Source: an uncultured Acidobacteriota bacterium (lineage in GTDB: Bacteria > Acidobacteriota > Vicinamibacteria > Vicinamibacterales > CAVVIG01). From it: a stretch of DNA of 64,000 nt. Under the pieces are notes generated by a model. It worked only from the letters and a program-made list of their open reading frames with translations. It had not been told where the DNA came from and ran no database searches. How positions within the stretch are numbered: the stretch's first letter is position 1; the number at the start of each line of letters is the position of its first letter. The stretch is from assembly GCA_963757355.1 (NCBI GenBank), contig CAVWRG010000003.1, forward strand, positions 2,465,550-2,529,549, in the 5' to 3' direction. This document shows, piece by piece, positions 1 through 64,000 of this stretch. The position numbers were made by a program, and so were the translations under genes.

Positions 1-113
1 CGCTGGTCGCCAACACCGAGCTCGATGCGCGGGCCATCGCCGAAAAATCGATGTTGATCGCCGGCGAGATCTGTATCTACACCAACGGTACAATCGTCGT
101 CGAAGAGTTGTAG
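1..113 (+). CDS. hslV: HslV protease subunit, C-terminal fragment (gene begins upstream of window)
   Basis: Open frame from window edge reads ...[36 protein letters not shown] with stop TAG 111-113. It lies 27 nt upstream of hslU, the canonical hslVU pair. Confidence 0.8.
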
Positions 114-140
114 CGCGGAAAAAAAAGAGAAAAAAGGGTC

Positions 141-1514
<1,374 letters not shown>

Positions 1515-1521
1515 ACAATCT

Positions 1522-1585
1522 GAAAAAGGGGCCGTACCCCTTTTTCGCGTCGGGCCGCCTGAAAAAGGGGTACGGCCCCTTTTTG
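1522..1585. repeat. Paired palindromic mini-element (arm GAAAAAGGGGCCGTACCCCTTTTTC 1522-1546; reverse-complement arm GAAAAAGGGGTACGGCCCCTTTTTG 1561-1585)
   Basis: Each arm is a hairpin (A5G4-CCGTA-C4T5). The arms are mutual reverse complements 14 nt apart. The element begins 8 nt after the hslU stop, so it also resembles a bidirectional intrinsic terminator. Related copies are at 41111, 44291, 51322 and 53296. Confidence 0.9.
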
Positions 1586-2824
1586 CGGGGCGCCCAGACG
1601 CCGCAGGGTACGTCGTGCGCCGCGATCGCGGCGTTGGTGCTGGTGGTGCTGTGTGCGGGCTGCGGCAAGAAAGGGCCACCGCTCCCGCCGCTGCTGCATT
1701 TGCCCGCAGCGCCCGCCGACGTGGCCGCGACGCGGCGCGGCAATCAGGTCGTCGTCGAGTTGACCGTGCCGAGCGCGAATACGGACAACACGCGGCCGGC
1801 CAACGTCGAGCAGGTGGAGGTCTACGGCATCACCACGTCCGGCGACGTCAGCGACGAACAGCTGATCAAACGCGGCACGAAATTGGGCCAGGTCGCGGTG
1901 AAGGCGCCGCGCGATCCGAACGACACGGCCGAACCGGACGAGAGCATGGCCGACGTGGAGCCGCCGGTCGGCAGCGGGCTCGATCAGGGAGCGCGCGCGA
2001 GCGTCGAGGAGGAGCTGGCGGCTGCCTCGTTGGTCCCGGTGGACGTCACCCTGGCCGGCAAGCGCCGCCCGAAAGCCGACGCCAACGCGGAAGGGCCGCT
2101 GCTTGGTCCCGCCCCCCGCGTGCTGACGCGCACGTACGGCGGCGTCGGCGTCAACACGAGGGGAAAACACGGCCCCGTATCGCACCGCGTCAATGTGCCG
2201 CTCGTGCCCGCGCCGTCGCCACCGTCGCCGCCGGCGATCAGCTATGACGAGACGACGATCACCCTGACGTGGAGCCCCGCGGCGGTCGTGGAGGGCGTGC
2301 TGCCGTCCTATCCACTCGGCGGCACGGCACCGACCCTGGCGTATCAGGTGTACGAAGTGCCGAAGGCGCCCGCACCGGAAGTGCGCCTCACCAAAGCGCC
2401 GATTGCGGAGACGCAGTTTCACGATGCCTCCGTGACCTTTGGAGCCGAGCGATGCTTTGCCGTGCGGACGGTTGCGACCATGGGGCCGTTGAGTGTGGAG
2501 AGCGACGAAGCGCCGCCCAAGTGCGTGACGCCGAAAGATACGTTTCCGCCAGCCGCGCCGAAAGGACTGGGCGGCGTCGCCAGCGAGGGCGCCATCAGCC
2601 TGATTTGGGAGGCGAACAGTGAAAAGGATCTCGCCGGCTATCTCGTGCTGCGGGGCGAGGCTCCAGGCGAGATTTTAGAGCCGATCACACCGGCGCCGAT
2701 TCAGGCGACGATTTTCAACGACATCGTGCCGGCCGGCGTGCGCTACGTGTACGCCATCGTCGCCGTGGACACGGCGGGGAACAAGAGCGCGCCGTCGAAT
2801 CGGTTCGAAGAAGCCGCGCGCTGA
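1583..2824 (+). CDS. Lipoprotein with fibronectin type III-like C-terminal domain
   Basis: A TTG start at 1583 gives MRGAQTPQGTSCAAIAALVLVVLCAG|C, a signal peptide plus lipobox. The C-terminal ...ISLIWEANSEKDLAGYLVLRG...YVYAIVAVDTAGNKSAPS is FN3-like. The track start at 1511 would translate the palindromic repeat, so the start is uncertain. Confidence 0.6.
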   Translation: MRGAQTPQGTSCAAIAALVLVVLCAGCGKKGPPLPPLLHLPAAPADVAATRRGNQVVVELTVPSANTDNTRPANVEQVEVYGITTSGDVSDEQLIKRGTKLGQVAVKAPRDPNDTAEPDESMADVEPPVGSGLDQGARASVEEELAAASLVPVDVTLAGKRRPKADANAEGPLLGPAPRVLTRTYGGVGVNTRGKHGPVSHRVNVPLVPAPSPPSPPAISYDETTITLTWSPAAVVEGVLPSYPLGGTAPTLAYQVYEVPKAPAPEVRLTKAPIAETQFHDASVTFGAERCFAVRTVATMGPLSVESDEAPPKCVTPKDTFPPAAPKGLGGVASEGAISLIWEANSEKDLAGYLVLRGEAPGEILEPITPAPIQATIFNDIVPAGVRYVYAIVAVDTAGNKSAPSNRFEEAAR

Positions 2825-2911
2825 GTCGAGGGACGACCACGAGCGAGCGGTTCGACGGCTCATCCCCGAGTGCTATAGGTAGTTGGCGCCCGGCGCACTA
2901 GAATATCCGCC

Positions 2912-3682
2912 ATGGAACGAGAGCGTATTTATCGAGTGCAACAGAACGGCGAGGTGTTTCACGCGATTGAGCGCGGCGGCGAGCTGCGCCGCGCAGCCGG
3001 AAATATTTTCGAGACCCGCGCCACCGGCGCGGTGATTCCCGGCGGTCTCGGCGGCGTGCGCGTGCTGGCGCCGGTGATGCCGTCGAAGATCGTCTGCGTG
3101 GGGCTCAACTACAAGGATCACGCGGCGGAGACGGGCAAGCCGCTGCCGGCCGAGCCGCTGATTTTCATCAAGCCGTCGACCGCGGTGATTGGACCGGGCG
3201 ATCCGATCCGTCTACCGCCCGGCGTCGGCCGCGTCGATCACGAAGCCGAGCTCGGCATCGTCATCGGCACGCGCGCCCACCGGGTGCCGCGCGCGAAGGC
3301 GTGGGATTATATTCTCGGGCTCATCTGTGTGAACGACGTGACCGCGCGCGATCTGCAGAACAAGGAATCGCAGTACACGCGCTGTAAAGGCTTCGACACG
3401 TTCGCGCCGATCGGGCCGTGCATCGCCACCGGGCTGAACGGCGAGCCGCGCGGCGTCGAGGGATGGGTCAACCGCGAGCGCCGCCAGGCGTCGAGCACGC
3501 AGCACTTGATCTTTCCCATCGAGCAGCTGGTCGAGTTCGTGACATTCGTGATGACGCTCGAACCGGGCGACATCATCTCCACCGGCACGCCGGAAGGCAT
3601 CGGGCCGCTGAAGCCAGGCGACTCTGTCAAGGTCGTCGTCGAGGGTGTCGGGGAGCTGATCAATCCTGTGCAAGACGAGTAA
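2912..3682 (+). CDS. Fumarylacetoacetate hydrolase (FAH) family protein
   Basis: 256-aa ORF with VCVGLNYKDHAAE...IFIKPSTAVIGPGDPI...VDHEAELGIVIG...GDIISTGTPEGIG, the FAH-family signature pattern. Confidence 0.85.
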   Translation: MERERIYRVQQNGEVFHAIERGGELRRAAGNIFETRATGAVIPGGLGGVRVLAPVMPSKIVCVGLNYKDHAAETGKPLPAEPLIFIKPSTAVIGPGDPIRLPPGVGRVDHEAELGIVIGTRAHRVPRAKAWDYILGLICVNDVTARDLQNKESQYTRCKGFDTFAPIGPCIATGLNGEPRGVEGWVNRERRQASSTQHLIFPIEQLVEFVTFVMTLEPGDIISTGTPEGIGPLKPGDSVKVVVEGVGELINPVQDE

Positions 3683-3686
3683 CTCT

Positions 3687-3760
3687 CCACCATGGAGGAC
3701 ACGGCGGACACAGCGGAAAAGATACGTTCGGAATTTTTGCCTCCGTGTCCTCTGTGGTCG
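3687..3760. repeat. Inverted short-unit hairpin element, GGACACGG family
   Basis: Left arm CCACCATGGAGGACACGGCGGACACAGCGG and right arm CCTCCGTGTCCTCTGTGGTCG are largely complementary. The element fills the spacer between the FAH gene and the transaldolase gene. Confidence 0.75.
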
Positions 3761-3804
3761 CGAGTTTTGGGCAGAGGGGTTCGACCGAAGTAAGGGGATG
3801 TGAC

Positions 3805-4458
3805 ATGAAACTCTTCATCGATTCTGGCAACATCAAAGACATCCAGACGCTCGCCGACATCGGGATCATCGATGGCGTCACGACGAACCCGTCGCTGCTC
3901 GCCAAAGAGCCGGGCGACTACCGCGCGAACTTGAAGAAGATCTGCCAGATCGTCAAAGGGCCCGTGAGCGGGGAAGTCACCGCGACCGATTTCGCCGGGA
4001 TGATGACCCAGGGCCACGACATCGCGACGATCGACGAGCACATGATCGTCAAAGTGCCGCTCACGCGCGATGGCATCAAGGCGTGCAAGGCGCTGTCGGG
4101 CGAGAAGATCCGCGTCAACGTGACGCTCTGTTTTTCGGCGGCGCAGGCGCTCCTCGCCGCGAAGGCCGGCGCGACGTTCATCAGCCCATTCGTCGGACGC
4201 CTCGACGATGTCGGTACGACCGGGATGGATCTGGTTCGTGAGATCGTGGAGATCTACGACAACTACGAGTTCCCGACGGAAGTGCTCGTCGCCAGCTGCC
4301 GCAATCCGATCCACGTGATCGACGCGGCGCGGATGGGCGCGGATGTCGCCACTTGTCCGCCCGCGGTGATCGATCAGCTGTTCAACCATCCGCTCACGAA
4401 TATCGGCCTCGAAAAATTCCTGAAGGACTGGGAGAAATCGCAGGCGGTGAAAGCATAG
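3805..4458 (+). CDS. tal: Transaldolase / fructose-6-phosphate aldolase (short ~217-aa class)
   Basis: ATG 3805 gives [13 protein letters not shown]...[13 protein letters not shown]...[16 protein letters not shown]...[32 protein letters not shown], the canonical short transaldolase family. Confidence 0.9.
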
Positions 4459-4487
4459 GGGCGAGGCTCGGGTCGACCAAATCTCCC

Positions 4488-6029
4488 ATGAATCCAGAAG
4501 AGACGCTTGCCGACCTCGAACACCGCGCGGAGCTGGGCGGTGGACAGGACCGCCTCGATCGCCATCGGGCCGCCGGCAAGCTGACGGCGCGCGAGCGGAT
4601 CGAGCTGCTGTTCGATCCGGGCACATTCGAAGAGGTCGACAAGCTCGTCACCCATCGCTGCCGTGATTTCGGCATGGCCGCGCAGGTCGTGCCCGGCGAC
4701 GGCGTGGTTGCGGGCCATGGGCTCGTCGAGGGACGGCAGGTCTTCGCGTTCGCGCAGGACTTCACCGTCTTCGGCGGATCGCTGTCGGAGACCAACGCCG
4801 CGAAGATCGTGAAGATCATGGATCTGGCGATGAAGCTCGGATCGCCGGTCGTGGGGCTGAACGACTCGGGCGGCGCGCGCATCCAGGAAGGGGTGATGTC
4901 GCTCGGCGGCTACGCCGACATTTTCCTCCGCAACACGCTGTCGTCCGGCGTCATCCCGCAGATCTCGGCGATCATGGGCCCGTGCGCCGGCGGGGCTGTC
5001 TATTCGCCGGCAATCACCGATTTCACGGTGATGGTGAAGAACACGAGCTACATGTTCGTGACCGGCCCGGACGTGATCAAAACGGTCACGCACGAGGAGG
5101 TCTCGAAGGAAGAGCTGGGCGGCGCGATGACGCACAACGTGAAGAGCGGCGTCGCCCACTTCGCCGTGGAGGACGATCGCGAATGCCTCGCGTTGATCCG
5201 CGATCTGCTGTCGTTCCTGCCCTCGAACAATCTGGACGATCCGCCGCGGGCGCAGCTCGAGGATCAGCCGGATCGCGAGGATGCGTCGCTCGATCACCTG
5301 GTGCCGGCGTCGCCGAATCAGCCGTACGACATGCTCGATCTGATTCACACGATTGCCGACGAGAACTACTTCCTCGAGATCCATCAGCACTACGCGAAGA
5401 ACATCATCGTCGGCTTTGCCCGCCTCGACGGGCGTCCGGTGGGCATCGTCGCGAACCAGCCGGCGGTGCTCGCCGGGACGCTCGACATCGACGCGTCGGT
5501 GAAGGGGGCGCGCTTCGTGCGCTTCTGCGACGCGTTCAACATCCCGCTGGTGACGTTCGAGGACGTGCCGGGGTTCATGCCGGGCACCGTCCAGGAGTTC
5601 GGCGGCATCATCCGGCATGGGGCGAAGCTGCTGTTCGCCTTCGCGGAGGCGACCGTGCCGAAGGTGACGGTCATCACGCGCAAAGCGTACGGCGGCGCGT
5701 ACTGCGTCATGTCGAGCAAGCACATTCGAACGGACTTCAACTATGCGTGGCCGACCGCCGAAATCGCGGTGATGGGACCCGAGGGCGCCGTCAACATCCT
5801 CTACAAACGCGAGCTCGAGGCGGCGGCCGATGCAATTGCCGCGCGCGCGGAGAAGGTGTCGGAGTTCCGCGAGAAGTTCGCGAACCCCTACATTGCCGCC
5901 TCGCGCGGTTTCGTGGACGAGGTGATTCATCCGCGCGAGACGCGGCGCAAGCTGATCACCGCGCTGAGGAATCTGGAAAATAAGCGCGACAAGAACCCGG
6001 CGAAGAAACACGGGAACATTCCACTGTGA
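4488..6029 (+). CDS. Acyl-CoA carboxylase carboxyltransferase (beta) subunit, propionyl-CoA carboxylase beta-like
   Basis: ATG 4488 gives [13 protein letters not shown]...[20 protein letters not shown]...[13 protein letters not shown]...[13 protein letters not shown]. This is the carboxyltransferase domain pattern. The antisense 557-aa ORF is rejected. Confidence 0.9.
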
Positions 6030-6086
6030 AATTGGTGAATTGGTCAATTGGTGAGTTGGTGAGTTCGTGAATTGGCGAGTTGCTGA
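6030..6086. repeat. One-armed tandem octamer array, TTGGTGAG family (7 units)
   Basis: AATTGGTG AATTGGTC AATTGGTG AGTTGGTG AGTTCGTG AATTGGCG AGTTGCTG. It runs from the stop of the carboxyltransferase gene to the GTG start of the amidase gene. Confidence 0.85.
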
Positions 6087-7661
6087 GTGATCCGTAGATT
6101 TCTCGAGCCGTCGATCGGCGCCGGATTACTGGCGCTCGCGTTTCTCGCGAGCGCGGCGGCGCAGGCGCCTTCGCCTGCTCGCTTCGTGCTCGAAGAGACA
6201 ACGATCGCGCAGATCGAGGCGGCCCTTCACGGCGGCTCGCTGACCTGTCGTGCGCTCGTCGAGCAGTATCTCCGCCGCATCGAGGCCTACGACAAGAATG
6301 GCGCGGCGCTGAACGCCATCGTGCTGCTGAATCCCGGCGCACTGAAGGTCGCCGACGATCTCGATCGGCGCTTCACGCAGTCGGGTCCCGTCGGACCGCT
6401 GCACTGCGTGCCGATCATCGCCAAGGATAACTACGAAACCGCCGAGATGCCGACGACGGCCGGGTCGCTGTCGTTGAAGGGCATGAGCACGGGCAAGGAC
6501 GCGTTCGTGGTGAAGCGGCTGCGCGCGGCAGGCGCGGTCTTCATCGCGAAGTCGAACATGGCCGAGTTCGCGTTCAGTCCGATCGAGACGGTCAATTCGA
6601 TCCTGCCCGGCTACACGCGCAACCCGTACGACACGTCACGCGTCACCGCGGGATCGAGCGGCGGATCCGCCGCGGCGGAAGCCGCAAATTTCACCGCTGT
6701 CGCCCTGGCGAGCGACACGGGCGATTCGATCCGCGGCCCCGCCGCGCACCAGGCGCTCGTCGGCCTGCGATCGACCATGGGCCTGGTCAGTCGCGCGGGC
6801 GTCGTGCCGCTGAATCTGGCCGCCGACGTCGCCGGCGCCCTGACGAGAACGGTCGCCGACACCGCTGCCATTCTTCAGGCGATTGCCGGCCCGGATCCCG
6901 ATGATCCCGCGACGACTGCAGGGCGTGGACACGTCGACGCCAATTACGCCGCGGCCCTGAAGCTCGACGGCCTGAAGGGCGCGCGCATCGGCGTGCTGCA
7001 CCAGGCGTACGACACCCCGACACTCGATCCCGACGTGGCGCAGGTGTTTCAGCAAGCGCTTGGCGAGCTGCAGCGCGAAGGCGCCATCGTCGTCGATCCG
7101 GTGGCAGTCGACGGCTTCGAGGCCATGCGTGGGGCGCAGTCGGGCGGCTGCAACCGCTTCAAGTACGACCTGAACGGGTATCTCACGTCGCTCGGCGACA
7201 AGGCGCCGATGCACTCGCTGGCGGAGATTATCAAGTCGCGCCGCTATCACCCCTCCATTCAAGCGCGGCTCGAGAGCGCGGAAGCGGCCAACGATGTGCC
7301 CGGCGTCACCCCGGGCTGCAAGGCGAACGACGAGTATCGCGAGAAGCTGCGGGCGGGCGTCCTGAAGCTGATGGACGATCGGCACCTGGACGCGCTCGCC
7401 TATCCCACGTGGAGCAATGTGCCGCGCCTGATTGGCGATCTGAATACGCCTGGCGGCGACAACAGCCAGGTCTTTTCGCCCGGCACCGGCTTCCCCGCGA
7501 TCACGGTGCCGATGGGCTTCACGCGAAGCGGCACGCTCCCCGCGGGTCTCCAGCTGCTGGGCCGCGCGTGGAGCGAGACGACGCTCCTCCGGCTGGCGTA
7601 CGCCTATGAGCAGGCGACGCAGCACCGTCACCCGCCCGCGTCGACGCCGCCGCTGCGCTAA
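6087..7661 (+). CDS. Amidase (amidase-signature family), secreted
   Basis: N-terminal signal peptide ...LALAFLASAAAQAP. It carries the AS motif ...VTAGSSGGSAAAEA... and KDNYETAEMPTTAGS. Confidence 0.85.
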   Translation: MIRRFLEPSIGAGLLALAFLASAAAQAPSPARFVLEETTIAQIEAALHGGSLTCRALVEQYLRRIEAYDKNGAALNAIVLLNPGALKVADDLDRRFTQSGPVGPLHCVPIIAKDNYETAEMPTTAGSLSLKGMSTGKDAFVVKRLRAAGAVFIAKSNMAEFAFSPIETVNSILPGYTRNPYDTSRVTAGSSGGSAAAEAANFTAVALASDTGDSIRGPAAHQALVGLRSTMGLVSRAGVVPLNLAADVAGALTRTVADTAAILQAIAGPDPDDPATTAGRGHVDANYAAALKLDGLKGARIGVLHQAYDTPTLDPDVAQVFQQALGELQREGAIVVDPVAVDGFEAMRGAQSGGCNRFKYDLNGYLTSLGDKAPMHSLAEIIKSRRYHPSIQARLESAEAANDVPGVTPGCKANDEYREKLRAGVLKLMDDRHLDALAYPTWSNVPRLIGDLNTPGGDNSQVFSPGTGFPAITVPMGFTRSGTLPAGLQLLGRAWSETTLLRLAYAYEQATQHRHPPASTPPLR

Positions 7662-7719
7662 ACTAGATTCAACATTTGCGTAGGCGGTGGACCTGTGTGT
7701 CCGCCGGGGCCGACACTAC

Positions 7720-7772
7720 TTACCACGGAGGACACGGTGGACGGAGGTCCTCTGTGTCCTCTGTGGTGGAGA
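7720..7772. repeat. Inverted short-unit hairpin element, GGACACGG family
   Basis: TACCACGGAGGACACGGTGGACGGAGG | TCCTCTGTGTCCTCTGTGGTGGA. It lies immediately upstream of, and overlapping, the probable accC start. Confidence 0.75.
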
Positions 7773-9307
7773 GTTTTCCTCTGAAAAAAATTCTGATCGC
7801 CAACCGCGGCGAAATCGCGGTGCGTATTGCCCGCGCGTGCCGCGAGATGGGTCTCTCGCCCATCGCCGTCTATTCCGAGTGCGATCGTTCGGCGCTCCAC
7901 GTGCGTTTCGCCGACGAGGCGTATCCGATCGGAGCGAGCGCGCCGCGTGAAAGCTATCTCCGCATCGATCGCCTGATTGACGCCGCCCGCCGGTCGGGCG
8001 CGGACGCGGTTCATCCGGGTTACGGCTTTCTCGCCGAGAACGAAGACTTCGCGGCGGCGGTGCGCGATGCGGGCTTGACCTTCATCGGCCCGACGCCGGA
8101 GGCGATCGCGCTGATGGGCAGCAAGACCGCGGCGCGTGCGGCGGCGAAACGCGCCGGCGTGCCGGTCGTTCCAGGGACTGAAGATCCGCTGCCGGCGGAG
8201 GTCACCGACGTGGAGATGGCGCGCGTGGCGGGTGCCGTCGGCTATCCGCTGCTGGTCAAAGCGGTCGCCGGCGGCGGCGGCAAGGGCATGCGCACGGTGC
8301 GCGAGGCGGCGGAGCTGGCCGGCGCCGTGCGCGCGGCGCGCTCCGAAGCGGGTGCGGCATTCGGCGACACCGCGGTCTATCTCGAGCGGCAGCTCATCCG
8401 GCCCCGCCATATCGAAGTGCAACTGCTCGGCGATCAGCACGGCACCGTGCTGCCGTTCGTCGAGCGCGAATGCTCGATTCAGCGTCGCCATCAGAAGGTC
8501 GTCGAGGAGACGCCGTCGCTCGCCGTCAGCCCCGCGCTGCGCGCTGAGATGACGGCCGCCGCGGCCGCCGTCGCGCGCACAGTCGGCTACACGAACGCCG
8601 GCACGATCGAATTCCTGCTCGACGAGGACGGCCGCTTCTACTTCCTCGAGATGAACACGCGGCTGCAGGTCGAGCACCCGATCACCGAGATGGTCAGCGG
8701 CGTCGATCTCGTGCGCTGGCAGATTCGGATCGCGCGCGGCGAGCGGCTCGACCTGTCTCCCGAACGCCTCCTGACGCCCTCCGGCCACGCGATCGAATGC
8801 CGCATCTACGCGGAAGATCCCGACAACAGCTTCCTGCCGTCGCCCGGCCGGATTCTGCAGCTGCGGGCGCCTGCGGGCCCCGGTATCCGCGACGATAGCG
8901 GTGCGACGGCCGGCCTCGACGTCCCGATTTTTTACGATCCGATGATCTCGAAGCTGATCGCCTGGGCGGAAGACCGGCCGCTGGCGGTCGCGCGCATGCG
9001 CCGTGCGCTCGGCGAATACATCGTCGCGGGGATCAGGACGACCGTGCCGTTCTTCATGTGGCTGTTGGCCCAGCCGGAATTCCTGGAGTCGCGATTTCAC
9101 ACGACGTATTTGGACGAGGTTCTGAAAGCGCGCGAAGGGCGACCCTTCGTCGAGCCCGGCCCGGCCGACGAGGAGATTGCGATGATCGCGGCGGCCATTC
9201 AAACGCTGTTGTCGCCGGCGGCGGTGGCCGCGGCATCGCAGGCGGGCGAGGGCCAACTTTCAACGCGACGGTGGAAGGCCCGGGCGCGCGCCGAAGGGCT
9301 CTCCTGA
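7766..9307 (+). CDS. accC: Biotin carboxylase subunit of acetyl/acyl-CoA carboxylase
   Basis: ...KKILIANRGEIAVRIARACREMG..., the ATP-grasp GGGGKGMR, and EMNTRLQVEHPITE. The start is uncertain. GTG 7766 is chosen because the track start at 7676 lies in the repeat region. Confidence 0.9.
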   Translation: MESFPLKKILIANRGEIAVRIARACREMGLSPIAVYSECDRSALHVRFADEAYPIGASAPRESYLRIDRLIDAARRSGADAVHPGYGFLAENEDFAAAVRDAGLTFIGPTPEAIALMGSKTAARAAAKRAGVPVVPGTEDPLPAEVTDVEMARVAGAVGYPLLVKAVAGGGGKGMRTVREAAELAGAVRAARSEAGAAFGDTAVYLERQLIRPRHIEVQLLGDQHGTVLPFVERECSIQRRHQKVVEETPSLAVSPALRAEMTAAAAAVARTVGYTNAGTIEFLLDEDGRFYFLEMNTRLQVEHPITEMVSGVDLVRWQIRIARGERLDLSPERLLTPSGHAIECRIYAEDPDNSFLPSPGRILQLRAPAGPGIRDDSGATAGLDVPIFYDPMISKLIAWAEDRPLAVARMRRALGEYIVAGIRTTVPFFMWLLAQPEFLESRFHTTYLDEVLKAREGRPFVEPGPADEEIAMIAAAIQTLLSPAAVAAASQAGEGQLSTRRWKARARAEGLS

Positions 9308-9880
9308 ATGCAGTACGAGATCGAGATCGGCGGGCGCATACGGCAGGTGGCGGTGACGCGCACAGGCGATCAGTTCACCGTCTCGGTGGACGGGCGCACC
9401 GCGCACGTGAATGCGACGCGCATCGACGCGCACACGATGTCGTTGTTGATCGATGATGCCTCGTCCGTAGTGTCCGGTTTCCCTGCGACTTCGCGCGGGG
9501 CAAGCAGCGGGAGTGCAGGCATCAGCGGCAGCCACGAGGTCACGATCGCGACCGACCCTGTGACGCGCCAGCTCACGATCCGCGTCGGTACCATGCCGAT
9601 ATCGGTCAGCCTCAACGGCCGCCGCCGCTGGGGCCGGAAGGACGATGGCGGCCACACGACCGCCGGTCCGCAGCGCGTCGTCGCGCCGATGCCGGGGAAG
9701 ATCGTACGAGTGCTCGTCAAGCCTGGCGACCCGGTTCGCGCCCGCCAAGGGCTGGTGGTCATCGAAGCAATGAAGATGGAGAATGAGCTGCGCGCTGCGC
9801 GCGACGGCACGGTGACCGAGGTGCAAGCCCGGGAAGCGATGTCGGTTGACGCCGGTACCGTGCTCGTCGTTATCGCATGA
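9308..9880 (+). CDS. Biotin/lipoyl-attachment (BCCP-like) protein
   Basis: C-terminal VVAPMPGKIVRVLVKPGDPV...GLVVIEAMKMENELRA contains the AMKM biotinylation motif. The ATG lies 1 nt after the accC stop. Confidence 0.8.
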   Translation: MQYEIEIGGRIRQVAVTRTGDQFTVSVDGRTAHVNATRIDAHTMSLLIDDASSVVSGFPATSRGASSGSAGISGSHEVTIATDPVTRQLTIRVGTMPISVSLNGRRRWGRKDDGGHTTAGPQRVVAPMPGKIVRVLVKPGDPVRARQGLVVIEAMKMENELRAARDGTVTEVQAREAMSVDAGTVLVVIA

Positions 9881-12800
9881 GGCTCGCCGCGCGCCTGCGC
9901 TCGGCGTTCCGCCATCGCGCGGTCCGCTATGTCGGTATCGCCGCGGCGACCACCGTCGTCGGACTGGCGGTCGTTGTCGTCGCGACGCTGACGATCGATC
10001 TCGGCCCGGCCGTCCGCGGACTGGCGGAGCGCGCCGGCTCGAAACGGCTCGAGCGCCCGCTGCACATCGGCCGCCTCGGCATTCACCTGCTCAGCGGCCG
10101 CGTCGTCGTCGACGATCTGTCGATCGAAGGAGTGCACGAGGGCGACCGGCCATTCTTCACGGCGAAGAAGATTGCGGTGTCGCTCGACTGGTCCACCGTC
10201 CTCAGGCGGAAGCCTGAATTCATCATCACATCGGTTGAGATGACCGACTGGCGCATGCTGGTCGAACGCTGGGGCGACGACAATCACAATTTTCCGAAGA
10301 TCAAAGGCGACGACACCAAGCCCGGCGGCCCGCCGAAATTCACCACCACCCTGAAATATCTCCGCGCATGGCGCGGCGAGTTCGCGTACGAAGATCACGA
10401 GGCGCCCTGGAGCGTCGATTGTCCGAATCTCGATCTCAGCATCGGAAACCTGCCGAACTACCACGGGCAGGCGTCGTTCAGCGGCGGCACCGTGAAGATC
10501 CAGGATCATCTGCCGATGTGGGCGAACATGAAGGCGAGCTTCGCCATCGATGGCGGCAAGATCCACCTCGATCGGATCGATCTGACGTCCGATGGCGCGG
10601 TGTCGTCGGCGTTTGGCGATGTGGACACCGGCCGCTGGCCGGAGATGCGCTACCAGGTGAAGTCGCAGGTGGATTTCGCTCGGATGCGGCAGATCTTCTT
10701 CACCGACGAATCGTGGAGGCTCGGAGGCACAGGCGATTTCACCGGCGTGTTCCATCTGTTCAAGGGCGGCCGCGATCTGAGCGGCACCTTCGCCAGCGAT
10801 CAGCTCGGCGTGAACGCGTACCAGTTCCCGGCACTCTACGGTTCGCTGCGGTGGACGCCCCATGCGTTCGATGTCTGGAACGCCGGCGCGCGGGCGTTCG
10901 GTGGCGACGCGAAGATCACATTCGCCATCAAGCCCCTGGGATCGAGCGTCCGTCCGGCGGCACGGTTCGAGGCGACCTACGCGCGTGCCGATCTGGCGGC
11001 CGTCAGCGATTTTTACGCGCTGCGCGGCACCCGATTCGCCGGCTCCGCCTCAGGCCACAACGTCTTGGAATGGACGATGGGGCGCTTCGCGGAGAAGCAC
11101 GACGAAGGCACGATCGTGGTGACGCCACCCGCAGGAATCGAGCCGATGACCGCGTCGCTCGCGGCGGCGCGGGCCGCCGATGCCCACCACACGCGCCACG
11201 TCTGGGGGCCCTTCGCGCCGCAACCGCTCGCCGCGCACCTGCCGATCGCCGGTGAGCTCACCTATCGCCTGAATCAGACGAGCGTGCAGCTCGACGGCGG
11301 GCGATTGGCCACCGAGCGCACGTACGTGGCCTTCGACGGTTCCACCGATTGGGGCGACCTTTCCAACATTGCGTTTCACGTAGTGAGCCGCGACTGGCAG
11401 GAAAGCGATCAGCTGCTGGCCGGCATCATCACCGACTTCGGATCGCCGACCGGCGTCGTCGCGTTCGGCGGACGCGGCGAGTTCGACGGCGTGATGACCG
11501 GCGCGTTCCGGCGGCCGCGGGTCGAGGGGGACTTCACCGGCGAGGACCTGCGCGCGTGGGACACGACCTGGGGAGACGGCGGCGGCCACATCATCGTCGA
11601 GCACAGCTACGTGACGGTGGCCGACAGCGTGATCCGGGCCAACGGCTCGGAGATTCGCGCCGATGGCCGGTTCTCGCTGGGCTATCCCCGCGAGGACGGG
11701 GGCGAAGAGATCAACGCGCGTTTCCGCGTGGTCCGGCGCGATCTCGACTCGCTGCGCCACGCCTTCCAGCTGGACGACTATCCGGTGTCTGGCCAGCTCA
11801 CGGGAGAGTTTCACCTGACGGGCGCGTATGAACGGCCGGTCGGCTTCGGCGGCATGACGATCGACAACGGCGTCGCATACGGCGAACCGTTTCAGAAGGC
11901 GACCGCGTCGCTGCGCTTCGATGGCACTGGCGTGCGGCTGGATGGCATGAACATCGCGAAAGAGGGCGGCAGCGTCACGGGCGCCGCGTTCGTCGGCTGG
12001 GACTCGACGTATTCGTTCAACGCCGACGGCAACCGCATGCCGGTCGAGAAGATCGCCGCGTTCAGCTACCCGCGCGCGCCGCTCTCGGGGCTCGCGGCGT
12101 TCACGGCGACGGGCAGCGGCACCTTCGACGCGCCGCGGTACGATGTGAAGTTCCGCGTCAACGATCTTTTCATCGCCGAGGAAGGTGTCGGCCAGGTGAC
12201 GGGATCGCTCGCGCTGCGCGGCAAGGAGCTGAGCGGCGATGTGGACGTCGCGTCTCCGCGCCTGGCGATCACCGGCACCGGCCGCATCGCGTTGACGCCG
12301 CACGGCGATTCGGAGCTGACGTTCCGATTTCATGACAGCTCGCTCGATCCATACGTCCGCCTGTTCGTGCCGAAGCTCTCGCCGTTCACGACAGCGGTCG
12401 CGAGCGGGTCGATCCGCATCGCCGGCGAGCTCGCCGACGTCGATCATCTGCTGGCCGATGCCACTGTCGATTCGCTCGACATGCGCCTGTTCGACTACGC
12501 GGTGAAGAACGCGACGCCGATCCGGTTCACGCTCGATCAGCGGCAGGTCAAGGTCGCGGATCTGCAGCTCGTCGGCGTCGATACGAAGCTCAGCGTGTCC
12601 GGCACCGTCGGCCTTCACGACCAGCGCATCGCGCTGAAGGCGGCGGGAGAGGCGAACCTCGGCATGCTGCAGGGCTTTTTCCGGGACGTCCGCGCTTCGG
12701 GCCACGCGGAACTGACCGCATCGGTCGACGGACCGCTCCACCAGCCGCTGTTCTCCGGCAGCGCGACGATCACGGACGGCCGCATCCGCCATTTCTCGCT

Positions 12801-13971
12801 GCCGAATTCGCTCGATGCCATCAACGGCGTCGTCCATTTCGACGCCAACGGCGCGCGCATGGACGATGTGACGGCGATGATGGGAGGCGGGAAGGTGGAG
12901 TTCGGCGGACGGATCGGCTTCAACGGCTACACGCCAGGGGCGCTCAACGTCACCGTGCGCGGCGAAAACGTGCGGCTGCGCTATCCGGAGGGTGTCCGAT
13001 CGCAAATCGACGCCGATCTGGCGGTGCGCGGCGATTTCCAGACGCCGACGCTCGGCGGCACCGTCAACGTCCGCAGTGCCACCTGGACCAAGCGTATCGA
13101 GCCGACGGTGGGCCTGTTCGACTTCGGCCGCCGGGGCGGCTCGACCGGCGGGCTCACGACTGAAGCGCCGTCGGTGCCGCTTCGCTTCGACATCCGCGTG
13201 CTCGTACCTGGCACCCTGCACGTCGACAACAATCTGCTCGAGAGCCTGGTCGCGAGCGCCGATTTGCAGCTGCGCGGCACCTACGAGAGGCCGCTGCTCC
13301 TCGGACGCGGCGAGGTCGATCGCGGCGTCGTGCGGTTCGAGGGGCGCCGCTACAAGATCACGCGCGGCACCATCGATTTCACGAACCCGACGCGCATCGA
13401 GCCGTTCTTCGACATCGAGGCCGAAACAGACGTCCGCGTACCCGGCCAGACTTACCGTGTGATCGTGAGCGCCGCGGGTACTGCCGAACGCCTCCAGCCG
13501 CAGCTCAGCTCGGATCCGCCGCTGCCGGCCGCCGACGTCGTCGCGCTGCTGTTCAGCGACGTCCGAGGGCACGATCAGGACGTCGAGCTGCGCACGCTAC
13601 AGAACCCGAACGAGCTCCAGAAGGACATCCTGACGACGCGCGCCACTCAGCTGCTCGCCACTCCCATCTCCAGCCAGGTGGGCAAAGTGGTCGAGCAGAC
13701 GTTCGGCGTCGATACGTTCCAGCTGTCGCCGTCCCTCGTCGATCCCTACAGCCAGTCCACCACCCTGCGCGTGAACCCGTCGGCCCGCGTCACGATTGGC
13801 AAACGGATCTCGGATCGCGTGTATCTGACGTTCTCGCGCAGTCTCAGCACGTCGACGGCCGACCAGATCATCCTGCTCGAGTACAACGAGAACGACCGCC
13901 TGTCGTGGATTCTCTCGCGCAACGAGGATCAAACATACGCGCTCGAATTCCGCGTGAGGCACTCGTTCTGA
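9877..13971 (+). CDS. tamB: Translocation and assembly module TamB-like protein (DUF490 C-terminus)
   Basis: 1364 aa with an N-terminal anchor IAAATTVVGLAVVVVATL and long beta-rich repeats. The C-terminus is ...RISDRVYLTFSRSL...LEYNENDRLSWILSRNEDQTYALEFRVRHSF. ATGA overlap with the upstream gene. Confidence 0.8.
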   Translation: MRLAARLRSAFRHRAVRYVGIAAATTVVGLAVVVVATLTIDLGPAVRGLAERAGSKRLERPLHIGRLGIHLLSGRVVVDDLSIEGVHEGDRPFFTAKKIAVSLDWSTVLRRKPEFIITSVEMTDWRMLVERWGDDNHNFPKIKGDDTKPGGPPKFTTTLKYLRAWRGEFAYEDHEAPWSVDCPNLDLSIGNLPNYHGQASFSGGTVKIQDHLPMWANMKASFAIDGGKIHLDRIDLTSDGAVSSAFGDVDTGRWPEMRYQVKSQVDFARMRQIFFTDESWRLGGTGDFTGVFHLFKGGRDLSGTFASDQLGVNAYQFPALYGSLRWTPHAFDVWNAGARAFGGDAKITFAIKPLGSSVRPAARFEATYARADLAAVSDFYALRGTRFAGSASGHNVLEWTMGRFAEKHDEGTIVVTPPAGIEPMTASLAAARAADAHHTRHVWGPFAPQPLAAHLPIAGELTYRLNQTSVQLDGGRLATERTYVAFDGSTDWGDLSNIAFHVVSRDWQESDQLLAGIITDFGSPTGVVAFGGRGEFDGVMTGAFRRPRVEGDFTGEDLRAWDTTWGDGGGHIIVEHSYVTVADSVIRANGSEIRADGRFSLGYPREDGGEEINARFRVVRRDLDSLRHAFQLDDYPVSGQLTGEFHLTGAYERPVGFGGMTIDNGVAYGEPFQKATASLRFDGTGVRLDGMNIAKEGGSVTGAAFVGWDSTYSFNADGNRMPVEKIAAFSYPRAPLSGLAAFTATGSGTFDAPRYDVKFRVNDLFIAEEGVGQVTGSLALRGKELSGDVDVASPRLAITGTGRIALTPHGDSELTFRFHDSSLDPYVRLFVPKLSPFTTAVASGSIRIAGELADVDHLLADATVDSLDMRLFDYAVKNATPIRFTLDQRQVKVADLQLVGVDTKLSVSGTVGLHDQRIALKAAGEANLGMLQGFFRDVRASGHAELTASVDGPLHQPLFSGSATITDGRIRHFSLPNSLDAINGVVHFDANGARMDDVTAMMGGGKVEFGGRIGFNGYTPGALNVTVRGENVRLRYPEGVRSQIDADLAVRGDFQTPTLGGTVNVRSATWTKRIEPTVGLFDFGRRGGSTGGLTTEAPSVPLRFDIRVLVPGTLHVDNNLLESLVASADLQLRGTYERPLLLGRGEVDRGVVRFEGRRYKITRGTIDFTNPTRIEPFFDIEAETDVRVPGQTYRVIVSAAGTAERLQPQLSSDPPLPAADVVALLFSDVRGHDQDVELRTLQNPNELQKDILTTRATQLLATPISSQVGKVVEQTFGVDTFQLSPSLVDPYSQSTTLRVNPSARVTIGKRISDRVYLTFSRSLSTSTADQIILLEYNENDRLSWILSRNEDQTYALEFRVRHSF

Positions 13972-16874
13972 TGCGAACGTGGCGGGCGCTGCTGGTGATC
14001 GCTCTGGTGCTGAGCGCCCGGGTGGCGGGGGCCGACGTCAGCGACTACATCGGCAAGTCGATCGCGTCGGTGCGGATCGAGATCGAGGGACGCGAGACCA
14101 CCGATCCGAAGCTGCTGACGGTGGTCGAAACGCACGCGGGCCGGCCGTTGTCGATGGACGAGGTGCGGGACAGCGTCACCCATCTGTTCAGCCTCGGCCG
14201 CTTCGAGAACGTCGAGGTTCACGCGGAGCGCGCGGGCGCCGGCGTCGCCTTGCGCTACACACTCGATCCCGTTCATCCGGTGTCGAAGATCGATTTCTCC
14301 GGGCCCGTCGACGCGGCCGGCATCGATGTCGGCCAACTGCGGCGCGCGGTGGTCGAGCGATTCGGCGTTTCGCCGCCTGTGGGGCGGGTGGACGAGATCG
14401 CGCGGCTGATCCGCGATGAGCTGCACCAGCGCGGCTACCTCCATGCCTCGGTGAGTCCACGCGCGGATCTCGAACACGCGCCCGATAGGGCCACGCTCGT
14501 CTTCGCGCTGGAGCCGGGCGAGCGCACACGCGTCGGCGCCATCACGATCGCCGGCACGCCGAGCGTGACGCAGCCGGAACTGCTCGAGGAAATGGGCCTC
14601 GCGACCGGCGTGCCGTGGCAGCGTGAGGTTCTGAGCCGCCGCATCGAGAGTTACGTCGCCAAACGGCGGACGAAAGGATTTTACGAAGCCTCGGTCGTGC
14701 CCAGCGTGGAGCTCGCTGACAACGATCGGATCGCGAACATCACCCTGACCGTCGCCCCTGGGCCGCACGTCCGCGTCGTCTTTGCCGGGGATCCGCTGCC
14801 GGCCGACACGCATGACGAGTTGGTGCCGGTCGAGCGCGAAGGGTCGGTCGACGAAGATCTGCTGGAAGACTCGAGCAACCGGATCGAGGAGTATCTTCGC
14901 GCTCAGGGCTATCGCGACGCGGCGGCTCCGCACATCCGCGCGGAGTCGAACGGCGAGTTACTGATCACCTTCACCGTGAAGAAAGGCGCGCAGTACCGCG
15001 TGTCGCGGGTCGAGATTTCCGGCAATGCGTCGGTGCCGCTGGCCGACTTCGGTCCGGGGCTGCGCGTACGCGACAGCCAACCGTTCTCCGCCACCAGTCT
15101 CGACGCCGACCTCTCCGGCATCGAGGCGCTGTATCACCGGCGCGGATTCGCGGCCGCGAAGGCCGAAGCGGCGCTGGAACCGCAGGGGCCACCCGCGGCC
15201 GGGCAGGTGCTGCTACTCGTGCGAATCACGATTCGCGAAGGCGTGCGGACGATCGTCTCGTCGGTGCGGATTCAGGGCAACCAGGCGGTGGCGGAAGCCA
15301 CGCTGCGCCCGCACGTGGGGCTGCGCGCCGGCGCGCCATTCTTTCAGCCGCAGATTGCAATCGATCGGGACGCGCTGCAGCTTCAGTATGCCAACCTCGG
15401 GTATCCGAGCGCCACCGTCGATGCCAGCCCGGGCCTGAGCGCCGACGGAAGCCAGGCCGCTGTCGTGTACACGATCCGGGAAGGCCAGCGGATCTTCGTC
15501 GGCCGCGTGCTGATCCTCGGCAATCTGCGCACGCGCACGGAGACGATCGAGCGCGAGCTGCGGTTCAAGGCGGGCGATCCGCTCGGGCTCGAGGCCGTCA
15601 GCGAGAGTCAGCGGCGGCTCGCGGCGCTCGGGCTGTTTCGGCGCACGCGCATCACCGAACTCCGCCAAAGCGACGAGACGACGCGCGATGTGCTGGTGAC
15701 CGTCGAAGAAGCGCCGGTCACCACGATCGGCTACGGCGGCGGGTTCGAAGCTGTGCAGGTGATCGGCCAGACGAGCCAGGGGACGGCGGCGCAGACCGAA
15801 ATTGACTTTGCCCCCAGCGCATTTGTCGAGGTTACACGGCGGAATCTGTTCGGGAAGAACCGATCGGTCAACCTGTTCGGCCGGGTGAGCCCGTATTTCA
15901 ATACGGCGGACGGCATCACGCCGGTGGGCGGCAGCGGCAGGTTCGGCTTCACGGAGTACCGCCTGCTCGGGTCGTTTCGAGAGCCGCGCGTGCTGAACAC
16001 CGGAGCGGACGCGTCGCTCACCGCCGTGATCGAACAGCAGCATCGCGCGAGCTTCAACTTCAGCCGCAAGAGCTTCATCGCGGAGGTCGGACGCCGTCTC
16101 GCTCACGGCATCAGCATCAACGGCAGCTATCAGATTCAGAAGACGAGGCTGTTCGACGAGCAGTTCGACAACGCCTCGGACAAGCTGCTGGCGGATCAGC
16201 TGTTCCCGCAGTTTCTCCTGTCGTCGTTCTCCACCTCCATCGCCCGCGACACCAGGGACGATGTCGCCGATCCAGGAGCCGGGGGCTACCTGAGCGCCAA
16301 CGGCCAGCTCGCGGCGCGGAGCATCGGCTCCGAGGTCGGCTTTGCCAAGACGTTCTTCACCGCGCAGGCATTCCGCACGCTGCCGCATACGAGGCACATC
16401 GTGTTCGCCGGAAACGCGCGCGTCGGGCTGGCCACCGCCTTTCCACGTCCCGCCGTCGGCATCGACGGCACGCCGACTCTCGTGGAAGTGCTGCCCGCGA
16501 GCGAACGGTTTTTCGCCGGCGGCGACACGATGCGCGGCTTCGCGCTCGATCAGCTCGGCGTGCCCAACAGCACGATCGACACGAACGGTTTCCCCATCGG
16601 CGGCAACGCTCTGGTCATCGCGAATGCGGAGCTGCGGGTGCCGGTGCACGGCGGCCTTGGCGTCGTCGGCTTCGTCGACACCGGGAACGTGTTCGCGAGC
16701 ACGAACGACATCAACGTCGACGAGTTCCGCACCGCGCTCGGGTTCGGGCTGCGCTACAAGTCGCCGATCGGCCCCATCCGCGTCGACCTGGGCTTCAAGC
16801 TGCATCGCGAGACGATTGCCGGCCGGCTCGAAGACCTGACGGCGCTTCACATCAGCCTGGGACAAGCGTTTTGA
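13971..16874 (+). CDS. bamA: Outer membrane protein assembly factor BamA (Omp85 family, POTRA repeats)
   Basis: ATG 13971 (TGATG overlap with tamB) gives MRTWRALLVIALVLSARVAGADV. Repeated POTRA-like modules are followed by a C-terminal beta-barrel ...FGLRYKSPIGPIRVDLGFKL. Confidence 0.85.
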   Translation: MRTWRALLVIALVLSARVAGADVSDYIGKSIASVRIEIEGRETTDPKLLTVVETHAGRPLSMDEVRDSVTHLFSLGRFENVEVHAERAGAGVALRYTLDPVHPVSKIDFSGPVDAAGIDVGQLRRAVVERFGVSPPVGRVDEIARLIRDELHQRGYLHASVSPRADLEHAPDRATLVFALEPGERTRVGAITIAGTPSVTQPELLEEMGLATGVPWQREVLSRRIESYVAKRRTKGFYEASVVPSVELADNDRIANITLTVAPGPHVRVVFAGDPLPADTHDELVPVEREGSVDEDLLEDSSNRIEEYLRAQGYRDAAAPHIRAESNGELLITFTVKKGAQYRVSRVEISGNASVPLADFGPGLRVRDSQPFSATSLDADLSGIEALYHRRGFAAAKAEAALEPQGPPAAGQVLLLVRITIREGVRTIVSSVRIQGNQAVAEATLRPHVGLRAGAPFFQPQIAIDRDALQLQYANLGYPSATVDASPGLSADGSQAAVVYTIREGQRIFVGRVLILGNLRTRTETIERELRFKAGDPLGLEAVSESQRRLAALGLFRRTRITELRQSDETTRDVLVTVEEAPVTTIGYGGGFEAVQVIGQTSQGTAAQTEIDFAPSAFVEVTRRNLFGKNRSVNLFGRVSPYFNTADGITPVGGSGRFGFTEYRLLGSFREPRVLNTGADASLTAVIEQQHRASFNFSRKSFIAEVGRRLAHGISINGSYQIQKTRLFDEQFDNASDKLLADQLFPQFLLSSFSTSIARDTRDDVADPGAGGYLSANGQLAARSIGSEVGFAKTFFTAQAFRTLPHTRHIVFAGNARVGLATAFPRPAVGIDGTPTLVEVLPASERFFAGGDTMRGFALDQLGVPNSTIDTNGFPIGGNALVIANAELRVPVHGGLGVVGFVDTGNVFASTNDINVDEFRTALGFGLRYKSPIGPIRVDLGFKLHRETIAGRLEDLTALHISLGQAF

Positions 16875-17530
16875 CGATGAGATTGCCGATGGCCAAGATC
16901 GGGCTGCAGATTGGCGCCTGTCTGGCGCTGCTCGTCGCGTGTGCCAGCGCCGTGCGCGCCGATGAGGTGATCGATCGCGTGCTGGCTGTTGTCGGCGGAG
17001 AGATGATTACGCTCACGGACGTGATGGCGGCGCGCGAGCTGGGACTCGTGCCGGCGCCATCGACCGGCGATCCCGTCCGCGCGATCCTGTCGCGGCTGAT
17101 TGATCGCGAGTTGATTCTCGCCGAGGTCGATCGATACGCGCCGCCGGAGCCGGCCGTCGACGCCGTCGATCAGGAGCTGCGAGCCGTGCGCGCGCGCTTC
17201 GACAACGACGAGGCGTTTCAGCGGGCGCTGCAGCGGTCGGGCATCGACGTGAAGCATCTGCGCGAGACGCTGCGCGAGGATCTGCGCATCCGGTCATACC
17301 TCGATCAGCGGTTCGCCGTTCCGGCGCCGCGCGTCGAGGAGCTTGGACAGTACTACCGCGAACACCCGCAGGCGTTCACGAGCGGATCGGATGTGCTGTC
17401 CTTCGAGGCCGCCCGCCCGCAGATCGTCCAGGCGCTCGTTGCCGCGCAGCGGAAAGCGCTCGTGGACGACTGGGTGGCCGGGCTGCGGCGCCGCGGCGAC
17501 ATCACTGATCTGTATCTCACGGCGCCTTGA
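16871..17530 (+). CDS. SurA N-terminal domain-like periplasmic chaperone
   Basis: Signal peptide ...CLALLVACASAVRADE followed by IDRVLAVVGGEMITLTDV, typical of SurA/PpiD N-domains. The TTG start overlaps the bamA stop, and ATG 16877 is an alternative. Confidence 0.6.
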   Translation: MTMRLPMAKIGLQIGACLALLVACASAVRADEVIDRVLAVVGGEMITLTDVMAARELGLVPAPSTGDPVRAILSRLIDRELILAEVDRYAPPEPAVDAVDQELRAVRARFDNDEAFQRALQRSGIDVKHLRETLREDLRIRSYLDQRFAVPAPRVEELGQYYREHPQAFTSGSDVLSFEAARPQIVQALVAAQRKALVDDWVAGLRRRGDITDLYLTAP

Positions 17531-17547
17531 GCAGCTCTCTCCCAGAG

Positions 17548-17642
17548 AGCACCACGAAGTCACGAAGAACAACGAAGAGCACGAAGGACGTTTAGGCTCA
17601 AAAAGACCTCGTGTTCTCCGGCGTCTTCGTGTCTCCGTGATG
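17548..17642. repeat. Inverted tandem-unit hairpin, CACGAAG family
   Basis: Left arm CACGAAGT CACGAAGA ACAACGAAGA GCACGAAGG and right arm CCTCGTGTTCTCCGGCGTCTTCGTGTCTCCGTG. It fills the spacer between convergent genes. Confidence 0.8.
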
Positions 17643-17659
17643 AAATTCATGCCATGACA

Positions 17660-18370
17660 TCAGCCGCTGACGCCGATGAACTGCGCGATCTGCAGCAGAT
17701 CGAACCCGGCGTGGCTCACCATCGGCGCCACCACGGAACGTCGCCGTAGATAGACGATCCCCCAAAATGCGCCGAGCACGCCGGTGGCCAGCGTTGCATC
17801 GACACCCTGCACGAGATGCCCGACGCCGAACGCGGCGCTGGTGATGAGCACGCCGACACCGCCGCCGCCGAGCCAGACTTCGAAGCGATGCACGAGAAAC
17901 GCACGCTGAACCTCCTCGCGCACGCCGCCGGCGACGACCACCACGAGCGCGAACAGCCAGGCATCGCGCGGCGTCCGAATCAGCGCCTGGAGGGGATTGT
18001 GCTCGACCGTGTGCAGTTGGGGCGCCAGATGCTGCGCCGACAGCAGCACGGCGGCGCCCAGTCCGATCGCGACCAGAATCAAAGGGAGGCCGTGCAGCGC
18101 TTCGCCGGCGATCGATCGACGTCCGAGAAAAATATCGCGGGGACGCTCGCCATGCGCGTGCAGGAAGAGCGCAATCAGCCCGAGCAGCATCGCCGTGTCC
18201 ACCAGCGACAGCGCGACGACGAACCCGATGTGGAGCGAACCGTCTGACCGCAGGCCGAACAGCGCGAGCACGAACTGCGTGGCGATCTGCGTCGGGTAAT
18301 CGCTGCAGATGAGGACTTCGAAGGCGGCGACGAGTCGATCCGCTTTCCGCGGAGGCGTGTCAGGGCTCAT
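17660..18370 (-). CDS. CPBP family intramembrane glutamic endopeptidase (CAAX protease-like)
   Basis: Multi-TM protein with the motifs GGVREEVQRAFLVHRF, AAFGVGHLVQG and SHAGFDLL. Confidence 0.8.
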   Translation of the reverse strand: MSPDTPPRKADRLVAAFEVLICSDYPTQIATQFVLALFGLRSDGSLHIGFVVALSLVDTAMLLGLIALFLHAHGERPRDIFLGRRSIAGEALHGLPLILVAIGLGAAVLLSAQHLAPQLHTVEHNPLQALIRTPRDAWLFALVVVVAGGVREEVQRAFLVHRFEVWLGGGGVGVLITSAAFGVGHLVQGVDATLATGVLGAFWGIVYLRRRSVVAPMVSHAGFDLLQIAQFIGVSG

Positions 18371-18433
18371 GGCTGAGGGCTCATGGCCGGAGTCGAAGGC
18401 GGCGCGTCAGCCCTAGCCCTTAGCCATCTGCCA
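18363..18433. repeat. Inverted heptamer hairpin (GGCTCAT/GGCTGAG units vs TCAGCCC/TAGCCCT)
   Basis: GGGCTCATGGCTGAGGGCTCATGGCC ... TCAGCCCTAGCCCTTAGCCAT. It lies between the stop of the lipoprotein gene and the start codon of the CPBP gene. Confidence 0.6.
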
Positions 18434-19198
18434 TTATGGCTCGCGAACCCGCACGGTGACCGGCTGCGTCAGCCGCAGCGTCAACGGCGCGCCGCTGGCC
18501 AGACGCACTTCCTTGCCACGCGTCGACAGGACGACTGCCGTGCCGGCGCCGCCGCCGACCGCCGTGCCGACCAGCGCGCCTTTCTTGCCACCGAACAGCG
18601 CACCAATCAGCGCACCGCCTGCGCCTGCGCCGCCAATCTCGAGCGCGTCTTTCTTCTTCGTCGCCGCCGCCGTCCGTCCGACCGCCGTTGTTTCGATTGA
18701 GTAACGCGCGTCGGCGGCGGCGTCCCCCTGCGGCACGAGTGTGTTGAACCGAATCGCGATGTGCGCGAGTCCTTTCACTTTCCCGGATCGCGTCGCATCC
18801 GTCACGACGCCGCTGACGCGGCTCCCCGCCGGCAGCACGGTTTCGCCGTGGACTCTGACTGCGCGCGCCAGCCGGGCGTGCACTGGCTGCTCGACCTGAC
18901 TGATATCGGATCCGACGGTGGTTTCGAGGACGATCGGCAGCGGCGTGCCCTCCGGCAGTGTGACCTCGCGCCACTCGGCTGCCTTGGCCGCAGGCGCGTC
19001 GCCGGGTTGTCCCGCTGGGGACGTCGGTGCGGCTGCATTCGGATCCGCCGGGGCAGGAGCGGGAGCAGGCGCTTGGGCGGAAGCGGGTGGCGCGGCCGTG
19101 GTTCCGGCCGGTTCCGATCGGTTACATCCAACGGCAAACATCGCCACCGCGATCGACAGGAACGTCAGCGGCTTGAGATGTGGAAATATTTTGAGCAT
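18434..19198 (-). CDS. Lipoprotein with C-terminal glycine-zipper domain
   Basis: ATG at 19198 gives MLKIFPHLKPLTFLSIAVAMFAVG|C (lipobox). An Ala/Pro-rich linker is followed by the C-terminal GGAGAGGALIGALFGGKKGALVGTAVGGGAGTAVV. The track ORF extends spuriously to 19645. Confidence 0.6.
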   Translation of the reverse strand: MLKIFPHLKPLTFLSIAVAMFAVGCNRSEPAGTTAAPPASAQAPAPAPAPADPNAAAPTSPAGQPGDAPAAKAAEWREVTLPEGTPLPIVLETTVGSDISQVEQPVHARLARAVRVHGETVLPAGSRVSGVVTDATRSGKVKGLAHIAIRFNTLVPQGDAAADARYSIETTAVGRTAAATKKKDALEIGGAGAGGALIGALFGGKKGALVGTAVGGGAGTAVVLSTRGKEVRLASGAPLTLRLTQPVTVRVREP

Positions 19199-19210
19199 AC
19201 CTGAACCGTT

Positions 19211-19227
19211 TGCAAGGATACGGCCAG
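19211..19227 (-). promoter_or_regulatory. Sigma-54-type promoter candidate (CTGGCCGTATCCTTGCA)
   Basis: The minus strand reads CTGGCC-GTATCC-TTGCA with correct GG-N10-GC spacing. The predicted start is about 19200, 2 nt before the lipoprotein ATG at 19198, and it is divergent from the NtrC-type regulator gene. Confidence 0.4.
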
Positions 19228-19328
19228 CCCGACTGGTTGCCGGCCGCTGAGAAATCTCACAAGTTGAGCTTGCGGCCGGGGCACATGGAGGGCCACACTG
19301 TAAAAATGACATGGTGCCGAGGTGATGC

Positions 19329-20762
<1,434 letters not shown>

Positions 20763-20767
20763 GAGCT

Positions 20768-20844
20768 GGGATTCGTGATTCGGGCTTCGGGATTCGCGGC
20801 GCCCCGAATCCCGATCGAATCCCCAATCCCGAATCCCGAATCCC
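20768..20844. repeat. Inverted heptamer hairpin, GGGATTC family
   Basis: GGGATTCGTGATTCGGGCTTCGGGATTCGCGG | CCCCGAATCCCGATCGAATCCCCAATCCCGAATCCCGAATCCC. It fills the spacer between the regulator and kinase genes. Confidence 0.85.
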
Positions 20845-20852
20845 TTCTCCAC

Positions 20853-22736
20853 ATGCGACTAGGCATAAAAGGCAAGCAGGTCATCGGCGTCACGTCGATC
20901 GTCGGCGTGGTTGTCGTCGTGTTGAGCCTGGTGCACCTGGCCAACCTGGCGCGCGTGAGCCTCGAAGAGAGCCGCGCGCGCGCGGAGCTGCTTGCGTATT
21001 CGATTTACCACCGCGCCGCCGCGGTCGTGGGCGACAACGGCGATCCGTACAAGGCGCTGCGCGAAGATCCGGGCCTGCGCTCGATCCTCGAATCCAGCCT
21101 GTACTCGAAGAACGTGACCTTCGCCGCGATCGTGGACGCCAACGGCGTCGCCGTCGTGCACGCCGATCCCGCCTACGAGGGGCACGTACTGCTGACCGAA
21201 GATCTGCTCAGCACGCTGCTGGCCAAACGTGCGTTCGAGGAGCTGGTGGCCATCTATTCAGGGCAGGGGCGCAACCTCGAGTTCCGGCAGCCGCTGCTCC
21301 TCGGCAACACGGAATTCGGCTCGATCCGCATCGGCGTCTCGACGCTCCTCATCCGCCAGGATCTCGATCTCTCGCTGCGCCCCGCCGTCGCGACCGCGTT
21401 TGCCGCCCTCGCGGTCGCCGTCATTGTCGCGATGCTGCTCGCACAGCTGCTCCTGCGGCCGATTCACGTGATCCGCAGCGGGTTGACGCGCTTGGGACGC
21501 GGCGAGCTCGACGTGCGCGTCGATCTCGATCAGTCGGACGAATTCGGCGAGCTCGGCACCTTCTTCAACGCCGTCACGGCGCAGCTGTCGGCCGACCGAT
21601 CGCAGATGGCCGGGCAGGTTGCGAACCTCGAGTCGGCGGTCGAGCACCTCGAGGACGCCCTGGCCATCGTCAGCCCCCGAGGCGAGCTGCTGTTTGCGAA
21701 TCCCGCCATGCGGGTGCTGCTGCCGAAGGCGGCGCCAGGCATCGTGCTGAGCCAGCTTGTGCCCGTTGATCACCCGGTGGTGCGGCTGTCCGAGCAGACT
21801 TTGATGACCTGCCAGTCGCGTGGTCCGCTGTCGGCCACGTTCGCCGACGTGAGGGGCGGCGGCGAATCGGGCGAGCGGCTCATCATGACGCACGCGGTCA
21901 ACGATGCGAAAGGTCAGCTCGTCGCGGTCATGATCATTGCGCGCAATCTGGAGTACCTGAGCCAGGTACAGTCGACGATTCGCTACTCGCGCAAGCTCGC
22001 TGCGCTTGGGCGCCTGTCGGCCGGCGTCGCGCACGAGGTGAAGAACCCGCTGAACGCGATGATGATTCACCTGGAGCTGCTCCGGCAGCAGTTCGCCCCG
22101 AGCCCGGCTCGCGCGGGCGCAGGCCGGGCAGGAGCCGGCCGCGCGGCGGGAGCCGTCGCGGTGAGCGGCGCGCCCGTGGCGCCAGGCGTCGACCCGGCCG
22201 ATGCCATTCAGCACGTGGACGTCATCGCCGGCGAGATCCGCCGGCTCGACGAAGTCGTGCAGGGCTTCCTGAGGTTTTCCCGTCCGGAAGATCTCCGGCT
22301 GCAGCCGGTTCGCTTAGAATCGCTGCTCGACGAGATCGTGCCGATCGTGCGCCCAGAGGCGGAACGGCTGGGCGTCGATTTGCGCGTCGAATGCAACGCG
22401 CCCGACGTCAACGGCGATCCCGCGATGCTGCGGCAGGCCTTCCTCAACCTCGCGCTGAACGGGTGTCAGGCGATGCCCAACGGCGGCACGCTGAGCGTGC
22501 ACTGCGAAGCGGCGAGCGGGCACCGCGTATCGGTGTCGTTCGTGGACACGGGCGTCGGCATCAAGCCGGAGCACCTGCAGCGGATCTTCGATCTGTACTA
22601 CACGACGAAGGACAAAGGCAGCGGCATCGGACTGTCGATGGTCTACCGGACGGTGCAGATGCACGACGGCGAGATTGAAGTACAGTCGACTCCAGGCGTG
22701 GGGACGACGTTTCGCGTGCTGCTCCCTCAGGCGTGA
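20853..22736 (+). CDS. Sensor histidine kinase (TM-sensor, HAMP, PAS, HisKA, HATPase_c)
   Basis: ATG 20853 gives MRLGIKGKQVIGVTSIVGVVVVVLSL. H-box LSAGVAHEVKNPLN, N/G boxes ...NLALNGCQAM...DTGVGI...GSGIGLS. Confidence 0.9.
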   Translation: MRLGIKGKQVIGVTSIVGVVVVVLSLVHLANLARVSLEESRARAELLAYSIYHRAAAVVGDNGDPYKALREDPGLRSILESSLYSKNVTFAAIVDANGVAVVHADPAYEGHVLLTEDLLSTLLAKRAFEELVAIYSGQGRNLEFRQPLLLGNTEFGSIRIGVSTLLIRQDLDLSLRPAVATAFAALAVAVIVAMLLAQLLLRPIHVIRSGLTRLGRGELDVRVDLDQSDEFGELGTFFNAVTAQLSADRSQMAGQVANLESAVEHLEDALAIVSPRGELLFANPAMRVLLPKAAPGIVLSQLVPVDHPVVRLSEQTLMTCQSRGPLSATFADVRGGGESGERLIMTHAVNDAKGQLVAVMIIARNLEYLSQVQSTIRYSRKLAALGRLSAGVAHEVKNPLNAMMIHLELLRQQFAPSPARAGAGRAGAGRAAGAVAVSGAPVAPGVDPADAIQHVDVIAGEIRRLDEVVQGFLRFSRPEDLRLQPVRLESLLDEIVPIVRPEAERLGVDLRVECNAPDVNGDPAMLRQAFLNLALNGCQAMPNGGTLSVHCEAASGHRVSVSFVDTGVGIKPEHLQRIFDLYYTTKDKGSGIGLSMVYRTVQMHDGEIEVQSTPGVGTTFRVLLPQA

Positions 22737-22799
22737 GCGACCGTCGAAAGGCGCCGAGATGAAAAAGTTGGCAGTGAGACCTACAAAGTAAGAAGTTCC

Positions 22800-23414
22800 A
22801 TGAAAGCCCTGCTGACGTTCGTTCCTGCTCCGTCGCGCCGTGCCGTCTGGCCGCTGGTGGCGGTCTGCAGCCTTTTGCCGCTCTCCGGCTGCACGCGCGC
22901 GCATGCGAAGGTCGCGCCCGATCAGCCGGCGCTGGAAATGCCCGAGCCGCCGCCGCGGGACGTCGAGCCGATGGACGCGGAAATGCCGGCGCCGATGCCT
23001 TTGCCCGGGGAGCCTGCGCACACGACGCCGTCGCGCACGCGGCCGACGCAGCGCGCCGAACCGGCCAAGCCTGAACCAAAGCCGGATACGCCCAAGATCG
23101 ACGTGCCCGCCGAGGCGCCCAAACCGCCTGAGGAGCCGTCACGGCCGGTCACGCCGCCGACGACTCTCCAGACGACACCGGCAGCCGCCGAGGGTGAGGT
23201 CGAGCGCTCGATTCGCGCGACCGTGTCGCGGGCGCTCGGCGATCTGAACCGGATTGATTACCAGCGGTTGAACACCGACGCGCGCAATCAATACGACACG
23301 GCGAAGGGCTGGGCGCAGAAGGCGCAAGATGCCATGCGCGCGAAGAACCTGCTCTTTGCGAAGACGCTGGCAGACAAAGCGGCCGACCTCGCGGCTCAGC
23401 TGGCCGGCAGGTAG
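22800..23414 (+). CDS. Proline-rich lipoprotein, unknown function
   Basis: Signal/lipobox ...VAVCSLLPLSG|C. A Pro-rich middle is followed by a helical C-terminal ...NQYDTAKGWAQKAQDAMRAKNLLFAKTLADKAADLAAQLAGR. Confidence 0.55.
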   Translation: MKALLTFVPAPSRRAVWPLVAVCSLLPLSGCTRAHAKVAPDQPALEMPEPPPRDVEPMDAEMPAPMPLPGEPAHTTPSRTRPTQRAEPAKPEPKPDTPKIDVPAEAPKPPEEPSRPVTPPTTLQTTPAAAEGEVERSIRATVSRALGDLNRIDYQRLNTDARNQYDTAKGWAQKAQDAMRAKNLLFAKTLADKAADLAAQLAGR

Positions 23415-23510
23415 TAGTTTTCTACCCACACCAGAGCGATTCCTTTCACATCCCCGCTGTAAAAGCCCAGAGATCCGGGCCAATCGGGCCCGAGTTCATT
23501 CGGCAGCCAG

Positions 23511-23526
23511 TGGCACCGCGCTTGCT
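23511..23526 (+). promoter_or_regulatory. Sigma-54 promoter (TGGCAC-CGCGC-TTGCT)
   Basis: Exact match to the TGGCAC-N5-TTGCW core with correct -24/-12 spacing. It is the only such perfect core I could find by eye in the window, and it lies 97 nt downstream of the lipoprotein gene of the NtrC operon. Confidence 0.5.
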
Positions 23527-23536
23527 CCTTTATCTG

Positions 23537-23635
23537 TTGACTTCGTTCTTTTCGCACCCTGCGGAAAGACAAACAACCTACCCCCTACACTGCCTGTGCA
23601 CCAGGGGAGGCCGCCGAAAGGCGGGCCTCCCACCT
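23537..23635 (+). ncRNA. Candidate sigma-54-dependent small RNA (~100 nt)
   Basis: The predicted start is ~12 nt after the -12 GC. The C-rich stretch AACAACCTACCCCCTACAC is followed by a strong stem-loop GGGAGGCCGCC-GAAA-GGCGGGCCTCCC (23605-23631). There is no convincing ORF and no U-tail, so the 3' end is uncertain. Confidence 0.3.
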
Positions 23636-23653
23636 GCCCCTCTAGCGATCGGG

Positions 23654-23803
23654 CAATTGGTAAATTGGTGAGTTGATAAATTGCTAAAAGCTAAAAGATG
23701 GGGCGATTTTGCGTCCGTAGCCAAATTGCGATCGAATCAGTTTCGACAGCTCGTCAGCATTCCCGGCATTCACCAACTTACCAACTCACCAACTCACCAA
23801 CTC
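23654..23803. repeat. Inverted octamer arrays, TTGGTGAG family, with ~70-nt central loop
   Basis: Left arm CAATTGGTAAATTGGTGAGTTGATAAATTGCTAAAAGCTAAAAG (23654-23697). Right arm ATTCACCAACTTACCAACTCACCAACTCACCAACTC (23768-23803). Confidence 0.8.
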
Positions 23804-23852
23804 TCTTTGTTTTGCACAGATGTCAACATCTTGCGACTGCCCTAAAAGAAAG

Positions 23853-23868
23853 GCACAATATGTGGTGT
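23853..23868. promoter_or_regulatory. Possible NrdR box (GCACAATATGTGGTGT)
   Basis: About 13/16 match to my recollection of the NrdR-box consensus acaCwAtATaTwGtgt, 8 nt upstream of a -35 hexamer in front of nrdJ. No convincing second box at the usual spacing. Confidence 0.3.
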
Positions 23869-23876
23869 TTACACGC

Positions 23877-23905
23877 TTGACAAACCGGCTGGCTGGCCTC
23901 ATATT
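23877..23905 (+). promoter_or_regulatory. Sigma-70-type promoter candidate for nrdJ (TTGACA-17-CATATT)
   Basis: TTGACA at 23877-23882 and CATATT at 23900-23905 with a 17-nt spacer. It would give a ~155-nt leader to ATG 24065. Confidence 0.35.
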
Positions 23906-24064
23906 GGTCCGCCGAAACAGAACGGGGTGAGCGAGCCGGGATCTCCCAGCTTCGGGCTCGATCGCCAGGATTTTTCACGCGCTGATCGGTCACGGGCTTA
24001 TCCAATACAGCTTCGACGGTCGTTTCCGGGGGCCGGAACGCGATCGCCCATCGGTGGAGGGAAC

Positions 24065-26950
24065 ATGAAAGAAGGCGCTGCCTACCAAGCCGCGAGTGCC
24101 GGCCAGCAGACGGTAGAAAGCAGTGGAGCACCGGCTGTGTCGCATGCCGACGCGCTGCTGGAAAAAGACAAACCGCGCGCGACGAGCTCGGAGCGCTCGG
24201 AGCCTGCCGACGGGCGCGCGAAGAAAGCCGCCGCGGCTCCCGGTTTGGCGTTCCCTCGCTTCTTCACCGAGGCCGGCGTGGATCCGTTCGACGAAGTCGA
24301 ATGGGACCTGCGCGCCGCCGTGATTGGCAACGACCGTGGCGAACTGGTGTTCGAGCAGCGCGATGTCGAGATTCCGAGAACCTGGTCCCAGCAGGCGACC
24401 AACATCGTCGTCTCGAAATATTTTCGCGGACAGATCGGTACGCCCGAGCGGGAGCGCAGTGTCAAGCAGCTGATCGGCCGCGTGGTGACGACGATCACCG
24501 AGTGGGCCCGGTCGAACAAATATTTTGCCGCCGAGGAGGATCTGCAGGCGTTCAGCGACGACCTGAAGCACATCCTCGTCTACCAGAAGGCGGCGTTCAA
24601 CAGCCCCGTCTGGTTCAATTGCGGTTTCGAGAAGGCGCCGCAGTGTTCCGCGTGCTTCATCAATTCGGTGCAGGACACGATGGACTCGATCCTGACGCTG
24701 GCGCGCACGGAGGGGATGCTCTTCAAATTCGGCTCGGGCACGGGCACGAATCTGTCGCCGATTCGGTCGTCGAAGGAGCTGCTGGCCGGCGGCGGCACGG
24801 CGTCGGGTCCCGTGTCGTTCATGAAGGGCTACGACGCGTTCGCCGGTGTGATCAAGTCGGGCGGCAAGACGCGGCGCGCCGCGAAGATGGTCATCCTGAA
24901 CGCCGACCATCCCGATATCGTCGAGTTCGTCAACTGCAAGGTCGAGGAAGAGAAGAAGGCGTGGGCGCTGATCGACGCCGGCTACGACGGCTCGTTCACC
25001 GGGCCGGCGTACGCCTCGGTGTTCTTCCAGAATTCGAACAACAGCGTGCGCGTGCCCGACGACTTCATGCGGGCGGTGCTCGACGACAGCACGTGGGACA
25101 CCCATGCGGTGCGCGACGGCGCGGTGCTCGATACGTATCAGGCGCGCGACCTGATGCGGCTCATCGCCGAGGGGACGCACGTCTGCGGCGATCCCGGCAT
25201 GCAGTTCGATACGACGATCAACGAGTGGCACACGTGTCCGGAGACCGACCGCATCCACGCGAGCAATCCGTGCTCCGAGTACATGTTCCTGAACGACTCG
25301 GCATGCAATCTCGCGTCGATCAACCTGATGAAGTTCGTGAAAGAGGACGGCGAGTTCGACACGGTGGCCTATAAGGCCGCGATCCGCACGCTCATCACGG
25401 CGCAGGAGATCATCGTCGACAAGGCGAGCTATCCGAGTGACGCGATCGGGAAGAACAGCCACGCGTACCGGCCGCTCGGGCTCGGCTATGCGAACCTCGG
25501 CGCGCTGCTGATGTCGCGCGGTCTGCCGTACGACAGCGACGCCGGACGCGACTACGCGGCGGCGCTGACGGCGCTGATGACCGGCGAAGCCTACGCCCAG
25601 TCGGCGCGGATCGCGCGCGATCACGGCGGGCCGTTCTCCGGCTACGACAAGAACCGCGAGCCGTTCCTGCGCGTGATGCGCAAGCACCGCGACGCGATGC
25701 GCGACGTCAACGGCCGCAACGTACCGTCGGATCTCTATCACACGGCGAAGGCGTCGTGGGACGATGCGGTGGAGCTGGGCGAAGCGTTCGGCTACCGCAA
25801 CGCGCAGGCGACCGTGCTGGCGCCGACCGGCACGATCGGCTTCATGATGGACTGCGATACGACGGGCGTCGAGCCCGACATCGCGCTGGTGAAGTACAAG
25901 AAGCTGGTCGGCGGCGGCCTGATGAAGATCGTCAACCAGACGGTGCCGATGGCGCTGCAGAAGCTGGGCTACACGCAACCGCAGATCGAGGCGATCATCG
26001 ACTACATCGACAAGCACGAGACGATCGAAGGCGCGCCGGCCCTGAAGGAATCGCACCTGCCGGTGTTCGACTGCGCATTCAAGGCGGCCAAAGGACACCG
26101 GTCGATCCACTACATGGGGCACATCAAGATGATGGGCGCCACGCAGCCGTTCATCTCGGGCGCGATCAGCAAGACGGTCAACGTCCCGAAGGACGCGACG
26201 GTCGAGGACATCACGCAGGCCTACATCCAGTCGTGGAAGATGGGTGCGAAGGCGATCTCGATCTACCGCGACGGCAGCAAGCGCACGCAACCGCTGAACA
26301 CCTCGAAGGACAAGACCGCCGCGGAACTGGCGCAGGCGGCCGCCGCCGCGCTCATCACGCAGCCGACGCGGCACAAGCTGCCCGACGAGCGTCATGCGCT
26401 GACGCACAAGTTCGACATCCAGGGACACGAGGGCTACATCACCGTCGGCCTCTTCGAGAACGGCCAGCCGGGCGAGATCTTCCTGGTGATGGCGAAGGAA
26501 GGCTCGACGATCTCGGGCTTCGCCGACGCGTTCGCCCAGGCGATCTCCTACGCGCTGCAGTACGGCGTGCCGCTCCAGGCGCTGGTGGACAAGTTCAGCC
26601 ACGTCCGCTTCGAGCCGTCGGGCATGACGCGCAATCCGGAGATCCGGTTCGCGAAGTCGATCGTCGACTACATCTTCCGGTGGATGGCGTCGAAGTTCCT
26701 GTCGCCCGAGGCGCAGTTCCACGCGGGCGTCAACGGTCGCGAGCTGGACGACAACGGCCACGCACCGGCTGCCGCCGAACGGGCGCCGGCGGCGCCAGCG
26801 GTTGCACCGGCCGGAGCGGCGGCGGGGCAGTACTCGACGATTCAGAATCAAGAAGACGCGCCGCCGTGCTCCACGTGCGGCTCGATCATGATCCGCAGCG
26901 GTGCCTGCTACAAGTGCAGCAACTGCGGCAATACGTCGGGCTGCGCTTAG
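24065..26950 (+). CDS. nrdJ: Vitamin B12-dependent ribonucleotide reductase (class II)
   Basis: GGAGGG RBS plus ATG 24065. Motifs are ...VSKYFRG..., NSPVWFNCG, SNPCSEY, the TGTIGFMMDCDTTGVEPD region, ISKTVN, and a C-terminal Cys cluster CSTCGS...CYKCSNCGNTSGC. Confidence 0.95.
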   Translation: MKEGAAYQAASAGQQTVESSGAPAVSHADALLEKDKPRATSSERSEPADGRAKKAAAAPGLAFPRFFTEAGVDPFDEVEWDLRAAVIGNDRGELVFEQRDVEIPRTWSQQATNIVVSKYFRGQIGTPERERSVKQLIGRVVTTITEWARSNKYFAAEEDLQAFSDDLKHILVYQKAAFNSPVWFNCGFEKAPQCSACFINSVQDTMDSILTLARTEGMLFKFGSGTGTNLSPIRSSKELLAGGGTASGPVSFMKGYDAFAGVIKSGGKTRRAAKMVILNADHPDIVEFVNCKVEEEKKAWALIDAGYDGSFTGPAYASVFFQNSNNSVRVPDDFMRAVLDDSTWDTHAVRDGAVLDTYQARDLMRLIAEGTHVCGDPGMQFDTTINEWHTCPETDRIHASNPCSEYMFLNDSACNLASINLMKFVKEDGEFDTVAYKAAIRTLITAQEIIVDKASYPSDAIGKNSHAYRPLGLGYANLGALLMSRGLPYDSDAGRDYAAALTALMTGEAYAQSARIARDHGGPFSGYDKNREPFLRVMRKHRDAMRDVNGRNVPSDLYHTAKASWDDAVELGEAFGYRNAQATVLAPTGTIGFMMDCDTTGVEPDIALVKYKKLVGGGLMKIVNQTVPMALQKLGYTQPQIEAIIDYIDKHETIEGAPALKESHLPVFDCAFKAAKGHRSIHYMGHIKMMGATQPFISGAISKTVNVPKDATVEDITQAYIQSWKMGAKAISIYRDGSKRTQPLNTSKDKTAAELAQAAAAALITQPTRHKLPDERHALTHKFDIQGHEGYITVGLFENGQPGEIFLVMAKEGSTISGFADAFAQAISYALQYGVPLQALVDKFSHVRFEPSGMTRNPEIRFAKSIVDYIFRWMASKFLSPEAQFHAGVNGRELDDNGHAPAAAERAPAAPAVAPAGAAAGQYSTIQNQEDAPPCSTCGSIMIRSGACYKCSNCGNTSGCA

Positions 26951-27100
26951 GGAACTCGGGACGGGATTTGGGATTTGGGATTAGGGATTCGATTGGGATT
27001 CGGGGTTCGCGATTCGGCGGAACCCCAAATTCCAAACCCAGATCGCAATTCCCAAATCGCGAATCACAACGCGAGTCCCAAATCCCGAATCCCGAATCCC
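26951..27100. repeat. Large inverted heptamer/octamer hairpin, GGGATTC/GGGATTT family (~150 bp)
   Basis: Left arm GGGATTTGGGATTTGGGATTAGGGATTCGATTGGGATTCGGGGTTCGCGATTCGG. Right arm CCCCAAATTCCAAACCC...GTCCCAAATCCCGAATCCCGAATCCC. It starts 1 nt after the nrdJ stop. Confidence 0.85.
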
Positions 27101-27117
27101 ATCAGGTGTTCCAGAAA

Positions 27118-27261
27118 GTGGTCGTCTCGCCTCCGAAAGTGTGCCCGCGCTGCGACGTCGCCGACCTTGAAGCGTTCGGGCCCCTCCGATCGTCGCTGAT
27201 GTGGTTCCGCTGCAGGAATTGCAATCATGTGTGGGCGGTAAAACCCAGCTCGGACCAGTAA
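27118..27261 (+). CDS. Possible small zinc-ribbon protein (~47 aa)
   Basis: VVVSPPKVCPRCDVADLEAFGPLRSSLMWFRCRNCNHVWAVKPSSDQ has CxxC...CxxC. The GTG start is uncertain (27106 or 27118). It is the in-frame tail of a spurious long track ORF. Confidence 0.35.
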   Translation: MVVSPPKVCPRCDVADLEAFGPLRSSLMWFRCRNCNHVWAVKPSSDQ

Positions 27262-27262
27262 C

Positions 27263-27385
27263 GTGCTCGCCACGCTGTTCATCGTGCTGCTCGTTGCCGG
27301 TATCTTCGCCTTCGATATCGGACGCCGCTGGTGGCGGCAGAACGAATGGAAGCGTCGCTGGCGCAACCCGCCGCCCGAGGACTGA
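27263..27385 (+). CDS. Possible 40-aa single-pass membrane peptide
   Basis: A GTG 1 nt after the preceding stop gives VLATLFIVLLVAGIFAFDIGRRWWRQNEWKRRWRNPPPED. It has one TM helix plus an Arg/Trp-rich tail and GC3-rich codons. It falls below the track length cutoff. Confidence 0.35.
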   Translation: MLATLFIVLLVAGIFAFDIGRRWWRQNEWKRRWRNPPPED

Positions 27386-27470
27386 GGCCACCGCACGGGC
27401 ACGTTGCATCATCATCACGCTCTCCTGCACTGAGGACACGGAGGAACAAACCTGCTTCGCGGGATTAACC

Positions 27471-27515
27471 TGGCGTCCTTGGCGTCCTTGGCGTCCTTTG
27501 TATCCTTTGTGTTTT
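27471..27515. repeat. Tandem 9-mer array (TGGCGTCCT x3, then TTGTATCCT, TTGTGTTTT)
   Basis: Direct reading of the sequence. A short partially complementary GAGGACACGGAGGA lies at 27431-27447. Confidence 0.8.
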
Positions 27516-27584
27516 ACCTAGTTGTCAGTCGGCGCAGACGTGTCGTACAGTCACCGGCCGCGGGTCTTTCACCAAGGAGTGTCC

Positions 27585-28163
27585 ATGAAGCGTGTCATCT
27601 GTCTCGTCTCAGGTCTGGTCCTCGCGGTCGCCGTCGCGTCGGCCCAGCAGCCGCCGGCGGCCGGCCAGAAAATCGGCCCCGCTGCGAGCCTGCAACGCAG
27701 CTACGCCGGCATCAAGATGAATCTCACGCAGAACGCGGAGAAAATGCCGGAGGCCGACTACGGCTTCAAGCCGGGATCGATGCCGGAAGTGCGCACGTTC
27801 GGCGCGCTGTTCATGCACGTCGCCAACGCCCAGTACGGCCAGTGCGCCGCCGTCAAGGGCGTGCCGAATCCGAACCAGGGCATCGATCTCGAGAAAACGA
27901 AAACCACCAAAGCCGACGTCGTCAAGGCGCTCGCCGATTCGTTTGCGTTCTGCGACGATGCGCTGTCGTCGACAACCGACGAGAATGCGAATCAGTACAT
28001 CACGCAGGGCCGCAACGAAGTGACGCGCGGCGCCGCGCTGTTCGGTCTCATCGCGCACGACAACGAGATGTTCGGCACGTCGAACGTCTATCTCCGCTCG
28101 AAGGGGATTGTTCCGGCGTCCACCGAACGCCAGATGCAGGGCCGCGGCCGCGGCAACCAGTAA
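27585..28163 (+). CDS. DinB-family (DinB_2-like) protein, secreted
   Basis: ATG 27585 gives MKRVICLVSGLVLAVAVASAQQ (signal). Then ...FGALFMHVANAQYGQCA... and ...LFGLIAHDNEMFG..., histidine-containing four-helix-bundle motifs of the DinB superfamily. Confidence 0.75.
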   Translation: MKRVICLVSGLVLAVAVASAQQPPAAGQKIGPAASLQRSYAGIKMNLTQNAEKMPEADYGFKPGSMPEVRTFGALFMHVANAQYGQCAAVKGVPNPNQGIDLEKTKTTKADVVKALADSFAFCDDALSSTTDENANQYITQGRNEVTRGAALFGLIAHDNEMFGTSNVYLRSKGIVPASTERQMQGRGRGNQ

Positions 28164-28222
28164 GCCGCCCGCCAGTCAGCGATCCGGCGCCCCCTTCTGT
28201 CCAAGGCTCGCCCACGAAACGG

Positions 28223-28269
28223 AGGGGGGCGTCGATCCCTGATCCCCGATCCCTGATCCACGCCCCCCT
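28223..28269 (+). terminator. Stem-loop after the DinB-family gene (AGGGGGGCG ... CGCCCCCCT)
   Basis: A perfect 9-bp GC stem encloses a 29-nt loop made of GATCCCT/GATCCCC heptamers and is followed by TT. Confidence 0.4.
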
Positions 28270-28272
28270 TCA

Positions 28273-28302
28273 TTGACATCTACGAAGGCCATCGTAGATA
28301 AT
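28273..28302 (+). promoter_or_regulatory. Promoter with embedded BlaI-type operator (TTGACA ... ATCTACGA-N6-TCGTAGAT ... GATAAT)
   Basis: -35 TTGACA at 28273-28278 and -10 TAGATA/GATAAT at 28295-28302. A perfect 8-bp dyad ATCTACGA/TCGTAGAT (28278-28299) fills the spacer. The blaI ATG is at 28311. Confidence 0.5.
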
Positions 28303-28310
28303 GACCGGCG

Positions 28311-28691
28311 ATGAAACCCGCCCGCCGAAAACCGACCGACGCGGAGCTCGGAATCCTGAATGTGTTGTGGATGCGCGGGCCAAGCACTGTGCGGCAGGTG
28401 GCCGAAGCGCTGGGGCGCGAAGCCGGCTACACGACGGTGCTGAAGCTCCTCCAGATCATGACGGAGAAGCAGCTCGTCGTTCGCGACGAGACCGCGCGAA
28501 CGCACATTTATCAAGCTGCGTTCACCGAGGATCAGACGCAGCGCCAGCTCGTCTCGGATCTGCTCGACCGCGCATTCGGCGGGTCGGCAGCCAAGCTCGT
28601 GCTGCAGGCGCTCGCATCAAACAAGGCGTCGCCCGAAGAGCTCGCGGAAATCCGGAAGCTGCTGGACAAACAACGCGGAGGCGCACGATGA
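28311..28691 (+). CDS. BlaI/MecI/CopY family transcriptional repressor
   Basis: MKPARRKPTDAELGILNVLWMRGPSTVRQVAEAL...YTTVLKLLQIMTEKQLV is the winged-helix pattern of the family. ATGA overlap with the downstream M56 gene. Confidence 0.9.
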   Translation: MKPARRKPTDAELGILNVLWMRGPSTVRQVAEALGREAGYTTVLKLLQIMTEKQLVVRDETARTHIYQAAFTEDQTQRQLVSDLLDRAFGGSAAKLVLQALASNKASPEELAEIRKLLDKQRGGAR

Positions 28692-31342
28692 ACCCCTTCG
28701 TACAGGTCGCCGGCTGGACGCTGATCCACTTCCTCTGGCAGGGCGCCATTGCGGCGCTCCTGACGCGCACCGCGCTGGGGCTGGCGCGTCACCGATCAGG
28801 ACACGTTCGTTACTTGATCGCGTGCGCAGGTCTGGCGGTAGCGCTCGCCATGCCGGCTGCGACCGCCGCTCTGCTCCTGCCGGCGGAGTCCGCGGGCGCC
28901 GGCGTCTCCCTCGACGCAGCGGCTACACCGAGCGAGTCGCCATCGCACCGGTATACAAGCGACGCGGCCGCCGCGATTGGCGCGCAGCTCGAGACGCTGA
29001 ATGCGTCAGCGGTCGCGGTCGTCCGCGGCAGCGCGAGTCGCGCTGCCGATGTGATGCGCGGCATCGTGATCTTCTGGGTCATCGGCGTGGCGCTTCTCCT
29101 GGGCCGCATGGCCGCCGGCTGGTGGCAGGTTCGCGAGCTGCATCAGCTCGCGCTCGAGACGCCGGCCTCGGAATGGCAGCAGGCGTGCGCGCGCATCGGA
29201 TCGCGTCTTGGCCTCGCGCGCCTGGCGCACGTCGTCGAGTCGGCCGTCGTGGAAGTGCCGACCGTCGTCGGCTGGCTCCGGCCGGTGATCATCCTGCCGG
29301 TCGCCGCGATCGCCAACCTGACGCCGTCGCAGGTGGAAGCGATTCTCGCGCACGAGCTCGCGCACATTCGCCGGTACGATTATCTGGTCAACCTCTGTCA
29401 GACGCTGGCCGAGACGCTGCTGTTCTACCACCCGGGCGTGTGGTGGATGTCGTCGCGCATCCGCATCGAGCGCGAGCACTGCTGCGACGAGATCGCGGTC
29501 GCGATCTGCGGCGATGCGATCGGCTACGCCGAAGCGCTCACCGAGCTGGAATCGTGGCGCACCGTGTCGACGACGATGGTGCTCGCCGCGACCGGTGGAT
29601 CGCTGCTCGATCGTGTGCGGCGGATTCTGCGCGTGCCGGCCGCCGACGAGGCGCGATCGTCGAGCTGGCTCGCGACGTTGATGCTGACCCTGCTGTTCAC
29701 CGCCGGCGCAGGTGGCGTCCAGCGGCTGCCCGTGATGATGTCAGGCGTCAGCGCGCGCGCCGCGGCGATCGTCTCGGGGTCCATCGGTGCGTCGGCGCCT
29801 GACGCGACCCGGCACGAAGCAGCGGCGTCATCGCCGCGCTCGCCCCGAGCCGATGTGCCCGTCAGTGCATCGCGCACCGGTATCGTGACTACTGTGTCGG
29901 GCGCGCAGGACGCGCCCGTTGCGGACGCGCAGAATGTGCCGACGCCGGGCGCGCCGCAGACACCTGAGTCGCCTGATCCGTCGGATGCACAGGACTACTG
30001 GCCGCAGCCGCCAGCGCCGCCGTTACCGCCTTCGCCGAGTGTGCCGCCGGCGCCTCCGGCTCCGCCCGCGCCTCCGGCTCCGCCCGCAGCCGAAGCGCGC
30101 GGTTTAGCTGCACCGCCCGCGCCACCCGCGCCACCCGCTCCGCCTGCGCCGCCTGCGCCTCCCGCGGCGCCAAGTGGCAGCCACTTCTCGCTGTCGGGCG
30201 ACAACGGCGACTGGCACATGCGGTGGTCGGGCGACGGCCAACGCATGGACGTGCAGGCGCACGGCGACGTGACGTTCAACGACGACCTCACCGACGTGCA
30301 GACGATGGCGGATGGCAGCTATCTGAAAATTCGTGATTGGACGTCGATCATCCCGCACACCGTGGAGATCACGTCGGCCGGCGGAAAACTCTCGCGCGCG
30401 TACTTTGTCGGCGGCGCCTCGCGTCCATGGGACGAAGACGCGCGCCGGCTGCTCGCGACCGACATCTCGCTGCTGGTGCGCCGCTCCGGGATGTTTGCCG
30501 ACGCGCGCACTCGAACAATCCTTGAAAAGAAGGGCGTCGCGGGTGTCCTCGAGGAAATCGATCGGCTCGAGGGCGATTTTGTCCGACGCGTCTATTTTCA
30601 GGCGCTGGTGAAGCAGGCGCCGCTCGACGCAACCACCGTGCTCCCCGTGCTGGCGAAGATGAACCAGCGCATGACGTCCGACTTCGATCGACGCGAGATC
30701 CTCACGGCGATTGCACGTGCAGTGACGCTGGACGCACGGGCGGCCGCTGCCTACATGCAGGCGACCGGACCGATGAAATCCGATTTCGACCGGCGCCAGG
30801 CGCTGTCGGCGGTGCTGGCCGTCAAGCCGTTGCCGGCGGGCGTGGCCGATCTCGCGCTGCGCGCAACGACCGATATGCACTCGGACTTCGATCGCCGCCA
30901 GGTGTTTCACGCGGCGCTCGCCGGCGGCGCGTCGGTCGAGCGCGCAGACGCATGGCTTCCCGCGCTCGCGTCGATGCACTCGGCCTTCGACAAGCGCGAA
31001 GTGCTCCTGGAGCTGATCCGCACCGGTTCGCTCGGCGTGGACGCGAAGCGCGGCGTGCTGCAAGCGGCCGGCGAGATCACGTCCGACTTCGACAAGCGCA
31101 TGGTCCTCACCACGTTCGCGCAGACCTACGGCGTCGATCAGACGACGCGGGACGCGTATTTCGCAGCGGTGAAAACGATGCGGTCGGACTTCGATCGCGC
31201 CGAAGCGCTCCTCGTGCTGGCGAAATCGACGGCAATGGACGCGTCGATGCGGCCCGCTTTCGTCGAGGCGGCCCAGGGGCTGAGATCGACGTTCGATCAG
31301 AATCGCGTGCTGGCAGAGCTCGTCCGATCGGAAAAGCGTTAG
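28688..31342 (+). CDS. BlaR1-like M56 family metallopeptidase/sensor with repeat-containing C-terminal domain
   Basis: ATG 28688 gives MNPFVQVAGWTLIHFLWQGAIAALL with several TM segments. HEXXH is present (ILAHELAHIRRYD). A Pro-rich tract (PPAPPAPPAP) precedes ~8 repeats with an SDFDRR core. Confidence 0.85.
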   Translation: MNPFVQVAGWTLIHFLWQGAIAALLTRTALGLARHRSGHVRYLIACAGLAVALAMPAATAALLLPAESAGAGVSLDAAATPSESPSHRYTSDAAAAIGAQLETLNASAVAVVRGSASRAADVMRGIVIFWVIGVALLLGRMAAGWWQVRELHQLALETPASEWQQACARIGSRLGLARLAHVVESAVVEVPTVVGWLRPVIILPVAAIANLTPSQVEAILAHELAHIRRYDYLVNLCQTLAETLLFYHPGVWWMSSRIRIEREHCCDEIAVAICGDAIGYAEALTELESWRTVSTTMVLAATGGSLLDRVRRILRVPAADEARSSSWLATLMLTLLFTAGAGGVQRLPVMMSGVSARAAAIVSGSIGASAPDATRHEAAASSPRSPRADVPVSASRTGIVTTVSGAQDAPVADAQNVPTPGAPQTPESPDPSDAQDYWPQPPAPPLPPSPSVPPAPPAPPAPPAPPAAEARGLAAPPAPPAPPAPPAPPAPPAAPSGSHFSLSGDNGDWHMRWSGDGQRMDVQAHGDVTFNDDLTDVQTMADGSYLKIRDWTSIIPHTVEITSAGGKLSRAYFVGGASRPWDEDARRLLATDISLLVRRSGMFADARTRTILEKKGVAGVLEEIDRLEGDFVRRVYFQALVKQAPLDATTVLPVLAKMNQRMTSDFDRREILTAIARAVTLDARAAAAYMQATGPMKSDFDRRQALSAVLAVKPLPAGVADLALRATTDMHSDFDRRQVFHAALAGGASVERADAWLPALASMHSAFDKREVLLELIRTGSLGVDAKRGVLQAAGEITSDFDKRMVLTTFAQTYGVDQTTRDAYFAAVKTMRSDFDRAEALLVLAKSTAMDASMRPAFVEAAQGLRSTFDQNRVLAELVRSEKR

Positions 31343-31392
31343 AGCACCTTTCGAACCACCTATCGCCGCACGTTCTCCTTTACAATTGCCGC

Positions 31393-32193
31393 GTGCCCAC
31401 CGCCGGCCGCTTCCGTTATCTTGATGCACCGCCCACCGGAGCGTCACGCGCGCGCGGCGCGCTGGTGCTCCTTCATGCATTTCCCCTGACCGCGCGGATG
31501 TGGGAACCGCAGCTCGCGCTTGCCGGGCAGGGCTGGCGGGTGATCGCTCCGCAGCTGCGCGGCTTCGATGATGCCGATCACGATTCGCCGGCTTCGTCGG
31601 TGGACGATTTCGCGGGCGACATCATCGATCTGCTCGATCGGCTTCACATTCATGAGGCGGTGATTGGCGGCCTGTCGATGGGCGGCTATGTGGCGCTCGC
31701 GATGTTTCGTCATGCGCCGCGATACTTTCAGGGGCTCGTGCTCGCGGACACGCGCGCCGATGCCGACTCGCCGGCGGCCGTCGAAGGGCGCCAGCGCATG
31801 CTGACGCTGGTGCGGACCCAAGGGTCCTCGGCCGTGGCGGACGAGATGATTCCGAAGCTGCTCGGCGACACCACGCGCGCGCAGCGTCCCGAGATCGTCG
31901 AGCGCGTGCGGTCGCTGGTGCTGGCGAACTCGAGCGCGGCAATCGCGGGCGCGGTGACGGCGCTGATGACGCGTCCTGATTCGACGCCGCTGCTGGAGAG
32001 GATTCACTGTCCGACGCTGGTCCTCGTGGGAGACGAAGACGTCGTGACGCCGAGGCCGCTCAGCGAGGCGCTGCACGCGGGCATCGCCGGATCCACGCTC
32101 GCGTCGGTACCGGTTGCAGGCCATCTGTCGAGTCTGGAGCAGCCGGGTGCGTTCAATGAGGCGCTCGGGCGATTTTTGGAGCACAGGATATAG
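31393..32193 (+). CDS. Alpha/beta hydrolase
   Basis: GTG 31393. Motifs are ...LVLLHAFPLTARMWEPQ... and the nucleophile elbow GGLSMGGYVAL, with a C-terminal ...VAGHLSSLEQP. Confidence 0.8.
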   Translation: MPTAGRFRYLDAPPTGASRARGALVLLHAFPLTARMWEPQLALAGQGWRVIAPQLRGFDDADHDSPASSVDDFAGDIIDLLDRLHIHEAVIGGLSMGGYVALAMFRHAPRYFQGLVLADTRADADSPAAVEGRQRMLTLVRTQGSSAVADEMIPKLLGDTTRAQRPEIVERVRSLVLANSSAAIAGAVTALMTRPDSTPLLERIHCPTLVLVGDEDVVTPRPLSEALHAGIAGSTLASVPVAGHLSSLEQPGAFNEALGRFLEHRI

Positions 32194-32227
32194 TCGTCAG
32201 TCGTCAGTCGCAAATCTCAGTCGTCAG
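32192..32227. repeat. Short heptamer array (AGTCGTC units)
   Basis: AGTCGTC AGTCGTC AGTCGCA AATCTC AGTCGTC between the hydrolase stop and the next start. Confidence 0.6.
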
Positions 32228-32229
32228 AG

Positions 32230-33066
32230 GTGCTCATGCGTCGGGTTGTGGTGATTGTCCTGCTGGGTTTGTTCGCGATCGCGGCGCCGCGCGCGCAGGA
32301 GCCGGCGGCTGAGTCCGCGCGCCGCACGGTCTACGATCAGATCCTCGATCTGAATGTTCGCGACGGCTTCGTGTACTACCGGGCGTTGAAGGGCGAACGG
32401 GCGAAGCTCGATGGCTACGTCACGCAGCTCGGCAGCGTGGCCATCGACAAGGAATCGCGCGACGCACAGATCGCGTTCTGGCTCAACGCATACAACGCGC
32501 TGGTGCTCAAGACGGTCGTCGATCACTATCCCATTCAGGGGCATTCCACCGAATATCCGGGCCGCAGCATCCGCCAGATTCCCGGCGCCTTCGATCGGCT
32601 GCAGCATCGCGTTGCCGGACGCATGCTGACCCTCGACCAGATCGAGCAGACCGTGCTCCAGACCTTCCAGGATCCGCGTCTGTATCTCGCGATCGGCCGC
32701 GGCGCGGTGGGCGGCGGCCGGCTCCGCAGCGAAGCCTTCCAACCGGCTCGTCTCGAGGCGCAGCTCACTGAAGTGGCCAACGAATGCGCCAGCCGGTCGC
32801 AGTGCATCCAGATCGACCGCGGGCAGAACAAGGTGTCGGCGAGCGCGATCTTCTCGTGGCGCGAGAAAGATTTCGTCGCCGCATACGCCGATGCGGCGCC
32901 GGCGCCATTCGCGGATCGCAGCCCAATCGAGCGCGCGATTCTCGCGTTCGTCCAGCCGCGGCTGCTGACGACCGAGAAAGAGTTCCTCGCCAAAAATCAG
33001 TTCCAGGTCACCTACAGCTCGTTCGACTGGACGTTGAACGATCTCACCGGCCGCGGCGGCCGGTGA
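32230..33066 (+). CDS. DUF547 domain protein, secreted
   Basis: Signal peptide VVVIVLLGLFAIAAPRAQE followed by ...IAFWLNAYNALVLKTVVDHYP..., the DUF547 hallmark. Confidence 0.75.
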   Translation: MLMRRVVVIVLLGLFAIAAPRAQEPAAESARRTVYDQILDLNVRDGFVYYRALKGERAKLDGYVTQLGSVAIDKESRDAQIAFWLNAYNALVLKTVVDHYPIQGHSTEYPGRSIRQIPGAFDRLQHRVAGRMLTLDQIEQTVLQTFQDPRLYLAIGRGAVGGGRLRSEAFQPARLEAQLTEVANECASRSQCIQIDRGQNKVSASAIFSWREKDFVAAYADAAPAPFADRSPIERAILAFVQPRLLTTEKEFLAKNQFQVTYSSFDWTLNDLTGRGGR

Positions 33067-33096
33067 CGAACGTTCAGCTAACTTCACCGTGCGTTC

Positions 33097-33186
33097 ATCA
33101 CGAAGAGACGAAGAACACGAAGAACACGGAGTCGTCTTTTGAAAAAGCGCTCTTCGTGGACTTCGTGCCCTCCGTGACTCCGTGAT
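33097..33186. repeat. Inverted tandem-unit hairpin, CACGAAG family
   Basis: ATCACGAAGAGACGAAGAACACGAAGAACACGGAGTCGTC - loop - CTCTTCGTGGACTTCGTGCCCTCCGTGACTCCGTGAT. Confidence 0.8.
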
Positions 33187-33206
33187 AAGCGGCCGATCAA
33201 ATCACT

Positions 33207-33986
33207 ATGGATCTCGAGATCTCCGGAAAGGTCGCGATCGTCACCGGCTCGAGCCGCGGCTTGGGGCTTGCCACCGCGGCGGCGCTCCTTCGCGAAGGGT
33301 GCCGCGTCACGATTTGTGCCCGCCACGAGCAGCGGCTCGCTGACGCCGCTGCCGACCTGCGGGCGCTCGCGCCGACGAGCGGCCACCTGTTGGCCGTCGC
33401 GGCCGATCTGGCCACGGCCGGCGGCGTCGAAGCCGTGGTGACGCGCACGGTCGACACCTTCGGCGGCCTCGACATCCTCGTCAACAACGTCGGGCTCGGC
33501 AAGGGCGCGGGGATCGCCGACACCAGCGACGCCGAGTGGCAGGAAGCGTTCGACCAGACGCTGTATCCGGCGGTTCGCGCCTCGAGGCTCGCCGTGCCGC
33601 ACATGCGGCGCCGCGGCGGCGGCTCCATCGTGATGATTGCCTCGATTTACGGCCGCGAGTCTGGCGGGCGGATGACCTATAACGCCGTGAAAGCCGCGCA
33701 GATCAGCCTCGCCAAGGCGATGGCCCAGCAACTGGCGCGCGACAACATCCGCGTCAACAGTGTGGCGCCAGGGTCGATTCTCTTTGCGGGAGGGTCGTGG
33801 GATCGGCGCGTTCAGGACGATCCAGAGGGGATGGCCGATTTCGTGCGGCGGGAGCTGCCGTTCGGGCGGTTCGGCCGCCCCGAAGAGGTCGGGGCGGTCG
33901 TCGCGTTTCTGGTCTCGCCGCGTGCGAGTTGGATCAGCGGAGCTAGTGTGCCCGTTGACGGCTGCCAGTCACGCTCCCAGATCTGA
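33207..33986 (+). CDS. SDR family oxidoreductase (FabG-like)
   Basis: GKVAIVTGSSRGLGLATA (TGxxxGxG), NNVG, and the ...YNAVKAAQISLAK (YxxxK) catalytic motif. Confidence 0.9.
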   Translation: MDLEISGKVAIVTGSSRGLGLATAAALLREGCRVTICARHEQRLADAAADLRALAPTSGHLLAVAADLATAGGVEAVVTRTVDTFGGLDILVNNVGLGKGAGIADTSDAEWQEAFDQTLYPAVRASRLAVPHMRRRGGGSIVMIASIYGRESGGRMTYNAVKAAQISLAKAMAQQLARDNIRVNSVAPGSILFAGGSWDRRVQDDPEGMADFVRRELPFGRFGRPEEVGAVVAFLVSPRASWISGASVPVDGCQSRSQI

Positions 33987-34326
33987 TCTGCGGGTGCGTG
34001 TCTTCGCGATCGGTGTCGGTGCGGGAGCGGCCGCCTGAATGCCGCGTGCTCAAAATCGAGCGCCGCGCCACGCTGGCGATCCGGCGGGGAACGGAAGGCC
34101 GGGCAGTTCGAAACCGGACCACGAACCCTTCGGGGTTCTCGAGTTCGGCCGTTTCGGGCTCACCGGTTGTCTCGGAGTGCAGAAAGAATCCTCGGCGCCG
34201 CACGCGCGGCTCGCATACAACCATCTTCAAGCCTCCTTCGCAAAGATCATTTGCCGGGTTGAAAAGAATAACAGCCGCTCCACGACGCGTCAACGACTTT
34301 GGCACCGATCGCGCGTAAAAAGATCG

Positions 34327-35679
34327 TCAGTCGCGACGCGCGCGGTCGCGAAAGACGATCGAGTACACCGGCACGCCGGAGAAGATGAGCGCAAACGTGA
34401 TGCTGGTCGACAGCGGTTGATTGATCAGCGCGTTGACGACGAAACCCACGACGGCCAGCACGAAGATCGCCGGCACGATCGGGTAGCCGATGGCGCGATA
34501 CGGCCGCGGCAGATCGGGGCGGAGACGGCGCAGCCGAAAAATCGCCGCGACGCCGAGCGCATAGAACGGCCAGATCGCCAGGACGAAGGTGTCGGTCAGC
34601 GCTTCGAAGCTTCGACTCAGCACGAGCACCATGCCGAGGAGGGCCGCGAGCAGAATCGCGACGTACGGCGTCCCGAATTGCGGGTGTACCCGCGCAATCC
34701 TCTCGAAAAACAGCCCATCGTCAGCCATCGCGAAGAAGACGCGGGGCGAGGCGAGCATGCTGCCGTTCAGGGAGCTGAACGAGGAGATCATCACGAACAT
34801 CGACACCAGGACGACGCCTGCGCGGCCGAACAGCGCGAACATGGTGTCGGCGGCGACGAGCCGCGACTGAGCCACTGTGCGAATGGGGTTCACGTAGAGG
34901 TACGCCGCATTGGTGGTCAGATAGATGGCGATGATCGCCAGCGTCCCGAGAATGATCGCGCGTGGGAGGTTGACCTGCGGGTTCTTGACCTCACCGGAGG
35001 CGAACGACAGATCGGCCCAGCCGTCGTACGCCCAGAGGATACTCACGAGCGCGAGCCCCATGCTGCCGACCGCGAGCGGCTCACCCGTACCGGTCGTCAG
35101 GTTCGCGAGGGTCGCCCCGTGGCTGCTGCCGATCGCCCACGCCGCGCCCGCGAGGAGCATCAGCGCGCCGAACTTCGCCCAGGTCGCGATGCCGACGATG
35201 AACGCGCCCAGACTGGTGCCGCGGATGTTGACGGCGGCGGCAAACGCAATCGCTGCGGCGGAGAGGCTCCGTGCGATTACGTAGTGCTCGATCGGATCGA
35301 CGCCGATGCTCCGCAGTAAATACTCGCCAAAGACGACAGCGATCCCGCCGAGCGCATTTGCGCGAATCAGCACGAGCTCGGACCACCCGAACAGAAATCC
35401 GGCCAGCCGGCCCCACCCTTCGCGCAGGTACGCGTAGAGGCCGCCCGTCTCCGGCAGCGCCGCCGCGAGCTCGCCGAGCGACAACGCGCCGCATAGCGTG
35501 ATCGCACCGCCGAGCACCCAGAGCAGCAGCATCGCGGCCGGGCTCGGCACCCGCTGCGCGATGCTGGCAGGCGTTCGGAAAATGCCCGAGCCGATTGTGA
35601 TGCCGACGACAAGGGCGACCGAGCTCCAGAGGCCCAGCGTGCGCGTGAGCTTCGGCGTGGGCGTGTCGGTAGTGGCCAT
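34327..35679 (-). CDS. Amino acid permease (APC superfamily)
   Basis: 450 aa with ~12 TM segments. N-terminal ...LGLWSSVALVVGITIGSGIF is typical of APC transporters. Confidence 0.9.
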   Translation of the reverse strand: MATTDTPTPKLTRTLGLWSSVALVVGITIGSGIFRTPASIAQRVPSPAAMLLLWVLGGAITLCGALSLGELAAALPETGGLYAYLREGWGRLAGFLFGWSELVLIRANALGGIAVVFGEYLLRSIGVDPIEHYVIARSLSAAAIAFAAAVNIRGTSLGAFIVGIATWAKFGALMLLAGAAWAIGSSHGATLANLTTGTGEPLAVGSMGLALVSILWAYDGWADLSFASGEVKNPQVNLPRAIILGTLAIIAIYLTTNAAYLYVNPIRTVAQSRLVAADTMFALFGRAGVVLVSMFVMISSFSSLNGSMLASPRVFFAMADDGLFFERIARVHPQFGTPYVAILLAALLGMVLVLSRSFEALTDTFVLAIWPFYALGVAAIFRLRRLRPDLPRPYRAIGYPIVPAIFVLAVVGFVVNALINQPLSTSITFALIFSGVPVYSIVFRDRARRD

Positions 35680-35729
35680 GTGGCCGGAAGGCTACCACGG
35701 GCCGGCCCCAGCCATTCGCGCCAATCAAA

Positions 35730-35870
35730 CCACGATGCCACGAAGGCGACGAAGCTCTCGAGTACACATTCTCGTGCGTATTGCGCGTCAGGCCACCGTC
35801 CGGTCTGAAGCCGACGGCGACGGACTTCTCATGTGCAAACCCGACTTCGTGAGCTTCGTGTTCTTCGTGG
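35730..35870. repeat. Inverted short-unit arms, CACGAAG family, with ~85-nt loop
   Basis: Left arm CCACGATGCCACGAAGGCGACGAAGCT (35730-35756). Right arm GACTTCGTGAGCTTCGTGTTCTTCGTGG (35843-35870). It lies in the divergent spacer. Confidence 0.65.
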
Positions 35871-35926
35871 TTGAGGATGGAGAACGGCACAAATCCTGAA
35901 CACGTTCGGGCGAAAAGGAGCCACTG

Positions 35927-36625
35927 ATGACTGCAGATGTGAACGTGGCCGGGGTGGAACGTTGGGCGTCGGCGCTCGGTGGTGCGGCGCTTGCGGCATA
36001 CGGCGTCAAACAGATGAAAGAAGAGCACTCGGTCGCGGGCGCAATGCTTGCCGCGGCGGGCGGCGCGCTGATTGCTCGCGGCGGTACGGGGCACTGTCCC
36101 GTGTACGCCGCGGCCGGATTCAATACAGCGGACAGCGACACCCGTGGCCGCCACGGTGTCGATGTGGAAGAGGTCGTCACGATCAACGCGCCGGCCGAGC
36201 GGCTCTTCGGCTTCTGGCGGGATTTCTCACAGCTGCCGGCCATCATGGCGCACCTCGTGTCCGTCCAGCAGATCGACTATCGCCGATCGCACTGGGTCGC
36301 CAAGGCGCCAGCCGGCCGTACGGTTCAGTGGGATGCCGAGATCATCAACGAGATCCCGGGTGAGCTGCTTGGCTGGCGCACGCTCGAAGGTGCGGACGTG
36401 GTCAGCGCCGGGTCCGTGCAGTTCAGGCGTGCGACAGGCGGACGCGGCACCGAGGTGCGCGTGCGTCTGCAGTACGACCCGCCGGCCGGCAAGGTCGGCG
36501 CAACCGTCGCGTGGATGCTGGGCCACGAACCGTCGCAGACGATCCGCGAGGATCTGCGGCGCTTCAAGCAGCTCATGGAAACCGGCGAGGTGCCAACCGT
36601 CGCTGGTCAATCCCGCGGCAATTAG
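35927..36625 (+). CDS. DUF2892 (YgaP-like) + SRPBCC cyclase/dehydrase family protein
   Basis: AAGGAG RBS. N-terminal ...[17 protein letters not shown]...[10 protein letters not shown], then ...[22 protein letters not shown]...[17 protein letters not shown]. Confidence 0.7.
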
Positions 36626-36656
36626 CCATCATCAACCGCGACTGACGGAGTGTGTT

Positions 36657-37841
36657 ATGAAAGCATTAGTCTGGCACGCGACCAATGACGTGCGCGTGGA
36701 GCGCGTCCCCGATCCGGCCATCCTGAATCCGCGGGACGCGATCGTCAAGATTACGACCACGGCCATCTGCGGATCCGATCTGCATCTGCTCGACGGTTAC
36801 ATTCCCACGATGCAAGCGGGCGACATTCTCGGCCATGAATTCATGGGTGAGGTCGTCGAAGTGGGCAAGGACAACACCAAGCTCTCGGTCGGCGATCGCG
36901 TCGTCGTTCCCTTCACGATCGCGTGCGGCCGGTGTTTCTTTTGCGAGAAGCAGCTCTGGTCGCTTTGCGACAACTCGAATCCGAACGCGTGGATGGCGGA
37001 GCAGCTCTATGGGTACAGCGCCTCGGGATTGTTCGGCTACTCGCACCTGACGGGCGGGTACGCCGGCGGACAAGCTCAGTACGCGCGCGTGCCGTTCGCC
37101 GACGTCGGCCCGTTGAAGATTCCAAACAGTTTGACGGACGAGCAGGTGCTGTTTCTCTCGGACATTTTTCCGACGGGATACATGGCGGCCGAAAACTGCG
37201 ACATCCAGCGCGGCGACACGATCGCGATCTGGGGCTGCGGACCCGTGGGGCAGATGGCGATCCGCAGTGCGTTCCTGCTCGGCGCCGAGCGCGTGATCGC
37301 CATCGACGATGTGCGGGAGCGAATGAAGCTGGCGGAGAGGGGCGGCGCCGAGGTCCTGAGCATGGCCGATGACAATGTGTTCGAGCGGCTGAAGGCGATG
37401 ACCGGCGGCCGCGGCCCCGACGCGTGCATCGACGCGGTCGGCATGGAAGCGCACGGCGCGACCCTCGATGCGTACCTCGACAAGCTGAAGGCCGCGGCGT
37501 TCCTCGCCACCGACCGGCCGAGCGCCCTGCGTCAGGCGATTCAGGCCTGTCGCAAGGGTGGCATCGTGTCGGTTCCCGGTGTGTACGGCGGCTTCCTCGA
37601 CAAGATTCCCTTCGGCGCCGCCTTCCAGAAAGGGCTCACACTCCGGATGGGCCAGACGCACGTGATGAAGTACATGCAGCCGCTGCTCGCGCGGATCGAG
37701 CGCGGCGAGATCGATCCGTCCTTCGTGATCACGCATCGCCTGCGCCTGGAGGATGCACCGAAGGCGTACCAGATGTTTCGCGACAAACAGGACGCGTGCA
37801 TCAAGGTCGTGCTGAAGCCGCACGGGGAGACAATTCATTAA
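36657..37841 (+). CDS. Zinc-dependent alcohol/formaldehyde dehydrogenase family
   Basis: ATG 36657 gives [20 protein letters not shown]...[12 protein letters not shown]...[12 protein letters not shown]...CGRCFFCE...[11 protein letters not shown]. Confidence 0.9.
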
Positions 37842-38008
37842 TTGGGAAGTTGGTGAGTTAGTGAGTTGGTGAGTTGGTGAGTTGGCGAGTTGGTAAGTTG
37901 GTAAGTTGGTAAGTTGCTAAGTTGGTGAGTTGACGGCTTGGCGAGTTGGCGATTTGGTGCATTGAATTCGCCAAATCACCAATTCACCAATTTACCAATT
38001 CACCAACT
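37842..38008. repeat. Largest inverted octamer array, TTGGTGAG family (~15 units forward, ~5 units reverse complement)
   Basis: GGAAGTTGGTGAGTTAGTGAGTTGGTGAGTTGGTGAGTTGGCGAGTTGGTAAGTTGGTAAGTTGGTAAGTTGCTAAGTTGGTGAGTTGACGGCTTGGCGAGTTGGCGATTTGGTG - CATTGAATT - CGCCAAATCACCAATTCACCAATTTACCAATTCACCAACTT. It occupies the entire spacer between convergent stops. Confidence 0.9.
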
Positions 38009-39037
38009 TCAGTATGGCAGCTCGTTATTTTCGGCCGCGGCGCGTTCGGTGCTGCGTGTCAGGCGTGACGGCGCCCAGGCGGAGCCGCTCTGCCAGCCGG
38101 TGCGCGGGCGGTCGCCCGATGCGTCCGTCGCCGACGGCAAGAGGCGGTTGGCCCACTCCATCACCAGCGCGACACCCTCAGGCATGAGGGCATTGGCGAC
38201 GACCGCGAGCTTCGCCGGCCAGCTGATCACGAGCTCGGCATCGCCGTGGCGGCAGGCGTCGACCACCTGCCCAGCCGCACGCGCGGCGTCGATCGAGGCG
38301 ATGGGCATCGAATCGGAAATCGCAAACCAGGTGAACTCGTCGCGATAACGCCCCTTGAACCACGCGTTGAACGGCGAGCCGGTGCGCATCATGCCCGGGC
38401 AGACGGTCGTCACGTGAATGCCGTCCTTTGCGAGCTCGCTGCGGACTGAGTCGGACAATCCGGTGAGCGCAAACTTGCTCGCGCAGTACGGCGTCAGGTG
38501 CGGCACGCCGATTTTGCCTCCGATCGAAGAGATGTTGACGATCCGTCCGCCGCCGCGCCGGCGCATCTCCGGGATCGCCGTCAGCATCGTGTGCAGCGGC
38601 CCCCAGAAGTGCACCGCCATCGCTTCTTCGAAGTCGCCTCGCTGCATGTGATCGAGCGGGCCGACCTTGATCACGCCCGCGTTGTTGATCAGCACGTCGA
38701 TGCGTCCTGTGCGCGCCACGACGCCGCGGACCAGCTGTGTGGCCTCCTCGCGATCGCCGACGTTGCAGACGACGATCGCCGCCTCGATGCCGCGGCCGGC
38801 GAGATCATCGCGCGCCCGTTGCAGCTCGGCTTCATCACGGGCGGCGAGCGTGACGCGCGCCCCTTCGCGGCCGAACTCGCGAGCGAGCAGCAGCCCGAGC
38901 CCGCGCGAGCCGCCGGTGATCACAACTGAGCAGCCGTCGAACGTCATCGATCGCACGGCGCGAATCTGGCGTGCAATCAGCGCCGCGCCGATCGTCGCGA
39001 CGCCAGCTGCCAGCGCCGTTTGCTGTGTCTTGTTCAT
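38009..39037 (-). CDS. SDR family oxidoreductase with N-terminal membrane anchor
   Basis: ATG at 39037 gives MNKTQQTALAAGVATIGAALIA... followed by VVITGGSRGLGLLLA, NNAG and YCASKFAL. The track ORF extends spuriously to 39829. Confidence 0.85.
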   Translation of the reverse strand: MNKTQQTALAAGVATIGAALIARQIRAVRSMTFDGCSVVITGGSRGLGLLLAREFGREGARVTLAARDEAELQRARDDLAGRGIEAAIVVCNVGDREEATQLVRGVVARTGRIDVLINNAGVIKVGPLDHMQRGDFEEAMAVHFWGPLHTMLTAIPEMRRRGGGRIVNISSIGGKIGVPHLTPYCASKFALTGLSDSVRSELAKDGIHVTTVCPGMMRTGSPFNAWFKGRYRDEFTWFAISDSMPIASIDAARAAGQVVDACRHGDAELVISWPAKLAVVANALMPEGVALVMEWANRLLPSATDASGDRPRTGWQSGSAWAPSRLTRSTERAAAENNELPY

Positions 39038-39160
39038 GCGGCCATCGCCAGCAATCGACGTACCCCAATCTGCCCTCTGAAATCTGTCATCTGAAATTTC
39101 GCGACACGAGCCCTTTCGCCTCTTGTTCTCCCCGCCGCCGGCTGTTAGGATCGAACCCTC

Positions 39161-41797
39161 ATGCCGGACGCTTCGGCACCCACACTGACTGGTCTGGCAG
39201 CCCGCTCCACGCGCGACGGCGCTCTCGACGCCGCCCTCGAGCGGCTGGCGGGTGATCGGCTGCACAGAGACGGGTCTCCGCCCGACGTTCGGAGACCCGT
39301 CCCCCCGGAGACCCGTTCCTCTCTCGACCGACCCGACACGCCCGACCTGCACGTCACCGCAGTCCGCCGCCTCCCGGCCGTTCCCGCGCAGTTCGCACCG
39401 TTTCCAGAGGCGCTCGATCCGCGGCTGCGGCGTGCGCTCGCATCGCGCGGCATCGCGCAGGCCTACACGCATCAGGCCGAAGCGATCGAGCACGCGCTTG
39501 CCGGCCGCCATACCGTCGTCGTCACGCCGACGGCATCCGGCAAGACGCTCTGCTACAACGCGCCGGTCTTGCACGCGATCCTGCAAGATCCAGCGGCGCG
39601 CGCGCTCTATCTGTTTCCGACGAAAGCGCTCGCGCAGGATCAGCTCGCCGAGCTGCAGGCGATGTGCGAAACGCTGTCGGGGCTGCCGTCGGGGACAGGT
39701 CTCGGCGAGGATGAACGAGACCTGTCCCCGATCAGCGTCTTCACCTACGACGGCGACACGCCGCAGGACGCGCGGCGCACGATTCGGGGACGCGCGCATC
39801 TCGTCCTCAGCAATCCGGACATGGTGCACTCAGGCATCCTGCCGCACCACCCGCGATGGGCAAAGCTCTTCGAGAATCTCCGTTACGTGATCATCGACGA
39901 GCTGCACGCCTACCGAGGCGTCTTCGGCAGTCACCTGTGCAACGTGCTGCGGCGGCTGCGCCGCATCTGCCGGCATTACGGATCGAATCCGGTGTTCCTC
40001 TGTTCGTCGGCGACCATCGCGAACCCGCAGGAGCTGGCGGAACGGCTCACCGAGCAGCCATTCGAGTTGGTCGATCAAAGCGGCGCACCGCGCGGCGAGA
40101 AGTTCTTCGTGTTCGTCAACCCGCCGGTGGTGAATCAGCCGCTGGGCATCCGCCGGTCGTATCTGAGTGAGACGCGCCGCATTGCCGCCGAATTCCTGAA
40201 GCGGAATCTGCAGCTGATCGTCTTCGCGCAGAGCCGTCTCGCCACCGAGATTCTGACGACGTACCTGAAGGACGACTTCGAAGGGATGCCTGGCGCACCC
40301 GAGCGGATCCGTGGGTATCGCGGCGGATATCTGCCGAATCGGCGCCGCGAGATCGAAAAGGGCTTGCGGGAAGGTGCGGTGCGCGCGGTGGTCTCGACCA
40401 ACGCGCTCGAGCTCGGCATCGACATCGGTGCGCTCGACGTCAGCGTCATGGCCGGCTACCCGGGGACGATCGCGGGGACGTGGCAGCGCGCCGGGCGCGC
40501 CGGACGCCGCGCCAGCCGATCGGCGGCAGTGATGGTCGCCAGCAGCGCACCGCTCGATCAGTTCGTCGTCCGCAACCCGTCGTACTTCTTCGACGCGTCG
40601 CCCGAGCGCGCGCTGATCGATCCTGACAACCTCCATATCCTGGTCGATCACATCAAGTGCGCCGCCTTCGAGCTGCCGTTCACGACGAGCGAGGCGTTCG
40701 GCCGGCACGACCTCCAGGAGATTCTGTCGCTGCTGGCGGAGCAGGGGCTGGTGCATCGCGCCGGCGGCAGCGCCGACCTCGACGCGCCGGAGGTCGAAAC
40801 GCAGTGGACGTGGACGAACGAATCGTACCCGGCCGACGCGGTCAGCCTGCGGTCGGTGTCCTCAGACAATTTCGTGATTGTCGATACGACAGAGGAGACG
40901 TGCGTCATCGGAGAGACCGATTTCACGAGCGGCCCCGCCACGCTCCATCCCAAAGCGATCTACATCGTCGAAGGGAAGCTGTATCAGGTGGAGAGGCTCG
41001 ATTTCGAAGGACGCAAGGCGTTCGTGCGCGCGATCGAGTGTGACTACTACACGACCGCGATCACGTACACGCGGGTGACGATCCTCGATACGTTTGCGCA
41101 AGGCGCGGAGGAACAGGGGTACGGCCCCTTTTCGGGTGAGTCCGGCGACGAAAAGGGGCCGTACCCCTTTTCCTCGCACGGCGAGGTCCACGTCGTGTCG
41201 CGCGTCGTCGGGTTCAAGAAGATCAAGTTCTATACGAACGAAAATGTCGGATCCGGCGAGCTCGACCTGCCCGAGCAGCAGATGCACACGACCGCGTACT
41301 GGCTGACCATTCCAGCGTCGGTGATGAGGCTGCTGCCGTGCGCCTCGGACGATCGGCGCGACGGCGTCGTTGGCTTGGCGTTCGCGATGCGCCAGGTCGC
41401 GCAGCTGCTGTTGATGTGCGATGGGCACGACATCGGCATCTCAATTTCCGGATTCGGGATTGGGGATGCGGGATTGGGGCCGAAAGCGGGCCAGTCGAAT
41501 CCCGCATCCCCAATCCCCAATCCCGACGGCGTTCAGATCTTTGTGTACGACAATTACCCGGGTGGGATTGGTTTCAGCGAGCCGTTGTTCCGGATGCACG
41601 ATGAGTTGCTCGCCGCGACGCGCCGTCTCATCGCCGAGTGCGAGTGCGAGAGCGGTTGCCCGGGATGCGTCGGCCCCGTCGGCAATACCGGACCGCTCGC
41701 GAAAGTGGTGGCGCTGCGGATTCTCGATCTGTTGACGGGCGCGACGGCGCTCTCCACGCCGGCGCACACGGTCGATCCAGAGGTTCAACCTTTTTGA
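39161..41797 (+). CDS. DEAD/DEAH-box helicase with C-terminal DUF1998 zinc domain (MrfA/YprA-like)
   Basis: Motif I VVVTPTASGKTLCY, motif II IIDELHAY, SAT-like SSATIAN, and QRAGRAGRR. The C-terminus carries CECESGCPGCV. Two repeat insertions lie in frame. Confidence 0.9.
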   Translation: MPDASAPTLTGLAARSTRDGALDAALERLAGDRLHRDGSPPDVRRPVPPETRSSLDRPDTPDLHVTAVRRLPAVPAQFAPFPEALDPRLRRALASRGIAQAYTHQAEAIEHALAGRHTVVVTPTASGKTLCYNAPVLHAILQDPAARALYLFPTKALAQDQLAELQAMCETLSGLPSGTGLGEDERDLSPISVFTYDGDTPQDARRTIRGRAHLVLSNPDMVHSGILPHHPRWAKLFENLRYVIIDELHAYRGVFGSHLCNVLRRLRRICRHYGSNPVFLCSSATIANPQELAERLTEQPFELVDQSGAPRGEKFFVFVNPPVVNQPLGIRRSYLSETRRIAAEFLKRNLQLIVFAQSRLATEILTTYLKDDFEGMPGAPERIRGYRGGYLPNRRREIEKGLREGAVRAVVSTNALELGIDIGALDVSVMAGYPGTIAGTWQRAGRAGRRASRSAAVMVASSAPLDQFVVRNPSYFFDASPERALIDPDNLHILVDHIKCAAFELPFTTSEAFGRHDLQEILSLLAEQGLVHRAGGSADLDAPEVETQWTWTNESYPADAVSLRSVSSDNFVIVDTTEETCVIGETDFTSGPATLHPKAIYIVEGKLYQVERLDFEGRKAFVRAIECDYYTTAITYTRVTILDTFAQGAEEQGYGPFSGESGDEKGPYPFSSHGEVHVVSRVVGFKKIKFYTNENVGSGELDLPEQQMHTTAYWLTIPASVMRLLPCASDDRRDGVVGLAFAMRQVAQLLLMCDGHDIGISISGFGIGDAGLGPKAGQSNPASPIPNPDGVQIFVYDNYPGGIGFSEPLFRMHDELLAATRRLIAECECESGCPGCVGPVGNTGPLAKVVALRILDLLTGATALSTPAHTVDPEVQPF
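41111..41173. repeat. Paired palindromic mini-element inside the helicase CDS (arms GGGGTACGGCCCC then GGGGCCGTACCCC)
   Basis: GAACAGGGGTACGGCCCCTTTTC - 16 nt - GAAAAGGGGCCGTACCCCTTTTCC, 63 nt in all. It is translated as EQGYGPFSGESGDEKGPYPFS. Confidence 0.85.
41448..41525. repeat. Inverted heptamer hairpin (GGGATTS family) inside the helicase CDS
   Basis: A perfect 20-bp inverted repeat, GGGATTGGGGATGCGGGATT (41456-41475) and AATCCCGCATCCCCAATCCC (41498-41517). The 78-nt block stays in frame. Confidence 0.9.
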
Positions 41798-43083
41798 GCG
41801 CGCTCTCCGACCGCCTGCGTGGCATCATCGGCGCGCCGCCGCCTGGCGCCGCGGGGACCGGATCCCAAGTCCCGTGGAGCGGATCCCAAATCCCGGCCGA
41901 ATCCCAAATCCCGATCGAATCCCGAATCCCAAATCCCGAATCCCGAGATCTCTCCTGCCTGGCCGGCGAATGGCGCGGTGGCTGTTTCGTCGTGGAGCGG
42001 CGATACGACCGTGGCGTCTGCTATGGCCACGAGCCCGTCGGGGCGCTCTGGAGCCGCCTGGCAGCAGCCGCAGACGAGGCGCCGCTTGTCGCCGGCGGTG
42101 CGCCGGCGCGGCTGCCGTTCGTGTTCTTCGATTTGGAAACCACCGGTCTGAGCGGCGGCGCCGGCACTCACGCGTTTCTGGTGGGCTGCGCCTCGTTCGA
42201 CGAAGAAGGCGCGTTCGTCACGCGGCAATTCCTGCTCACGCGCTTCACCGACGAGAAGCCGCTGCTCGCCGCGGTGGCCGCCGAGCTCGCCCGGGCGGGC
42301 GCGTTGGTCAGCTTCAACGGCAAGTCGTTCGACGCGCCGGTGCTGGAGACGCGCTACTTGTATCACCGGCTGCCATGGGCCGCAGGGCAGCTGCCGCACA
42401 TGGACGTTCTGCACCCGGCACGGCGCTTCTGGCGCGACGAGCAGGAGATGGCGAGCTGTTCGCTGGTGTCGCTCGAGCGTCAGATCCTCGGGGCGCGCCG
42501 CATCGGCGACGTCCCGGGATTCGAGATTCCTGCGCGTTACTTTCAGTTCATTCGGAGTGGCGAGGCGCGCCCGCTGGCGGCCGTGCTCGAGCACAACCGG
42601 CTCGATTTGTTGTCGCTCGCCGGGCTGACCGCGCGCCTGCTGCATCTCATCCGCCGGGGTCCTGGCGCCGCGAAGGACGCGCGCGAGGCGTTGGCGCTCG
42701 GACGGGTGTACCTGCGTGCCGGGCTCGAGGTGCGCGCGTGCGACGCGTTCCAACAGGCGGCCGACCGATCGAGCGCGCACAGCGCGGTCAGAATCGAGTC
42801 GCTGCGCGCGCTGGCGCTGGCCTGGCGCCGCGCGCGGCAGCACGACCGCGCGGCAGCCTGCTGGAGCGCGCTGCTCGACGCGCCCGCGTGTCCGCGCCAC
42901 GTCGCACGTGAGGCGACCGACGCGCTCGCGATTCATCACGAGCATCGCGTCCGCGATCTCGCCGCGGCGAAAGGCTTTGCATTACGAAGTCTGGAATCCG
43001 GCGTGCATCCCGCCAGTCACGCGGCGGTGAGGCATCGTCTGGCACGGATCGAGCGGAAGATGAGCTCGCGTTTGCTGCTGTAG
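41794..43083 (+). CDS. DEDDh-type 3'-5' exonuclease with TPR-like C-terminus (MrfB/YprB-like)
   Basis: The TTG start overlaps the helicase stop (TTGA) and gives (M)SALSDRLRGII. Exo motifs are FFDLETTGL, FNGKSFDAPVLETRY and LEHNRLDLLSLAGL, with a helical repeat tail. The start is uncertain. Confidence 0.75.
   Translation: MSALSDRLRGIIGAPPPGAAGTGSQVPWSGSQIPAESQIPIESRIPNPESRDLSCLAGEWRGGCFVVERRYDRGVCYGHEPVGALWSRLAAAADEAPLVAGGAPARLPFVFFDLETTGLSGGAGTHAFLVGCASFDEEGAFVTRQFLLTRFTDEKPLLAAVAAELARAGALVSFNGKSFDAPVLETRYLYHRLPWAAGQLPHMDVLHPARRFWRDEQEMASCSLVSLERQILGARRIGDVPGFEIPARYFQFIRSGEARPLAAVLEHNRLDLLSLAGLTARLLHLIRRGPGAAKDAREALALGRVYLRAGLEVRACDAFQQAADRSSAHSAVRIESLRALALAWRRARQHDRAAACWSALLDAPACPRHVAREATDALAIHHEHRVRDLAAAKGFALRSLESGVHPASHAAVRHRLARIERKMSSRLLL
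41860..41946. repeat. One-armed heptamer array (GAATCCC/AAATCCC units) inside the exonuclease CDS
   Basis: GGATCCCAAGTCCC...GGATCCCAAATCCCGGCCGAATCCCAAATCCCGATCGAATCCCGAATCCCAAATCCCGAATCCCGAG, translated as GSQVPWSGSQIPAESQIPIESRIPNPESR. Confidence 0.85.
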
Positions 43084-43198
43084 CCGGGTCCAGAAGGACC
43101 CGGCCTACAATCGGAGGCCGTAGTCGCGTCCAAAGGACCCGCCCTGCAATCGGAGGCCGTAGCCGGATCCCACAGGACCCGGTTTTCAACCGGGCGGC
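43080..43198. repeat. Three tandem ~40-bp REP-like units (GTAG-hairpin-CCTAC)
   Basis: GTAGCCGGGTCCAGAAGGACCCGGCCTACAATCGGAGGCC / GTAGTCGCGTCCAAAGGACCCGCCCTGCAATCGGAGGCC / GTAGCCGGATCCCACAGGACCCGGTTTTCAACCGGGCGGC. The first GTAG contains the exonuclease TAG stop. Confidence 0.85.
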
Positions 43199-43204
43199 TT
43201 GGAT

Positions 43205-43471
43205 CTATCGCGCGGCGGCCGGCTCTTTCTTGACCTTGGTCGCGGCGGCAGCTTTTTTTCGGCTCTCCGACGTCTGCGCGCCGTACTTCTTCGTGAAGCG
43301 CTCGACGCGCCCCTCGGTGTCGAGCAGCTTCTGCTTGCCCGTGAAGAACGGGTGGCAGCTCGAGCAGATTTCGAGGTGAAGCTCCGGCTTCGTCGAGTGG
43401 GTCTTCCACGTGGCGCCGCACGCGCAGCGCGCTTCGACCTCGTGGTATTTCGGGTGGATGCCTTCCTTCAC
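43205..43471 (-). CDS. rpmE: 50S ribosomal protein L31
   Basis: [59 protein letters not shown] is the canonical zinc-binding type, with a Lys/Ala-rich tail. Confidence 0.95.
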
Positions 43472-43519
43472 GGCGTACTCCTTGGGCGTTACGAGAATCC
43501 TCGATTATACCATGGTGGT

Positions 43520-43554
43520 GTAGGAGCCGGCCTATGTGCCGGCCCGTACTCTAC
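43520..43554. repeat. REP-like hairpin (GTAGGAGCCGGCC-TATGT-GCCGGCCCGTACTCTAC)
   Basis: GTAG...CTAC termini with a GCCGGC stem. The terminal CTAC supplies the TAG stop of the minus-strand aldo/keto reductase gene. Confidence 0.6.
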
Positions 43555-44555
43555 GGCGTCGCGTTCGGCGCGCGGTCCCACCGATGGCTCCGCAGCGCTT
43601 CCTTCAACCGGGGTGGGAGAGGCGCCGCATCGCTGACGGCCATGTTGCGTTCGACGTGCCCGGTCCGGCGCATACCGGGAATCGTGGTGCTGACGGCCGG
43701 GTTCGCCAGGATGAATCGCAGCGCGATCTCGGCCAGATTCATCCCCTCCGGCACGAGCGGCTCGAGCCGCTCGACACGCGCGAGCGTGGCCGCCAGGTGG
43801 CCGGGGTTGAAATAGACGTTGCGCCAATCGCCTTCCGGCCAGCGTGATTCCGCGGTCAACGTGCCTGTGAGGCTGCCTTCATCGAAGGGCACCCGCGCGA
43901 TGACGGCGATGCCGTGCTGCTGACAATAGGGGAGCAGCGTATCCTCCGCCGACTGATCGAAGATGTTGTAGACCACCTGCACGCTGTCGATCAGGCCGGT
44001 GTCGAGCGCCCGCAGGACGTTTTCCGGCTCCCACCGGTTGACGCTGATCCCGAAACCGCGGATCAGCTTTTCGCGTTTCAGTGTCTCGACCGCCCGCTGC
44101 CAGCCGCGATCCGCGGCCCAGGCGTCGCTCCAGACGTGAAACTGTTGCAGGTCGATCGCCTCCACGCCGAGGTTCGCGAGGCTCTTCTCCGTGTACTCGC
44201 GGATGTGATCGGCGGGATAGGTGTCGCGGACGTCGTATTCCGCCCGCCCCGGCCATTTCATGTTCTTCGGCGGGATCTTGGTGGCGACGACAACGGGCCG
44301 TATCCCTTTTTCGCCGGCATCGCTCGGAAAAGGGGTACGGCCCCTTTTTCGGAGCGCCTGCCCGAGCAGCGTCTCGCTCTTGCCTGCGCCGTAGGCCCAC
44401 GCCGTGTCGAAGAAGGTGCAGCCGAGGGTCAGCGCGCGATCCAGCGCCTGCAGCGACTCCTCATCGTTGGAGCCGGTCCAGCCGCCCATGCCCCACAGGC
44501 CATAGCCGACTTCAGAAACCTGCCAGCCCGCTCGGCCGAATGTCCGGTAGCGCAT
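43551..44555 (-). CDS. Aldo/keto reductase
   Basis: MRYRTFGRAGWQVSEVGYGLWGMGGW...FFDTAWAYGAGKSE...VVATKIPP...IGISV...AIARVPFDEGSLTG. It contains an in-frame repeat insertion. Confidence 0.9.
   Translation of the reverse strand: MRYRTFGRAGWQVSEVGYGLWGMGGWTGSNDEESLQALDRALTLGCTFFDTAWAYGAGKSETLLGQALRKRGRTPFPSDAGEKGIRPVVVATKIPPKNMKWPGRAEYDVRDTYPADHIREYTEKSLANLGVEAIDLQQFHVWSDAWAADRGWQRAVETLKREKLIRGFGISVNRWEPENVLRALDTGLIDSVQVVYNIFDQSAEDTLLPYCQQHGIAVIARVPFDEGSLTGTLTAESRWPEGDWRNVYFNPGHLAATLARVERLEPLVPEGMNLAEIALRFILANPAVSTTIPGMRRTGHVERNMAVSDAAPLPPRLKEALRSHRWDRAPNATP
44291..44350. repeat. Paired palindromic mini-element inside the aldo/keto reductase CDS (one arm degenerate)
   Basis: CAACGGGCCGTATCCCTTTTTC - 14 nt - GAAAAGGGGTACGGCCCCTTTTTC, 60 nt in all. 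It reads on the minus strand as RKRGRTPFPSDAGEKGIRPV. Confidence 0.85.
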
Positions 44556-44561
44556 AGGACT

Positions 44562-44655
44562 CGAGGCTCAACTCGCACGCTGGCGATCAGCGTCGGTCGA
44601 GTGCGTCGCTTCGTTGAGCGTTATTTCGTTGAGCGTTGAGAGTTGCTTGTTGGAA
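44562..44655. repeat. Short heptamer array (CGTTGAG units) with weak inverted partner (CTCAAC)
   Basis: ...TTCGTTGAGCGTTATTTCGTTGAGCGTTGAGAGTTGCTTGTTGG with upstream GGCTCAACTCGC, in the spacer between the rho stop and the reductase start. Confidence 0.45.
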
Positions 44656-44659
44656 AGTG

Positions 44660-46009
<1,350 letters not shown>

Positions 46010-46554
46010 AGTTCGTCCAGTCCTTCGCCCGTGGCGGCCGAGACCGGCACCACGGAAGTCTCAAATACGGATTCGAGTTGCCTCATCGCGCGGATCCGTT
46101 CGCCGCGCGCGAGCTTGTCGATCTTGGTGGCCACCAGCGTGCAGTGATCGACGGTCTGCTGCAGCCAGCGCCAGGCGTCGAGGTCGCTCGGCAGGCCTGG
46201 GTGTCTCGCGTCCACGAGCAGCAGGGCGGCGATCTGCCGGGGCCGCCCAAAGTACGCCCGCGTCAGCTCGTCGAACGCACCTGCTGATTCGGTGCCGCCC
46301 CGCGCGTAGCCGTATCCCGGCAGATCCACGAGGTGGAACGGCCGCGCTGCGCCGCGCTGCACCCGAAAGACGTTGGCCAGCCGCGTCTTGCCCGGCGCCG
46401 CGCTCGTGCGTGCGAGACGCTGGCGAACGAGCGCATTGATCAGGCTCGACTTGCCGACATTCGAGCGGCCGACGAAGGCGATCTCCGGGACGTCGCCGTG
46501 CGGCAGTCCGGGCGCGCCCGCGGCGCTGGTGACGAACGTGGCGTCAATTCTCAC

Positions 46555-46641
46555 GGGATTTGTGATTCGTGATTGGGATTCGGCGGGATTCGTCTCGAAT
46601 CCGACCGGCTGCGAATCCCAAATCCCGAATCCCGAATCCCC
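46555..46641. repeat. Inverted heptamer hairpin, GGGATTC family
   Basis: GGGATTTGTGATTCGTGATTGGGATTCGGCGGGATTCGT | CGAATCCGACCGGCTGCGAATCCCAAATCCCGAATCCCGAATCCC. It fills the spacer between the engB start and the lon stop. Confidence 0.85.
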
Positions 46642-46647
46642 CGAACG

Positions 46648-49047
<2,400 letters not shown>

Positions 49048-49121
49048 ATTTGGTGAGTTGGCAATTTGGTAAATGGGTAAATTGAACTTACCAATTTACC
49101 AACTTATCCATTTACCAATTT
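49048..49121. repeat. Inverted octamer hairpin, TTGGTGAG/TTGGTAAA family
   Basis: ATTTGGTGAGTTGGCAATTTGGTAAATGGGTAAATTG | ACTTACCAATTTACCAACTTATCCATTTACCAATTTC. It spans the whole lon-clpX spacer. Confidence 0.85.
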
Positions 49122-49123
49122 CT

Positions 49124-50371
<1,248 letters not shown>

Positions 50372-50383
50372 GCTGTCTCTCTT

Positions 50384-50429
50384 GTAGCGCGGGACCTGCG
50401 GTCCCGCCCGGCCTAAAGACCTGCGCTAC
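50384..50429. repeat. REP-like hairpin (GTAGCGC-GGGACC-TGC-GGTCCC-...-GCGCTAC)
   Basis: GTAG/CTAC termini enclose a GGGACC/GGTCCC stem, in the clpX-clpP spacer. Confidence 0.6.
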
Positions 50430-50439
50430 AACTGGTTAC

Positions 50440-51051
50440 CTACGCCCTTTTGCGGATGACATCGTCAATAATACCGTATTCCTTGCCCTGATCCGCCGAC
50501 ATGATGTAGTCGCGCTCGGTGTCGTCCTGGATGCGCTTGACCGGTTGTCCGGTGTGATGGACCAGGATCTCGTTGAGCCGCTCCCGCATGCGGAGAATCT
50601 CGCGCGCCGCAATATCAATATCGGTCGCTTGGCCGCCTAAACCAGACATCAACGGCTGATGAATGACAATCCGTGAATTCGGCAGCGAAAATCGCTTTCC
50701 CTTCGCACCAGCCGAGAGCAACACGGCGGCCATCGACGCCGCCTGCCCGATGCAATAGGTCTGCACATCGGGCTTGATGAACTGCATGGTGTCGTAAATG
50801 GCCATCCCGGCGGTAATCGAGCCGCCCGGGCTGTTGATGTAGAGCAGGATGTCCTTGTCGGGGTCTTCCGCCTCCAGGAACAGCATCTGGGCGATGACCA
50901 GGTTGGCAATTCCGTCATCAATCGGCGTGCCGATGAAGATGATGCTGTCCTTCAGCAGACGCGAAAAAATATCGTAGGCCCGTTCACCACGGTTGGTCTG
51001 TTCAACCACCATGGGCACCAGTTGATTCCGGGCGTCAGGCGGATAGTGCAT
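50440..51051 (-). CDS. clpP: ATP-dependent Clp protease proteolytic subunit ClpP
   Basis: ...[27 protein letters not shown]..., catalytic [11 protein letters not shown], and IHQP. ATG 51051 is preferred because GAGGA lies 9 nt upstream. The track start at 51093 is possible. Confidence 0.9.
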
Positions 51052-51321
51052 AGACGATTGTCCTCGGGGCGCCGGCTCGGATGCGGGCCGCACGTCAGAT
51101 CAGTTAGGCCGTCGCGCGAGCGTCCGGCATGTCACACGATGTTGGCTAGGATGGATTTGCCCCGGCAGGGCGAGCACTGCCAGCTATTGTAACACGTGAA
51201 ACGCGCGGAACGCCTCTGGTGCAGATCCGAGCACTTTTACCGGGGACATTCCGCCCGATGATCACGTATCCGTCGGCCTCCGACAAATTTTGTCCGGTGT
51301 CGTCCAGCTGAACCGGATGCC

Positions 51322-51345
51322 GAAAAGGGGCCGTACCCCTTTTCC
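51322..51345. terminator. Single arm of the palindromic mini-element (GAAAAGGGGCCGTACCCCTTTTCC) downstream of tig
   Basis: A4G4-CCGTA-C4T4 hairpin 27 nt after the tig stop on the minus strand. It has a U-run on either strand, giving a bidirectional intrinsic-terminator shape. Confidence 0.45.
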
Positions 51346-51371
51346 CTCCACGCCGCGACCGTCCGCCGCGC

Positions 51372-52673
51372 TCAATCGGTGAAGGTGGCCTTGCTCATTA
51401 CGAAGTCGACCGCTTTTTCGCGGCGCAAGCCCGATCGCACCCGGGACAGCCCGCCCTCTTTCTCGAGCCCGGCGCGCACGGCCGCCGGCGCCCGGCCCGT
51501 CCGTGCGGCGAAGCGCTCGATCTCCTGCTCGACCTCTTCGTCAGTGGCGTCGAGGTGCTCGTGCCGCGAGAGCTCGTCGAGCACCAGCGCACTCGCGACC
51601 GCTTCGCGCGCGACCTCGCGCTGGCTCTCCCGGAACGCGTTCCAGTCGATGCCGGCCTGCCGCGGATCGATGTTCTGATCGATCAGGCGCCGCGCAAAAT
51701 CCTCGATCCGCCGATCGATCTCGCGTTCGATGAGCGACGCAGGCACCTCGAAGGGCACGCGGGTCGCCAGCTGCTTCATCAGCTCCGCGCGGACGTCGCG
51801 CTCGGCCGCATGCCGCGCTTCGTGCTCGAGATCCTCACGCACCCGCGCGCGCAGGGCCTCGAGTGTTTCGAACTCGCCGAGATCTTTGGCGAGCTCATCG
51901 TCGAGCGCCGGCAGCACGCGACGCTTCAGGCTCTTGACGTGGACCGTGTACGTCACGTCCGTGCCGGCCAGCTCGGTGATCGTGTAGTCGGAGGGATAGT
52001 GCAGCGTGAACGTCTTGGTGGCATCCGGCTCCAGGCCGAGCAGCTGCTCGTCGAATCCGGGCGGATTCGCTTTCGCGCCCAGCTCCACCGACACGTCGGC
52101 GTGTGTGTCGGCGCCTGCGTCCTCGGCTGCCGTGCCGTCGGGCGGCGGTGTCGCGGCGTGGCGCTCCAGGTCGAGCACGACGGTGTCGCCGTGATCGACG
52201 CCGCGTCCCTCGACAGGCTCGAAGCGGGCCGCGCGCTCGCGCAGCCGCTCCATCGCGAGATCGACCGCCTCGTCGTCCACGCGCGTCGATGCGCGCTTCA
52301 ACGACACCGTCGCGTAATCGCCCGGTTCGAACGGCGGCAGGGTGTCGAATGTCGCGGTGAAGGTGAGCGGCTGACCTTCCTCGACGTTTACGTCCCGAAT
52401 ATCCGGCGTGTCGACCGGTTCGACGCCGCGCTCCCGCAGCGCATCGTCCATCGCGCGCGGAATCAGGTCGTGGACGACGTCGTGCAGGATCTGGTCCTTG
52501 AAGCGCTGCTTGATCACGCGCGCGGGCGCTTTCCCCGGGCGAAATCCCGGCACGCGCGCCTTGCGCGAATAGTCGCGGGCGATGCGGTCGATCTCGGCGC
52601 TGACCACATCTGTGGGAATTTCGACGCGCACGTTCTTGCGCGTCTCGTTGACGTCGACGAACTCGGTTTTCAT
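51372..52673 (-). CDS. tig: Trigger factor
   Basis: 433 aa. N-terminal ...RKARVPGFRPGKAPARVIKQRF is the ribosome-binding GFRPGK signature, in tig-clpP-clpX-lon synteny. Confidence 0.95.
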   Translation of the reverse strand: MKTEFVDVNETRKNVRVEIPTDVVSAEIDRIARDYSRKARVPGFRPGKAPARVIKQRFKDQILHDVVHDLIPRAMDDALRERGVEPVDTPDIRDVNVEEGQPLTFTATFDTLPPFEPGDYATVSLKRASTRVDDEAVDLAMERLRERAARFEPVEGRGVDHGDTVVLDLERHAATPPPDGTAAEDAGADTHADVSVELGAKANPPGFDEQLLGLEPDATKTFTLHYPSDYTITELAGTDVTYTVHVKSLKRRVLPALDDELAKDLGEFETLEALRARVREDLEHEARHAAERDVRAELMKQLATRVPFEVPASLIEREIDRRIEDFARRLIDQNIDPRQAGIDWNAFRESQREVAREAVASALVLDELSRHEHLDATDEEVEQEIERFAARTGRAPAAVRAGLEKEGGLSRVRSGLRREKAVDFVMSKATFTD

Positions 52674-52698
52674 GCGATTTTCATGGAGTGAAAACGAG

Positions 52699-52816
52699 AT
52701 TTGGTGATCTGGTGATTTGGTGACTTGGCGATTGATGACCTGGCGAATGGGATGTCAGTGCAGTCACTAACACCCTCAATTCACCAACTCTCCAACTCAC
52801 CAACTCGCCAATTTTA
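52699..52816. repeat. Inverted octamer hairpin, TTGGTGAY family
   Basis: ATTTGGTGATCTGGTGATTTGGTGACTTGGCGATTGATGACCTGGCGAATGG - 25-nt loop - TCAATTCACCAACTCTCCAACTCACCAACTCGCCAATTTT. It lies between tRNA-Leu and the tig start. Confidence 0.85.
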
Positions 52817-52871
52817 CCGATCTGATGCTTGGGCTCCGAAGCTCACGCGCGATGGCGCGTGAGCGAAGGAG

Positions 52872-52954
52872 TGCGAAAGGCGGGAGTCGAACCCGCATGG
52901 CTGTTAACCACCGGATCCTAAGTCCGGCGCGTCTGCCAGTTCCGCCACTTTCGC
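52872..52954 (-). tRNA. tRNA-Leu (anticodon UAG)
   Basis: The minus strand reads GCGAAAG-TG-GCGGAACTGGCAGACGCG-CCGGA-CTTAGGA-TCCGG-TGGTTAACAGCCAT-GCGGG-TTCGACT-CCCGC-CTTTCGC-A. All four stems pair and the long variable arm marks class II. CCA is not encoded. Confidence 0.9.
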
Positions 52955-53114
52955 CCGCGGAGACGATGGTGCCGGCTCCAGCCGGAAGCTCCAGAGTAAC
53001 ACTGTGCTACCATCCCGCGCGAGTATGAGCCCTGACCCCTATCATGGACTATTTCACTGGCACGCAGGCCAGAACGGCCAGCCAAGCGTGTCTCGCGCCA
53101 AGGCGGCCCCTGCG

Positions 53115-53297
53115 ATGATTCCGTGCCCGACGACCGGACGGCCGCTGCGCGTCGCCACGATCGAAGCGGAGGCTGCGGCCATCTGCCCCTCGTGTGTCAG
53201 CCGGGCGCGCGGCGGGTTCGTCTCCTTCGACGGAGACTTGCGCATGGCGTATGCCTGCCCGCACTGTCGTCAGCTGGTCTGGCTGGCGGGAGTATAG
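53115..53297 (+). CDS. Possible small zinc-ribbon protein (60 aa; longer forms from 53004/53025 possible)
   Basis: MIPCPTTGRPLRVATIEAEAAAICPSCVSRARGGFVSFDGDLRMAYACPHCRQLVWLAGV. It has CP..., CPSC and CPHC motifs and GC3-rich codons. Weakly similar in layout to the small ORF at 27118. Confidence 0.35.
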   Translation: MIPCPTTGRPLRVATIEAEAAAICPSCVSRARGGFVSFDGDLRMAYACPHCRQLVWLAGV

Positions 53298-53357
53298 AAA
53301 AGGGGCCGTACCCCTTTTTCAGGTGCGCCCAAGAAAAAGGGGTACAGCCCCTTTTAC
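53296..53357. repeat. Paired palindromic mini-element between convergent genes
   Basis: AGAAAAGGGGCCGTACCCCTTTTTC - 12 nt - GAAAAAGGGGTACAGCCCCTTTTAC. It overlaps the stop codons of the small ORF (+) and the methylase (-). Confidence 0.85.
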
Positions 53358-54337
53358 GAGCTCAGCGTTCTCGGCGTCAGATTCGAGATCAGGAATTCGT
53401 CGACCGGGCCGCGGCCGGCCGCGTCGCTGTTCATCGCGCGACGCGCGGGGACGCGCACCGCGCGAAGACCGGCGGCGCGCGCGTCGACGCTCGTGTCGTA
53501 GAGCGCCGCGATTTCGCGCGCGGTGGAATTGCTGACCAGCACGTAGCATCCGCGCCCCGCCAACTCGATCACCATCCGCTGCACGCGCGTCTGATCCTCG
53601 AGCGTGAAGCGCGGCGCCGTGTACGACGTGAAGTTCGCCGTCGCGCTCAGCGGTGCGTACGGTGGATCGACGTACAGAAAATCGCCCGCCTCCGCGATGC
53701 CGAGCGCCGCCTCGAACGATCCGCAGATCAATTGCACCCGCGCGCTCGCCAGCGCCGCCGCGACGCGAAACAATTTCGCGCGATCGCAGATCGATGGCCG
53801 CGCATAGCGTCCGGCCGGCACGTTGTACGCGCCGCTCGCATTGACCCGAAAGAGCCCGTTGAACCCGGTGCGATTGAGATAGATGAGCATCGCGGCGAGC
53901 TGCGGGGTGTACGCAATGCGGCCGTCCGCGCGCCGGCGCTGCTCGCGCTGCGGGTTGAATTGCGCATCCCGCACGGCGTAGTAGTGCGCGGAGCCGTCCG
54001 CGGCATGCGCCGCTGCGAGCTCGCCCAGCGCCCGCGACACTTGCTCCGGCTGGTCGCGCACGGTCTCGTAGCAGCCGATCAGATCCGGATTCGAGTCGAT
54101 GAGAATCGCGTCGTGATCCCGCAGCCGGCCCGCGCCCCACAAGTCGAAGAACACGGCGCCGCTGCCGAAGAACGGCTCGACGTACCGGCCGAACGCCTCG
54201 GGATAGAAGCGGCGCAGCTGCGGCAGGAGCTGTCGCTTGCCGCCCGCCCACTTGAGCAACGGACCTGCTTGATTGCCGGGCGACGATTGGTGACTTGGTG
54301 CCCCGGTGACTTGGCGAATGACGCCGCTCTTCATCAT
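53354..54337 (-). CDS. dam: DNA adenine methyltransferase (Dam-like, D12 class N6-MTase)
   Basis: LLKWAGGKRQLLPQL...EPFFGSGAVFF (FxGxG SAM motif)...FLYVDPPY (DPPY catalytic motif). The ~25-aa N-terminal extension is encoded by repeat units, so the start is uncertain. Confidence 0.9.
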   Translation of the reverse strand: MMKSGVIRQVTGAPSHQSSPGNQAGPLLKWAGGKRQLLPQLRRFYPEAFGRYVEPFFGSGAVFFDLWGAGRLRDHDAILIDSNPDLIGCYETVRDQPEQVSRALGELAAAHAADGSAHYYAVRDAQFNPQREQRRRADGRIAYTPQLAAMLIYLNRTGFNGLFRVNASGAYNVPAGRYARPSICDRAKLFRVAAALASARVQLICGSFEAALGIAEAGDFLYVDPPYAPLSATANFTSYTAPRFTLEDQTRVQRMVIELAGRGCYVLVSNSTAREIAALYDTSVDARAAGLRAVRVPARRAMNSDAAGRGPVDEFLISNLTPRTLSS

Positions 54338-54382
54338 GTCGTCGAATTTACCAACTCACCAACTCACCAACTCACCAATTTC
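54284..54382. repeat. Inverted octamer hairpin, TTGGTGAC/TTGGTGAG family, straddling the methylase start codon
   Basis: Left arm CGATTGGTGACTTGGTGCCCCGGTGACTTGGCGAATG (in the CDS). The loop carries the CATCAT start codons (54332-54337). Right arm GAATTTACCAACTCACCAACTCACCAACTCACCAATTTC. Confidence 0.85.
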
Positions 54383-54861
54383 TACAGTGTCGCATCCCGC
54401 TCCGCCCACCACCAGACCCCCAGCGCGCTGGCGAGCAGCGCCAGGGCCCCTGCGTACAACGGGAGCGACGGCGCCGCGCGCCGGGCGAGCGCAACAACCT
54501 CGCTCGTGAACAGATCCACGGCGTCGTTGCTCACCGACGTCAGGCCGCTGCGGTGCATCAGCATCCAGACGCCCGCCACGATCGCCGCGACGACGAGGCC
54601 GATCGCCAGATTGAAGCCGACGTCGAGGAACTGCTCGCTGCGCCAGCGCGCGCGGCGGATCCGCGCCATCGTGCGGGACGTGAACTGCGGCGGCGTGCGC
54701 GGCGTCGGGCGCGCCTGCAGCATCCGCTCGAGCGCGCGTGCATCTTCGAGCGCCGCCGCGCAGTTCGGGCAGGACGTCAGATGCCCGGCGACGCGGCCGT
54801 CCGGCCTCAACTCGCCAGCGGCGATCGCCTCGATGGCATCGAGCGCTTCGTCACAGAACAT
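54382..54861 (-). CDS. Anti-sigma factor (zf-HC2 type, membrane-anchored)
   Basis: MFCDEALDAIEAIAAGEL...HLTSCPNCAAALEDA carries the C-H-C-C zinc motif. TM segments follow (IGLVVAAIVAGVWMLM, LYAGALALLASALGVWWW). Confidence 0.8.
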   Translation of the reverse strand: MFCDEALDAIEAIAAGELRPDGRVAGHLTSCPNCAAALEDARALERMLQARPTPRTPPQFTSRTMARIRRARWRSEQFLDVGFNLAIGLVVAAIVAGVWMLMHRSGLTSVSNDAVDLFTSEVVALARRAAPSLPLYAGALALLASALGVWWWAERDATL

Positions 54862-54864
54862 AAG

Positions 54865-54959
54865 CTCGCCAATTGGCGAGTTGGCGAGTTGGAGAGTTGG
54901 CGAGTTGGCGAGTTGAAATCACCAATTCACCAATTCACCAATTCACCAATTCACCGAAT
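54865..54959. repeat. Inverted octamer hairpin, TTGGCGAG / CACCAATT family
   Basis: GCTCGCCAATTGGCGAGTTGGCGAGTTGGAGAGTTGGCGAGTTGGCGAGTTG | AAATCACCAATTCACCAATTCACCAATTCACCAATTCACCGAAT. It includes the perfect 16-bp palindrome CTCGCCAATTGGCGAG. Confidence 0.9.
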
Positions 54960-54966
54960 ACCGATC

Positions 54967-55521
54967 TCATCGCAGCTCCGTCTCCAAGAGCCGCCGCAGC
55001 TGCTGCTTCGCGCGGAACAGATGCGTCTTCACCGTGCCGAGCGGAAGCTGGAGCGCCTCGGCCAGATCTTCATACCGCACGCCCTGGAGATAATGAGCCG
55101 CGACCAGCAGACGCTGGTGCGCCGGCAGACGCGCAATCGCCTTCTCCAGTCGATCGTGCAGCTCCAGATCGCCGAACCGGCGGTCCGTCGCCGACGCTGT
55201 GACGCGCCCCCGGCCCGCCTCGTCGTCGAGCGACACGGTGTCGCGCCCGCTCCTCGGACGCGCCTGCTCCTGCAGACACGCGTTCGCGACGATGCGGTAG
55301 ATCCAGGTGGAGAGGCGCGCCTCTCCGCGGAAATACGGCAGCCCGCGGTGGACGCGAAGGAACACGTCCTGCGCGAGATCCTCCGCACGCGATCGATCCT
55401 GCACCGTGCGCGCAATCAACGCGAACACCAGGTCCTTGTACCGATCGACGAGCTCTTGAAACGCTCCCTCATCGCCGCGACGGCATCGCTCGACGAGCTC
55501 GCGCTCGTTCACGGGCTCCAT
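54967..55521 (-). CDS. ECF-type RNA polymerase sigma factor (sigma-70 family, regions 2 and 4)
   Basis: ERELVERCRRGDEGAFQELVDRYKDLVFALIARTV...AEDLAQDVFLRVHRGL... and the region 4 sequence YEDLAEALQLPLGTVKTHLFRAKQQL. Confidence 0.9.
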   Translation of the reverse strand: MEPVNERELVERCRRGDEGAFQELVDRYKDLVFALIARTVQDRSRAEDLAQDVFLRVHRGLPYFRGEARLSTWIYRIVANACLQEQARPRSGRDTVSLDDEAGRGRVTASATDRRFGDLELHDRLEKAIARLPAHQRLLVAAHYLQGVRYEDLAEALQLPLGTVKTHLFRAKQQLRRLLETELR

Positions 55522-55531
55522 CCGCCATGGT

Positions 55532-55594
55532 ATTAGAGCACGCGGATCCCGGAATTGTTTCAGTGAAACAATTCAGGATCCGTTCCAGTCTAAT
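55532..55594. promoter_or_regulatory. Symmetric divergent ECF-type promoter pair within an extended palindrome
   Basis: Core palindrome GGATCCCGGAATTGTTTCA-G-TGAAACAATTCAGGATCC (55544-55581). On each strand TGAAAC is followed after 19 nt by TCTAAT (plus strand 55589-55594; the minus-strand copy is ATTAGA 55532-55537). Confidence 0.45.
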
Positions 55595-55627
55595 CTGGGC
55601 AAGTCAGTTCTGTTTGGAGGATGCAGG

Positions 55628-56116
55628 ATGAGCGAGTGGGGAAGTGGTTCGGTGGCGCTCCTGGTTCCGATTGTGGCCATTATCGGCGGCATTACTTGCG
55701 CCATCGTCGCCACGGTCATGCGCGCCCGGGTGCGCGAGCTGGAGATCAAGGAGCGCATCGCCATGATCGAGAAAGGCCTCGTGCCGCCCCCTGAGGTCGA
55801 CCCCCATGGCTTCGATCGCGCCATGAACCGCTACGACCGAATGACCGCGCTGCAGGGGCGGATCCACCGCGGCGGCGCCCGCCATCGGCGCGCGGGCATT
55901 ACGCTGCTCGGCATCGGGTTCGGCCTGATGTTTCTCATCGGGATCGCAGGTCAGGAGCCGCAATCGGGCATCGGCGTCGGCGGTTTCCTGGTGATTCTCG
56001 GCCTCGCCTTCTTCCTCAACAGCTTCTTCGAAGCACGCCAGGAGCCGCCGCCGAGCCCCAACGGCGGGAGCACGACGACCGGGCCGCGGCCCTCAGACTT
56101 GACACCTCCCAGCTAA
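55628..56116 (+). CDS. Small membrane protein (3 predicted TM), partner of the ECF unit
   Basis: GGAGG RBS. MSEWGSGSVALLVPIVAIIGGITCAIVATVM...ERIAMIEKGLVPPP...ITLLGIGFGLMFLIGIAG...VGGFLVILGLAFFLNSFF. It resembles the small membrane proteins often found next to ECF sigma genes, which is my recollection and was not checked. Confidence 0.7.
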   Translation: MSEWGSGSVALLVPIVAIIGGITCAIVATVMRARVRELEIKERIAMIEKGLVPPPEVDPHGFDRAMNRYDRMTALQGRIHRGGARHRRAGITLLGIGFGLMFLIGIAGQEPQSGIGVGGFLVILGLAFFLNSFFEARQEPPPSPNGGSTTTGPRPSDLTPPS

Positions 56117-56451
56117 CGCCATGCAGGGCGGGTCTTTCCGCCCCCACGCAAGGCTTCGGTGGACCGTCGTAGCTTCAGTGAAGGCGGTCGGGTCGCCGTA
56201 TCAGCACCGATACGGCCAGGCCATCCATACTGATACAAATCCTCCTGCCGATAAATACGCTGACGGCGAGCGAGCAATCCGTCGAACTCAAGATTTCCGC
56301 AACGGTTGGGCTGTCCGGTGGACCCTTTCGCCTCGGCTGTGGATCTGTGTCCGCGCCGGGTCGCTCCCCAAGGGTCGACAGGGTACCGCTGAGCGCCTTT
56401 TGTGACTGAAAGGGCGGAGCTACATCGCGGCCCTTTGCCTGCCCCTTATCC

Positions 56452-57456
56452 ATGAAAAACTCTCTGGTGCGAGCTGACACGACCCGGGCAGACGAGACGC
56501 GCCCCTGTGCGGTCGAGTTGGCAGGCCGCTCGGCGGCGATCCGGCGGGTCCACGAGCTCCTGGACCGGGCGGCTGCCACCGAAAGCGCGGTTCTCCTTGT
56601 CGGCGAACAGGGGACCGACCTCCTCGCCGTCGCCCGCGATCTGCACCTGCGCGGCACAGGCGCCAGCGCTCCATTCGTGCAAGTCGCCTGCGCAGGGTCC
56701 GGAACGCCGACCCTCGATCGCGATCTTTTTGGCGCACCTGCGGGCACACCCGCCTCGGACCTCGATGCGATCACCCCGGACAGCTGCCTCGCCGCCGCGC
56801 GCGGCGGGACGCTGTTCCTGCAGGAAATCACCGAACTGCCGTCCGGCGTCCAGGCCCGGCTCGCGCGGATCTTGCGCGATCGCGAAGTCCGCCTGCACGG
56901 GGAACCGGTCGCGACGGGGTTCCGGGTGATTGCCGGCGCGGCACCCGCGATCGATGAAGAGATGCACGCACAGCGCTTCCGCAGCGACTTGTACCGCCGC
57001 GTATCGGCGACCAGGATCGACCTGCCTCCGCTGCGCGATCGTCCCGGCGATGTCCCTGCCCTGGCGGCGCGGATTCTCGACGATCTCGCGGCGGCCGGCG
57101 AGCGCCCGCCGCGCACGTTTACGCAGGCCGCGCTGGCGCTGCTCGGCGCCATGACGTGGCCGGGCAACCTCGCCGAGCTTCGCGACGCCATCACGCGCAT
57201 CGCCGGTGCCACGAGTGACGGCGTGATGCAGATCGAGCACGTGTTGCCGGCGCTGCAGCTCGATCGCACGCCCGCGGCGTTTGTGCCGGCCGGTAATTTG
57301 CGCGACGCGCGCCTGCGCTTCGAGCGCGACTACATCGCCGCCGTGCTGCAGCATCACGGCTGGCGCATGGCCGACGCCGCTCACACGCTGGGCATTCAGC
57401 GTCCGAATCTATACCGGAAAGCGCGTCAGCTCGGCATCCCGATCGGGAGCGAGTAA
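56452..57456 (+). CDS. Enhancer-binding-protein-like regulator with degenerate AAA+ core and Fis-type HTH (no receiver domain)
   Basis: Layout of sigma-54 activators (GRSAAIRRVHELLDRAA...WPGNLAELRDAI...AAHTLGIQRPNLYRKARQLGI). Walker A is GEQGTD, Walker B is LFLQEI, and the GAFTGA loop is replaced by LFGAPAGTPASD. Confidence 0.8.
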   Translation: MKNSLVRADTTRADETRPCAVELAGRSAAIRRVHELLDRAAATESAVLLVGEQGTDLLAVARDLHLRGTGASAPFVQVACAGSGTPTLDRDLFGAPAGTPASDLDAITPDSCLAAARGGTLFLQEITELPSGVQARLARILRDREVRLHGEPVATGFRVIAGAAPAIDEEMHAQRFRSDLYRRVSATRIDLPPLRDRPGDVPALAARILDDLAAAGERPPRTFTQAALALLGAMTWPGNLAELRDAITRIAGATSDGVMQIEHVLPALQLDRTPAAFVPAGNLRDARLRFERDYIAAVLQHHGWRMADAAHTLGIQRPNLYRKARQLGIPIGSE

Positions 57457-57465
57457 CGAGGAATA

Positions 57466-58317
57466 TTGGGATCGGTTATGAATCTCTCTTTTGCATTGCT
57501 TGTCGCCTTGATGATGTCGCCGCAGGCGGCGCAGACGACTCCGGCCGCCGCGACCAAACCGGACCCGACGGTGAGCCAGTACGTGATCGGACCGCAGGAC
57601 CTGTTGAAGATCACGGTGTTCGACGAGCCTGATCTCACGAACACCTATCGCGTCGATCCCGACGGATCCATCACGTTCCCGCTCATCAATCGCATCACAG
57701 CGGGGAACCTCACCATCGGCGAATTTCAGGATCGGCTGCGATCGACGCTCGCGAACGGATACATCAGAAACCCGCAGGTCCGCGTCGAGGTCGATCAATT
57801 CAAGAGCCAGCAGGTCTACGTGATCGGCGAGGTGCGCAACCCGGGCAAAATCCCGATGACCGGCAACCTGAACCTGCTCGAAGCGCTCGCCCTCGCCGGC
57901 TCACCGACCGCCGCCGCCAGCAACGACATCGTCGTCGCGCATCCGAGGCGGCCCAACGCGTCAGGTGCGATGCCGGATGAAAAGGACGCCGACATCGTGC
58001 GGGTGAGCTTCAAGGATCTGCAGCTCGGCAAAGCAGGGCAGGACATCACGCTTCGGGATGGAGACATCATCAACGTGCCGAAGGCCCTGTCTTTTTACAT
58101 CACGGGGCAGGTGCGCAATCCGGGCTCGCTCATCTGGGAATCCGGTATGACGCTGCAGCAGGCACTCGCGCTGGCGGGAGGCCTCACCGATCGCGGCTCG
58201 ACGCGCGGCGTCACCGCGAGCCGCTTCGTGAACGGCAAGCTGGTGGACGTGCCGTTGAAGCTCTCGGACAAGGTCCTCGCGAACGACACGATCACCGTGC
58301 GGCAGCGATTCTTCTAA
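57466..58317 (+). CDS. Polysaccharide export protein (Wza/Poly_export + SLBB domains)
   Basis: Signal peptide NLSFALLVALMMSPQAAQ. Then YVIGPQDLLKITVFDEPDLTNTYRVDPDGSITFPLI... and two SLBB-like segments. The start is TTG 57466 (GAGGA 6 nt upstream) or ATG 57478. Confidence 0.85.
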   Translation: MGSVMNLSFALLVALMMSPQAAQTTPAAATKPDPTVSQYVIGPQDLLKITVFDEPDLTNTYRVDPDGSITFPLINRITAGNLTIGEFQDRLRSTLANGYIRNPQVRVEVDQFKSQQVYVIGEVRNPGKIPMTGNLNLLEALALAGSPTAAASNDIVVAHPRRPNASGAMPDEKDADIVRVSFKDLQLGKAGQDITLRDGDIINVPKALSFYITGQVRNPGSLIWESGMTLQQALALAGGLTDRGSTRGVTASRFVNGKLVDVPLKLSDKVLANDTITVRQRFF

Positions 58318-58431
58318 GTCGACTGCCAGTTGCCTAGGCCATCAAGTTTTTCTTCGTGTCCTTCGTGGCTAATCTGAATTTCGAATGGGTGAGATACACA
58401 CTAGCGACAGTTGTAGATGGCCGGCCGCGCG

Positions 58432-59641
58432 ATGAATGTGATGTTTCTGAGCGCGACCGGTCAGATTGGCGGCGCCGAAACGAGTCTGCTCGAGGTGCTC
58501 GCGTCGCTCAGGCAGGCAGAGCCCTCGTGGGGGCTGCATCTCGTCATCCCGTCCGCCGGACCGCTCGAACCTCGCGCCGCATCACTCGGGGTTCAGACGA
58601 TGATGCTGCCGTTTCCGGAGTCGGTCGCGCGTCTCGGCGAAGCGGGCGCCACCGGATCGAGCGGTTACGGCCGGCTCGCTGCGCAGATGGGCATCGCTGC
58701 GGTGCCTGCGGCGCTGTATGTCGCGCAGCTTCGTCGCGTGATCCGCACGTTCGCGCCGGACGTCGTCCACACCAACGGTTTGAAAGCGCATCTTCTGGCC
58801 GGTTGGGCCTCGTCGCGTCCTGCACTTCTCTGGCATCTGCATGACTACCTCGGATCGCGTCCGATGACCGCGCGGCTGTTGCGGCGAAATCTGCGCCGGT
58901 GCGCCGCAGTGGTGGCGAACTCGGAGAGCGTGGCGACCGATGCGCGCGCGGCGCTGGGCGACGCCGCGCCGGTCAGCGTTGTCTACAATGCCGTCGATCT
59001 CGACCGGTTCTCACCCTGCGGCGAGCGACTGGATCTCGATGCGGTTGCCGGTCTGCCGCCAGCGCCGGAGGGAACGATCCGCGTGGGACTGCTCGGCACG
59101 TTCGCGCGCTGGAAGGGTCACGGCGTGCTGCTGAACGCGCTCGCGCGTCTGCCGCGCGCGATGCCGTTCCGCGCGTATGTGATCGGCGCGGCGGTGTACC
59201 AGACGGCTGCCAGTCAGGTACTCGCAGCAGGAGCTGACGTCCCAGGTCGAGCGACTCGGGCTCGCCGGCCGCGTCGGGTTCTGTGGATTCGTGGATCGGC
59301 CGGAGCGCGCCTTGCGATCGCTCGACGTGGTCGTGCACGCCAGCACCGCGCCGGAGCCGTTTGGGCTCGCGATCGTGGAAGCGATGGCGTGCGGCCGCGC
59401 CGTGATTGCCAGCGCGGCGGGCGGCGCTATCGAGATCATCGTGCCCGAAGAGAACGCGCTCGCACATGCGCCGGGAGACGTCGAGGGTCTGGCCGCGCAG
59501 CTGTTGCGATTGATGCGCGATGCTCCCCTGCGTGCACGGCTCGGCGTCGCCGGCCGCGCAACCGCCGAGCGCCGATTCGGCACAGCGCGGCTCGCGCACG
59601 ATCTCGTCCCCATGTATCGCCGCCTGGCGCCGAACGTCTAA
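58432..59641 (+). pseudogene. Glycosyltransferase family 4, interrupted by a +1 frameshift near 59218
   Basis: The N-terminal part (MNVMFLSATGQIGGAETSLL...GTFARWKGH...AVYQTAASQ) is in the frame of track ORF 58417. The C-terminal part (YSQQELTSQVERLGLAGRVGF...VVVHASTAPEPFGLAIVEAMACGRAVIAS...) is in the frame of track ORF 59291-59641. Confidence 0.7.
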
Positions 59642-60765
59642 TGCGCATCCTGCACGTCTACACCGGCAACCTGTATGGCGGCATCGAGGCCATTCTCGTG
59701 GCGATCGCCAGGCACCGCACTGGCCGGCTCGAATCGGAAGTGGCGTTGTGCTTCGACGGCCGTCTCCTCTCCGAGTTGACGCGCACGGGTATTCGCACAC
59801 ATCAACTTCCGGAGGCGCGCGCCAGCCGCCCGGCGACCGTTCGCCGGAGCCGCGAGGCGCTCTTGGCATTGCTCTGCGCCGCGCGTTTCGATGCCGTCGT
59901 CTGCCACGCCGCTTGGTCGCACGCGATGTTCGGAGCAGCCGTGCGGCGCGCGGGAGTGCCGCTGGTCTTCTGGGCGCACGATCTGATGACCGGACGTCCG
60001 TGGACCGAGCGGTGGGCGCGGCGCACACCGCCCGATCTGGCGATCTGCAACAGCGATTTCACCGCGGCCGCCGTTGGCGCGGTATTCACCGGTGTGCCGA
60101 CAGTCACCATTTACGCGCCGGTCGAACCGGGGGCTCCGTTGTCCGCCGCTGATCGACACATCCTGCGCTGCGATCTCGACACCTCGGACGAGGCGACGGT
60201 GATTGTGCAGGCGAGCCGAAGCGAATCGACGAAAGGGCACGCGACGCTCGCCGAAGCGCTCGGCCGGCTGCGAGATGTGCCCGGTTGGATCTGGTGGCAG
60301 ATCGGCGGCGCGCAGCGTCCGAGCGAAGTGGCGTGCTTGCGTGCGGTACAGCAGATCGCCGATCGCGTGGGCATCAGCGACCGCGTGCGCTTCCTAGGTG
60401 AGCGGCGCGACGTTCCGCGCCTGCTGGGGGCGGCCGACATCCACTGCCAGGCCAACTCGCGGCCGGAAGCATTTGGCGTGGCCTTCGTGGAAGCGCTCGC
60501 CGCGGGGCTGCCCGTGGTGACGACCGCGATCGGCGGCGCGATCGAAATCGTCGACGACTCGTGCGGCGTTCTCGTCGACGCGCACGATCCCGTCGCGCTC
60601 GCCGACGCGCTGCGGCGCCTCATCGTCGATCGGACCTTCCGCGCGGCGCTGGCGGCGGCTGCGCCCGCGCGGGCCCATGCGTTGTGCGATCCGCACACGC
60701 AGATGGAACGGCTGGCGGATGCGCTCGCCGCCATGCCGGCTGCACGGGTGGAGATCCACGCATGA
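59641..60765 (+). CDS. Glycosyltransferase (GT4-like)
   Basis: ATG 59641 overlaps the previous stop (TAATG) and gives MRILHVYTGNLYGGIEA. The C-terminal part reads ...ANSRPEAFGVAFVEALAAGLPVVTTAIGGAIEIV. Confidence 0.8.
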   Translation: MRILHVYTGNLYGGIEAILVAIARHRTGRLESEVALCFDGRLLSELTRTGIRTHQLPEARASRPATVRRSREALLALLCAARFDAVVCHAAWSHAMFGAAVRRAGVPLVFWAHDLMTGRPWTERWARRTPPDLAICNSDFTAAAVGAVFTGVPTVTIYAPVEPGAPLSAADRHILRCDLDTSDEATVIVQASRSESTKGHATLAEALGRLRDVPGWIWWQIGGAQRPSEVACLRAVQQIADRVGISDRVRFLGERRDVPRLLGAADIHCQANSRPEAFGVAFVEALAAGLPVVTTAIGGAIEIVDDSCGVLVDAHDPVALADALRRLIVDRTFRAALAAAAPARAHALCDPHTQMERLADALAAMPAARVEIHA

Positions 60766-62138
60766 GCGTCCCGATGGCACAGGCTGAGACGATGGCGCCG
60801 CCGCGGCCGAAGGGTGGCGGCTGGCTGCCGTCGGGGCTGGCGGAGTGGTTTGCCGTCAGCCAGACGCTGCTGCCCGCGCTGATGTTCGTGCCCGGCAGTC
60901 AACCGATTCGACTGCCGCTGCGCGTCGGTGCGTACGCGGTCAGCCTGCTCGCGTTCGCGCTGTGGTGGTTCGATCGGGCCGGCCGCCGGCCGACGCGTCA
61001 CCCGGCGGAGCGATGGCTGCTGCTGGTGGGCGTGTATCTCGTCATGATGATCGCGCACCCGAACACGAACAGCCTGCTGTCCGGTGTCGCCCAGACGCTC
61101 TTGTACTTCGCGATCTTCTGCCCCGTCTTCTGGGCGCCCGCGTACGTGCAGACGCCACGGCAGCTCGCCCGGATTCTCGTGATCCTGCTCGTGTGCAACG
61201 GTCTCAATTCGATGGTCGGCGTGCTGCAGGTGTACGACCCGACGCGGTGGATGCCGCCGCAGCTGTCGTCCGCCTTTGTCGGCGACGCGCTCGCAGCGGT
61301 GACCTATCTCGGTCCGAATGGGCGGCTCATTGTCCGTCCGCCCGGTCTGTTCGACACCCCGGGCGCGGTCTGCGCGGCCGGCACCGTTGCCGTGCTGCTC
61401 GGCCTGATTCTCGCGATCGAGCCGATCGATTGGTGGAAGCGGCTCGTGGCGCTGGGGTTTGCGACGGCCGGCATGTCTGCGATCTATCTGAGCCACGTGC
61501 GCGCGGCGTTCATGGTGACGGTCGGCACGCTCGTCGTGTACGTGGGGCTACTGAGTTTTCAAGGAGAGAAGCGGCGGGTCACCGGCTTTTTGAGCGCGGC
61601 GGCCGGTCTCATCGCCGGCTCCCTGGCGATCTCGATCATGCTCGGCGGACAGAGCGTCGGCGATCGCTTCCTCACGCTGCTCGACAACGATCCCGCGCAC
61701 GTCTACTACGAAAGTCGCGGTGTGCAGCTGGAGTCGGCGTTCGGCAGCCTCGCGGTTACCTATCCGTTTGGCGCAGGCCTGGCGCGCTGGGGCATGATGC
61801 GGAACTACTTCGGCGAGCCCGAGAGCCCCGATTCGCACGAGGTGTTCGCCGAAGTCCAGCCGAACGCCTGGATCCTCGACGGAGGCATTCCGCTCCTCAT
61901 CTTGTACACACTCGCCATCGGGCTGACCGCTGCGTACGAGCTCAAGCTGTTCCGCGATCTGGCGAGCGGCAACAATCGATTGCTGGTGGCGGTCGTGACC
62001 GCGGCCAATTTCGGCACGTTGGCGCTCGTCTTCAGCTTCATCCCATTCGGCACGGCGGTCGGCATTCAGTTCTGGTTTTTCGAAGGCGCGTTGTACGGCG
62101 CGATGGTCAACCAGGTGCGGCGCAGGCCCGCGGCGTGA
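60762..62138 (+). CDS. O-antigen ligase/polymerase-like integral membrane protein
   Basis: ATG 60762 (ATGA overlap). The protein has ~10-12 TM segments and a large loop region ...YYESRGVQLESAFGSLAVTYPFGAGLARWG..., a Wzy/WaaL-like layout. Confidence 0.7.
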   Translation: MSVPMAQAETMAPPRPKGGGWLPSGLAEWFAVSQTLLPALMFVPGSQPIRLPLRVGAYAVSLLAFALWWFDRAGRRPTRHPAERWLLLVGVYLVMMIAHPNTNSLLSGVAQTLLYFAIFCPVFWAPAYVQTPRQLARILVILLVCNGLNSMVGVLQVYDPTRWMPPQLSSAFVGDALAAVTYLGPNGRLIVRPPGLFDTPGAVCAAGTVAVLLGLILAIEPIDWWKRLVALGFATAGMSAIYLSHVRAAFMVTVGTLVVYVGLLSFQGEKRRVTGFLSAAAGLIAGSLAISIMLGGQSVGDRFLTLLDNDPAHVYYESRGVQLESAFGSLAVTYPFGAGLARWGMMRNYFGEPESPDSHEVFAEVQPNAWILDGGIPLLILYTLAIGLTAAYELKLFRDLASGNNRLLVAVVTAANFGTLALVFSFIPFGTAVGIQFWFFEGALYGAMVNQVRRRPAA

Positions 62139-63274
62139 TGACGCCATGGCTCCTCGTGGCGGGCGACTTCACGCCGCTTGGTGGCATGGACGCGGCCAAC
62201 TACGCGCTTGCGCGATATCTCGCCACGCGCGGCGAGGTGCATCTCGTCACCCACCGTGCGTGGCCCGACCTCGAGACGTCCGCGGCGGTCACGGTGCACC
62301 GCGTCTGGCGGCCAGGCAACCGCCACGCCCTCGGCGCCGCGCTGCTCGGTCCCACTGGCCGGCGCATCGCGCGGTCGCTCCAGGCGCGGCACGTGCACAC
62401 GGTGGTCAACGGCGGCAACTGTCGTGTGGCGGACGTCAACTGGGTGCACTACCTGCACGCCGCGTTCGATCCCGATCTGACCGGACCGTGGCCACAGCGC
62501 ACGAAGCGCGCGCTGCTGCACCGGCACGACCTCGCCGCCGAGCGCACGGCGCTCAGCGAGGCGCGTCTGGTGCTCTGCAACAGCCGCCGCACGCAGCGCG
62601 ATGTGGTCGACCGGCTCGGTATCCCACAGTCGCGGACGCGCATCGTCTACTACGGCTGCGATGCGTCGCGACTGATGCCGGTCACTGCGGACGAGCGGGC
62701 CGCGGCAAAACGCGTGCTGGGCTGCGCGGCGGACCGTCCACTCGTGGGATTCGTGGGAGCGCTCGGCGATCGCCGGAAGGCGTTCGACACCTTGTTCGAG
62801 GCGTGGGTCGCGCTCTGCGCGTCGTCTGAATGGGATGCCGACCTGATGGTCGTCGGCGCGGGCGCCGAGCTTCCGGCATGGAAGCGGCGTGCGCGCGCGG
62901 CGGGCGTGTCTGATCGCATGCGCTTCGCGGGCTTTCGCCGCGACGTTCCCGAGATGATGGCGGCCTTCGACGCGCTCGTCCATCCGTCGCGCTATGAAGC
63001 GTATGGGCTGTCGGTGAACGAAGCGCTCTGCCGCGGCATCCCGGCGCTCGTCAGCGCGTCAGCTGGCGTGGCGGAGCACTACGGCCCCGATCTGCGCGAC
63101 CTCCTCATCGCGAACTCGGACGACGCGGGCGAGCTCCTTGCGAGATTAACGGAATGGCGGCGGCGAGCCGATCATTACCGCGAGCTCGTGGCGCCGATTT
63201 CGTCGGCTTTGCGGGCGCGCACCTGGGATGTGATGGCGCGAGAGGTCGTCGATCTCGTGGAGCGCGCGGCGTGA
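62138..63274 (+). CDS. Glycosyltransferase family 4
   Basis: ATG 62138 (GTGATG overlap) gives MTPWLLVAGDFTPLGGMDAANYALARYLA. The C-terminal part reads ...HPSRYEAYGLSVNEALCRGIPALVSASAGVAE. Confidence 0.85.
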   Translation: MTPWLLVAGDFTPLGGMDAANYALARYLATRGEVHLVTHRAWPDLETSAAVTVHRVWRPGNRHALGAALLGPTGRRIARSLQARHVHTVVNGGNCRVADVNWVHYLHAAFDPDLTGPWPQRTKRALLHRHDLAAERTALSEARLVLCNSRRTQRDVVDRLGIPQSRTRIVYYGCDASRLMPVTADERAAAKRVLGCAADRPLVGFVGALGDRRKAFDTLFEAWVALCASSEWDADLMVVGAGAELPAWKRRARAAGVSDRMRFAGFRRDVPEMMAAFDALVHPSRYEAYGLSVNEALCRGIPALVSASAGVAEHYGPDLRDLLIANSDDAGELLARLTEWRRRADHYRELVAPISSALRARTWDVMAREVVDLVERAA

Positions 63275-64000
63275 GCTTTGCGCCGATCGACGCGTGCTGG
63301 ATCTGTGCTGGCCGGACACTCACGCGATATCACGAGTTCGGCCTCGATTTCAGCCAGTACGCGCGGCAGGATCCGGAGCTCGCGGCCTACACGGCCTCGC
63401 GCGTCTGGTTGACGCGCTGCCAGGCATGCGGATTCGGACAGCCGGAAGCCTTGCCGACGCTGCAGGATTTCTTCGGCCGCATGTACGACCAGCAATGGTC
63501 GGACGACTGGGTCGAGCAGGAGTTCGACGCCGACTACAAAGACCTCATCTTCCGCACGATTCTGCGCGAGCTCGCGCGGCGGCGTCCGGCGAAGGGCACC
63601 CTGCTCGACATCGGTGCCCACGCGGGGCGCTTCATGTCGCTGGCGCAGGCGCAGCAATGGCGGGTGGAGGGCGTGGAGCTCAATCCGCGCACCGCCGCAT
63701 ACGCCGCACGCCGGACCGGCGCGCCGGTGCACCGGCTCGACGCGCGCGATCTCGTGGCTGAGGGCCGTCGATATGCGGCCGTGTGTCTCACCGACGTGCT
63801 CGAGCACATTCCGGAGCCGCTCAGCGTCCTGTCTACTGTCGCCGCGCTGCTCGAAGACCAGGGCTGCATTGCGATCAAAGTGCCGTGCGGCGTCAGCCAG
63901 TGGCACAAAGAGCGTGTGCTCGCGGCGCTGCGTCCGGGGCACACGGTCTCGCTCGCCGACAATCTCGTGCACGTGAATCATTTTTCTGCGGCGTCGCTGC
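63271..64000 (+). CDS. Class I SAM-dependent methyltransferase with N-terminal Cys4 motif (3' end outside window)
   Basis: GTG 63271 (GTGA overlap) gives SFAPIDACWICAG...CQACGFGQ... followed by LLDIGAHAGRFM (motif I) ...AAVCLTDVLEHIPEP. It is open to the window edge and absent from the track because it has no stop. Confidence 0.75.
   Translation, partial: MSFAPIDACWICAGRTLTRYHEFGLDFSQYARQDPELAAYTASRVWLTRCQACGFGQPEALPTLQDFFGRMYDQQWSDDWVEQEFDADYKDLIFRTILRELARRRPAKGTLLDIGAHAGRFMSLAQAQQWRVEGVELNPRTAAYAARRTGAPVHRLDARDLVAEGRRYAAVCLTDVLEHIPEPLSVLSTVAALLEDQGCIAIKVPCGVSQWHKERVLAALRPGHTVSLADNLVHVNHFSAASL

Follow-up and report, generated by a model that had tools for sequence, protein, structure and literature searches.

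A REP-like family of short palindromic repeats in Vicinamibacteria, found after stop codons and in frame inside conserved genes

Background

Just past the stop codon of hslU, in the 64-kb stretch of DNA analysed here (the window), stand two short hairpins, each the reverse complement of the other, and the same hairpin recurs at four further places, between genes and inside them. The locus raises the question of whether such hairpins are ordinary bidirectional intrinsic terminators that arose independently, or copies of one element that has been propagated, and in the latter case what the unit of propagation is and to which known kind of element it stands closest. A preliminary description of the window took the hairpins for a paired mini-element, mobile or copy-propagated, and noted that the intergenic copies look like terminators. 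Here we follow the hairpin through the window and through related genomes, and weigh these readings against one another.

Results

One hairpin at unrelated loci

Each hairpin, hereafter an arm, is a unit of 23-24 nt that can be written (C)GAAAAGGGG-CCGTA-CCCCTTTT(T)C(G), with a perfectly paired stem of 9-10 bp and a loop of 5 nt. Aligning 78 arms by the orientation of the loop gave a sharp consensus, G-AAAA-GGGG-CCGTA-CCCC-TTTT(T)-C, in which a weak C/G lengthens the palindrome by one pair. In the position matrix of these 78 arms the outermost 5' bases are a conserved G at -5 and a weak C at -6, giving the unit (C)GAAAA...TTTT(T)C(G), and there is no conservation of the flanks past -5 on the 5' side or +18 on the 3' side. 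The basal stem, GAAAA/TTTTC, consists of one G-C pair and four A-T pairs. The arm is slightly asymmetric, with A4 on its 5' side and usually T5 on its 3' side, and the loop is asymmetric as well, which gives the hairpin a polarity; we write F for the arm with the loop CCGTA and R for its reverse complement, with the loop TACGG. Because it has no stop codon in any of the six reading frames, the arm avoids no frame on either strand, and direct reading gives the peptides EKGPYPFF, KRGRTPF, KGAVPLF from one strand and EKGVRPLF, KKGYGPF, KRGTAPF from the other. Folded as RNA, single arms reach -13 to -15 kcal/mol (arm F of locus 1, -13.4 kcal/mol, z = -3.9) and pairs of arms form long hairpins of -34 to -54 kcal/mol (the whole of locus 1, -50.7 kcal/mol, z = -7.2), both well below shuffled controls. 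The sole Rfam match in the 64-kb window is a tRNA at 52872-52954.

With two mismatches or fewer allowed, GGGGCCGTACCCC matches the window nine times against 1.53 expected, a count that 0 of 100 shuffles reached, and the frame AAAGGGG-N5-CCCCTTT matches it eight times against 0.02 expected, each time around the CCGTA/TACGG loop or one that differs from it by a single base. All occurrences of AAAGGGG (n = 7) and CCCCTTT (n = 8) in the window lie within arms, and hairpins with such A/T runs are otherwise absent from it. The nine arms are spread over five loci, each of them where the preliminary description had placed it (Table 1). As it had also stated, four loci carry two mutually inverted arms, a doublet, and the remaining locus has a single arm. 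The spacers measure 14, 16, 14 and 12 nt at loci 1, 2, 3 and 5. The intergenic copies lie near stop codons, at 7 nt from that of hslU, at 27 nt from that of tig and, at locus 5, overlapping the stops of the small ORF and dam; loci 2 and 3 are in frame within the helicase and aldo-keto reductase (AKR) genes.

Table 1. Arms, spacers and neighbouring or host genes in the window, by position, and copies inside coding sequences (CDS) elsewhere, by locus
Feature	Position or locus	Strand	Remarks
hslU	141-1514	+	Pfam AAA_2 and other AAA families; 3' end abuts doublet 1
Locus 1 arm F	1522-1546	+	GAAAAAGGGGCCGTACCCCTTTTTC; begins 7 nt past hslU stop
Locus 1 spacer	1547-1560		14 nt; unconserved between loci
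Locus 1 arm R	1561-1584	+	Loop TACGG; reverse complement of arm F
MrfA/Hrq1-type DEAD-box helicase	39161-41797	+	Pfam DEAD, Helicase_C, WHD_HRQ1, MZB; hosts doublet 2
Locus 2 arm R	41111-41133	+	RF order; A-run GAACA; encodes EQGYGPFS, in frame in helicase
Locus 2 spacer	41134-41149		16 nt; encodes GESGD
Locus 2 arm F	41150-41172	+	In frame in helicase; encodes EKGPYPFS
Aldo-keto reductase (AKR)	43551-44555	-	Pfam Aldo_ket_red, 1.1e-50; hosts doublet 3
Locus 3 arm F, degenerate	44289-44312	+	CGGGCCGTATCCC; in aldo-keto reductase gene (-); encodes EKGIRPVV
Locus 3 arm R, intact	44327-44350	+	In aldo-keto reductase gene (-); encodes KRGRTPF
clpP	50440-51093	-	Pfam; downstream of tig and the single arm
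Locus 4 single arm F	51322-51344	+	tig-clpP gap; 27 nt from tig stop
tig	51372-52673	-	Pfam
Small ORF	53004-53297		Convergent with dam; its TAG overlaps locus 5
Locus 5 arm F	53297-53320	+	First G completes the TAG of ORF 53004-53297
Locus 5 arm R	53333-53356	+	Loop TACAG, one mismatch; T-run plus A is the dam TAA stop
dam	53354-54337	-	Pfam; TAA formed from locus 5 T-run
Methylmalonyl-CoA mutase	L007		In-CDS copy; Pfam
ThiS-ThiF-rhodanese ORF linker	L014		In-CDS copy; Pfam/ORF
PurL	L019		In-CDS copy; Pfam
AcrB-type pump	L026		In-CDS copy; Pfam
SelA	L030		In-CDS copy; Pfam
Dxr	L031		In-CDS copy; DXPR_C domain split in two
TonB linker	L032		In-CDS copy; Pfam/ORF
UvrA	L042		In-CDS copy; Pfam

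A genome collection with one entry per species yielded at least 49 arm loci, in at least 15 assemblies. Among the matches listed, 13 of 15 assemblies are labelled Acidobacteriota, Vicinamibacteria or "gp6", and the two others carry, as given, the labels Actinomycetota and Burkholderiales. The window and 49 loci seeded on arms make up 440 kb of sampled DNA. Neither outcome that the preliminary description had named as refuting it came about, for further copies are at hand and their loops do not diverge: 64 of the 67 matches to the AAAGGGG..CCCCTTT frame in the 440 kb contain the CCGTA/TACGG loop, and the remaining three are variant or degenerate arms. That at least 15 species-level genomes contain one hairpin with one loop at loci that are not homologous bears out the earlier preference for a copy-propagated or mobile element over unrelated terminators. 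Away from the seeded sites just 2 more arms occur in ~390 kb, and many genomes may therefore have a modest number of copies. Viral contigs gave no exact match to the arm, and literature searches by motif, and for Vicinamibacter/palindrome and REPIN/RAYT/Acidobacteria, returned no description of it. No gene family recurs beside the arms of the sampled loci; only sigma-54 activator paralogues clustered, and these are generic and inconsistently linked.

The hairpin as the conserved module

The sampled DNA contains 30 doublets, 24 in the order FR and 6 in the order RF, and since neither order turns into the other on reverse complementation, the two are genuinely different. The core-to-core distance has its mode at 39 and is mostly 35-40 nt, for a doublet length of 55-65 nt. 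The spacers, ~14 nt long, are similar in length and show no similarity between loci, being unrelated even in one genome (the MFD05513 loci; the four window doublets). Single arms make up ~40% of loci, and several of these "singles" have a decayed partner. Because the spacers are unrelated between loci, the conserved module is the hairpin and not the doublet. The earlier view of the pair as the unit of propagation is not upheld, given the unrelated spacers, the common single arms and the occurrence of both orders. Nor did the flanks of the 30 doublets contain direct repeats, so that the target-site duplications it had proposed to look for are not visible.

Placement relative to stop codons

With genes called by a codon-position G+C rule (GC1>GC2), a crude caller, 21 of 53 loci start at -2 to +10 nt relative to a preceding stop codon, 25 of 53 lie within 30 nt of one, and this proximity persists where the next gene is hundreds of nt away. 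In ~8 cases the stop codon overlaps the G/A-run of the arm itself (TGAAAAGGGG, TAAAAGGGG). In tests that pool all loci, including two orthologous pairs, the arm nearest the stop is F on the sense strand, i.e. hairpin then T5, in 20 of 25 cases (p = 0.004), and RF doublets are enriched in CDS (4/6, vs 5/24 for FR; p = 0.049). The F bias arises largely because FR predominates, an order that presents F to both convergent directions. A consensus terminator scan leaves the arms unflagged because it counts the T-run into the stem; the U-tract after the hairpin is short, U4-5. These statistics of position and orientation fit a terminator or 3'-end role without proving one, and they strengthen the terminator-like appearance that had been remarked on for the intergenic copies. 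The hairpin probably serves after genes as a bidirectional terminator or 3'-end hairpin, and we hold with moderate confidence that it would end transcription or protect 3' ends there.

Copies in frame within genes

At least nine arm loci are in frame inside conserved genes, a share of ~15-20% of the sampled loci, and these in-CDS copies are supported by Pfam domains that flank or span the insert or by the surrounding ORF (Table 1). In the window, doublet 2 lies in a hypervariable loop of the MrfA/Hrq1-type helicase, with the in-frame product ..EEQGYGPFSGESGDEKGPYPFSS.., and doublet 3 directly before the conserved VATKIPP strand of the AKR, with the in-frame product ..KRGRTPFPSDAGEKGIRPV... In alignments to solved homologues the gaps fall exactly at the in-gene inserts. 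The net gain is often smaller than the element: +11 aa in SelA, +9 aa in the mutase, and merely +3 to +5 aa in single-arm forms. The AKR gains +12 aa, except that L054 and L056 gain +16 aa, the length of two 8-codon arms; UvrA gains +16 or +17 aa, and its spacer GEGAS could be a native loop of 4-5 aa. Dxr alone gains the whole doublet, +18 aa. The arm peptides moreover overlie native residues, Y-G in SelA and EEGxxP in AcrB.

Short net gains and overlap with native residues are not predicted by simple insertion. Later trimming is possible, as is a replacement guided by microhomology or the separate installation of two hairpins around host DNA, the last of which would explain why spacers are constant in length and unrelated in sequence. 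A query for host proteins with a synthetic peptide of the arm retrieved six candidates, none of them significant. If supplied by the arm, the Y-G codons of SelA would read TAC GGC, which is the core of the hairpin loop.

Gain, loss and constancy

The doublet after hslU is shared with the orthologous locus L025, which is 93% identical and in which arm R is truncated; the two spacers differ at one aligned position. At 80 metagenomic hslU loci from related contigs (72-91% aa identity), no arm occurs at the equivalent site or elsewhere in the flanks. A conserved hairpin slot after hslU finds no support as a general feature: some relatives (L059, L063, L070 and L080) have unrelated palindromes there, and many have none. 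Of 120 homologues of the helicase, most have an empty loop and ~12 carry FR, RF or single arms there, variously decayed. L051 equals window doublet 2 minus 39 nt, namely the spacer and arm F, between direct CCCCTTTTC repeats; the arms of L052 have three substitutions; and L058 has one perfect arm and a partner with four changes. In most AKR homologues the loop is native and RAHRGAPAY-like, with FR doublets and single R arms scattered over the tree, and the FR-bearing protein P0123 is 93% identical to the empty P0138. Related lineages differ in the arms that they have gained, lost or let decay. That no arm follows hslU in these relatives, and that the same protein loops are filled or empty among homologues, both favour copy-propagation, as had been proposed. 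Among the loci compared there was no clean pair of empty and filled sites at the DNA level that would show a recent event.

The arms that persist are unusually constant. In the DNA of five AKR alleles the arm codons (AAA AGG GGC CGT ACC CCT TTT; GAA AAA GGG GTA CGG CCC CTT TTC) are unlike the synonymous codons at flanking positions. The arms keep rare codons, and among identical residues 99/104 codons (95%) are identical, vs ~68% in the rest of the gene; nucleotide identity is 93% in the arms and 56% in the spacer. The 5' junction shows a four-codon difference between clades, and spacers compared across clades are near random, most of them still with D at the second position; comparisons within clades are weaker evidence of arm constraint. 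Outside genes, all positions (23/23) of an orthologous single arm agree between genomes with 83% identity. The constancy in the AKR may reflect an old insertion in which constraint or conversion acts on the arms at the level of the nucleic acid, or else repeated insertion or allelic transfer at one permissive loop.

Discussion

We hold with high confidence that the arms form a real, clade-wide, copy-propagated family of REP-like dispersed repeats, and consider it probable that they are, more narrowly, lineage-specific REP-like short palindromic repeats of the Vicinamibacteria, a class of Acidobacteria from soil. It is their location after gene ends and in frame in essential genes that makes them look like a REP relative. 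After genes, the hairpin with its A4/T5 tracts would form a compact intrinsic terminator that works in both directions, or a 3'-end hairpin, and inside genes it would survive only where it reads in frame and makes an additional loop in a permissive part of the protein surface. Propagation could be the work of a hairpin-recognising enzyme acting on single-stranded DNA, of the HUH/Y1 kind that moves REPs, and this putative enzyme would install hairpins singly, the doublet not being moved as a unit. We assign low to moderate confidence to the idea that a Y1/HUH-type enzyme moves the arms. A search of all six-frame ORFs of the window and the 49 loci (440 kb) with the regular expression HUH...Y..NP found no RAYT-like ORF, and tblastn of E. 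coli RayT against the same sampled DNA gave a best E of 0.39.

Several other explanations deserve to be set against the reading of the arms as lineage-specific REP-like repeats. It is possible, if doubtful, that they are a canonical REP/REPIN family, moved by a cognate RAYT encoded elsewhere in the genome, with the doublet as the REPIN. Such a family would likewise consist of a high-copy short palindrome, mostly downstream of genes and occasionally intragenic, in inverted dimers with variable spacers that fold into long hairpins, and Y1 transposase relatives have been reported in Acidobacteria (PMC3733652, PMC6006769). However, the arms lack a GT[AG]G or CGTC tag, the 5' side of the hairpin foot being unconserved in the 78 arms; no RAYT-like ORF was found in the 440 kb seeded on arms; and the basal stem is A-T, not G+C-rich, for which reason the arm fails the operational definition of a REP (PMC6006769). 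The spacers, unrelated even within one genome, are also unlike those of replicating REPINs, and the finding that the hairpin is the conserved module therefore counts against a REPIN that replicates as a unit, as it does against a MITE. The latter, which we regard as very improbable, would be a miniature transposon of 60 nt that ends in inverted repeats of 23 bp and depends on the DDE transposase of an IS for its movement. Its geometry of inverted terminal arms around a short core, the dispersal of the copies and the 18 aa of Dxr, a whole doublet, would suit it, but the flanks of the 30 doublets lack target-site duplications, cores are unrelated between copies whose arms are identical, ~40% of loci are single arms, FR and RF orders both occur, and no IS with arm-like ends is present in the sampled DNA. 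Two further candidates were dropped, a CRISPR-like array, given only two repeats and spacers that are too short, and an integron attC, given no cassette array.

That the arms are ordinary bidirectional intrinsic terminators, evolved independently and without common descent, is scarcely credible: their A-tract, G+C stem and T-tract and their location right past stop codons are those of a terminator, but an identical 5-nt loop in >60 copies, in-frame copies in at least nine genes and the recurrence of one 23-mer at non-homologous loci in at least 15 species are not, and the invariant loop together with the intragenic copies refutes this reading. A motif resembling DUS/USS, or otherwise driven by recombination, in which biased uptake or gene conversion maintains inverted pairs that double as terminators, would account for arms that are near-invariant across species, even at synonymous sites inside genes, while spacers drift; the scattered distribution on the AKR tree is compatible with allelic recombination, and inverted pairs after genes and copies in the repair genes UvrA and MrfA also speak for it. 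We nevertheless judge it improbable, since the density (9 arms in 64 kb; 2 unseeded arms in ~390 kb) is 1-2 orders below that of uptake signals, the unit is itself a perfect hairpin, the in-gene copies are extra sequence relative to homologues and not point-mutational matches, and arms do decay. Unlikely, though less so, is a self-standing mobile terminator that is not a REP of the RAYT type, is installed singly by a hairpin-specific enzyme without a GTAG guide, and is refreshed by conversion. Its enzyme would prefer the first bases after stops and a second, inverted site ~39 nt from a hairpin already in place, a preference that would explain spacers of constant length that are unrelated and partly host-derived; conversion would keep the arms identical at synonymous sites, and the same protein loops would be rewritten across the whole class.

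The family of REP-like repeats that we favour has some wider consequences. It makes testable how sites near stops are chosen, how arms stay constant vs drifting spacers, and whether the arms supply terminators in high-G+C genomes otherwise without T-tracts. In practice, the arm motif can break assemblies, inflate protein-family alignments by loop insertions, and mark the lineage. Such elements are probably under-counted, because the arms break the rules of automatic REP finding, which call for a GTAG/CGTC tag and a G+C stem base.

Comparison with known systems

Among known systems, intrinsic (Rho-independent) terminators share with the arms the A-tract, the G+C stem-loop and the T-tract, the position downstream of convergent or tandem genes and the stable RNA hairpins, but ordinary terminators do not have identical loops, in-frame gene copies or one 23-mer across species. 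The Neisseria DUS and Haemophilus USS are clade-wide motifs that often form inverted pairs after genes, where they can terminate transcription, and that also lie inside genes. The arms resemble these, and Correia elements, as a short clade-wide motif, often in inverted pairs after genes and also within them. Their density, however, is far lower than that of DUS/USS (~one per kb), the arm is itself a hairpin, and its intragenic copies are insertions; unlike Correia elements, arms have neither a TA duplication nor a long TIR.

The palindromic elements of Rickettsia (RPE) occur in frame in protein genes, adding a peptide without destroying the protein, and in non-coding DNA as well. RPE-1, for one, occurs in a coding gene (PMC3733652). 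The arms, too, are inserted in frame into protein-coding genes, and they provide the second clear case, besides the RPEs, of palindromic DNA in frame in housekeeping proteins, among them UvrA, Dxr, SelA, PurL and an AcrB-type pump. RPEs are nonetheless ~100-150 bp long and confined to Rickettsia, whereas the arm has 23-24 nt, the doublet ~60 nt and the host belongs to the Acidobacteriota; the arm is probably unrelated to RPEs in sequence, and the arms strongly prefer the first bases after stops.

The closest kind is that of the REP, BIME and REPIN elements (E. coli REP, Pseudomonas REPINs, Stenotrophomonas SMAG). REPs are palindromes of 20-40 nt in many dispersed copies, mainly downstream of ORFs, between convergent or co-directional genes, and in inverted dimers often with variable spacers, as the arms are. 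In E. coli, REPs close to stop codons have reportedly been described by Liang, Rudd and Deutscher in 2015. In REP superfamilies, inverted dimers whose spacers vary lie downstream of ORFs, repair genes are among those with copies inside them, and one and the same intragenic site has been hit in different lineages (PMC3733652); REPs have also been implicated in the regulation of translation (PMC6006769). The canonical definition calls for a GTAG/GTGG tetranucleotide 0-2 nt 5' of the hairpin foot and for a basal stem of 7-20 nt that is paired throughout, together with a loop of 2-5 nt (PMC6006769), and a second superfamily has a CGTC tag (PMC3733652). The arm, with its stem of 9-10 bp and loop of 5 nt, falls within these stem and loop lengths, but it carries neither the GTAG/GTGG nor the CGTC tag. 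At its base the perfect stem is rich in A-T pairs, and its A4/T5 tracts mimic a bidirectional terminator; the asymmetric loop is invariant, and no RAYT was found in the 440 kb sampled around arms. A REPIN replicates as two REPs together with their spacer, so that its spacers are related, whereas the 30 arm doublets have unrelated spacers. The arms further differ from this kind in their high share of in-frame intragenic copies and in their phylum, Acidobacteriota. The family adds a repeat of the Vicinamibacteria, which are known here almost only through metagenome-assembled genomes, to a kind of element whose study has centred on Proteobacteria.

Arms at gene ends and in a gene linker

At about 7336-7400 of the arm-bearing locus L005, the final codons of a gene consist of a decayed arm and spacer, and the TGA stop of the same gene overlaps the A-run of the intact arm; the element appears to have been taken up into a protein C-terminus. 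In the locus L014, an arm doublet lies in the linker of a single continuous ThiS-ThiF-rhodanese ORF (5946-7478, minus strand), immediately past the ThiS GG motif; the element, being stop-free, may here have fused two genes.

Among the matches listed, there were also two arm-bearing contigs with outlying taxonomic labels, namely the 690-kb contig L004 (CAWATS010000027.1), labelled Actinomycetota, and the 3-kb contig L013 (DATHHS010000097.1), labelled Burkholderiales. Either these contigs have been mis-binned or the arm has spread outside Acidobacteriota. The arm of another locus, L003 (5485-5590), has repeated TTTTCGTG(C) motifs on both flanks, and its T-rich surroundings are unusual for these genomes.

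Other repeats

Intergenic arrays of the window are built from an 8-nt tandem unit, TTGGTGAG / GTTGGTGA, followed by the inverted unit TCACCAAY, giving long palindromic arrays that are A+T-richer. Similar CCAACTCC/GGAGTTGG arrays lie 3' of hslU in three metagenomic loci (L080, L092 and L133). In the hslU loci of other relatives (L059, L063 and L070), the first ~100 nt past the gene hold different palindromes, which are unrelated: an inverted repeat of 17 bp (GAGATCGCAGCGATCGC), repeated CGCAAAG/CTTTGCG, and ATCGCCGAG/CTCGGCGAT.

Dispersed repeats and a tRNA gene in the window
Feature	Positions	Strand	Context
Octamer arrays	6001-6096, 23640-23811, 37811-38017, 49034-49132, 52684-52822, 54286-54389, 54850-54971		intergenic
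tRNA gene	52872-52954	-	between tig and the small ORF; octamer arrays on its flanks
GAATCCC/GGGATTC repeat	20788-20844, 21697-21705, 27059-27100, 41483-41524, 41885-41945, 42515-42523, 46584-46640

Repeats and hairpins in arm-bearing genes

The order rpmE (L31), aldo-keto reductase (AKR) gene, rho is found in both the window (AKR at 43551-44555) and the locus L054; the rpmE (L31)-rho interval has no AKR gene in L052 and L051, of which the helicase regions are 94% and 83% identical to that of the window, respectively.

GAATCCC/GGGATTC constitutes a second dispersed repeat of the window, palindromic in part, with CGGGATTCG occurring 11 times vs 1.9 expected. It is also present in the helicase C-terminal region, where the peptide reads ..SPIPNPDG.., and peptides of the same type (NPESRIPNP) fill the variable helicase loop of the homologues P0059, P0062 and P0110.

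At 39269-39301, in the 5' part of the gene for the helicase, there is a perfect hairpin with a 12-bp stem, GACGGGTCTCCG...CGGAGACCCGTC. In three homologues (P0003, P0017 and P0049), the helicase loop carries the seemingly mutually complementary peptide pair EKGSGVVS ... ETTPDPFS, and in the AKR loop of P0178 the form is KGTGVVS. Since these peptides sit in the same helicase and AKR loops as the arms, they suggest a further hairpin family, with AAAAGGGG/CCCCTTTT ends as in the arms and a different centre.

Follow-up and report, generated by a model that had tools for sequence, protein, structure and literature searches.

The spacer at 37842-38008 raises the question of what a run of degenerate octamers, followed by an array of its own reverse complement, represents, and how arrays of the same geometry come to be built from other units elsewhere in the window, by which we mean the whole 64-kb stretch of DNA (64,000 nt) analysed here, which comes from a soil acidobacterium of the Vicinamibacterales. 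At this locus, a run of TTGGTGAG-type octamers leads to a GAATTC centre and then to about six reverse-complement units. The array exactly fills the gap separating two convergent stop codons: its left edge is the TAA (37839-41) of a plus-strand alcohol-dehydrogenase-like gene and its right edge the TGA (38009-11) of a minus-strand gene. TRF returned 14.0 copies of an 8-nt unit for the 5' arm (37848-37959, 83% matches) and 5.8 reverse-complement copies for the 3' arm (37965-38011). By inverted-repeat search the arms are 46 nt each and 85% complementary. The RNA fold reached -94.2 kcal/mol on the plus strand (z -14.3 relative to shuffles) and -54.1 kcal/mol on the minus strand (z -8.7), with a DNA-fold z of -8.8; the right arm pairs with the outermost left units. 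TRF, arm complementarity and folding thus bear out the build described in the first-pass annotation (octamer array, turn, reverse-complement array, convergent stops), except that its 9-nt turn is really a junction of about 5 nt centred on GAATTC.

Arrays of this kind occupy 19 loci in the window (Table 1). All positions named in the first-pass annotation contain the repeats that it described, and the recurrent geometry of n units, a centre and m reverse-complement units was confirmed, in 18 spacers plus one coding-sequence copy. The arrays had been said to fill most intergenic spacers; by our count they lie in 18 of the 35 spacers that measure 30 nt or more, where they make up 28% of the non-coding bases of the window. 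Non-coding DNA accounts for about 95% of array bases, and the density of the family motifs is ~8-18 times higher there than in coding DNA. Arrays typically start 0-7 nt 3' of a stop codon (median distance to the nearest stop, 5 nt), and elements range from 53 to ~285 nt, varying by unit number. The window holds at least four unit families, mostly octamers without G-tracts. We call the TTGGTGAG family A, the GGGATTC family B and the CACGAAG/GGACACGG units C; the latter had been taken as one group and are actually two separate subfamilies, C2 and C1, respectively. Occurrence in coding sequences came down to a single case, 41448-41525, whose 78 nt are read in frame as 26 codons; they fall within the MZB domain, in a loop that is variable (Pfam; alignment with the L003 orthologue).

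Table 1. Repeat loci of the 64-kb window (A, B, C1 and C2, unit families; z, fold z-scores)
Feature	Position	Strand	Remarks
Family C1 element (GGACACGG / CCGTGTCC)	3687-3760		4 nt past FAA-hydrolase stop; z -4.5/-3.7
Family A half-element, G-rich arm alone	6030-6086	+	7 units (TRF, 7.1 copies); z -2.8; whole gap from carboxyltransferase stop to amidase start
Family C1 element	7720-7772		z -7.2/-4.8
Family C2 element (CACGAAG / CTTCGTG)	17548-17642		Convergent genes on either side; z -3.5/-6.3
Weak element, GGGCTNA-type units	18363-18433		z about -2, marginal
Family B element (GGGATTC / GAATCCC)	20768-20844		Neighbours, sigma-54 response-regulator and histidine-kinase genes; z -5.1/-5.7
Family A element, 80-nt non-repeat centre	23654-23803		In 722-nt spacer upstream of class II ribonucleotide reductase gene; TRF, fold
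Family B element	26951-27100		Directly 3' of ribonucleotide reductase stop codon; z -7.6/-6.3
Family C2 element	33097-33186		z -4.7/-9.1
Family C2 arms, ~80-nt centre	35730-35870		Divergent (start-to-start) spacer
Focal 5' arm	37842-37963		~15 octamers (TTGGTGAG, TTGGTAAG, TTGGCGAG), from TAA of plus-strand ADH-like gene
Focal GAATTC centre and 3' arm	37964-38008		~5-6 AATTCACC-type units, reverse complement of TTGGTGAA
Family B element in coding sequence	41448-41525		MrfA-like helicase gene (39161-41797); z -6.0/-6.9
Family B half-element, plus-strand C-rich arm alone	41855-41946	-	TRF; no hairpin
Weak element (CTCAAC / GTTGAG)	44562-44655		3' of rho stop codon; z -1.2, not significant
Family B element	46555-46641		Whole lon-engB spacer; orthologous array in L127
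Family A element	49048-49121		Whole clpX-lon spacer; orthologous arrays in L127 and L129
Family A element	52699-52816		From tRNA-Leu to tig start codon; L001 without array there
Family A element	54284-54382		Between putative anti-sigma gene and D12 adenine methyltransferase gene
Family A element	54865-54959		Between ECF sigma gene and putative anti-sigma gene

Short tandem repeats can suffer mis-assembly, and individual unit counts may be inexact. Chance or artefact has nevertheless next to no probability as an explanation of the architecture. Thirty dinucleotide shuffles of the window averaged 3.2 short arrays and contained no inverted pair, against 38 TRF rows and seven strict inverted pairs in the real sequence. 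The architecture survives in independent assemblies, short-read as well as long-read, from many projects, and the orthologous arrays of the window and relative L127 align. An origin by mis-assembly or as low-complexity sequence is effectively refuted.

Since the arrays fold so well, we considered whether they are RNA structures that evolved locally under selection, unit duplication on both arms being the fastest way for mutation to produce a long stem. Each spacer would then need its hairpin as a terminator, 3'-end stabiliser, RNase III site or inter-cistronic insulator. Strong z-scores and the position immediately 3' of stop codons favour this reading. Of the 18 loci in Table 1 other than 41855-41946, 15 reached z -3.5 or below on one strand or both; the single arm at 6030-6086, 18363-18433 and 44562-44655 fell short. 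The last two had been annotated as minor versions of the arrays: their repeats are present and their folds are weak.

Comparison of orthologous spacers gave further support to selection on RNA structure. Between clpX and lon, the window shares family A with L127 and L129; L124, L125 and L126 have a spacer of just 2-5 nt, and L001, L003, L136 and L159 carry non-repeat GC hairpins. Between lon and engB, five relatives carry hairpin arrays of five different, unrelated units, and two relatives have no array. In each orthologue, the variant of one arm is matched in the other: TAA/TTA for the window, TGA/TCA for L127 and GGGTAA/TTACCC for L129. The sigma/anti-sigma spacer is 105 nt long, with an array, in the window versus 14 nt in L001. 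The same spacers in relatives hold other families, plain hairpins or nothing, a turnover that we also count in favour of the hairpin minisatellites discussed below. The comparison of relatives that the first-pass annotation had called for gave a divided answer: the arrays are kept at two spacers in L127 (clpX-lon and lon-engB), and window and L127 can be aligned through both although their fourfold-site identity is only 0.61, while other relatives differ in unit or in presence. No target-site duplication or defined termini were seen at filled versus empty clpX-lon, lon-engB and sigma/anti-sigma sites, where gain and loss are indistinguishable, so that mobility is inferred only from the family structure described below.

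A scarcity of canonical terminators would also fit a need for such hairpins. Our scan of the window found 18 intrinsic terminators against 12.9 +/- 3.6 expected, i.e. no enrichment, and flagged no paired array; the sole match within a locus was a short stem inside the weak 44562-44655 element. None of the hairpins in the window has a U-tract 3' of it. We rejected the focal locus as an intrinsic terminator because its stem is long (~45 bp), ~50% GC and devoid of a T-tract. The arrays in Gemmatimonadota do flank terminator-like cores, with a GC-rich stem-loop and a U-tract, and this again favours a selected RNA. At the gathering threshold, Rfam matched only tRNA-Leu in the window; around the focal locus there were just sub-threshold matches to eukaryotic miRNA precursors, as expected of generic long hairpins.

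Four observations are not what selection on the RNA would predict. First, the sense RNA folded better than the antisense RNA in only 8 of 14 oriented loci (8 versus 6); RNA-level selection acting through G.U asymmetry was dropped as a candidate for want of a sense/antisense signal. Second, an arm pairs with its partner at the same locus no better than with arms of other loci (complementarity within versus between loci, 0.53 versus 0.55 for family A and 0.63 versus 0.65 for family B), and locus-specific co-variation of the arms is thereby rejected. Third, the copy numbers of paired arms are uncorrelated (rho 0.16, P 0.26, 51 pairs), surplus units lying outside the stem. Fourth, there are half-elements, a copy in a divergent spacer and a copy in a coding sequence. 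The selected-structure reading also predicts neither a fixed polarity nor families common to many loci and phyla, and we regard it as unlikely. The suggestion that structure is what is generated or selected therefore holds as regards the strong folding potential, whereas support for selection on pairing is weak.

The arms behave as independently evolving tandem arrays that change by slippage or unequal exchange. The period was 7 nt in 23 and 8 nt in 26 of the 51 pairs, and the median arm had 4.4 copies (TRF). At 54865-54959 one arm has four to five copies of TTGGCGAG and the other four copies of the reverse complement of TTGGTGAA; L045 has a block structure of ten CGAACTCA followed by seven CCAACTCA. 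Variant units of identical sequence adjoin one another in the long focal 5' arm (P = 0.03), the only arm for which such clustering was significant; with all arms pooled, P was 0.16.

The units themselves form families that are copied among loci and are present in several genomes. Arrays of TTGGYRAG were fetched from 35 loci in Acidobacteriota and Gemmatimonadota, 13 of which have a clear inverted form. In Gemmatimonadota, the entire element occurs at five loci in two MAGs, with a near-identical core, AAACGGCCTCGGGA-N10-TCCCGAGGCCGTTT. Arrays of such a layout are also found in Bacteroidota, Chloroflexota and Geobacter. The view that the unit differs while the geometry is kept thus stands for the geometry, which recurs; the units are not free, belonging to dispersed families, one of which (TTGGTGAG) crosses phyla. 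Selection for a hairpin alone predicts neither the families, nor the cross-phylum TTGGTGAG, nor the polarity, and 'only structure matters' is therefore too simple. Two candidate causes of the TTGGTGAG unit, mimicry of Shine-Dalgarno/anti-Shine-Dalgarno sequences by GGTGA/TCACC and provision of stop codons in all frames, were set aside because they fail to extend to families B and C.

The polarity is a new regularity and a clue to how the repeats arise. Family A has its G-rich arm 5' on both strands in 26 pairs and never the reverse (26:0); over all families, G-first outnumbers C-first by 36:3 pairs and 24:2 unit families. A G-rich strand that runs 5' to 3' from each flank to the centre is predicted if the elements are scars of repeat synthesis at the DNA level. 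In one version of this model, reiterative G-strand synthesis lengthens the 3' ends on either side of a break before the two are joined, by analogy with interstitial telomeric repeats; in the other, a G/T-rich array folds back on itself and serves as primer for its complementary strand, a behaviour then expected of single-stranded (TTGGTGAG)n and not of (CTCACCAA)n. Both versions predict the polarity, and self-pairing of the G/T-rich arm by G.U/G.T is in keeping with the model. So are the unequal, uncorrelated and non-co-adapted arms, the half-elements, the short centres, which are junction-like (TTGA/TCAA) or contain filler, and the fact that elements turn up in any DNA free of constraint, a protein loop being one instance. 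Resemblance to the units is slightly higher in the central gaps than in the outer flanks (P 0.006), which base composition could account for.

Several findings disfavour repeat synthesis, which we judge to be quite improbable. No bacterial enzyme that adds 7-8-nt repeats is known, and the window encodes no candidate gene. That the Gemmatimonadota elements have an identical terminator-like core points to whole elements being copied rather than filler being captured. The arms are out of mirror register, inner units are not more degenerate than outer ones (0.62 versus 0.69, P 0.39), so there is no inner-to-outer age gradient, and a few families are C-first. In its broadest form, the idea is that the arrays could be footprints of an unrecognised DNA-level repeat-adding process and neither selected structures nor classical transposons; the process could be reiterative or templated 3'-end synthesis at both break ends with joining, or hairpin-primed snap-back. 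The near-universal polarity across families and phyla, uncorrelated and unmatched arms, junction-like centres, half-elements and cross-phylum TTGGTGAG led us to this proposal, which we offer as a long shot.

The layout has already been published for other bacteria. In Xanthomonas, tandem GGGAATC heptamers are ~90% intergenic and nearer the end of the upstream ORF; each genome has 70-75 convergent opposite-strand array pairs that can form stem-loops, their position is kept between species while length and sequence vary, and the authors read them as G-quadruplexes (Rehm et al. 2015, PMC4692102). Their unit is nearly identical to family B (GGGATTC). Unlike the one G4-forming unit family of Xanthomonas, the arrays of the window belong to several families, are denser (about half of spacers) and lie in a different host phylum. 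Geobacter metallireducens has several classes of repeats per genome (classes 1-3), with 3-5 tandem octa- or heptanucleotides per array, mostly as opposite-strand pairs at variable distance. These classes are lineage-specific (G. sulfurreducens lacks them), also occur within operons such as proB/proA, where the sister species has other sequence, and were described as 'putative global regulator binding sites' and read as IHF/HU sites (Aklujkar et al. 2009, PMC2700814). Their units are unrelated to ours and, in contrast to the present arrays, they were not treated as hairpins. The STRR heptamers of Nostoc and Anabaena comprise several intergenic, hairpin-capable families per genome, e.g. at hupS-hupL, with proposed roles in transcript stability, translational coupling or termination (PMC2670836); a G-rich Nostoc family has few reported paired arrays (PMC4692102). 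They differ from the window's arrays in their units and their low-GC cyanobacterial genomes. TAACTGA heptamers form intergenic arrays in Beggiatoaceae, cyanobacteria and Bacteroidetes, a cross-phylum distribution that suggests horizontal spread by no evident mechanism, and their stop-codon-rich units lie near gene boundaries (MacGregor 2015, PMC4679880). These repeats are, however, almost all direct (169 sets versus 1 inverted) and just upstream of start codons.

The arrays of the window are the acidobacterial counterpart of these paired heptamer/octamer repeats. They share with them the 7-8-nt units in at least 3-4 copies, the close convergent opposite-strand pairs (26 G-first and 0 C-first in family A), the dispersed, intergenic position near the upstream ORF end within the 64-kb window, and conserved sites of variable length and sequence (clpX-lon and lon-engB, with L127). 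The G3 tracts of Xanthomonas and Nostoc are present only in family B and absent from the TTGGTGAG family and C.

Published interpretations of this kind are among the grounds for a reading as arrays of protein-binding sites or non-B DNA. The binder could be a regulator or a nucleoid-associated protein, the view taken for Geobacter, or a single-strand RNA or DNA binder that takes ~7 nt per monomer; G-rich arms could form G-quadruplexes, as proposed for Xanthomonas. TTGGTGAG is conserved above neutral expectation across genomes and phyla, periods are almost exclusively 7 or 8 nt, and the G4 motif is matched by those family B arms that have four or more GGG tracts. Families A and C lack G-tracts, so G-quadruplexes are not the general principle and do not apply to the focal TTGGTGAG family. 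As to binding sites, unrelated families coexist and close relatives differ, which would call for many fast-changing proteins; the units degenerate freely, and inverted pairing is left unexplained. We give this reading little credence.

The arrays were also compared with other classes of bacterial repeats. As first proposed, they are not REP/BIME, ERIC, MITE or CRISPR elements, and feature tests for three of these failed. MITEs were rejected for the absence of a target-site duplication and of a fixed length, and CRISPR because the arrays are contiguous 7-8-mers in inverted order and the window genes include no cas domains. REP/BIME was rejected because the arrays contain no 20-40-nt palindrome unit headed by GTAG, which is what defines a REP unit. 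Separate REP-like GTAG...CTAC palindromes are present in the window at 43080-43181 and 50372-50439. REP, BIME and REPIN elements are dispersed hairpin families 3' of genes, arranged as symmetric pairs of fixed polarity, and REP elements are both selfish and co-opted, serving in mRNA 3' protection and termination. The present arrays resemble them in being dispersed, family-structured, hairpin-forming, intergenic and of fixed polarity; they differ in consisting of tandem 7-8-mers without GTAG and in having no RAYT among the window genes. Within the 64 kb we found no transposase, RAYT or reverse transcriptase gene. A phage vector was considered and rejected, with only three matches in IMG/VR.

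Taken together, we tentatively favour, at somewhat less than even confidence, dispersed and slippage-prone hairpin minisatellites that are tolerated 3' of stop codons and probably serve as transcript-end hairpins as well. Each element consists of tandem 7-8-nt units rich in G and T, then a centre that is short or decayed, then a reverse-complement array, and sits in unconstrained DNA, mostly just past stop codons and once in a variable protein loop. Families shared among loci suggest that it spreads by a copy mechanism, candidates being mobilisation in trans and ectopic templated repair; the elements may thus be near-neutral or selfish passengers. A transcript of either strand would fold into an imperfect hairpin of 30-45 bp at the end of the upstream cistron. 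This hairpin may replace the ordinary 3' hairpins of relatives and act in 3'-end protection, as an insulator or in a terminator-like role. Such a double nature, selfish and co-opted, would parallel that of REP elements. Besides the lack of transposase, RAYT and reverse transcriptase genes within the 64 kb and of target-site duplications, three points count against dispersed hairpin minisatellites. A founder-element model by itself leaves the G-first bias of nearly all independent families unexplained; the lack of a U-tract in the window and of systematic sense stability speaks against a co-opted RNA role; and copies also occur in a divergent spacer and a coding sequence.

Elements that are present in about half of the window's intergenic spacers, and recur in the abundant and poorly studied soil phyla Acidobacteriota and Gemmatimonadota, have practical consequences. 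Their stop-free C-rich arms can mislead gene callers, as seen in public assemblies where ClpX is joined in one protein with Lon or ClpP. Short-read assemblies can be broken by the arrays, which would also add long hairpins to most transcripts. One layout has so far received three published explanations, as G-quadruplexes in Xanthomonas, IHF/HU sites in Geobacter and transcript stabilisers in cyanobacteria. Treating the repeats as one class, with 7-8-nt units, independent arms, the G-rich arm first, post-stop placement and fast turnover of unit families where sites are conserved, leaves fewer mechanisms to consider. The question, now 35 years old, of the nature of STRR-type repeats and their mode of spread thereby becomes testable by comparative genomics and 3'-end mapping.

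The focal element (37842-38008) lies between the TAA of a plus-strand zinc alcohol-dehydrogenase-like gene at its 5' limit and the TGA of a minus-strand short-chain dehydrogenase gene at its 3' limit, and thus fills the convergent spacer exactly. Its two arrays, or arms (see the table), are joined by a GAATTC-centred junction, and its best inverted repeat has 46-nt arms with 85% complementarity. The predicted fold of the plus-strand RNA had an energy of -94.2 kcal/mol (z = -14.3); the values were -54.1 kcal/mol and z = -8.7 for the minus-strand RNA, and z = -8.8 for plus-strand DNA (200 shuffles each). In the fold, the right arm pairs with the outermost left units, and surplus left units pair mutually via G.U pairs.

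Positions of arrays, associated genes and other repeats (window positions unless a locus of another genome, L, is named)
Feature	Position	Remarks
Focal 5' arm	37848-37959	Octamers TTGGTGAG, TTGGTAAG, TTGGCGAG; TRF, 14.0 copies
Focal 3' arm	37965-38011	Reverse-complement units, AATTCACC type; TRF, 5.8 copies
Single-arm locus	6030-6086	z = -2.8
Additional half-element (one arm only)	41855-41946	C-rich; beyond the first-pass list
Coding copy	41448-41525	26 in-frame codons in MrfA-like helicase
MrfA-like DEAD/MZB helicase gene	39161-41797	Adjoins MrfB-like gene
RNase_H_2-superfamily (MrfB-like) gene	41992-43083	
D12-class N6-adenine DNA methyltransferase gene	53354-54337, minus strand	Between putative anti-sigma gene and tRNA-Leu
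tig-clpP spacer	51094-51371	278 nt, vs about 75-105 nt in close relatives
Direct-only short arrays	28234-28259, 32192-32227, 39067-39097	No inverted partner
Direct-only (GGGCTAA)5	L126:2125-2160	clpP-clpX spacer
Direct-only (GGTTCTN)10	L129:3640-3730	Upstream of tRNA-Leu
REP-like GTAG...CTAC palindromes	43080-43181, 50372-50439	Separate repeat class
Coding tandem repeats of 9, 18, 27 nt	30007-30171	CCGCCCGCGCCTCCGGCT and similar; Pro/Ala-rich; unrelated to inverted arrays
BlaR1-like M56 peptidase gene	28688-31342	Contains the coding tandem repeats
clpX without stop codon	L001:10001-12130	
Gemmatimonadota repeat, about 31 nt	L104:4560-4700, L112:900-1100, L013:700-760	GTCATCCCGAGCGAGCGCAGCGA...GAGGGATC; dispersed or tandem; adjoins TTGGTGAG arrays

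Sequence inspection recovered the described content at every locus listed in the first-pass annotation. The loci were sorted into families A (TTGGTGAG), B (GGGATTC), C1 (GGACACGG) and C2 (CACGAAG), plus two weak loci (18363 and 44562). Fifteen of the 18 listed loci had a fold z of -3.5 or below on at least one strand, the others being the single-arm locus and the two weak ones. Thirty dinucleotide shuffles of the window yielded no inverted array pair. The feature is real and striking, and an artefact is so improbable as to be negligible.

Arrays had been said to fill most intergenic spacers. Wide occurrence stood and "most" became about half: of the window spacers of at least 30 nt, 18 of 35 hold elements (15/28 tandem, 2/4 convergent, 1/3 divergent). 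Elements make up 28% of the non-coding bases in the window, where family motifs are approximately 8-18 times denser in non-coding than in coding DNA. The proposed placement after stop codons was borne out (adjacent stop codon at a median of 5 nt), and in several cases the first unit of an element includes the stop codon itself. Occurrence within coding sequences likewise held for one case, the helicase copy, whose codons fall within a variable MZB-domain loop; Pfam confirmed the operon contexts (response regulator/kinase, ECF sigma/next gene, clpX/lon). The helicase tolerates this repeat-encoded loop, and its pairing with the MrfB-like gene is kept in relatives L001 and L003. The methyltransferase gene is absent at the syntenic L001 position and may be a recent insertion, since family A arrays flank it on both sides. 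The REP-like palindromes of the window are a 39-nt unit (GTAGCCGGGTCCAAAGGACCCGCCCTACAATCGGAGGCC, 2.6 copies) between the RNase_H_2-like gene and rpmE and, between clpP and clpX, a GTAGCGC...GCGCTAC hairpin.

The suggested comparison of orthologous spacers revealed that both the presence of arrays and their unit sequence vary among relatives. By its ClpX, a protein with no exact match on record, the window belongs to Vicinamibacterales (Acidobacteriota). Among 80 loci from a metagenome scan, seven (L123-L129) encode ClpX 95-98% identical to that of the window; the value for L001 is 97%. Identity at fourfold-degenerate sites between these ClpX-close relatives and the window was 0.61-0.69 (random expectation 0.48), corresponding to about one neutral substitution per site. 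The clpX-lon spacer holds family-A-type inverted arrays of about 4+4 units in the window, L127 and L129, a remnant-like hairpin of 26 nt in L123, 27 GC-rich nt in L128 and an inverted repeat of non-repeat sequence in L001; in L124, L125 and L126 the genes are 2-5 nt apart. The lon-engB spacer carries GGGATTC in the window, GGATTAG in L127, AGATTGC in L124, AGAGGCT in L128 and ACAGGCTGG in L129, and is missing in L126 and L001. The sigma/anti-sigma spacer is 105 nt including an array in the window versus 14 nt in L001. Of these two, only L001 shows an inverted AATTGCA array upstream of tRNA-Leu. A megablast alignment of the window with L127 runs through both the clpX-lon and lon-engB arrays; thus, arrays can be retained at similar unit numbers across considerable sequence divergence. 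The tig-clpP-clpX-lon region of L002-L005 (ClpX identity 88-89%) is without arrays, and more distant relatives have plain GC hairpins, REP-like GTAG palindromes (filling the spacer in L134 and L159) or inverted arrays built from different units (GTCCGAT, GATTGCA, CCAGTTC, AACTGG) between clpX and lon. A local model in which RNA structure is selected and any hairpin will do explains such unlike units at one orthologous spacer, as well as the replacement of ordinary hairpins and the position just 3' of stop codons.

The window's tig-clpP spacer holds a terminator-like GGGGTACGGCCCCTTTT hairpin, and a promoter-like TGTTACAAT stretch is common to the window and relatives (GTGCTACAAT). Public gene calls of 570-709 aa fuse ClpX to Lon or ClpP (P0001, P0003, P0004, P0007, P0016). 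The missing clpX stop codon in L001 is probably a long-read indel, and repeat arms lacking stop codons may contribute to read-through calls of this kind.

Beyond these relatives, a scan for three TTGGYRAG units with one genome per species matched at least 117 loci. Acidobacteriota or Gemmatimonadota account for 35 of the matches listed (13 clearly inverted). A separate scan of viral contigs (IMG/VR) gave only three matches. Inverted arrays of other units were found in loci from Bacteroidota, Caldilineales, Geobacter and others. In Gemmatimonadota, TTGGTGAG arrays lie on either side of a near-identical core, AAACGGCCTCGGGA-N10-TCCCGAGGCCGTTT, whose sequence resembles a bidirectional terminator; its recurrence at five loci in two MAGs indicates that whole elements were duplicated.

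The view that the arrays match no REP/BIME, MITE or CRISPR layout agreed with membership tests, and an Rfam search assigned the layout to no family. The layout itself has been published for three systems, one being the cyanobacterial STRR hairpins (PMC2670836). Xanthomonas genomes each have 70-75 convergent pairs of GGGAATC heptamers near ORF 3' ends, conserved in position and variable in length (PMC4692102). The third, G. metallireducens, carries paired tandem octa- and heptanucleotides of several classes, lineage-specific and found within operons, which were interpreted as IHF/HU sites (PMC2700814); that the window elements are protein-binding or G4 arrays is, in our estimate, improbable. 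The mostly direct TAACTGA repeats (PMC4679880) are a looser relative. In the window, both the number of unit families and the density exceed those of the published cases. Our literature search found no description of such arrays in Acidobacteriota or Gemmatimonadota, and they are best filed as a known layout in new phyla.

The period was 7 or 8 nt in 49 of 51 array pairs, with a median of 4.4 units per arm. The arms of an element are independent: copy numbers of paired arms are uncorrelated (rho 0.16), variants at 54865-54959 are homogenised inside a single arm and not between arms, and arm-to-arm complementarity is no higher within a locus than between loci of the same family. Identical variant units form blocks in long arrays, a signature of slippage or unequal exchange. 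Direct-only arrays, which include (GATCCCT)3.7 and (AGTCGTC)5.3, show that tandem arrays also form without pairing. We detected no consistent difference between sense and antisense RNA folds, and no enrichment of canonical terminators in a window scan.

On either strand, the G-rich arm comes first, 5' to the centre. The G-first to C-first ratio was 26:0 in family A and 36:3 overall (24:2 by unit family); it was 9:1 among skewed families from loci fetched via ClpX rather than via the repeat pattern. The Xanthomonas pairs are likewise described as convergent (PMC4692102). Such a bias does not follow from hairpin stability. Candidate causes are snap-back priming by the G/T-rich strand and extension of the G-strand at both ends of a break. 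We doubt that the elements are scars of DNA synthesis or break repair. Selection might also act against a C-rich, Rho-loadable RNA arm being exposed first, or against a G-rich arm, with its many start codons and Shine-Dalgarno-like sequences, immediately upstream of the next gene. The fixed polarity is one of the points on which the local model fails; the others are the unit families, a unit common to several phyla, arms unmatched to each other, half-elements, and the copies in a CDS and a divergent spacer. We consider this model unlikely.

REP elements have been co-opted as transcript-end or inter-cistronic hairpins. We tentatively favour the reading, which may well be right, that the elements are a dispersed, family-structured hairpin minisatellite spread by copying. 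Its arms would change through slippage; it would spread by some copy mechanism, survive in unconstrained DNA only and, plausibly, be co-opted as REP elements are. The analysis unifies scattered reports, provides evidence of turnover at orthologous sites and adds a G-first polarity rule.

What the first reader, a model, noticed from the sequence alone, without database searches (positions are those of the whole stretch)
41448..41525. Perfect 20-bp hairpin of the heptamer family inserted in frame in the helicase DUF1998 region
GGGATTGGGGATGCGGGATT (41456-41475) and its exact reverse complement (41498-41517) are 22 nt apart. They sit inside a 78-nt (26-codon) block of GGGATTS units. The block keeps the reading frame and is translated as GISISGFGIGDAGLGPKAGQSNPASPIPNPDGVQ. 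It lies between CDGHDIG and IFVYDNYPGGIGF, which I recall as contiguous conserved segments in this helicase family. An intergenic-type structured repeat has therefore been absorbed into a protein. The perfect stem suggests a recent or constrained insertion.
Basis: partly seen in the sequence, partly recalled or inferred. Interest (0 to 1): 0.6.

Follow-up and report, generated by a model that had tools for sequence, protein, structure and literature searches.

The report
Hairpin repeat fossilised inside a helicase loop
A hairpin-forming DNA repeat that normally sits between genes has become a translated ~26-residue stretch in a variable loop of a DNA-repair helicase of a soil acidobacterium. 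It is an old, inherited insertion, one of four such hairpins in this gene, and a new example of a known phenomenon.

Summary
41456-41475 and 41498-41517 are exact reverse complements 22 nt apart, extending to 29-nt arms at 93%. They lie in frame in an intact 878-aa MrfA/YprA-type helicase of a Vicinamibacterales genome. The arms are tandem GGGATTS heptamers, the same repeat that forms intergenic hairpins at 20762-20850, 26963-27100 and 46555-46640.

- An intergenic-type repeat has indeed been absorbed into the protein.
- The flanking motifs are not contiguous in the family. B. subtilis MrfA has 15 residues there, and Acidobacteriota have 7-74 hypervariable ones.
- The insertion is not recent. 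Thirteen orthologues carry the same hairpin with a homologous loop and the same length, although flanking third codon positions are nearly saturated.
- Pairing shows no covariation, and relatives keep only 20-27 of 29 pairs.

Two facts explain why it is tolerated. Heptamer arrays have no stop codon in any of the six frames, whereas the genome's octamer hairpins have stops in every frame and are all intergenic.

The helicase holds three more in-frame hairpins. The same loops were colonised independently by at least three hairpin families in other lineages. The closest precedent is the Rickettsia palindromic elements. How the repeats spread is unknown.

The parts
41447..41475 (+). Left arm of the hairpin. 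It consists of four GGGATTS heptamers translated as S-GFGIGDAGL. The perfect core is 41456-41475. The stretch 41456-41479 is also a G-quadruplex motif.
41476..41497 (+). Hairpin loop of 22 nt, translated GPKAGQS. It is homologous to the loop in 13 orthologues but evolves at about the neutral rate (0.61 identity).
41498..41526 (+). Right arm, made of four SAATCCC heptamers translated NPASPIPNP-D. The perfect core is 41498-41517.
41438..41536 (+). The 33-codon variable loop ('site 4') of the MZB domain, between CDGHDIG and IFVYDNYPGG. It is the host site of the element.
39161..41797 (+). Host gene: an MrfA/YprA-type SF2 helicase of 878 aa, intact, with the four Zn-binding cysteines present.
41108..41175 (+). 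Second in-frame hairpin ('site 3'), with 27-nt arms at 96%. It belongs to the AAGGGGCCGTACCCCTT family and is translated EEQGYGPFSGESGDEKGPYPFS.
39689..39731 (+). Third in-frame hairpin ('site 2'), with 16-nt perfect arms. It belongs to the GGGGACAGGTCTC family and is translated SGTGLGEDERDLSP.
39269..39301 (+). Fourth in-frame hairpin ('site 1'), with 12-nt perfect arms. It is of the same family as site 2 and lies in the N-terminal extension.
41855..41946 (+). One-armed (GAATCCC)n array in frame in the N-terminal linker of the downstream MrfB-like exonuclease gene (TTG 41794 to 43083). Its copy number differs between orthologues.
20762..20850 (.). Intergenic member of the heptamer-hairpin family. 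It lies between a stop codon at 20760-20762 and the probable ATG at 20853.
26963..27100 (.). Intergenic member of the heptamer-hairpin family. It is long and degenerate, and lies downstream of the stop of ORF 23846-26950.
46555..46640 (.). Intergenic member of the heptamer-hairpin family, between lon and rho on the minus strand. It is conserved in the closest relative (L161 13275-13361).

Best explanation
The element is a copy of a genome-resident family of hairpin repeats. Each copy has a run of GGGATTS heptamers, a spacer that differs between copies, and the inverted run SAATCCC.

Shown:
- The family normally lies in short intergenic spacers.
- In an ancestor of a large group of Vicinamibacterales, one copy came to lie inside a hypervariable beta-hairpin loop of the helicase's C-terminal Zn-binding (MZB) domain.
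- It has been inherited vertically since then. The stem decays slowly and is sometimes partly deleted.
- It is tolerated for three reasons. A 7-nt unit repeated three times is 21 nt, so every reading frame of either strand gives the same stop-free peptide (GFGIRDS or NPESRIP). That peptide is hydrophilic and rich in Gly, Ser, Pro and Asn. The host loop accepts 7-74 residues of almost any sequence.
- The helicase holds three further in-frame hairpins of two other families.
- The same loops were colonised independently by different hairpin families in other lineages.

Inferred:
- It now acts mainly as about 26 residues of extra, probably flexible, surface loop.
- That loop lies between the N666-equivalent DNA contact and the YPGGIG hinge.
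- Nothing shows a function for the base-pairing itself.

Unknown: how the repeat got there, whether by transposition-like spread or by local generation.
For: Family membership and intergenic habit.

Intact, constrained host gene:
- Pfam domains are all present.
- The match to the MrfA structure 6ZNP has E = 2.8e-220.
- Against the closest relative, codon positions 1+2 are 97% identical and position 3 is 91%.

The site is a variable loop:
- 14-15 residues in Firmicutes and MrfA.
- 7-74 residues in 120 close homologues, and 11-68 in other Acidobacteriota.

Old, single insertion for this lineage:
- The 14 sequences share the junction ATCTCGAT|...|CGAC.
- They share a homologous loop (consensus CGGnCCGGACGCACGnCAGTCG) and a length of 96-102 nt.
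- They come from three branches of the helicase tree.
- Flanking third positions average 0.63 identity.

No selection on pairing:
- 84.7% of cells are paired against 84.3% in shuffles, with only 3 double-change cells.
- G-U mismatches number 23 and A-C mismatches 22.

Frame compatibility:
- Heptamer arrays ending in C, G or T have no stops in any of six frames.
- Octamer arrays have stops in all three frames of one strand, so an octamer hairpin has stops in every frame. All 7 octamer hairpins are intergenic.

Recurrent colonisation:
- Four in-frame hairpins lie in this gene.
- Other families occupy site 4 in L155, L106 and L123.
- Heptamer hairpins occupy site 3 in L123 and L104.
- L088 and P0059 have different junctions.

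Decay products: P0086, L086 and L157 keep only part of the element.

Position relative to N666 and to Y690/I694: alignment together with PMC7797055.
Against: - No transposition hallmark was found. There are no target-site duplications, no terminal inverted repeats beyond the stem, and no spacer shared between genomic copies. 'Insertion of a mobile copy' is therefore inferred from family resemblance, not shown.
- The arms are more conserved (0.81) than the hairpin loop (0.61) or flanking third positions (0.63). A purely passive fossil does not predict this. Some constraint acts on the arms, at the peptide level, by homogenisation, or at the DNA level.
- Surface exposure is not demonstrated. The AlphaFold model was poor, with mean pLDDT 51.6.
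- The neighbour-joining tree is low-resolution. The number of gains and losses at site 4 is therefore uncertain.
Confidence: 0.78

Rival explanations
1. Local origin rather than insertion. A heptamer microsatellite expanded by slippage inside the loop. It was then converted into a hairpin by an inverted duplication, through template switching at a replication fork. No mobile element was involved.
For: - Genomic copies share only the heptamer, not the spacer or the unit number.
- One-armed arrays exist and change copy number between orthologues, as in the MrfB linker and P0117.
- No target duplications were seen.
- The same GGGATTC arrays occur in unrelated phyla, including Xanthomonas, Vibrio and Advenella. 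This argues for recurrent generation or a general mechanism.
Against: - The same unit appears at unrelated intergenic and coding loci of one genome.
- It appears independently in two different loops of the helicase in different lineages.
- Other, non-tandem hairpin families with a defined consensus, such as AAGGGGCCGTACCCCTT, behave in the same way. That is easier to explain by copy dispersal.
Confidence: 0.2
2. The hairpin, or the G-quadruplex its arms can form, is a selected nucleic-acid element inside the coding sequence. It might pause translation, set mRNA stability, or act as a DNA structure connected with the helicase's own activity.
For: - The fold is very stable, with z = -5.9.
- The arms are more conserved than the loop and than synonymous sites.
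- There is one compensatory G-C/T-A exchange between the window and its closest relative.
- Both strands carry canonical G4 motifs.
Against: - There is no covariation above shuffles.
- The paired fraction of about 85% is what independent decay of two arms that are each about 90% conserved predicts.
- There is no G-U over A-C bias.
- Orthologues retain only 20-23 of 29 pairs.
- About three quarters of close homologues lack the element entirely or carry unrelated sequence.
- No Rfam family matches at its gathering score.
Confidence: 0.08
3. The encoded peptide was retained for a protein-level function, as an adaptive loop extension near the DNA entry funnel of the MZB domain.
For: - The codon-position pattern within the arms is position 2 (0.88) > position 1 (0.81) > position 3 (0.74), as expected under purifying selection on the peptide.
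- The junction and length have been stable across divergent orthologues.
- The site lies between the N666-equivalent DNA contact and the Y690/I694 hinge.
Against: - The middle of the insert evolves neutrally.
- Many lineages have deleted half of it or replaced it with unrelated acidic or glycine-rich linkers as short as 7 residues.
- N666A and MZB-DNA contacts are dispensable in B. subtilis MrfA (PMC7797055).
Confidence: 0.12
4. Artefact or pseudogene. Either the hairpin is an assembly error, or the gene is no longer functional or translated.
For: The closest relative (L161) is frameshifted by a 1-nt change in the G-run next to the stem, which removes the Zn-binding domain. It is also frameshifted inside another in-frame hairpin, in its aldo-keto reductase gene.
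Against: - In the window the frame is intact through all domains and all four cysteines.
- Thirteen independent assemblies from different projects carry the same element, twelve of them in frame.
- The substitution pattern is that of a constrained gene.
- The L161 shifts sit in a homopolymer and at strong hairpins. Consensus errors are a plausible cause there.
Confidence: 0.03

Closest known systems
Rickettsia palindromic elements (RPE; Ogata et al. 2000, as summarised in PMC3184786)
   Same: - It is a dispersed palindromic repeat family found both between genes and inside ORFs.
- Coding copies preserve the reading frame and add a peptide segment to otherwise conserved, apparently functional proteins.
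- The copies are old and decaying.
   Different: - The phylum is unrelated (Acidobacteriota, 66% GC) and there is no sequence similarity.
- The element is shorter (about 80 nt against 105-146 nt).
- It is built from tandem heptamers with no conserved internal sequence.
- It is stop-free in all six frames.
- Here several different families repeatedly occupy the same loops of one protein.
REP / REPIN elements mobilised by RAYT transposases (GTAG- or CGTC-tagged palindromes; PMC3733652)
   Same: - They are short GC-rich hairpins in many copies.
- They sit in intergenic spacers just after stop codons.
- Only the stem is conserved.
   Different: - The heptamer hairpins have no GTAG or CGTC tag.
- The arms are internally repetitive.
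- They occur in frame inside genes.
- No RAYT gene was sought or found.
- The window does contain a separate cluster of true GTAG...CTAC palindromes at 43081-43190.
Other small bacterial repeats fused in frame to ORFs (BRE of Bordetella, pneumococcal BOX/RUP/SPRITE, enterobacterial and Anabaena MITEs; PMC3184786)
   Same: Small non-autonomous repeats that contain open reading frames. They are found fused internally or terminally to chromosomal genes.
   Different: Those elements have terminal inverted repeats, target duplications or a conserved core. None of these was seen here.
Coding microsatellites / VNTRs
   Same: The heptamer arrays change copy number in 21-nt (7-residue) steps. This is seen in the MrfB-like linker and in P0117.
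   Different: The element in question is an inverted pair of arrays forming a hairpin. At this site its length has been stable (96-102 nt) across orthologues.
MrfA/YprA (DUF1998/MZB) helicase with MrfB exonuclease, B. subtilis (PDB 6ZNP; PMC7797055)
   Same: - The host gene has the full domain set.
- Its match to MrfA has E = 2.8e-220.
- It is followed by an overlapping RNase_H_2 exonuclease gene, as in mrfAB.
   Different: The Vicinamibacterales protein carries lineage-specific insertions at four loops and an N-terminal extension.

Membership tests
In-frame palindromic repeat insertions of the RPE type (functional class) | A multi-copy palindromic repeat family in the same genome | tested here: met
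   The window holds 31 matches to a two-heptamer pattern against 1.5 expected. It holds four hairpin copies and one one-armed array.
In-frame palindromic repeat insertions of the RPE type (functional class) | The copy lies inside an ORF, preserves the frame, and the host protein keeps its conserved domains | tested here: met
   The 878-aa ORF is intact, all Pfam domains and the 4-Cys motif are present, and the match to MrfA has E = 2.8e-220.
In-frame palindromic repeat insertions of the RPE type (functional class) | The insert is absent from homologues (filled against empty sites) | tested here: met
   About 92 of 120 close homologues and all 80 genome representatives lack it. The shortest loops are 7-12 residues.
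In-frame palindromic repeat insertions of the RPE type (functional class) | The insert maps to a surface-exposed, non-catalytic part of the protein | tested here: inconclusive
   The insert falls in the stretch aligned to MrfA residues about 672-683, which varies in length across homologues. The model places it between two strands. However, the AlphaFold2 model is poor, with mean pLDDT 51.6.
Rickettsia RPE families proper | Sequence homology to RPE-1 to RPE-8 | not tested
   No RPE sequences were compared. No Rfam family reaches its gathering score. The organism and element architecture differ, so membership is not claimed.
REP/REPIN-RAYT | A conserved GTAG or CGTC tetranucleotide at one end of the palindrome | tested here: not met
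   The element ends read TCCGGATTC...GAATCCCGA, with no tag. Tagged palindromes do exist elsewhere, at 43081-43190.
REP/REPIN-RAYT | A cognate RAYT (IS200/IS605-like Y1 transposase) in the genome | not tested
   Only 64 kb of a genome of at least 3 Mb is available, and its ORFs were not screened for Y1_Tnp.
MITE | Terminal inverted repeats flanking a conserved core, with target-site duplications | tested here: not met
   The spacers of the four copies are unrelated. No direct repeats flank the element.
MrfA/YprA helicase family (host gene) | An SF2 core, a winged helix and a C-terminal MZB domain with four Zn-binding cysteines | tested here: met
   DEAD scores 1.4e-30, Helicase_C 2.3e-13, WHD_HRQ1 1.3e-09 and MZB 8.3e-18. 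The motif CECESGCPGC is present.
MrfA/YprA helicase family (host gene) | An adjacent MrfB-type exonuclease gene | tested here: met
   The ORF from TTG 41794 overlaps the helicase stop by 4 nt. It matches RNase_H_2 at 2e-35. The arrangement is the same in orthologues.
Structured cis-regulatory RNA | Base pairs maintained by compensatory substitutions | tested here: not met
   84.7% of cells are paired against 84.3% in shuffles, and 139 of 500 shuffles reach the observed value. Two pairs show double changes.

The most novel reading that the evidence does not exclude
Vicinamibacterales may carry a set of hairpin repeat families that are inserted preferentially into particular loops of particular genes. 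The MrfA helicase would be a favoured target: four in-frame hairpins in one gene, and the same two loops hit independently by at least three families. Under this reading the pattern is not just random insertion filtered by selection. The conserved, G4-capable arms would then have a nucleic-acid-level role, such as structure-dependent targeting or feedback on a structure-resolving repair helicase. This would make the repeats a regular source of new protein loop sequence in this phylum.
Probability: 0.1. Interest if true: 0.75.

Novelty: new variant of a known kind. Interest (0 to 1): 0.5.

Why it matters
- It extends the Rickettsia-type phenomenon, selfish or structural palindromes becoming part of proteins, to an abundant and little-studied soil phylum.
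- The repeat has a different architecture. Its 7-nt periodicity makes it open in all six reading frames. That gives a simple rule for which repeat families can enter proteins (heptamers) and which cannot (the octamers of the same genome).
- It shows a route by which hypervariable protein loops are generated and then decay into ordinary-looking linkers.
- It has practical consequences. Gene callers will run ORFs through such repeats. Long-read assemblies appear to mis-call or truly vary in length at these hairpins: the closest relative is frameshifted at two of them. Homology models will show spurious disordered inserts.

Tried and rejected
- **AlphaFold2 on a 48-sequence alignment.** Mean pLDDT was 51.6 because all homologues available to the tool are at least 75% identical. 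The model was not used beyond secondary structure, and no fold search was run on it.
- **Genome-representative scan.** It returned 80 loci, none with the heptamer hairpin. It was useful only to show that the site is variable.
- **Metagenome scan.** Orthologue DNA had to be fetched protein by protein. One look-up returned no DNA. The window's own protein was not on record.
- **Covariation test.** It was negative, so 'constrained stem' was rejected.
- **Search for a sense-strand RNA signature, G-U against A-C mismatches.** None was found.
- **Proteome-wide search with a synthetic repeat peptide.** It failed once and was too short once. When it worked it returned only short spurious ORFs over intergenic arrays in other phyla. 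It gave no further host protein families, so the proteome-wide frequency of in-frame copies remains unmeasured.
- **Literature searches for the heptamer sequence and for palindromes in Vicinamibacteria.** They found nothing relevant.
- **Rfam.** It gave only sub-threshold resemblance to generic miRNA hairpins.
- **Target-site search.** A TCGATCGA palindrome in the empty-site sequence ATCTCGATCGAC was considered as a target. It was rejected because other families insert at different points of the same loop.
Full report
**1. The observation**

The sequence is exactly as described. 41456-41475 (GGGATTGGGGATGCGGGATT) and 41498-41517 are perfect reverse complements separated by 22 nt. With two mismatches the arms extend to 41447-41475 and 41498-41526, 29 nt at 93%.

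This is not chance.
- Twenty dinucleotide-preserving shuffles of the window never gave a perfect inverted repeat longer than 15 nt with a 3-40 nt loop. The window holds three of 20 nt or more.
- The 99-nt segment folds at -58.6 kcal/mol as RNA and -34 kcal/mol as DNA. The z-score is -5.9 and 0 of 200 shuffles fold as well.
- A two-heptamer pattern occurs 31 times against 1.5 expected.

The block lies in ORF 39161-41797 (+) and the quoted translation is correct. The protein has DEAD, Helicase_C, WHD_HRQ1 and MZB (formerly DUF1998) domains. It matches B. subtilis MrfA (PDB 6ZNP) at E = 2.8e-220. Names attached to homologues place the window in the Vicinamibacterales, phylum Acidobacteriota.

**2. 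What surrounds it**

The same heptamers form hairpins at 20762-20850, 26963-27100 and 46555-46640.
- By a GC3-based ORF map these lie in short spacers just after stop codons.
- The last one, between lon and rho, is also present in the closest relative.
- The copies share only the heptamer. Unit number and spacer sequence differ between copies.

A one-armed (GAATCCC)n array at 41855-41946 is in frame in the N-terminal linker of the next gene.
- That gene starts at TTG 41794 and overlaps the helicase stop.
- It is an RNase_H_2 exonuclease, the MrfB counterpart.
- The copy number of the array differs in nearly every orthologue.

**3. The site in the protein family**

They are not.
- MrfA has 15 residues between them, and other Firmicutes have 14.
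- Among 120 homologues of 75-92% identity the stretch is 7-74 residues and hypervariable.
- In other Acidobacteriota it is 11-68 residues of unrelated sequence.
- By alignment to MrfA, the site lies between the DNA-contacting N666 and the Y690/I694 hinge of the MZB domain (PMC7797055).
- About 28 of the 120 homologues carry the heptamer-hairpin peptide ISISGFGIRDSGF...NPESQIPNPDGVQ.

**4. Age of the insertion**

I obtained DNA for 13 orthologues that carry the element.
- All share the junction ATCTCGAT|...|CGAC and a segment length of 96, 99 or 102 nt.
- All share a recognisably homologous hairpin loop, so they descend from one insertion.
- They come from three branches of a neighbour-joining tree of the helicase.
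- Their flanking third codon positions are only 54-91% identical to the window, with a mean of 0.63 over all pairs.

The insertion is therefore old.

Independent insertions also exist. L088 and P0059 have heptamer hairpins with different junctions. L123 and L104 carry a heptamer hairpin in a different loop, site 3.

**5. Is the stem constrained?**

The pairing itself shows no sign of selection.
- On the 14-sequence alignment, 84.7% of cells pair, against 84.3% after shuffling partners. 139 of 500 shuffles reach the observed value, and only three cells show double changes.
- Watson-Crick pairs number 27 of 29 in the window and in L161, but only 20-26 elsewhere.
- G-U mismatches (23) are no commoner than A-C mismatches (22), so there is no sense-RNA signature.
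- The window differs from its closest relative by one compensatory exchange, 41468 G / 41505 C against T / A. This is a single event.

The arms are nevertheless conserved.
- Arm identity is 0.81, against 0.61 for the hairpin loop and 0.63 for flanking third positions.
- Within the arms, codon position 2 (0.88) > position 1 (0.81) > position 3 (0.74).
- Something constrains the arm sequence. It could be the peptide, homogenisation towards the heptamer consensus, or a DNA-level property other than pairing.
- The observed pairing level is what two independently conserved arms would give.

**6. Why it is tolerated**

Because 7 and 3 are coprime, an array of GGGATTC, GGGATTG or GGGATTT reads as the same stop-free 7-residue repeat in every frame. 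The repeat is GFGIRDS on one strand and NPESRIP on the other. The only requirement for an in-frame insertion is a total length divisible by three.

The window offers an internal control. Its second tandem-repeat hairpin family uses the octamer TTGGTGAG/CTCACCAA. An octamer array has TGA in all three frames of one strand, so a hairpin of octamers has stops in every frame. All seven copies are intergenic.

**7. The wider pattern**

The helicase ORF contains three more perfect or near-perfect in-frame hairpins.
- 39269-39301 and 39689-39731 both belong to the GGGGACrGGTCTC family.
- 41108-41175 belongs to the AAGGGGCCGTACCCCTT family. That family has intergenic copies at 1523-1584 and 53298-53355.

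All four sites are presence/absence-polymorphic loops among 48 aligned orthologues. Sites 2-4 are insertions relative to MrfA, and site 1 lies in an N-terminal extension that does not align to MrfA.

Further observations:
- The aldo-keto reductase gene holds another in-frame copy at 44292-44346. Two orthologues lack its left arm and loop.
- In other lineages site 4 holds hairpins of a third family, with core GGGGTCGGGAGTC and up to 27 perfect pairs.
- Remnants with only one arm are common.

These loops are therefore recurrent acceptors of several hairpin families. Whether this reflects permissiveness alone or targeting is not resolved. Four of the six coding insertions in the window fall in a gene that makes up about 5% of the coding DNA. 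That calculation is post hoc.

**8. Pseudogene or artefact?**

In the window the frame and all motifs are intact.

The closest relative (L161, 92% protein identity) has GGG instead of GGGG next to the stem. That shifts the frame and removes the Zn-binding domain. It is also frameshifted inside the reductase hairpin. These may be real hairpin-associated indels or consensus errors of a long-read assembly. I could not tell which.

**9. Comparison with what is known**

In-frame fusion of small palindromic repeats with ORFs is established for Rickettsia RPEs, Bordetella BRE and several MITE-like elements (PMC3184786).

The present element works like an RPE but is not a member of any described family.
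- It lacks the GTAG/CGTC tag of REPs (PMC3733652). True GTAG...CTAC palindromes do occur at 43081-43190.
- It lacks MITE hallmarks.
- It matches no Rfam family.
- I found no literature on such elements in Vicinamibacteria or on this heptamer.
- GGGATTC arrays translated as GFGIRDS do turn up as spurious small ORFs in Xanthomonas, Pseudoxanthomonas, Luteimonas, Vibrio and Advenella. The unit is therefore not confined to this phylum.

**10. Verdict**

The element is an old, vertically inherited, slowly decaying in-frame copy of a heptamer-hairpin repeat in a hypervariable loop. The gene that hosts it holds four such inserts.

It is a new variant of a known kind. Interest is moderate. The mode of spread and the reason for the recurrent use of the same loops remain open.

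Noticed in passing
window 39269-39301, 39689-39731, 41108-41175: There are three further in-frame hairpins in the same helicase ORF, with perfect arms of 12, 16 and 20 nt (the last extends to 27 nt at 96%). They belong to two other repeat families. All sit in loops that are presence/absence-polymorphic among orthologues.
   Followed up: partly
window 41855-41946 (gene 41794-43083): A one-armed (GAATCCC)n array is translated as SQIPAESQIPIESRIPNPESR in the N-terminal linker of the MrfB-like RNase_H_2 exonuclease. The array length differs in almost every orthologue and is very long in L165.
   Followed up: partly
window 44292-44346 (gene 43551-44555, minus strand): An in-frame hairpin of the AAGGGGCCGTACCCCTT family lies inside an aldo-keto reductase and is translated KRGRTPFPSDAGEKGIRP. 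Orthologues L163 and L168 lack the left arm and loop.
   Followed up: partly
window 6032-6088, 23655-23803, 37848-38011, 49047-49121, 52698-52811, 54287-54378, 54873-54955: A second tandem-repeat hairpin family is built from the octamer TTGGTGAG / CTCACCAA. All seven copies are intergenic, consistent with stop codons in every frame.
   Followed up: partly
window 1523-1584, 53298-53355, 51325-51341: These are intergenic copies of the AAGGGGCCGTACCCCTT hairpin family. Two are complete hairpins, one with 24 perfect pairs, and one is a single arm.
   Followed up: no
window 43081-43190: Three tandem GTAG...CTAC-tagged palindromes (39-nt period) start at the stop codon of the MrfB-like gene. They look like classical REP elements and are distinct from the heptamer hairpins.
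   Followed up: no
L161 8232-8420 and 11065-11282: The closest related genome is frameshifted inside both in-frame hairpins examined. In the helicase the G-run is 3 instead of 4. In the aldo-keto reductase the frame changes from -2 to -3. These are either hairpin-associated indels or long-read consensus errors.
   Followed up: partly
proteins P0121-P0180: GGGATTC heptamer arrays, some with the inverted arm, are called as short hypothetical proteins (GFGIRDSGFGIRDS...) in Xanthomonas, Pseudoxanthomonas, Luteimonas, Vibrio and Advenella. The repeat unit therefore occurs across phyla.
   Followed up: no
window 41456-41479 (+) and complement of 41501-41524: Both arms are canonical G-quadruplex motifs, with four G3-4 tracts and 3-4 nt loops, one on each strand.
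   Followed up: no
window 3681-3766, 7722-7767, 28218-28274: Further imperfect hairpins were seen, with a CACGGAGGACAC-type core and a GATCCCT-repeat type. They probably lie in intergenic spacers.
   Followed up: no
L155 4221-4310 region, L106, L123 (site 4 of the helicase): Other Vicinamibacterales lineages carry hairpins of a GGGGTCGGGAGTC-core family in the same helicase loop, with up to 27 perfect pairs. L123 additionally has a heptamer hairpin at site 3.
   Followed up: partly
window 52872-52954 (minus strand): A tRNA gene, the only Rfam match in the window at gathering threshold.
   Followed up: no

Follow-up and report, generated by a model that had tools for sequence, protein, structure and literature searches.

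A 63-nt palindromic segment lying in frame in the gene for a DNA-repair helicase of the MrfA/YprA family is, with a probability of about 80%, a REP/RPE-like dispersed palindromic repeat that is tolerated in a permissive loop of mrfA and undergoes recurrent turnover there. The segment was found in the window, a 64,000-nt stretch of DNA from an uncultured member of the Vicinamibacterales (Acidobacteriota), and is a doublet of a short repeat with REP-like anatomy. Its unit of ~23 nt is itself a small hairpin, and two units are paired in opposite orientation, ~39 nt apart from start to start. The family is spread through Vicinamibacteria genomes, for the most part at 3' gene ends. This is a new lineage and a new sequence family for a behavior known from Rickettsia and other bacteria. 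The features of the window are collected in Table 1.

Table 1. Helicase gene, palindromes and repeat units located in the window.
Feature	Position	Strand	Details
MrfA/YprA-family DNA-repair helicase, 878 aa, intact	39161..41797	+	Pfam DEAD, Helicase_C, WHD_HRQ1, MZB
Full doublet in helicase ORF	41108..41175	+	27-nt arms, 96% complementary; 14 nt between arms
Y unit	41111..41133	+	GAACAGGGGTACGGCCCCTTTTC; loop TACGG; encodes E-Q-G-Y-G-P-F-S
Spacer	41134..41149	+	GGGTGAGTCCGGCGAC; 16 nt; encodes G-E-S-G-D
P unit	41150..41172	+	GAAAAGGGGCCGTACCCCTTTTC; loop CCGTA; encodes E-K-G-P-Y-P-F-S
Second in-frame palindrome, MZB-domain loop	41447..41526	+	29-nt arms, 93% complementary
Third in-frame palindrome, RecA1 variable loop	39689..39731	+	16-nt arms, 100% complementary; 11-nt centre
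Doublet in frame in aldo/keto reductase ORF 43554..44567(-)	44289..44351	-	reads RKRGRTPFPSDAGEKGIRPVVV; one unit degenerate
Intergenic doublet	1522..1585		starts 8 nt past TGA stop of gene 141..1514(+)
Single intergenic unit	51322..51344		~28 nt downstream of stop of gene 51372..52673(-)
Doublet at 3' end of gene 53354..54337(-)	53297..53356		last bases overlap its TAA stop

The inverted-repeat search returned a near-perfect inverted repeat whose 27-nt arms (41108-41134 and 41149-41175) are 96% complementary around a 14-nt centre. It is composed of two 23-nt units in opposite orientation, GAAAAGGGG-TACGG/CCGTA-CCCCTTTTC. The stem of each unit is itself a perfect palindrome, so that orientation can be read only from the 5-nt loop, and the unit is free of stops in all six frames. 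The P unit of the window is the exact family consensus and the Y unit departs from it by one mismatch (GAACAG for GAAAAG), while the spacer between them varies between loci and between orthologs. The insert occupies codons 651 to 671 of the helicase as EQGYGPFSGESGDEKGPYPFS, with position 41111 as codon 651, and contains neither a stop nor a frameshift. Sequence and ORF thus confirm the initial annotation, which had described 63 nt, or 21 codons, carrying both arms in frame within an unbroken 878-aa ORF. The tryptic peptides predicted from the sequence across the insert include ...AEEQGYGPFSGESGDEK and GPYPFSSHGEVHVVSR.

The helicase gene that hosts the repeat is unbroken, and purifying selection acts on it. 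Identity between the helicase of the window and that of L052 is 0.97, 0.98 and 0.86 at codon positions 1, 2 and 3, as expected under such selection, and with the frame free of stops and frameshifts the possibility of an mrfA pseudogene was rejected. Residues 75-857 align to PDB 6znp (E = 2.8e-220), and the conserved columns C827, C829, C833 and C836 are present. The hallmarks of MrfA/YprA (DUF1998) proteins were all found: an SF2 core, a winged-helix domain, an OB/CON region, a C-terminal Zn-binding MZB domain and a downstream mrfB exonuclease, the gene after the helicase at orthologous loci carrying an RNase_H_2 (PF13482) domain.

Within this protein the insert maps to a surface loop, where by alignment and modeling it would add ~20 residues at the tip of a β-hairpin in the CON element, a three-stranded antiparallel sheet that comprises residues 557-630 of Bacillus subtilis MrfA according to the published domain limits. 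The placement comes from the HMMER alignment to PDB 6ZNP and those domain limits. An AlphaFold2 model based on 45 close homologs was of low quality (mean pLDDT 51, pTM 0.43) and was used only for its strand-coil-strand pattern, in which residues 647-671 are predicted as coil with pLDDT below 50, flanked by strands at 637-646 and 673-680. B. subtilis MrfA is 16 residues shorter at the insert. Thus, both structural placement and ortholog comparison agree with the initial description of an insertion into the helicase: the segment falls in a low-confidence coil between two strands, and sequences that do without it exist.

The same unit occurs well beyond the helicase. The 13-mer GGGGTACGGCCCC has nine matches in the window with at most two mismatches, seven of them exact, against a mean of 1.5 in shuffled sequences, none of which reached nine, so chance does not explain the recurrence. 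An exact 19-mer core of the unit was found in at least 49 stretches, nearly all of them from Vicinamibacteria or Acidobacteriota MAGs. A sample of 558 kb of Vicinamibacteria DNA holds 93 units, arranged as 30 inverted pairs and 33 singles with no neighboring units in the same orientation, and the start-to-start spacing peaks at 36-40 nt, which covers most pairs. Three copies in the window (1522-1585, 51322-51344 and 53297-53356) lie 0-28 nt from stop codons, and ~7 of 57 sampled loci are clearly intragenic. Besides the helicase, in-frame copies were found in UvrA, PurL, SelA, Dxr, an AcrB-type pump and the aldo/keto reductase of the window, and Pfam domain matches flank the insert on both sides in each of these. 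A further query for host proteins with a 45-aa concatenated peptide gave three candidates and one meaningless match and was uninformative. Since the 23-mers are found between genes as well as in the reading frame of at least six further genes, the term "RPE-like behaviour" used in the initial annotation is a fair description.

The order of the two units in the helicase had also been described as reversed relative to the other paired loci. Within the window the difference is real, because arm order is invariant under a strand flip: the pairs at 1522-1585, 44289-44351 and 53297-53356 all place the unit with the CCGTA loop first, and the helicase pair places the unit with the TACGG loop first. 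The order is not unique, however. The 558-kb sample contains 21 pairs in the common order and nine in the helicase order, four of these nine being orthologs' copies of the same helicase site.

An artefact of assembly or sequencing, such as a long-read foldback, was considered as the origin of the palindrome. The window is apparently part of a 3.0-Mb contig, and L050, also on a long contig, has a likely frameshift in another palindrome of the helicase. Nevertheless, the same doublet stands at the same site and in the same frame in independent assemblies from other projects (L051, L056 and L057), and exact units occur in dozens of MAGs. An artefact was therefore rejected, its probability being negligible.

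The constraint on the repeat appears to act on the nucleotides and not on the protein, as comparison of the orthologs suggests. In L051, L056 and L057 each arm departs from the 23-mers of the window at 0-2 positions and the spacers differ in sequence and length, and gene-wide four-fold third-position identity between these three and the window is only 0.49-0.63. The helicase gene has a GC3 of 0.82 and prefers GAG, GGC and TTC; the repeat keeps GAA, GGG and TTT. This fixed, non-preferred codon choice speaks against a protein-level functional motif, for instance a partner-binding loop, in which the palindromic DNA would be incidental to the 21 residues. Peptides of the EKGYGPFS...EKGPYPFS type do occur in the loop of 14 of the 120 close helicase orthologs compared, yet they are absent from most of these orthologs and from B. 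subtilis MrfA, the spacer is not conserved, and identical nucleotides are found in intergenic DNA and in unrelated proteins. A protein motif is thus highly improbable and was rejected on the recurrence of the same nucleotides elsewhere and its absence from most orthologs.

Constraint on nucleotides could also mean that the palindrome is kept for a role in cis, as an RNase III site, a ribosome pause, or a DNA cruciform or protein-binding site, with the peptide as a by-product. The 27-bp stem in the mrfA-mrfB message is indeed predicted to be very stable: the 86-nt region folds as RNA at −58 kcal/mol (z = −7.0), a stability equaled by none of 200 shuffles, and the DNA palindrome folds at −35 kcal/mol (z about −7). 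No known RNA family matched in Rfam, where microRNA precursor hairpins scored below threshold at 41111-41172 and 41446-41527. The conservation of the arms, non-preferred codons included, while spacers and synonymous sites diverged would suit a role in cis, as would the presence of palindromes in all three variable loops of the helicase. The second palindrome is built of GGGATTN / NAATCCC heptamers and encodes GFGIGDAGLG...NPASPIPNP, and the third encodes SGTGLGEDERDLSP. Against such a role, the element is not recognizable in the loop of 78 of the 120 orthologs; it is halved in the close relatives L050 and L052 and apparently decayed in P0003 and P0006 while the flanking frame stays intact; mutations in the arms are uncompensated, such as GAACAG in the window and TGCGG in L057; and the unit is also found in unrelated genes and intergenic DNA. 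Selection for a role in cis is therefore improbable as the reason for its presence.

The preferred reading, a tolerated dispersed repeat with turnover, is supported by the variety found at the loop. The 120 orthologs were screened for repeat-derived peptide motifs, of which 78 had none, and some loops are only 6-7 residues long. Across the whole set, the doublet is patchy; other orthologs have one unit left after deletion, a decayed remnant, a repeat of a second family or some other insert. L050, whose protein is 88-92% identical, retains the P unit alone, as a deletion of 39 nt between direct GGC repeats would leave it; L052 retains the Y unit alone, L053 has a remnant and a P unit, and the copies in P0003 and P0006 have a decayed appearance. 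A different inverted pair stands at the same codon in L054 and L055, among which P0059, a carrier of the helicase-doublet family, nests in the tree. This second family (GGGGTCGGGAGTC type) has shared spacers, and L054 holds two doublets with an identical spacer. Between the sisters L058 and L059 the difference lies in new palindromic inserts, present in both loops. One 75-nt palindrome inserted in loop 1 of L058 had no counterpart elsewhere in the sampled loci and was therefore not called a dispersed family. On these sequences the site is no single clean insertion but a loop in which several palindromic families have repeatedly been gained, replaced, deleted and left to decay.

All recognizable copies at the helicase loop are in one reading phase (EKG...), which is not obviously expected of independent random insertions. 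The common phase suggests that the target is a preferred one, that an element already present was converted, or that one old insertion has been kept up at the DNA level. A search for an empty site and a filled site that would form a clean pair with a target-site duplication gave none, and the flanks of the doublets hold no consistent target-site duplication; for the most part they extend the palindrome (GCG...CGC, TGCA...TGCA) and do not form clear direct repeats.

A true insertion hot spot, with elements actively targeted to, for example, a pre-existing hairpin or a GAA/GAG-containing microhomology in the loop, can be put forward only tentatively; the survival of copies at tolerated sites would then explain the pattern only in part. 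In a quick neighbor-joining tree of close sequences that carries no support values, six or more distinct clades contain the doublet, and its phase is the same in all of them. The two families share the outermost 10 nt of the doublet (GAAAAGGGGT...ACCCCTTTTC) and the same codon position after TTC GCG, and in L058 a doublet of the second family replaced one arm of an older palindrome. Recognizable units were found only in the CON and MZB-domain loops, though other regions vary in length. Yet a single old insertion with many later losses and with conversion by genomic copies explains the data just as well, target-site duplications are absent from the flanks, and the RecA1 variable loop holds a different palindrome, so that tolerance alone may decide where palindromes survive. 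The broader form of this idea is likewise doubtful, if conceivable: that palindromes of several families repeatedly enter, in a fixed phase, variable loops that serve them as landing pads in MrfA and probably in many other Vicinamibacteria proteins, one family overwriting another through shared ends or hairpin targeting.

The element resembles REP sequences. It is an imperfect palindrome in the 20-40 nt range, present in many copies, frequently as inverted dimers, and mainly intergenic near 3' ends. The intragenic REP dimers of the two large super-families, tagged with GTAG or CGTC and known for example from Opitutus terrae (in uvrA), Thauera and Thioalkalivibrio (Di Nocera et al. 2013, BMC Genomics 14:522; PMC3733652), are likewise palindromes of 20-40 nt, often paired in opposite orientation and mostly intergenic near the 3' ends of genes, and a minority of them form dimers within ORFs that add 20-30 aa to the product, often in genes for replication and repair. 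The hosts described here include MrfA and UvrA, and some genes have more than one site, as in that system. The differences are that orientation is marked only by the 5-nt loop, that the phylum is Acidobacteriota (Vicinamibacteria), that several families recur in the same loops of one protein, and that there is no tag: the flanks of 78 units hold neither GTAG nor CGTC, only (G/A)A...T(C/T) extensions of the stem. A separate GTAG-tagged repeat is present in the window at 43081-43181.

RPEs are similarly palindromic repeats in frame in functional housekeeping genes, at the inferred protein surface (Ogata et al. 2000, 2002, summarized in PMC3733652 and PMC10969869), and the ORFs that carry the present element are also left intact. 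By their description in PMC10969869, RPEs are set apart as elements of ~100-150 bp, specific to Rickettsia, with a conserved peptide per family; the element described here is a 63-nt doublet of 23-nt units from a free-living soil lineage of Vicinamibacterales, outside that size class and genus. The initial annotation called in-frame palindromic elements established for Rickettsia, which is correct, but they are not confined there: in-frame REP dimers have been published well beyond Rickettsia, a good number of them in genes for replication and repair, uvrA among them (PMC3733652), and the kind of element is therefore already known. The initial annotation was further unaware of such a report for the lineage, and none was found for Vicinamibacteria.

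Like REPINs and their RAYTs (Bertels and Rainey 2011), the doublets are inverted REP pairs at a fixed distance with long persistence and vertical sharing across related species. Unlike REPINs, their spacers differ at every locus as well as between orthologs, shared spacers being found only in the second family, and a REPIN that is copied as one block would not show such differences. Compared with MITEs, arms of 23-27 nt are present and the 63-nt insert is below the usual size of 70-300 bp. As for intrinsic terminators, the unit has a stem of four G-C and 4-5 A-T pairs, a loop of 5 nt and T4-5, and intergenic copies lie just past stops; a simple consensus terminator scan did not call the units. 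Pneumococcal SPRITEs and the paired Neisseria DUS and Haemophilus USS are terminator-like dispersed repeats or paired uptake sequences, and USS are tolerated in frame in variable parts of proteins. The units share with these a short GC stem between an A-run and a T-run and inverted pairing after stops. Unlike a terminator, the copy inside mrfA cannot be an efficient one if the gene is expressed.

The proposed course of events is as follows. A copy would have become fixed in mrfA because the unit has no stop in six frames, the inserted length is a multiple of three, and the copy landed at the tip of the CON hairpin, where length varies. In such a permissive loop an in-frame insertion would be translated as a Gly/Pro-rich, probably disordered extension of ~20 residues that does not disable the helicase, and the repeat would cost the protein little or nothing in selective terms. 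The near-identity of the arms across species would then stem from ongoing copying or gene conversion that draws on genomic copies, and not from selection on the peptide. Candidate agents of copying are a Y1/HUH transposase of the RAYT or TIRYT type or hairpin-mediated template switching. A tblastn search of 516 kb for a RAYT, a weak test with an E. coli query, gave nothing better than E = 0.46; class 3 TnpA-Y1 genes have been reported in Acidobacteria (PMC6006769).

These observations extend in-frame palindromic insertions to Vicinamibacteria, an abundant and poorly studied soil lineage of Acidobacteriota. In one conserved repair helicase, three or more loops owe much of their variation in length to such repeats, and the filled, halved, decayed and replaced sites form a natural series for the gain and loss of repeats in coding DNA. 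There are practical consequences as well. Gene callers may mis-start or truncate genes at these repeats: the gene calls of L050 lack ~100 residues of the aldo/keto reductase and the MZB domain of the helicase. Such loop inserts are also easily mistaken for lineage-specific protein motifs. If the landing-pad reading is true, the evolution of loop length in this lineage would depend largely on the insertion and decay of palindromes whose arms a DNA-level process keeps constant, and the system would parallel the RPEs of Rickettsia in a free-living lineage, with several families and with site specificity.

On the best-supported reading, the segment 41111-41173 belongs to a dispersed family of palindromic repeats resembling REPs and RPEs, and a permissive loop of the host protein tolerates it in frame. 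The segment consists of GAACAGGGGTACGGCCCCTTTTC then GGGTGAGTCCGGCGAC then GAAAAGGGGCCGTACCCCTTTTC(C) and lies within ORF 39161..41797(+), which encodes 878 aa. The initial annotation described a palindromic mini-element inserted here without breaking the frame, and the sequence, the inverted repeat and the intact frame are all confirmed. A repeat search finds 27-nt arms at 41108-41134 and 41149-41175, 96% complementary with 14 nt between them, and the 21 codons starting with codon 651 at 41111 read, as originally given, EQGYGPFSGESGDEKGPYPFS. Allowing up to two mismatches, the window holds nine copies of the 13-mer core, seven of them exact, against a mean of 1.5 in shuffles, none of which reached nine. 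The folding energy of the region is −58 kcal/mol for RNA and −35 kcal/mol for DNA (z ~ −7).

The repeat unit of about 23 nt has the form GAAAAGGGG-NNNNN-CCCCTTTTC. Because its stem is itself a palindrome, the two orientations are distinguishable only by the 5-nt loop: the CCGTA-loop form, P, reads EKGPYPFS, and the TACGG-loop form, Y, reads EKGYGPFS. By inspection, all six reading frames of the unit are free of stop codons. The sampled DNA (558 kb) comprises the matches listed in a 19-mer scan together with ortholog contigs, and its counts are not genome-wide; it holds 93 units, arranged as 30 pairs and 33 singles. All 30 pairs are inverted and none has the same orientation, their start-to-start spacing is sharply peaked at 36-40 nt, and their spacer sequences show no relation from locus to locus. 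The reversed arm order first reported for the helicase copy is correct within the window but not unique, since nine Y-then-P pairs accompany the commoner P-then-Y order (n = 21) in this sample; four of the nine represent the same helicase site in orthologs. In a scan of one genome per species, the exact 19-mer is present in at least 49 stretches, and the matches listed are nearly all in MAGs assigned to Vicinamibacteria or Acidobacteriota (gp6), which represent several species. Those helicase homologs that carry names are Vicinamibacterales.

The window's intergenic copies are sited at gene 3' ends, which is the distribution described for REPs (PMC3733652). The TAA stop of the minus-strand gene 53354..54337, at 53354-53356, overlaps the final bases of repeat unit CCCCTTTTA, and this element may supply the stop codon of that gene. 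Clearly intragenic positions account for about 7 of the 57 loci sampled, with units in frame in PurL (L019), an AcrB-type pump (L026), SelA (L030), Dxr (L031) and UvrA (L042). The EKG... frame predominates and the other two frames are present as well. Each intragenic insert has Pfam matches on both sides, and in the window's aldo/keto reductase the Aldo_ket_red match at residues 19-319 runs across the insert. In L050, a syntenic locus of a relative, this reductase is called from a start past the element, at 236 aa.

Palindromic and repeat features of the window in addition to the helicase doublet
Feature	Position	Details
Y/P doublet, intergenic	1522-1585	begins 8 nt past TGA stop
Y/P doublet, aldo/keto reductase	44289-44351	ORF 43554..44567(-); in frame, reads RKRGRTPFPSDAGEKGIRPVVV
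Y/P single unit, intergenic	51322-51344	~28 nt past a stop
Y/P doublet	53297-53356	overlaps TAA stop of minus-strand gene
Helicase RecA1-loop palindrome, in frame	39689-39731	16-nt perfect arms TCGGGGACAGGTCTCG...CGAGACCTGTCCCCGA; encodes SGTGLGEDERDLSP
Helicase MZB-loop palindrome, in frame	41447-41526	29-nt arms, 93% complementary; GGGATTN / NAATCCC heptamers
AATCCCN heptamer arrays	41858-41949, 20768-20844, 26963-27100, 46555-46640	often inverted
Three tandem GTAG-tagged hairpins	43081-43181	GTAGCCGGGTCCAGAAGGACCCGGCCTAC + 11-nt linker
8-nt unit arrays	6032-6088, 23655-23803, 37848-38011, 49085-49121, 52698-52811, 54350-54378, 54873-54955	TTGGTGAG + complement, CTCACCAA-like

Several other repeat classes share the window. 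For the AATCCCN heptamer arrays, 28 matches are counted where 0.1 would be expected. The mrfB-like ORF that follows the helicase gene contains the first array tabulated in its 5' part, where the array would be read as ...SQIPAESQIPIESRIPNPESR. The GTAG hairpins, which begin exactly at the TAG stop of this mrfB-like ORF, resemble a classical GTAG REP family and are separate from the Y/P element. The 8-nt arrays are abundant, reach 14 copies and commonly precede an array of opposite orientation.

The host ORF encodes a full-length MrfA/YprA repair helicase with DEAD, Helicase_C, WHD_HRQ1 and MZB domains, matching PDB 6znp over residues 75-857 (E = 2.8e-220), and in orthologous loci the next gene carries an MrfB-type RNase_H_2 domain. 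The gene is under purifying selection, with identities of 0.97, 0.98 and 0.86 at codon positions 1, 2 and 3 against the orthologous locus L052. The initial annotation proposed comparison with orthologs lacking the insert, and shorter loops do exist: B. subtilis MrfA has 16 fewer residues at the aligned site, and the F645-to-H673 segment ranges from 6 to 47 residues among 120 orthologs of 75-92% identity. The structure prediction it also proposed, an AF2 model poor overall, places residues 647-671 in a low-confidence coil flanked by strands 637-646 and 673-680. In B. subtilis MrfA the aligned site is at about residues 578-586, within the CON element (557-630), an elongated three-stranded antiparallel sheet joining the OB and MZB domains (PMC7797055). 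From this strand-coil-strand arrangement and alignment, the insert is predicted to lengthen a β-hairpin tip.

Ortholog DNA records the history of the doublet at this CON loop. The Y...P doublet recurs in an unchanged phase in L051, L056 and L057, where the 23-mers are exact or nearly so and the 13-17-nt spacers are unrelated. Among relatives sampled together with flanking DNA, L050 is the closest, and it keeps the P unit alone, at a junction compatible with the deletion of 39 nt between GGC direct repeats. In L052 the Y unit alone is left, L053 retains a remnant GAAAAGGAG, spacer and P unit, and the ortholog proteins P0003 and P0006 seem to hold decayed copies. The arms differ by 0-2 nt between orthologs whose four-fold third positions are just 0.49-0.63 identical, and the element keeps GAA, GGG and TTT codons though the gene GC3 is 0.82, which argues for a constraint or homogenisation acting on nucleotides and not on the peptide. 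The fixed phase at the CON loop, the near-identical arms across species and a spacing that stays constant while the spacer sequence varies freely would be compatible with a targeted or conversion-based process, or with a hairpin that acts in cis, although the ready loss or degradation of the element in close relatives speaks against the latter. No target-site duplication is evident in the flanks of the ortholog doublets, and a limited, weak search of 516 kb with one RAYT query found no Y1 transposase.

Other palindromes also occur at the CON loop. At the codon position of the Y...P doublet, following TTC GCG, L054 and L055 have another inverted pair with perfect arms, GAAAAGGGGTCGGGAGTCTTTTC...GAAAAGACTCCCGACCCCTTTTC, and this second family, whose doublet has its outermost 10 nt in common with the Y...P doublet, also occurs in L008, L020, L037 and L049, loci not fetched for the helicase. 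The L054 helicase gene contains two second-family doublets, at 11883-11944 (CON loop) and 12234-12297 (MZB loop), with the identical spacer GGACCCGGCACCCGCG (SDPAPA), suggesting that in this family the whole doublet is copied as a unit. In a quick neighbour-joining tree with loops masked and without support values, the Y/P doublet occurs in at least six separate clades, and one Y/P carrier, P0059, is nested among second-family carriers. The sisters L058 and L059, which share 88% identity, differ at both the CON and the MZB loop; in the MZB loop of L058 a second-family doublet stands in place of one arm of an older heptamer palindrome, and its CON loop holds a unique 75-nt palindromic insert. 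MZB-loop peptides like GFG...NPESQIPNP appear patchily, in 28 of 120 orthologs, and the RecA1-loop 14-mer is, in orthologs, nearly confined to that loop, where it is sometimes repeated in tandem. Motifs like GGGACGGGTCTCC are also found in the helicase N-terminal extension (39267-39319). The orthologous helicase in L050 (10001-12553, MFD05513.bin.2.57) is called as 850 aa without the MZB domain, its frame shifting within the MZB-loop heptamer palindrome (...GLGRLHASRIPNPKS), either through a real frameshift at the repeat or through a homopolymer error of long-read assembly. The best-supported reading includes recurrent gain, replacement, halving and decay of the dispersed repeat at the permissive helicase loop.

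Rickettsia RPEs are the classic case of in-frame palindromic repeats. Di Nocera et al. 2013 described GTAG and CGTC REPs inside genes in several phyla; most are dimers that encode 20-30 aa, and many lie in replication and repair genes, uvrA among them (PMC3733652). Those REPs are tagged, whereas the flanks of the Y/P unit carry neither tag. For Vicinamibacteria, full-text literature searches brought up no account of such elements, and Rfam holds no family matching the element. Given these precedents, the phenomenon is rated as known, and the lineage and the sequence family as new. The feature that goes beyond the precedents is the recurrence of several families at fixed loops of one protein.
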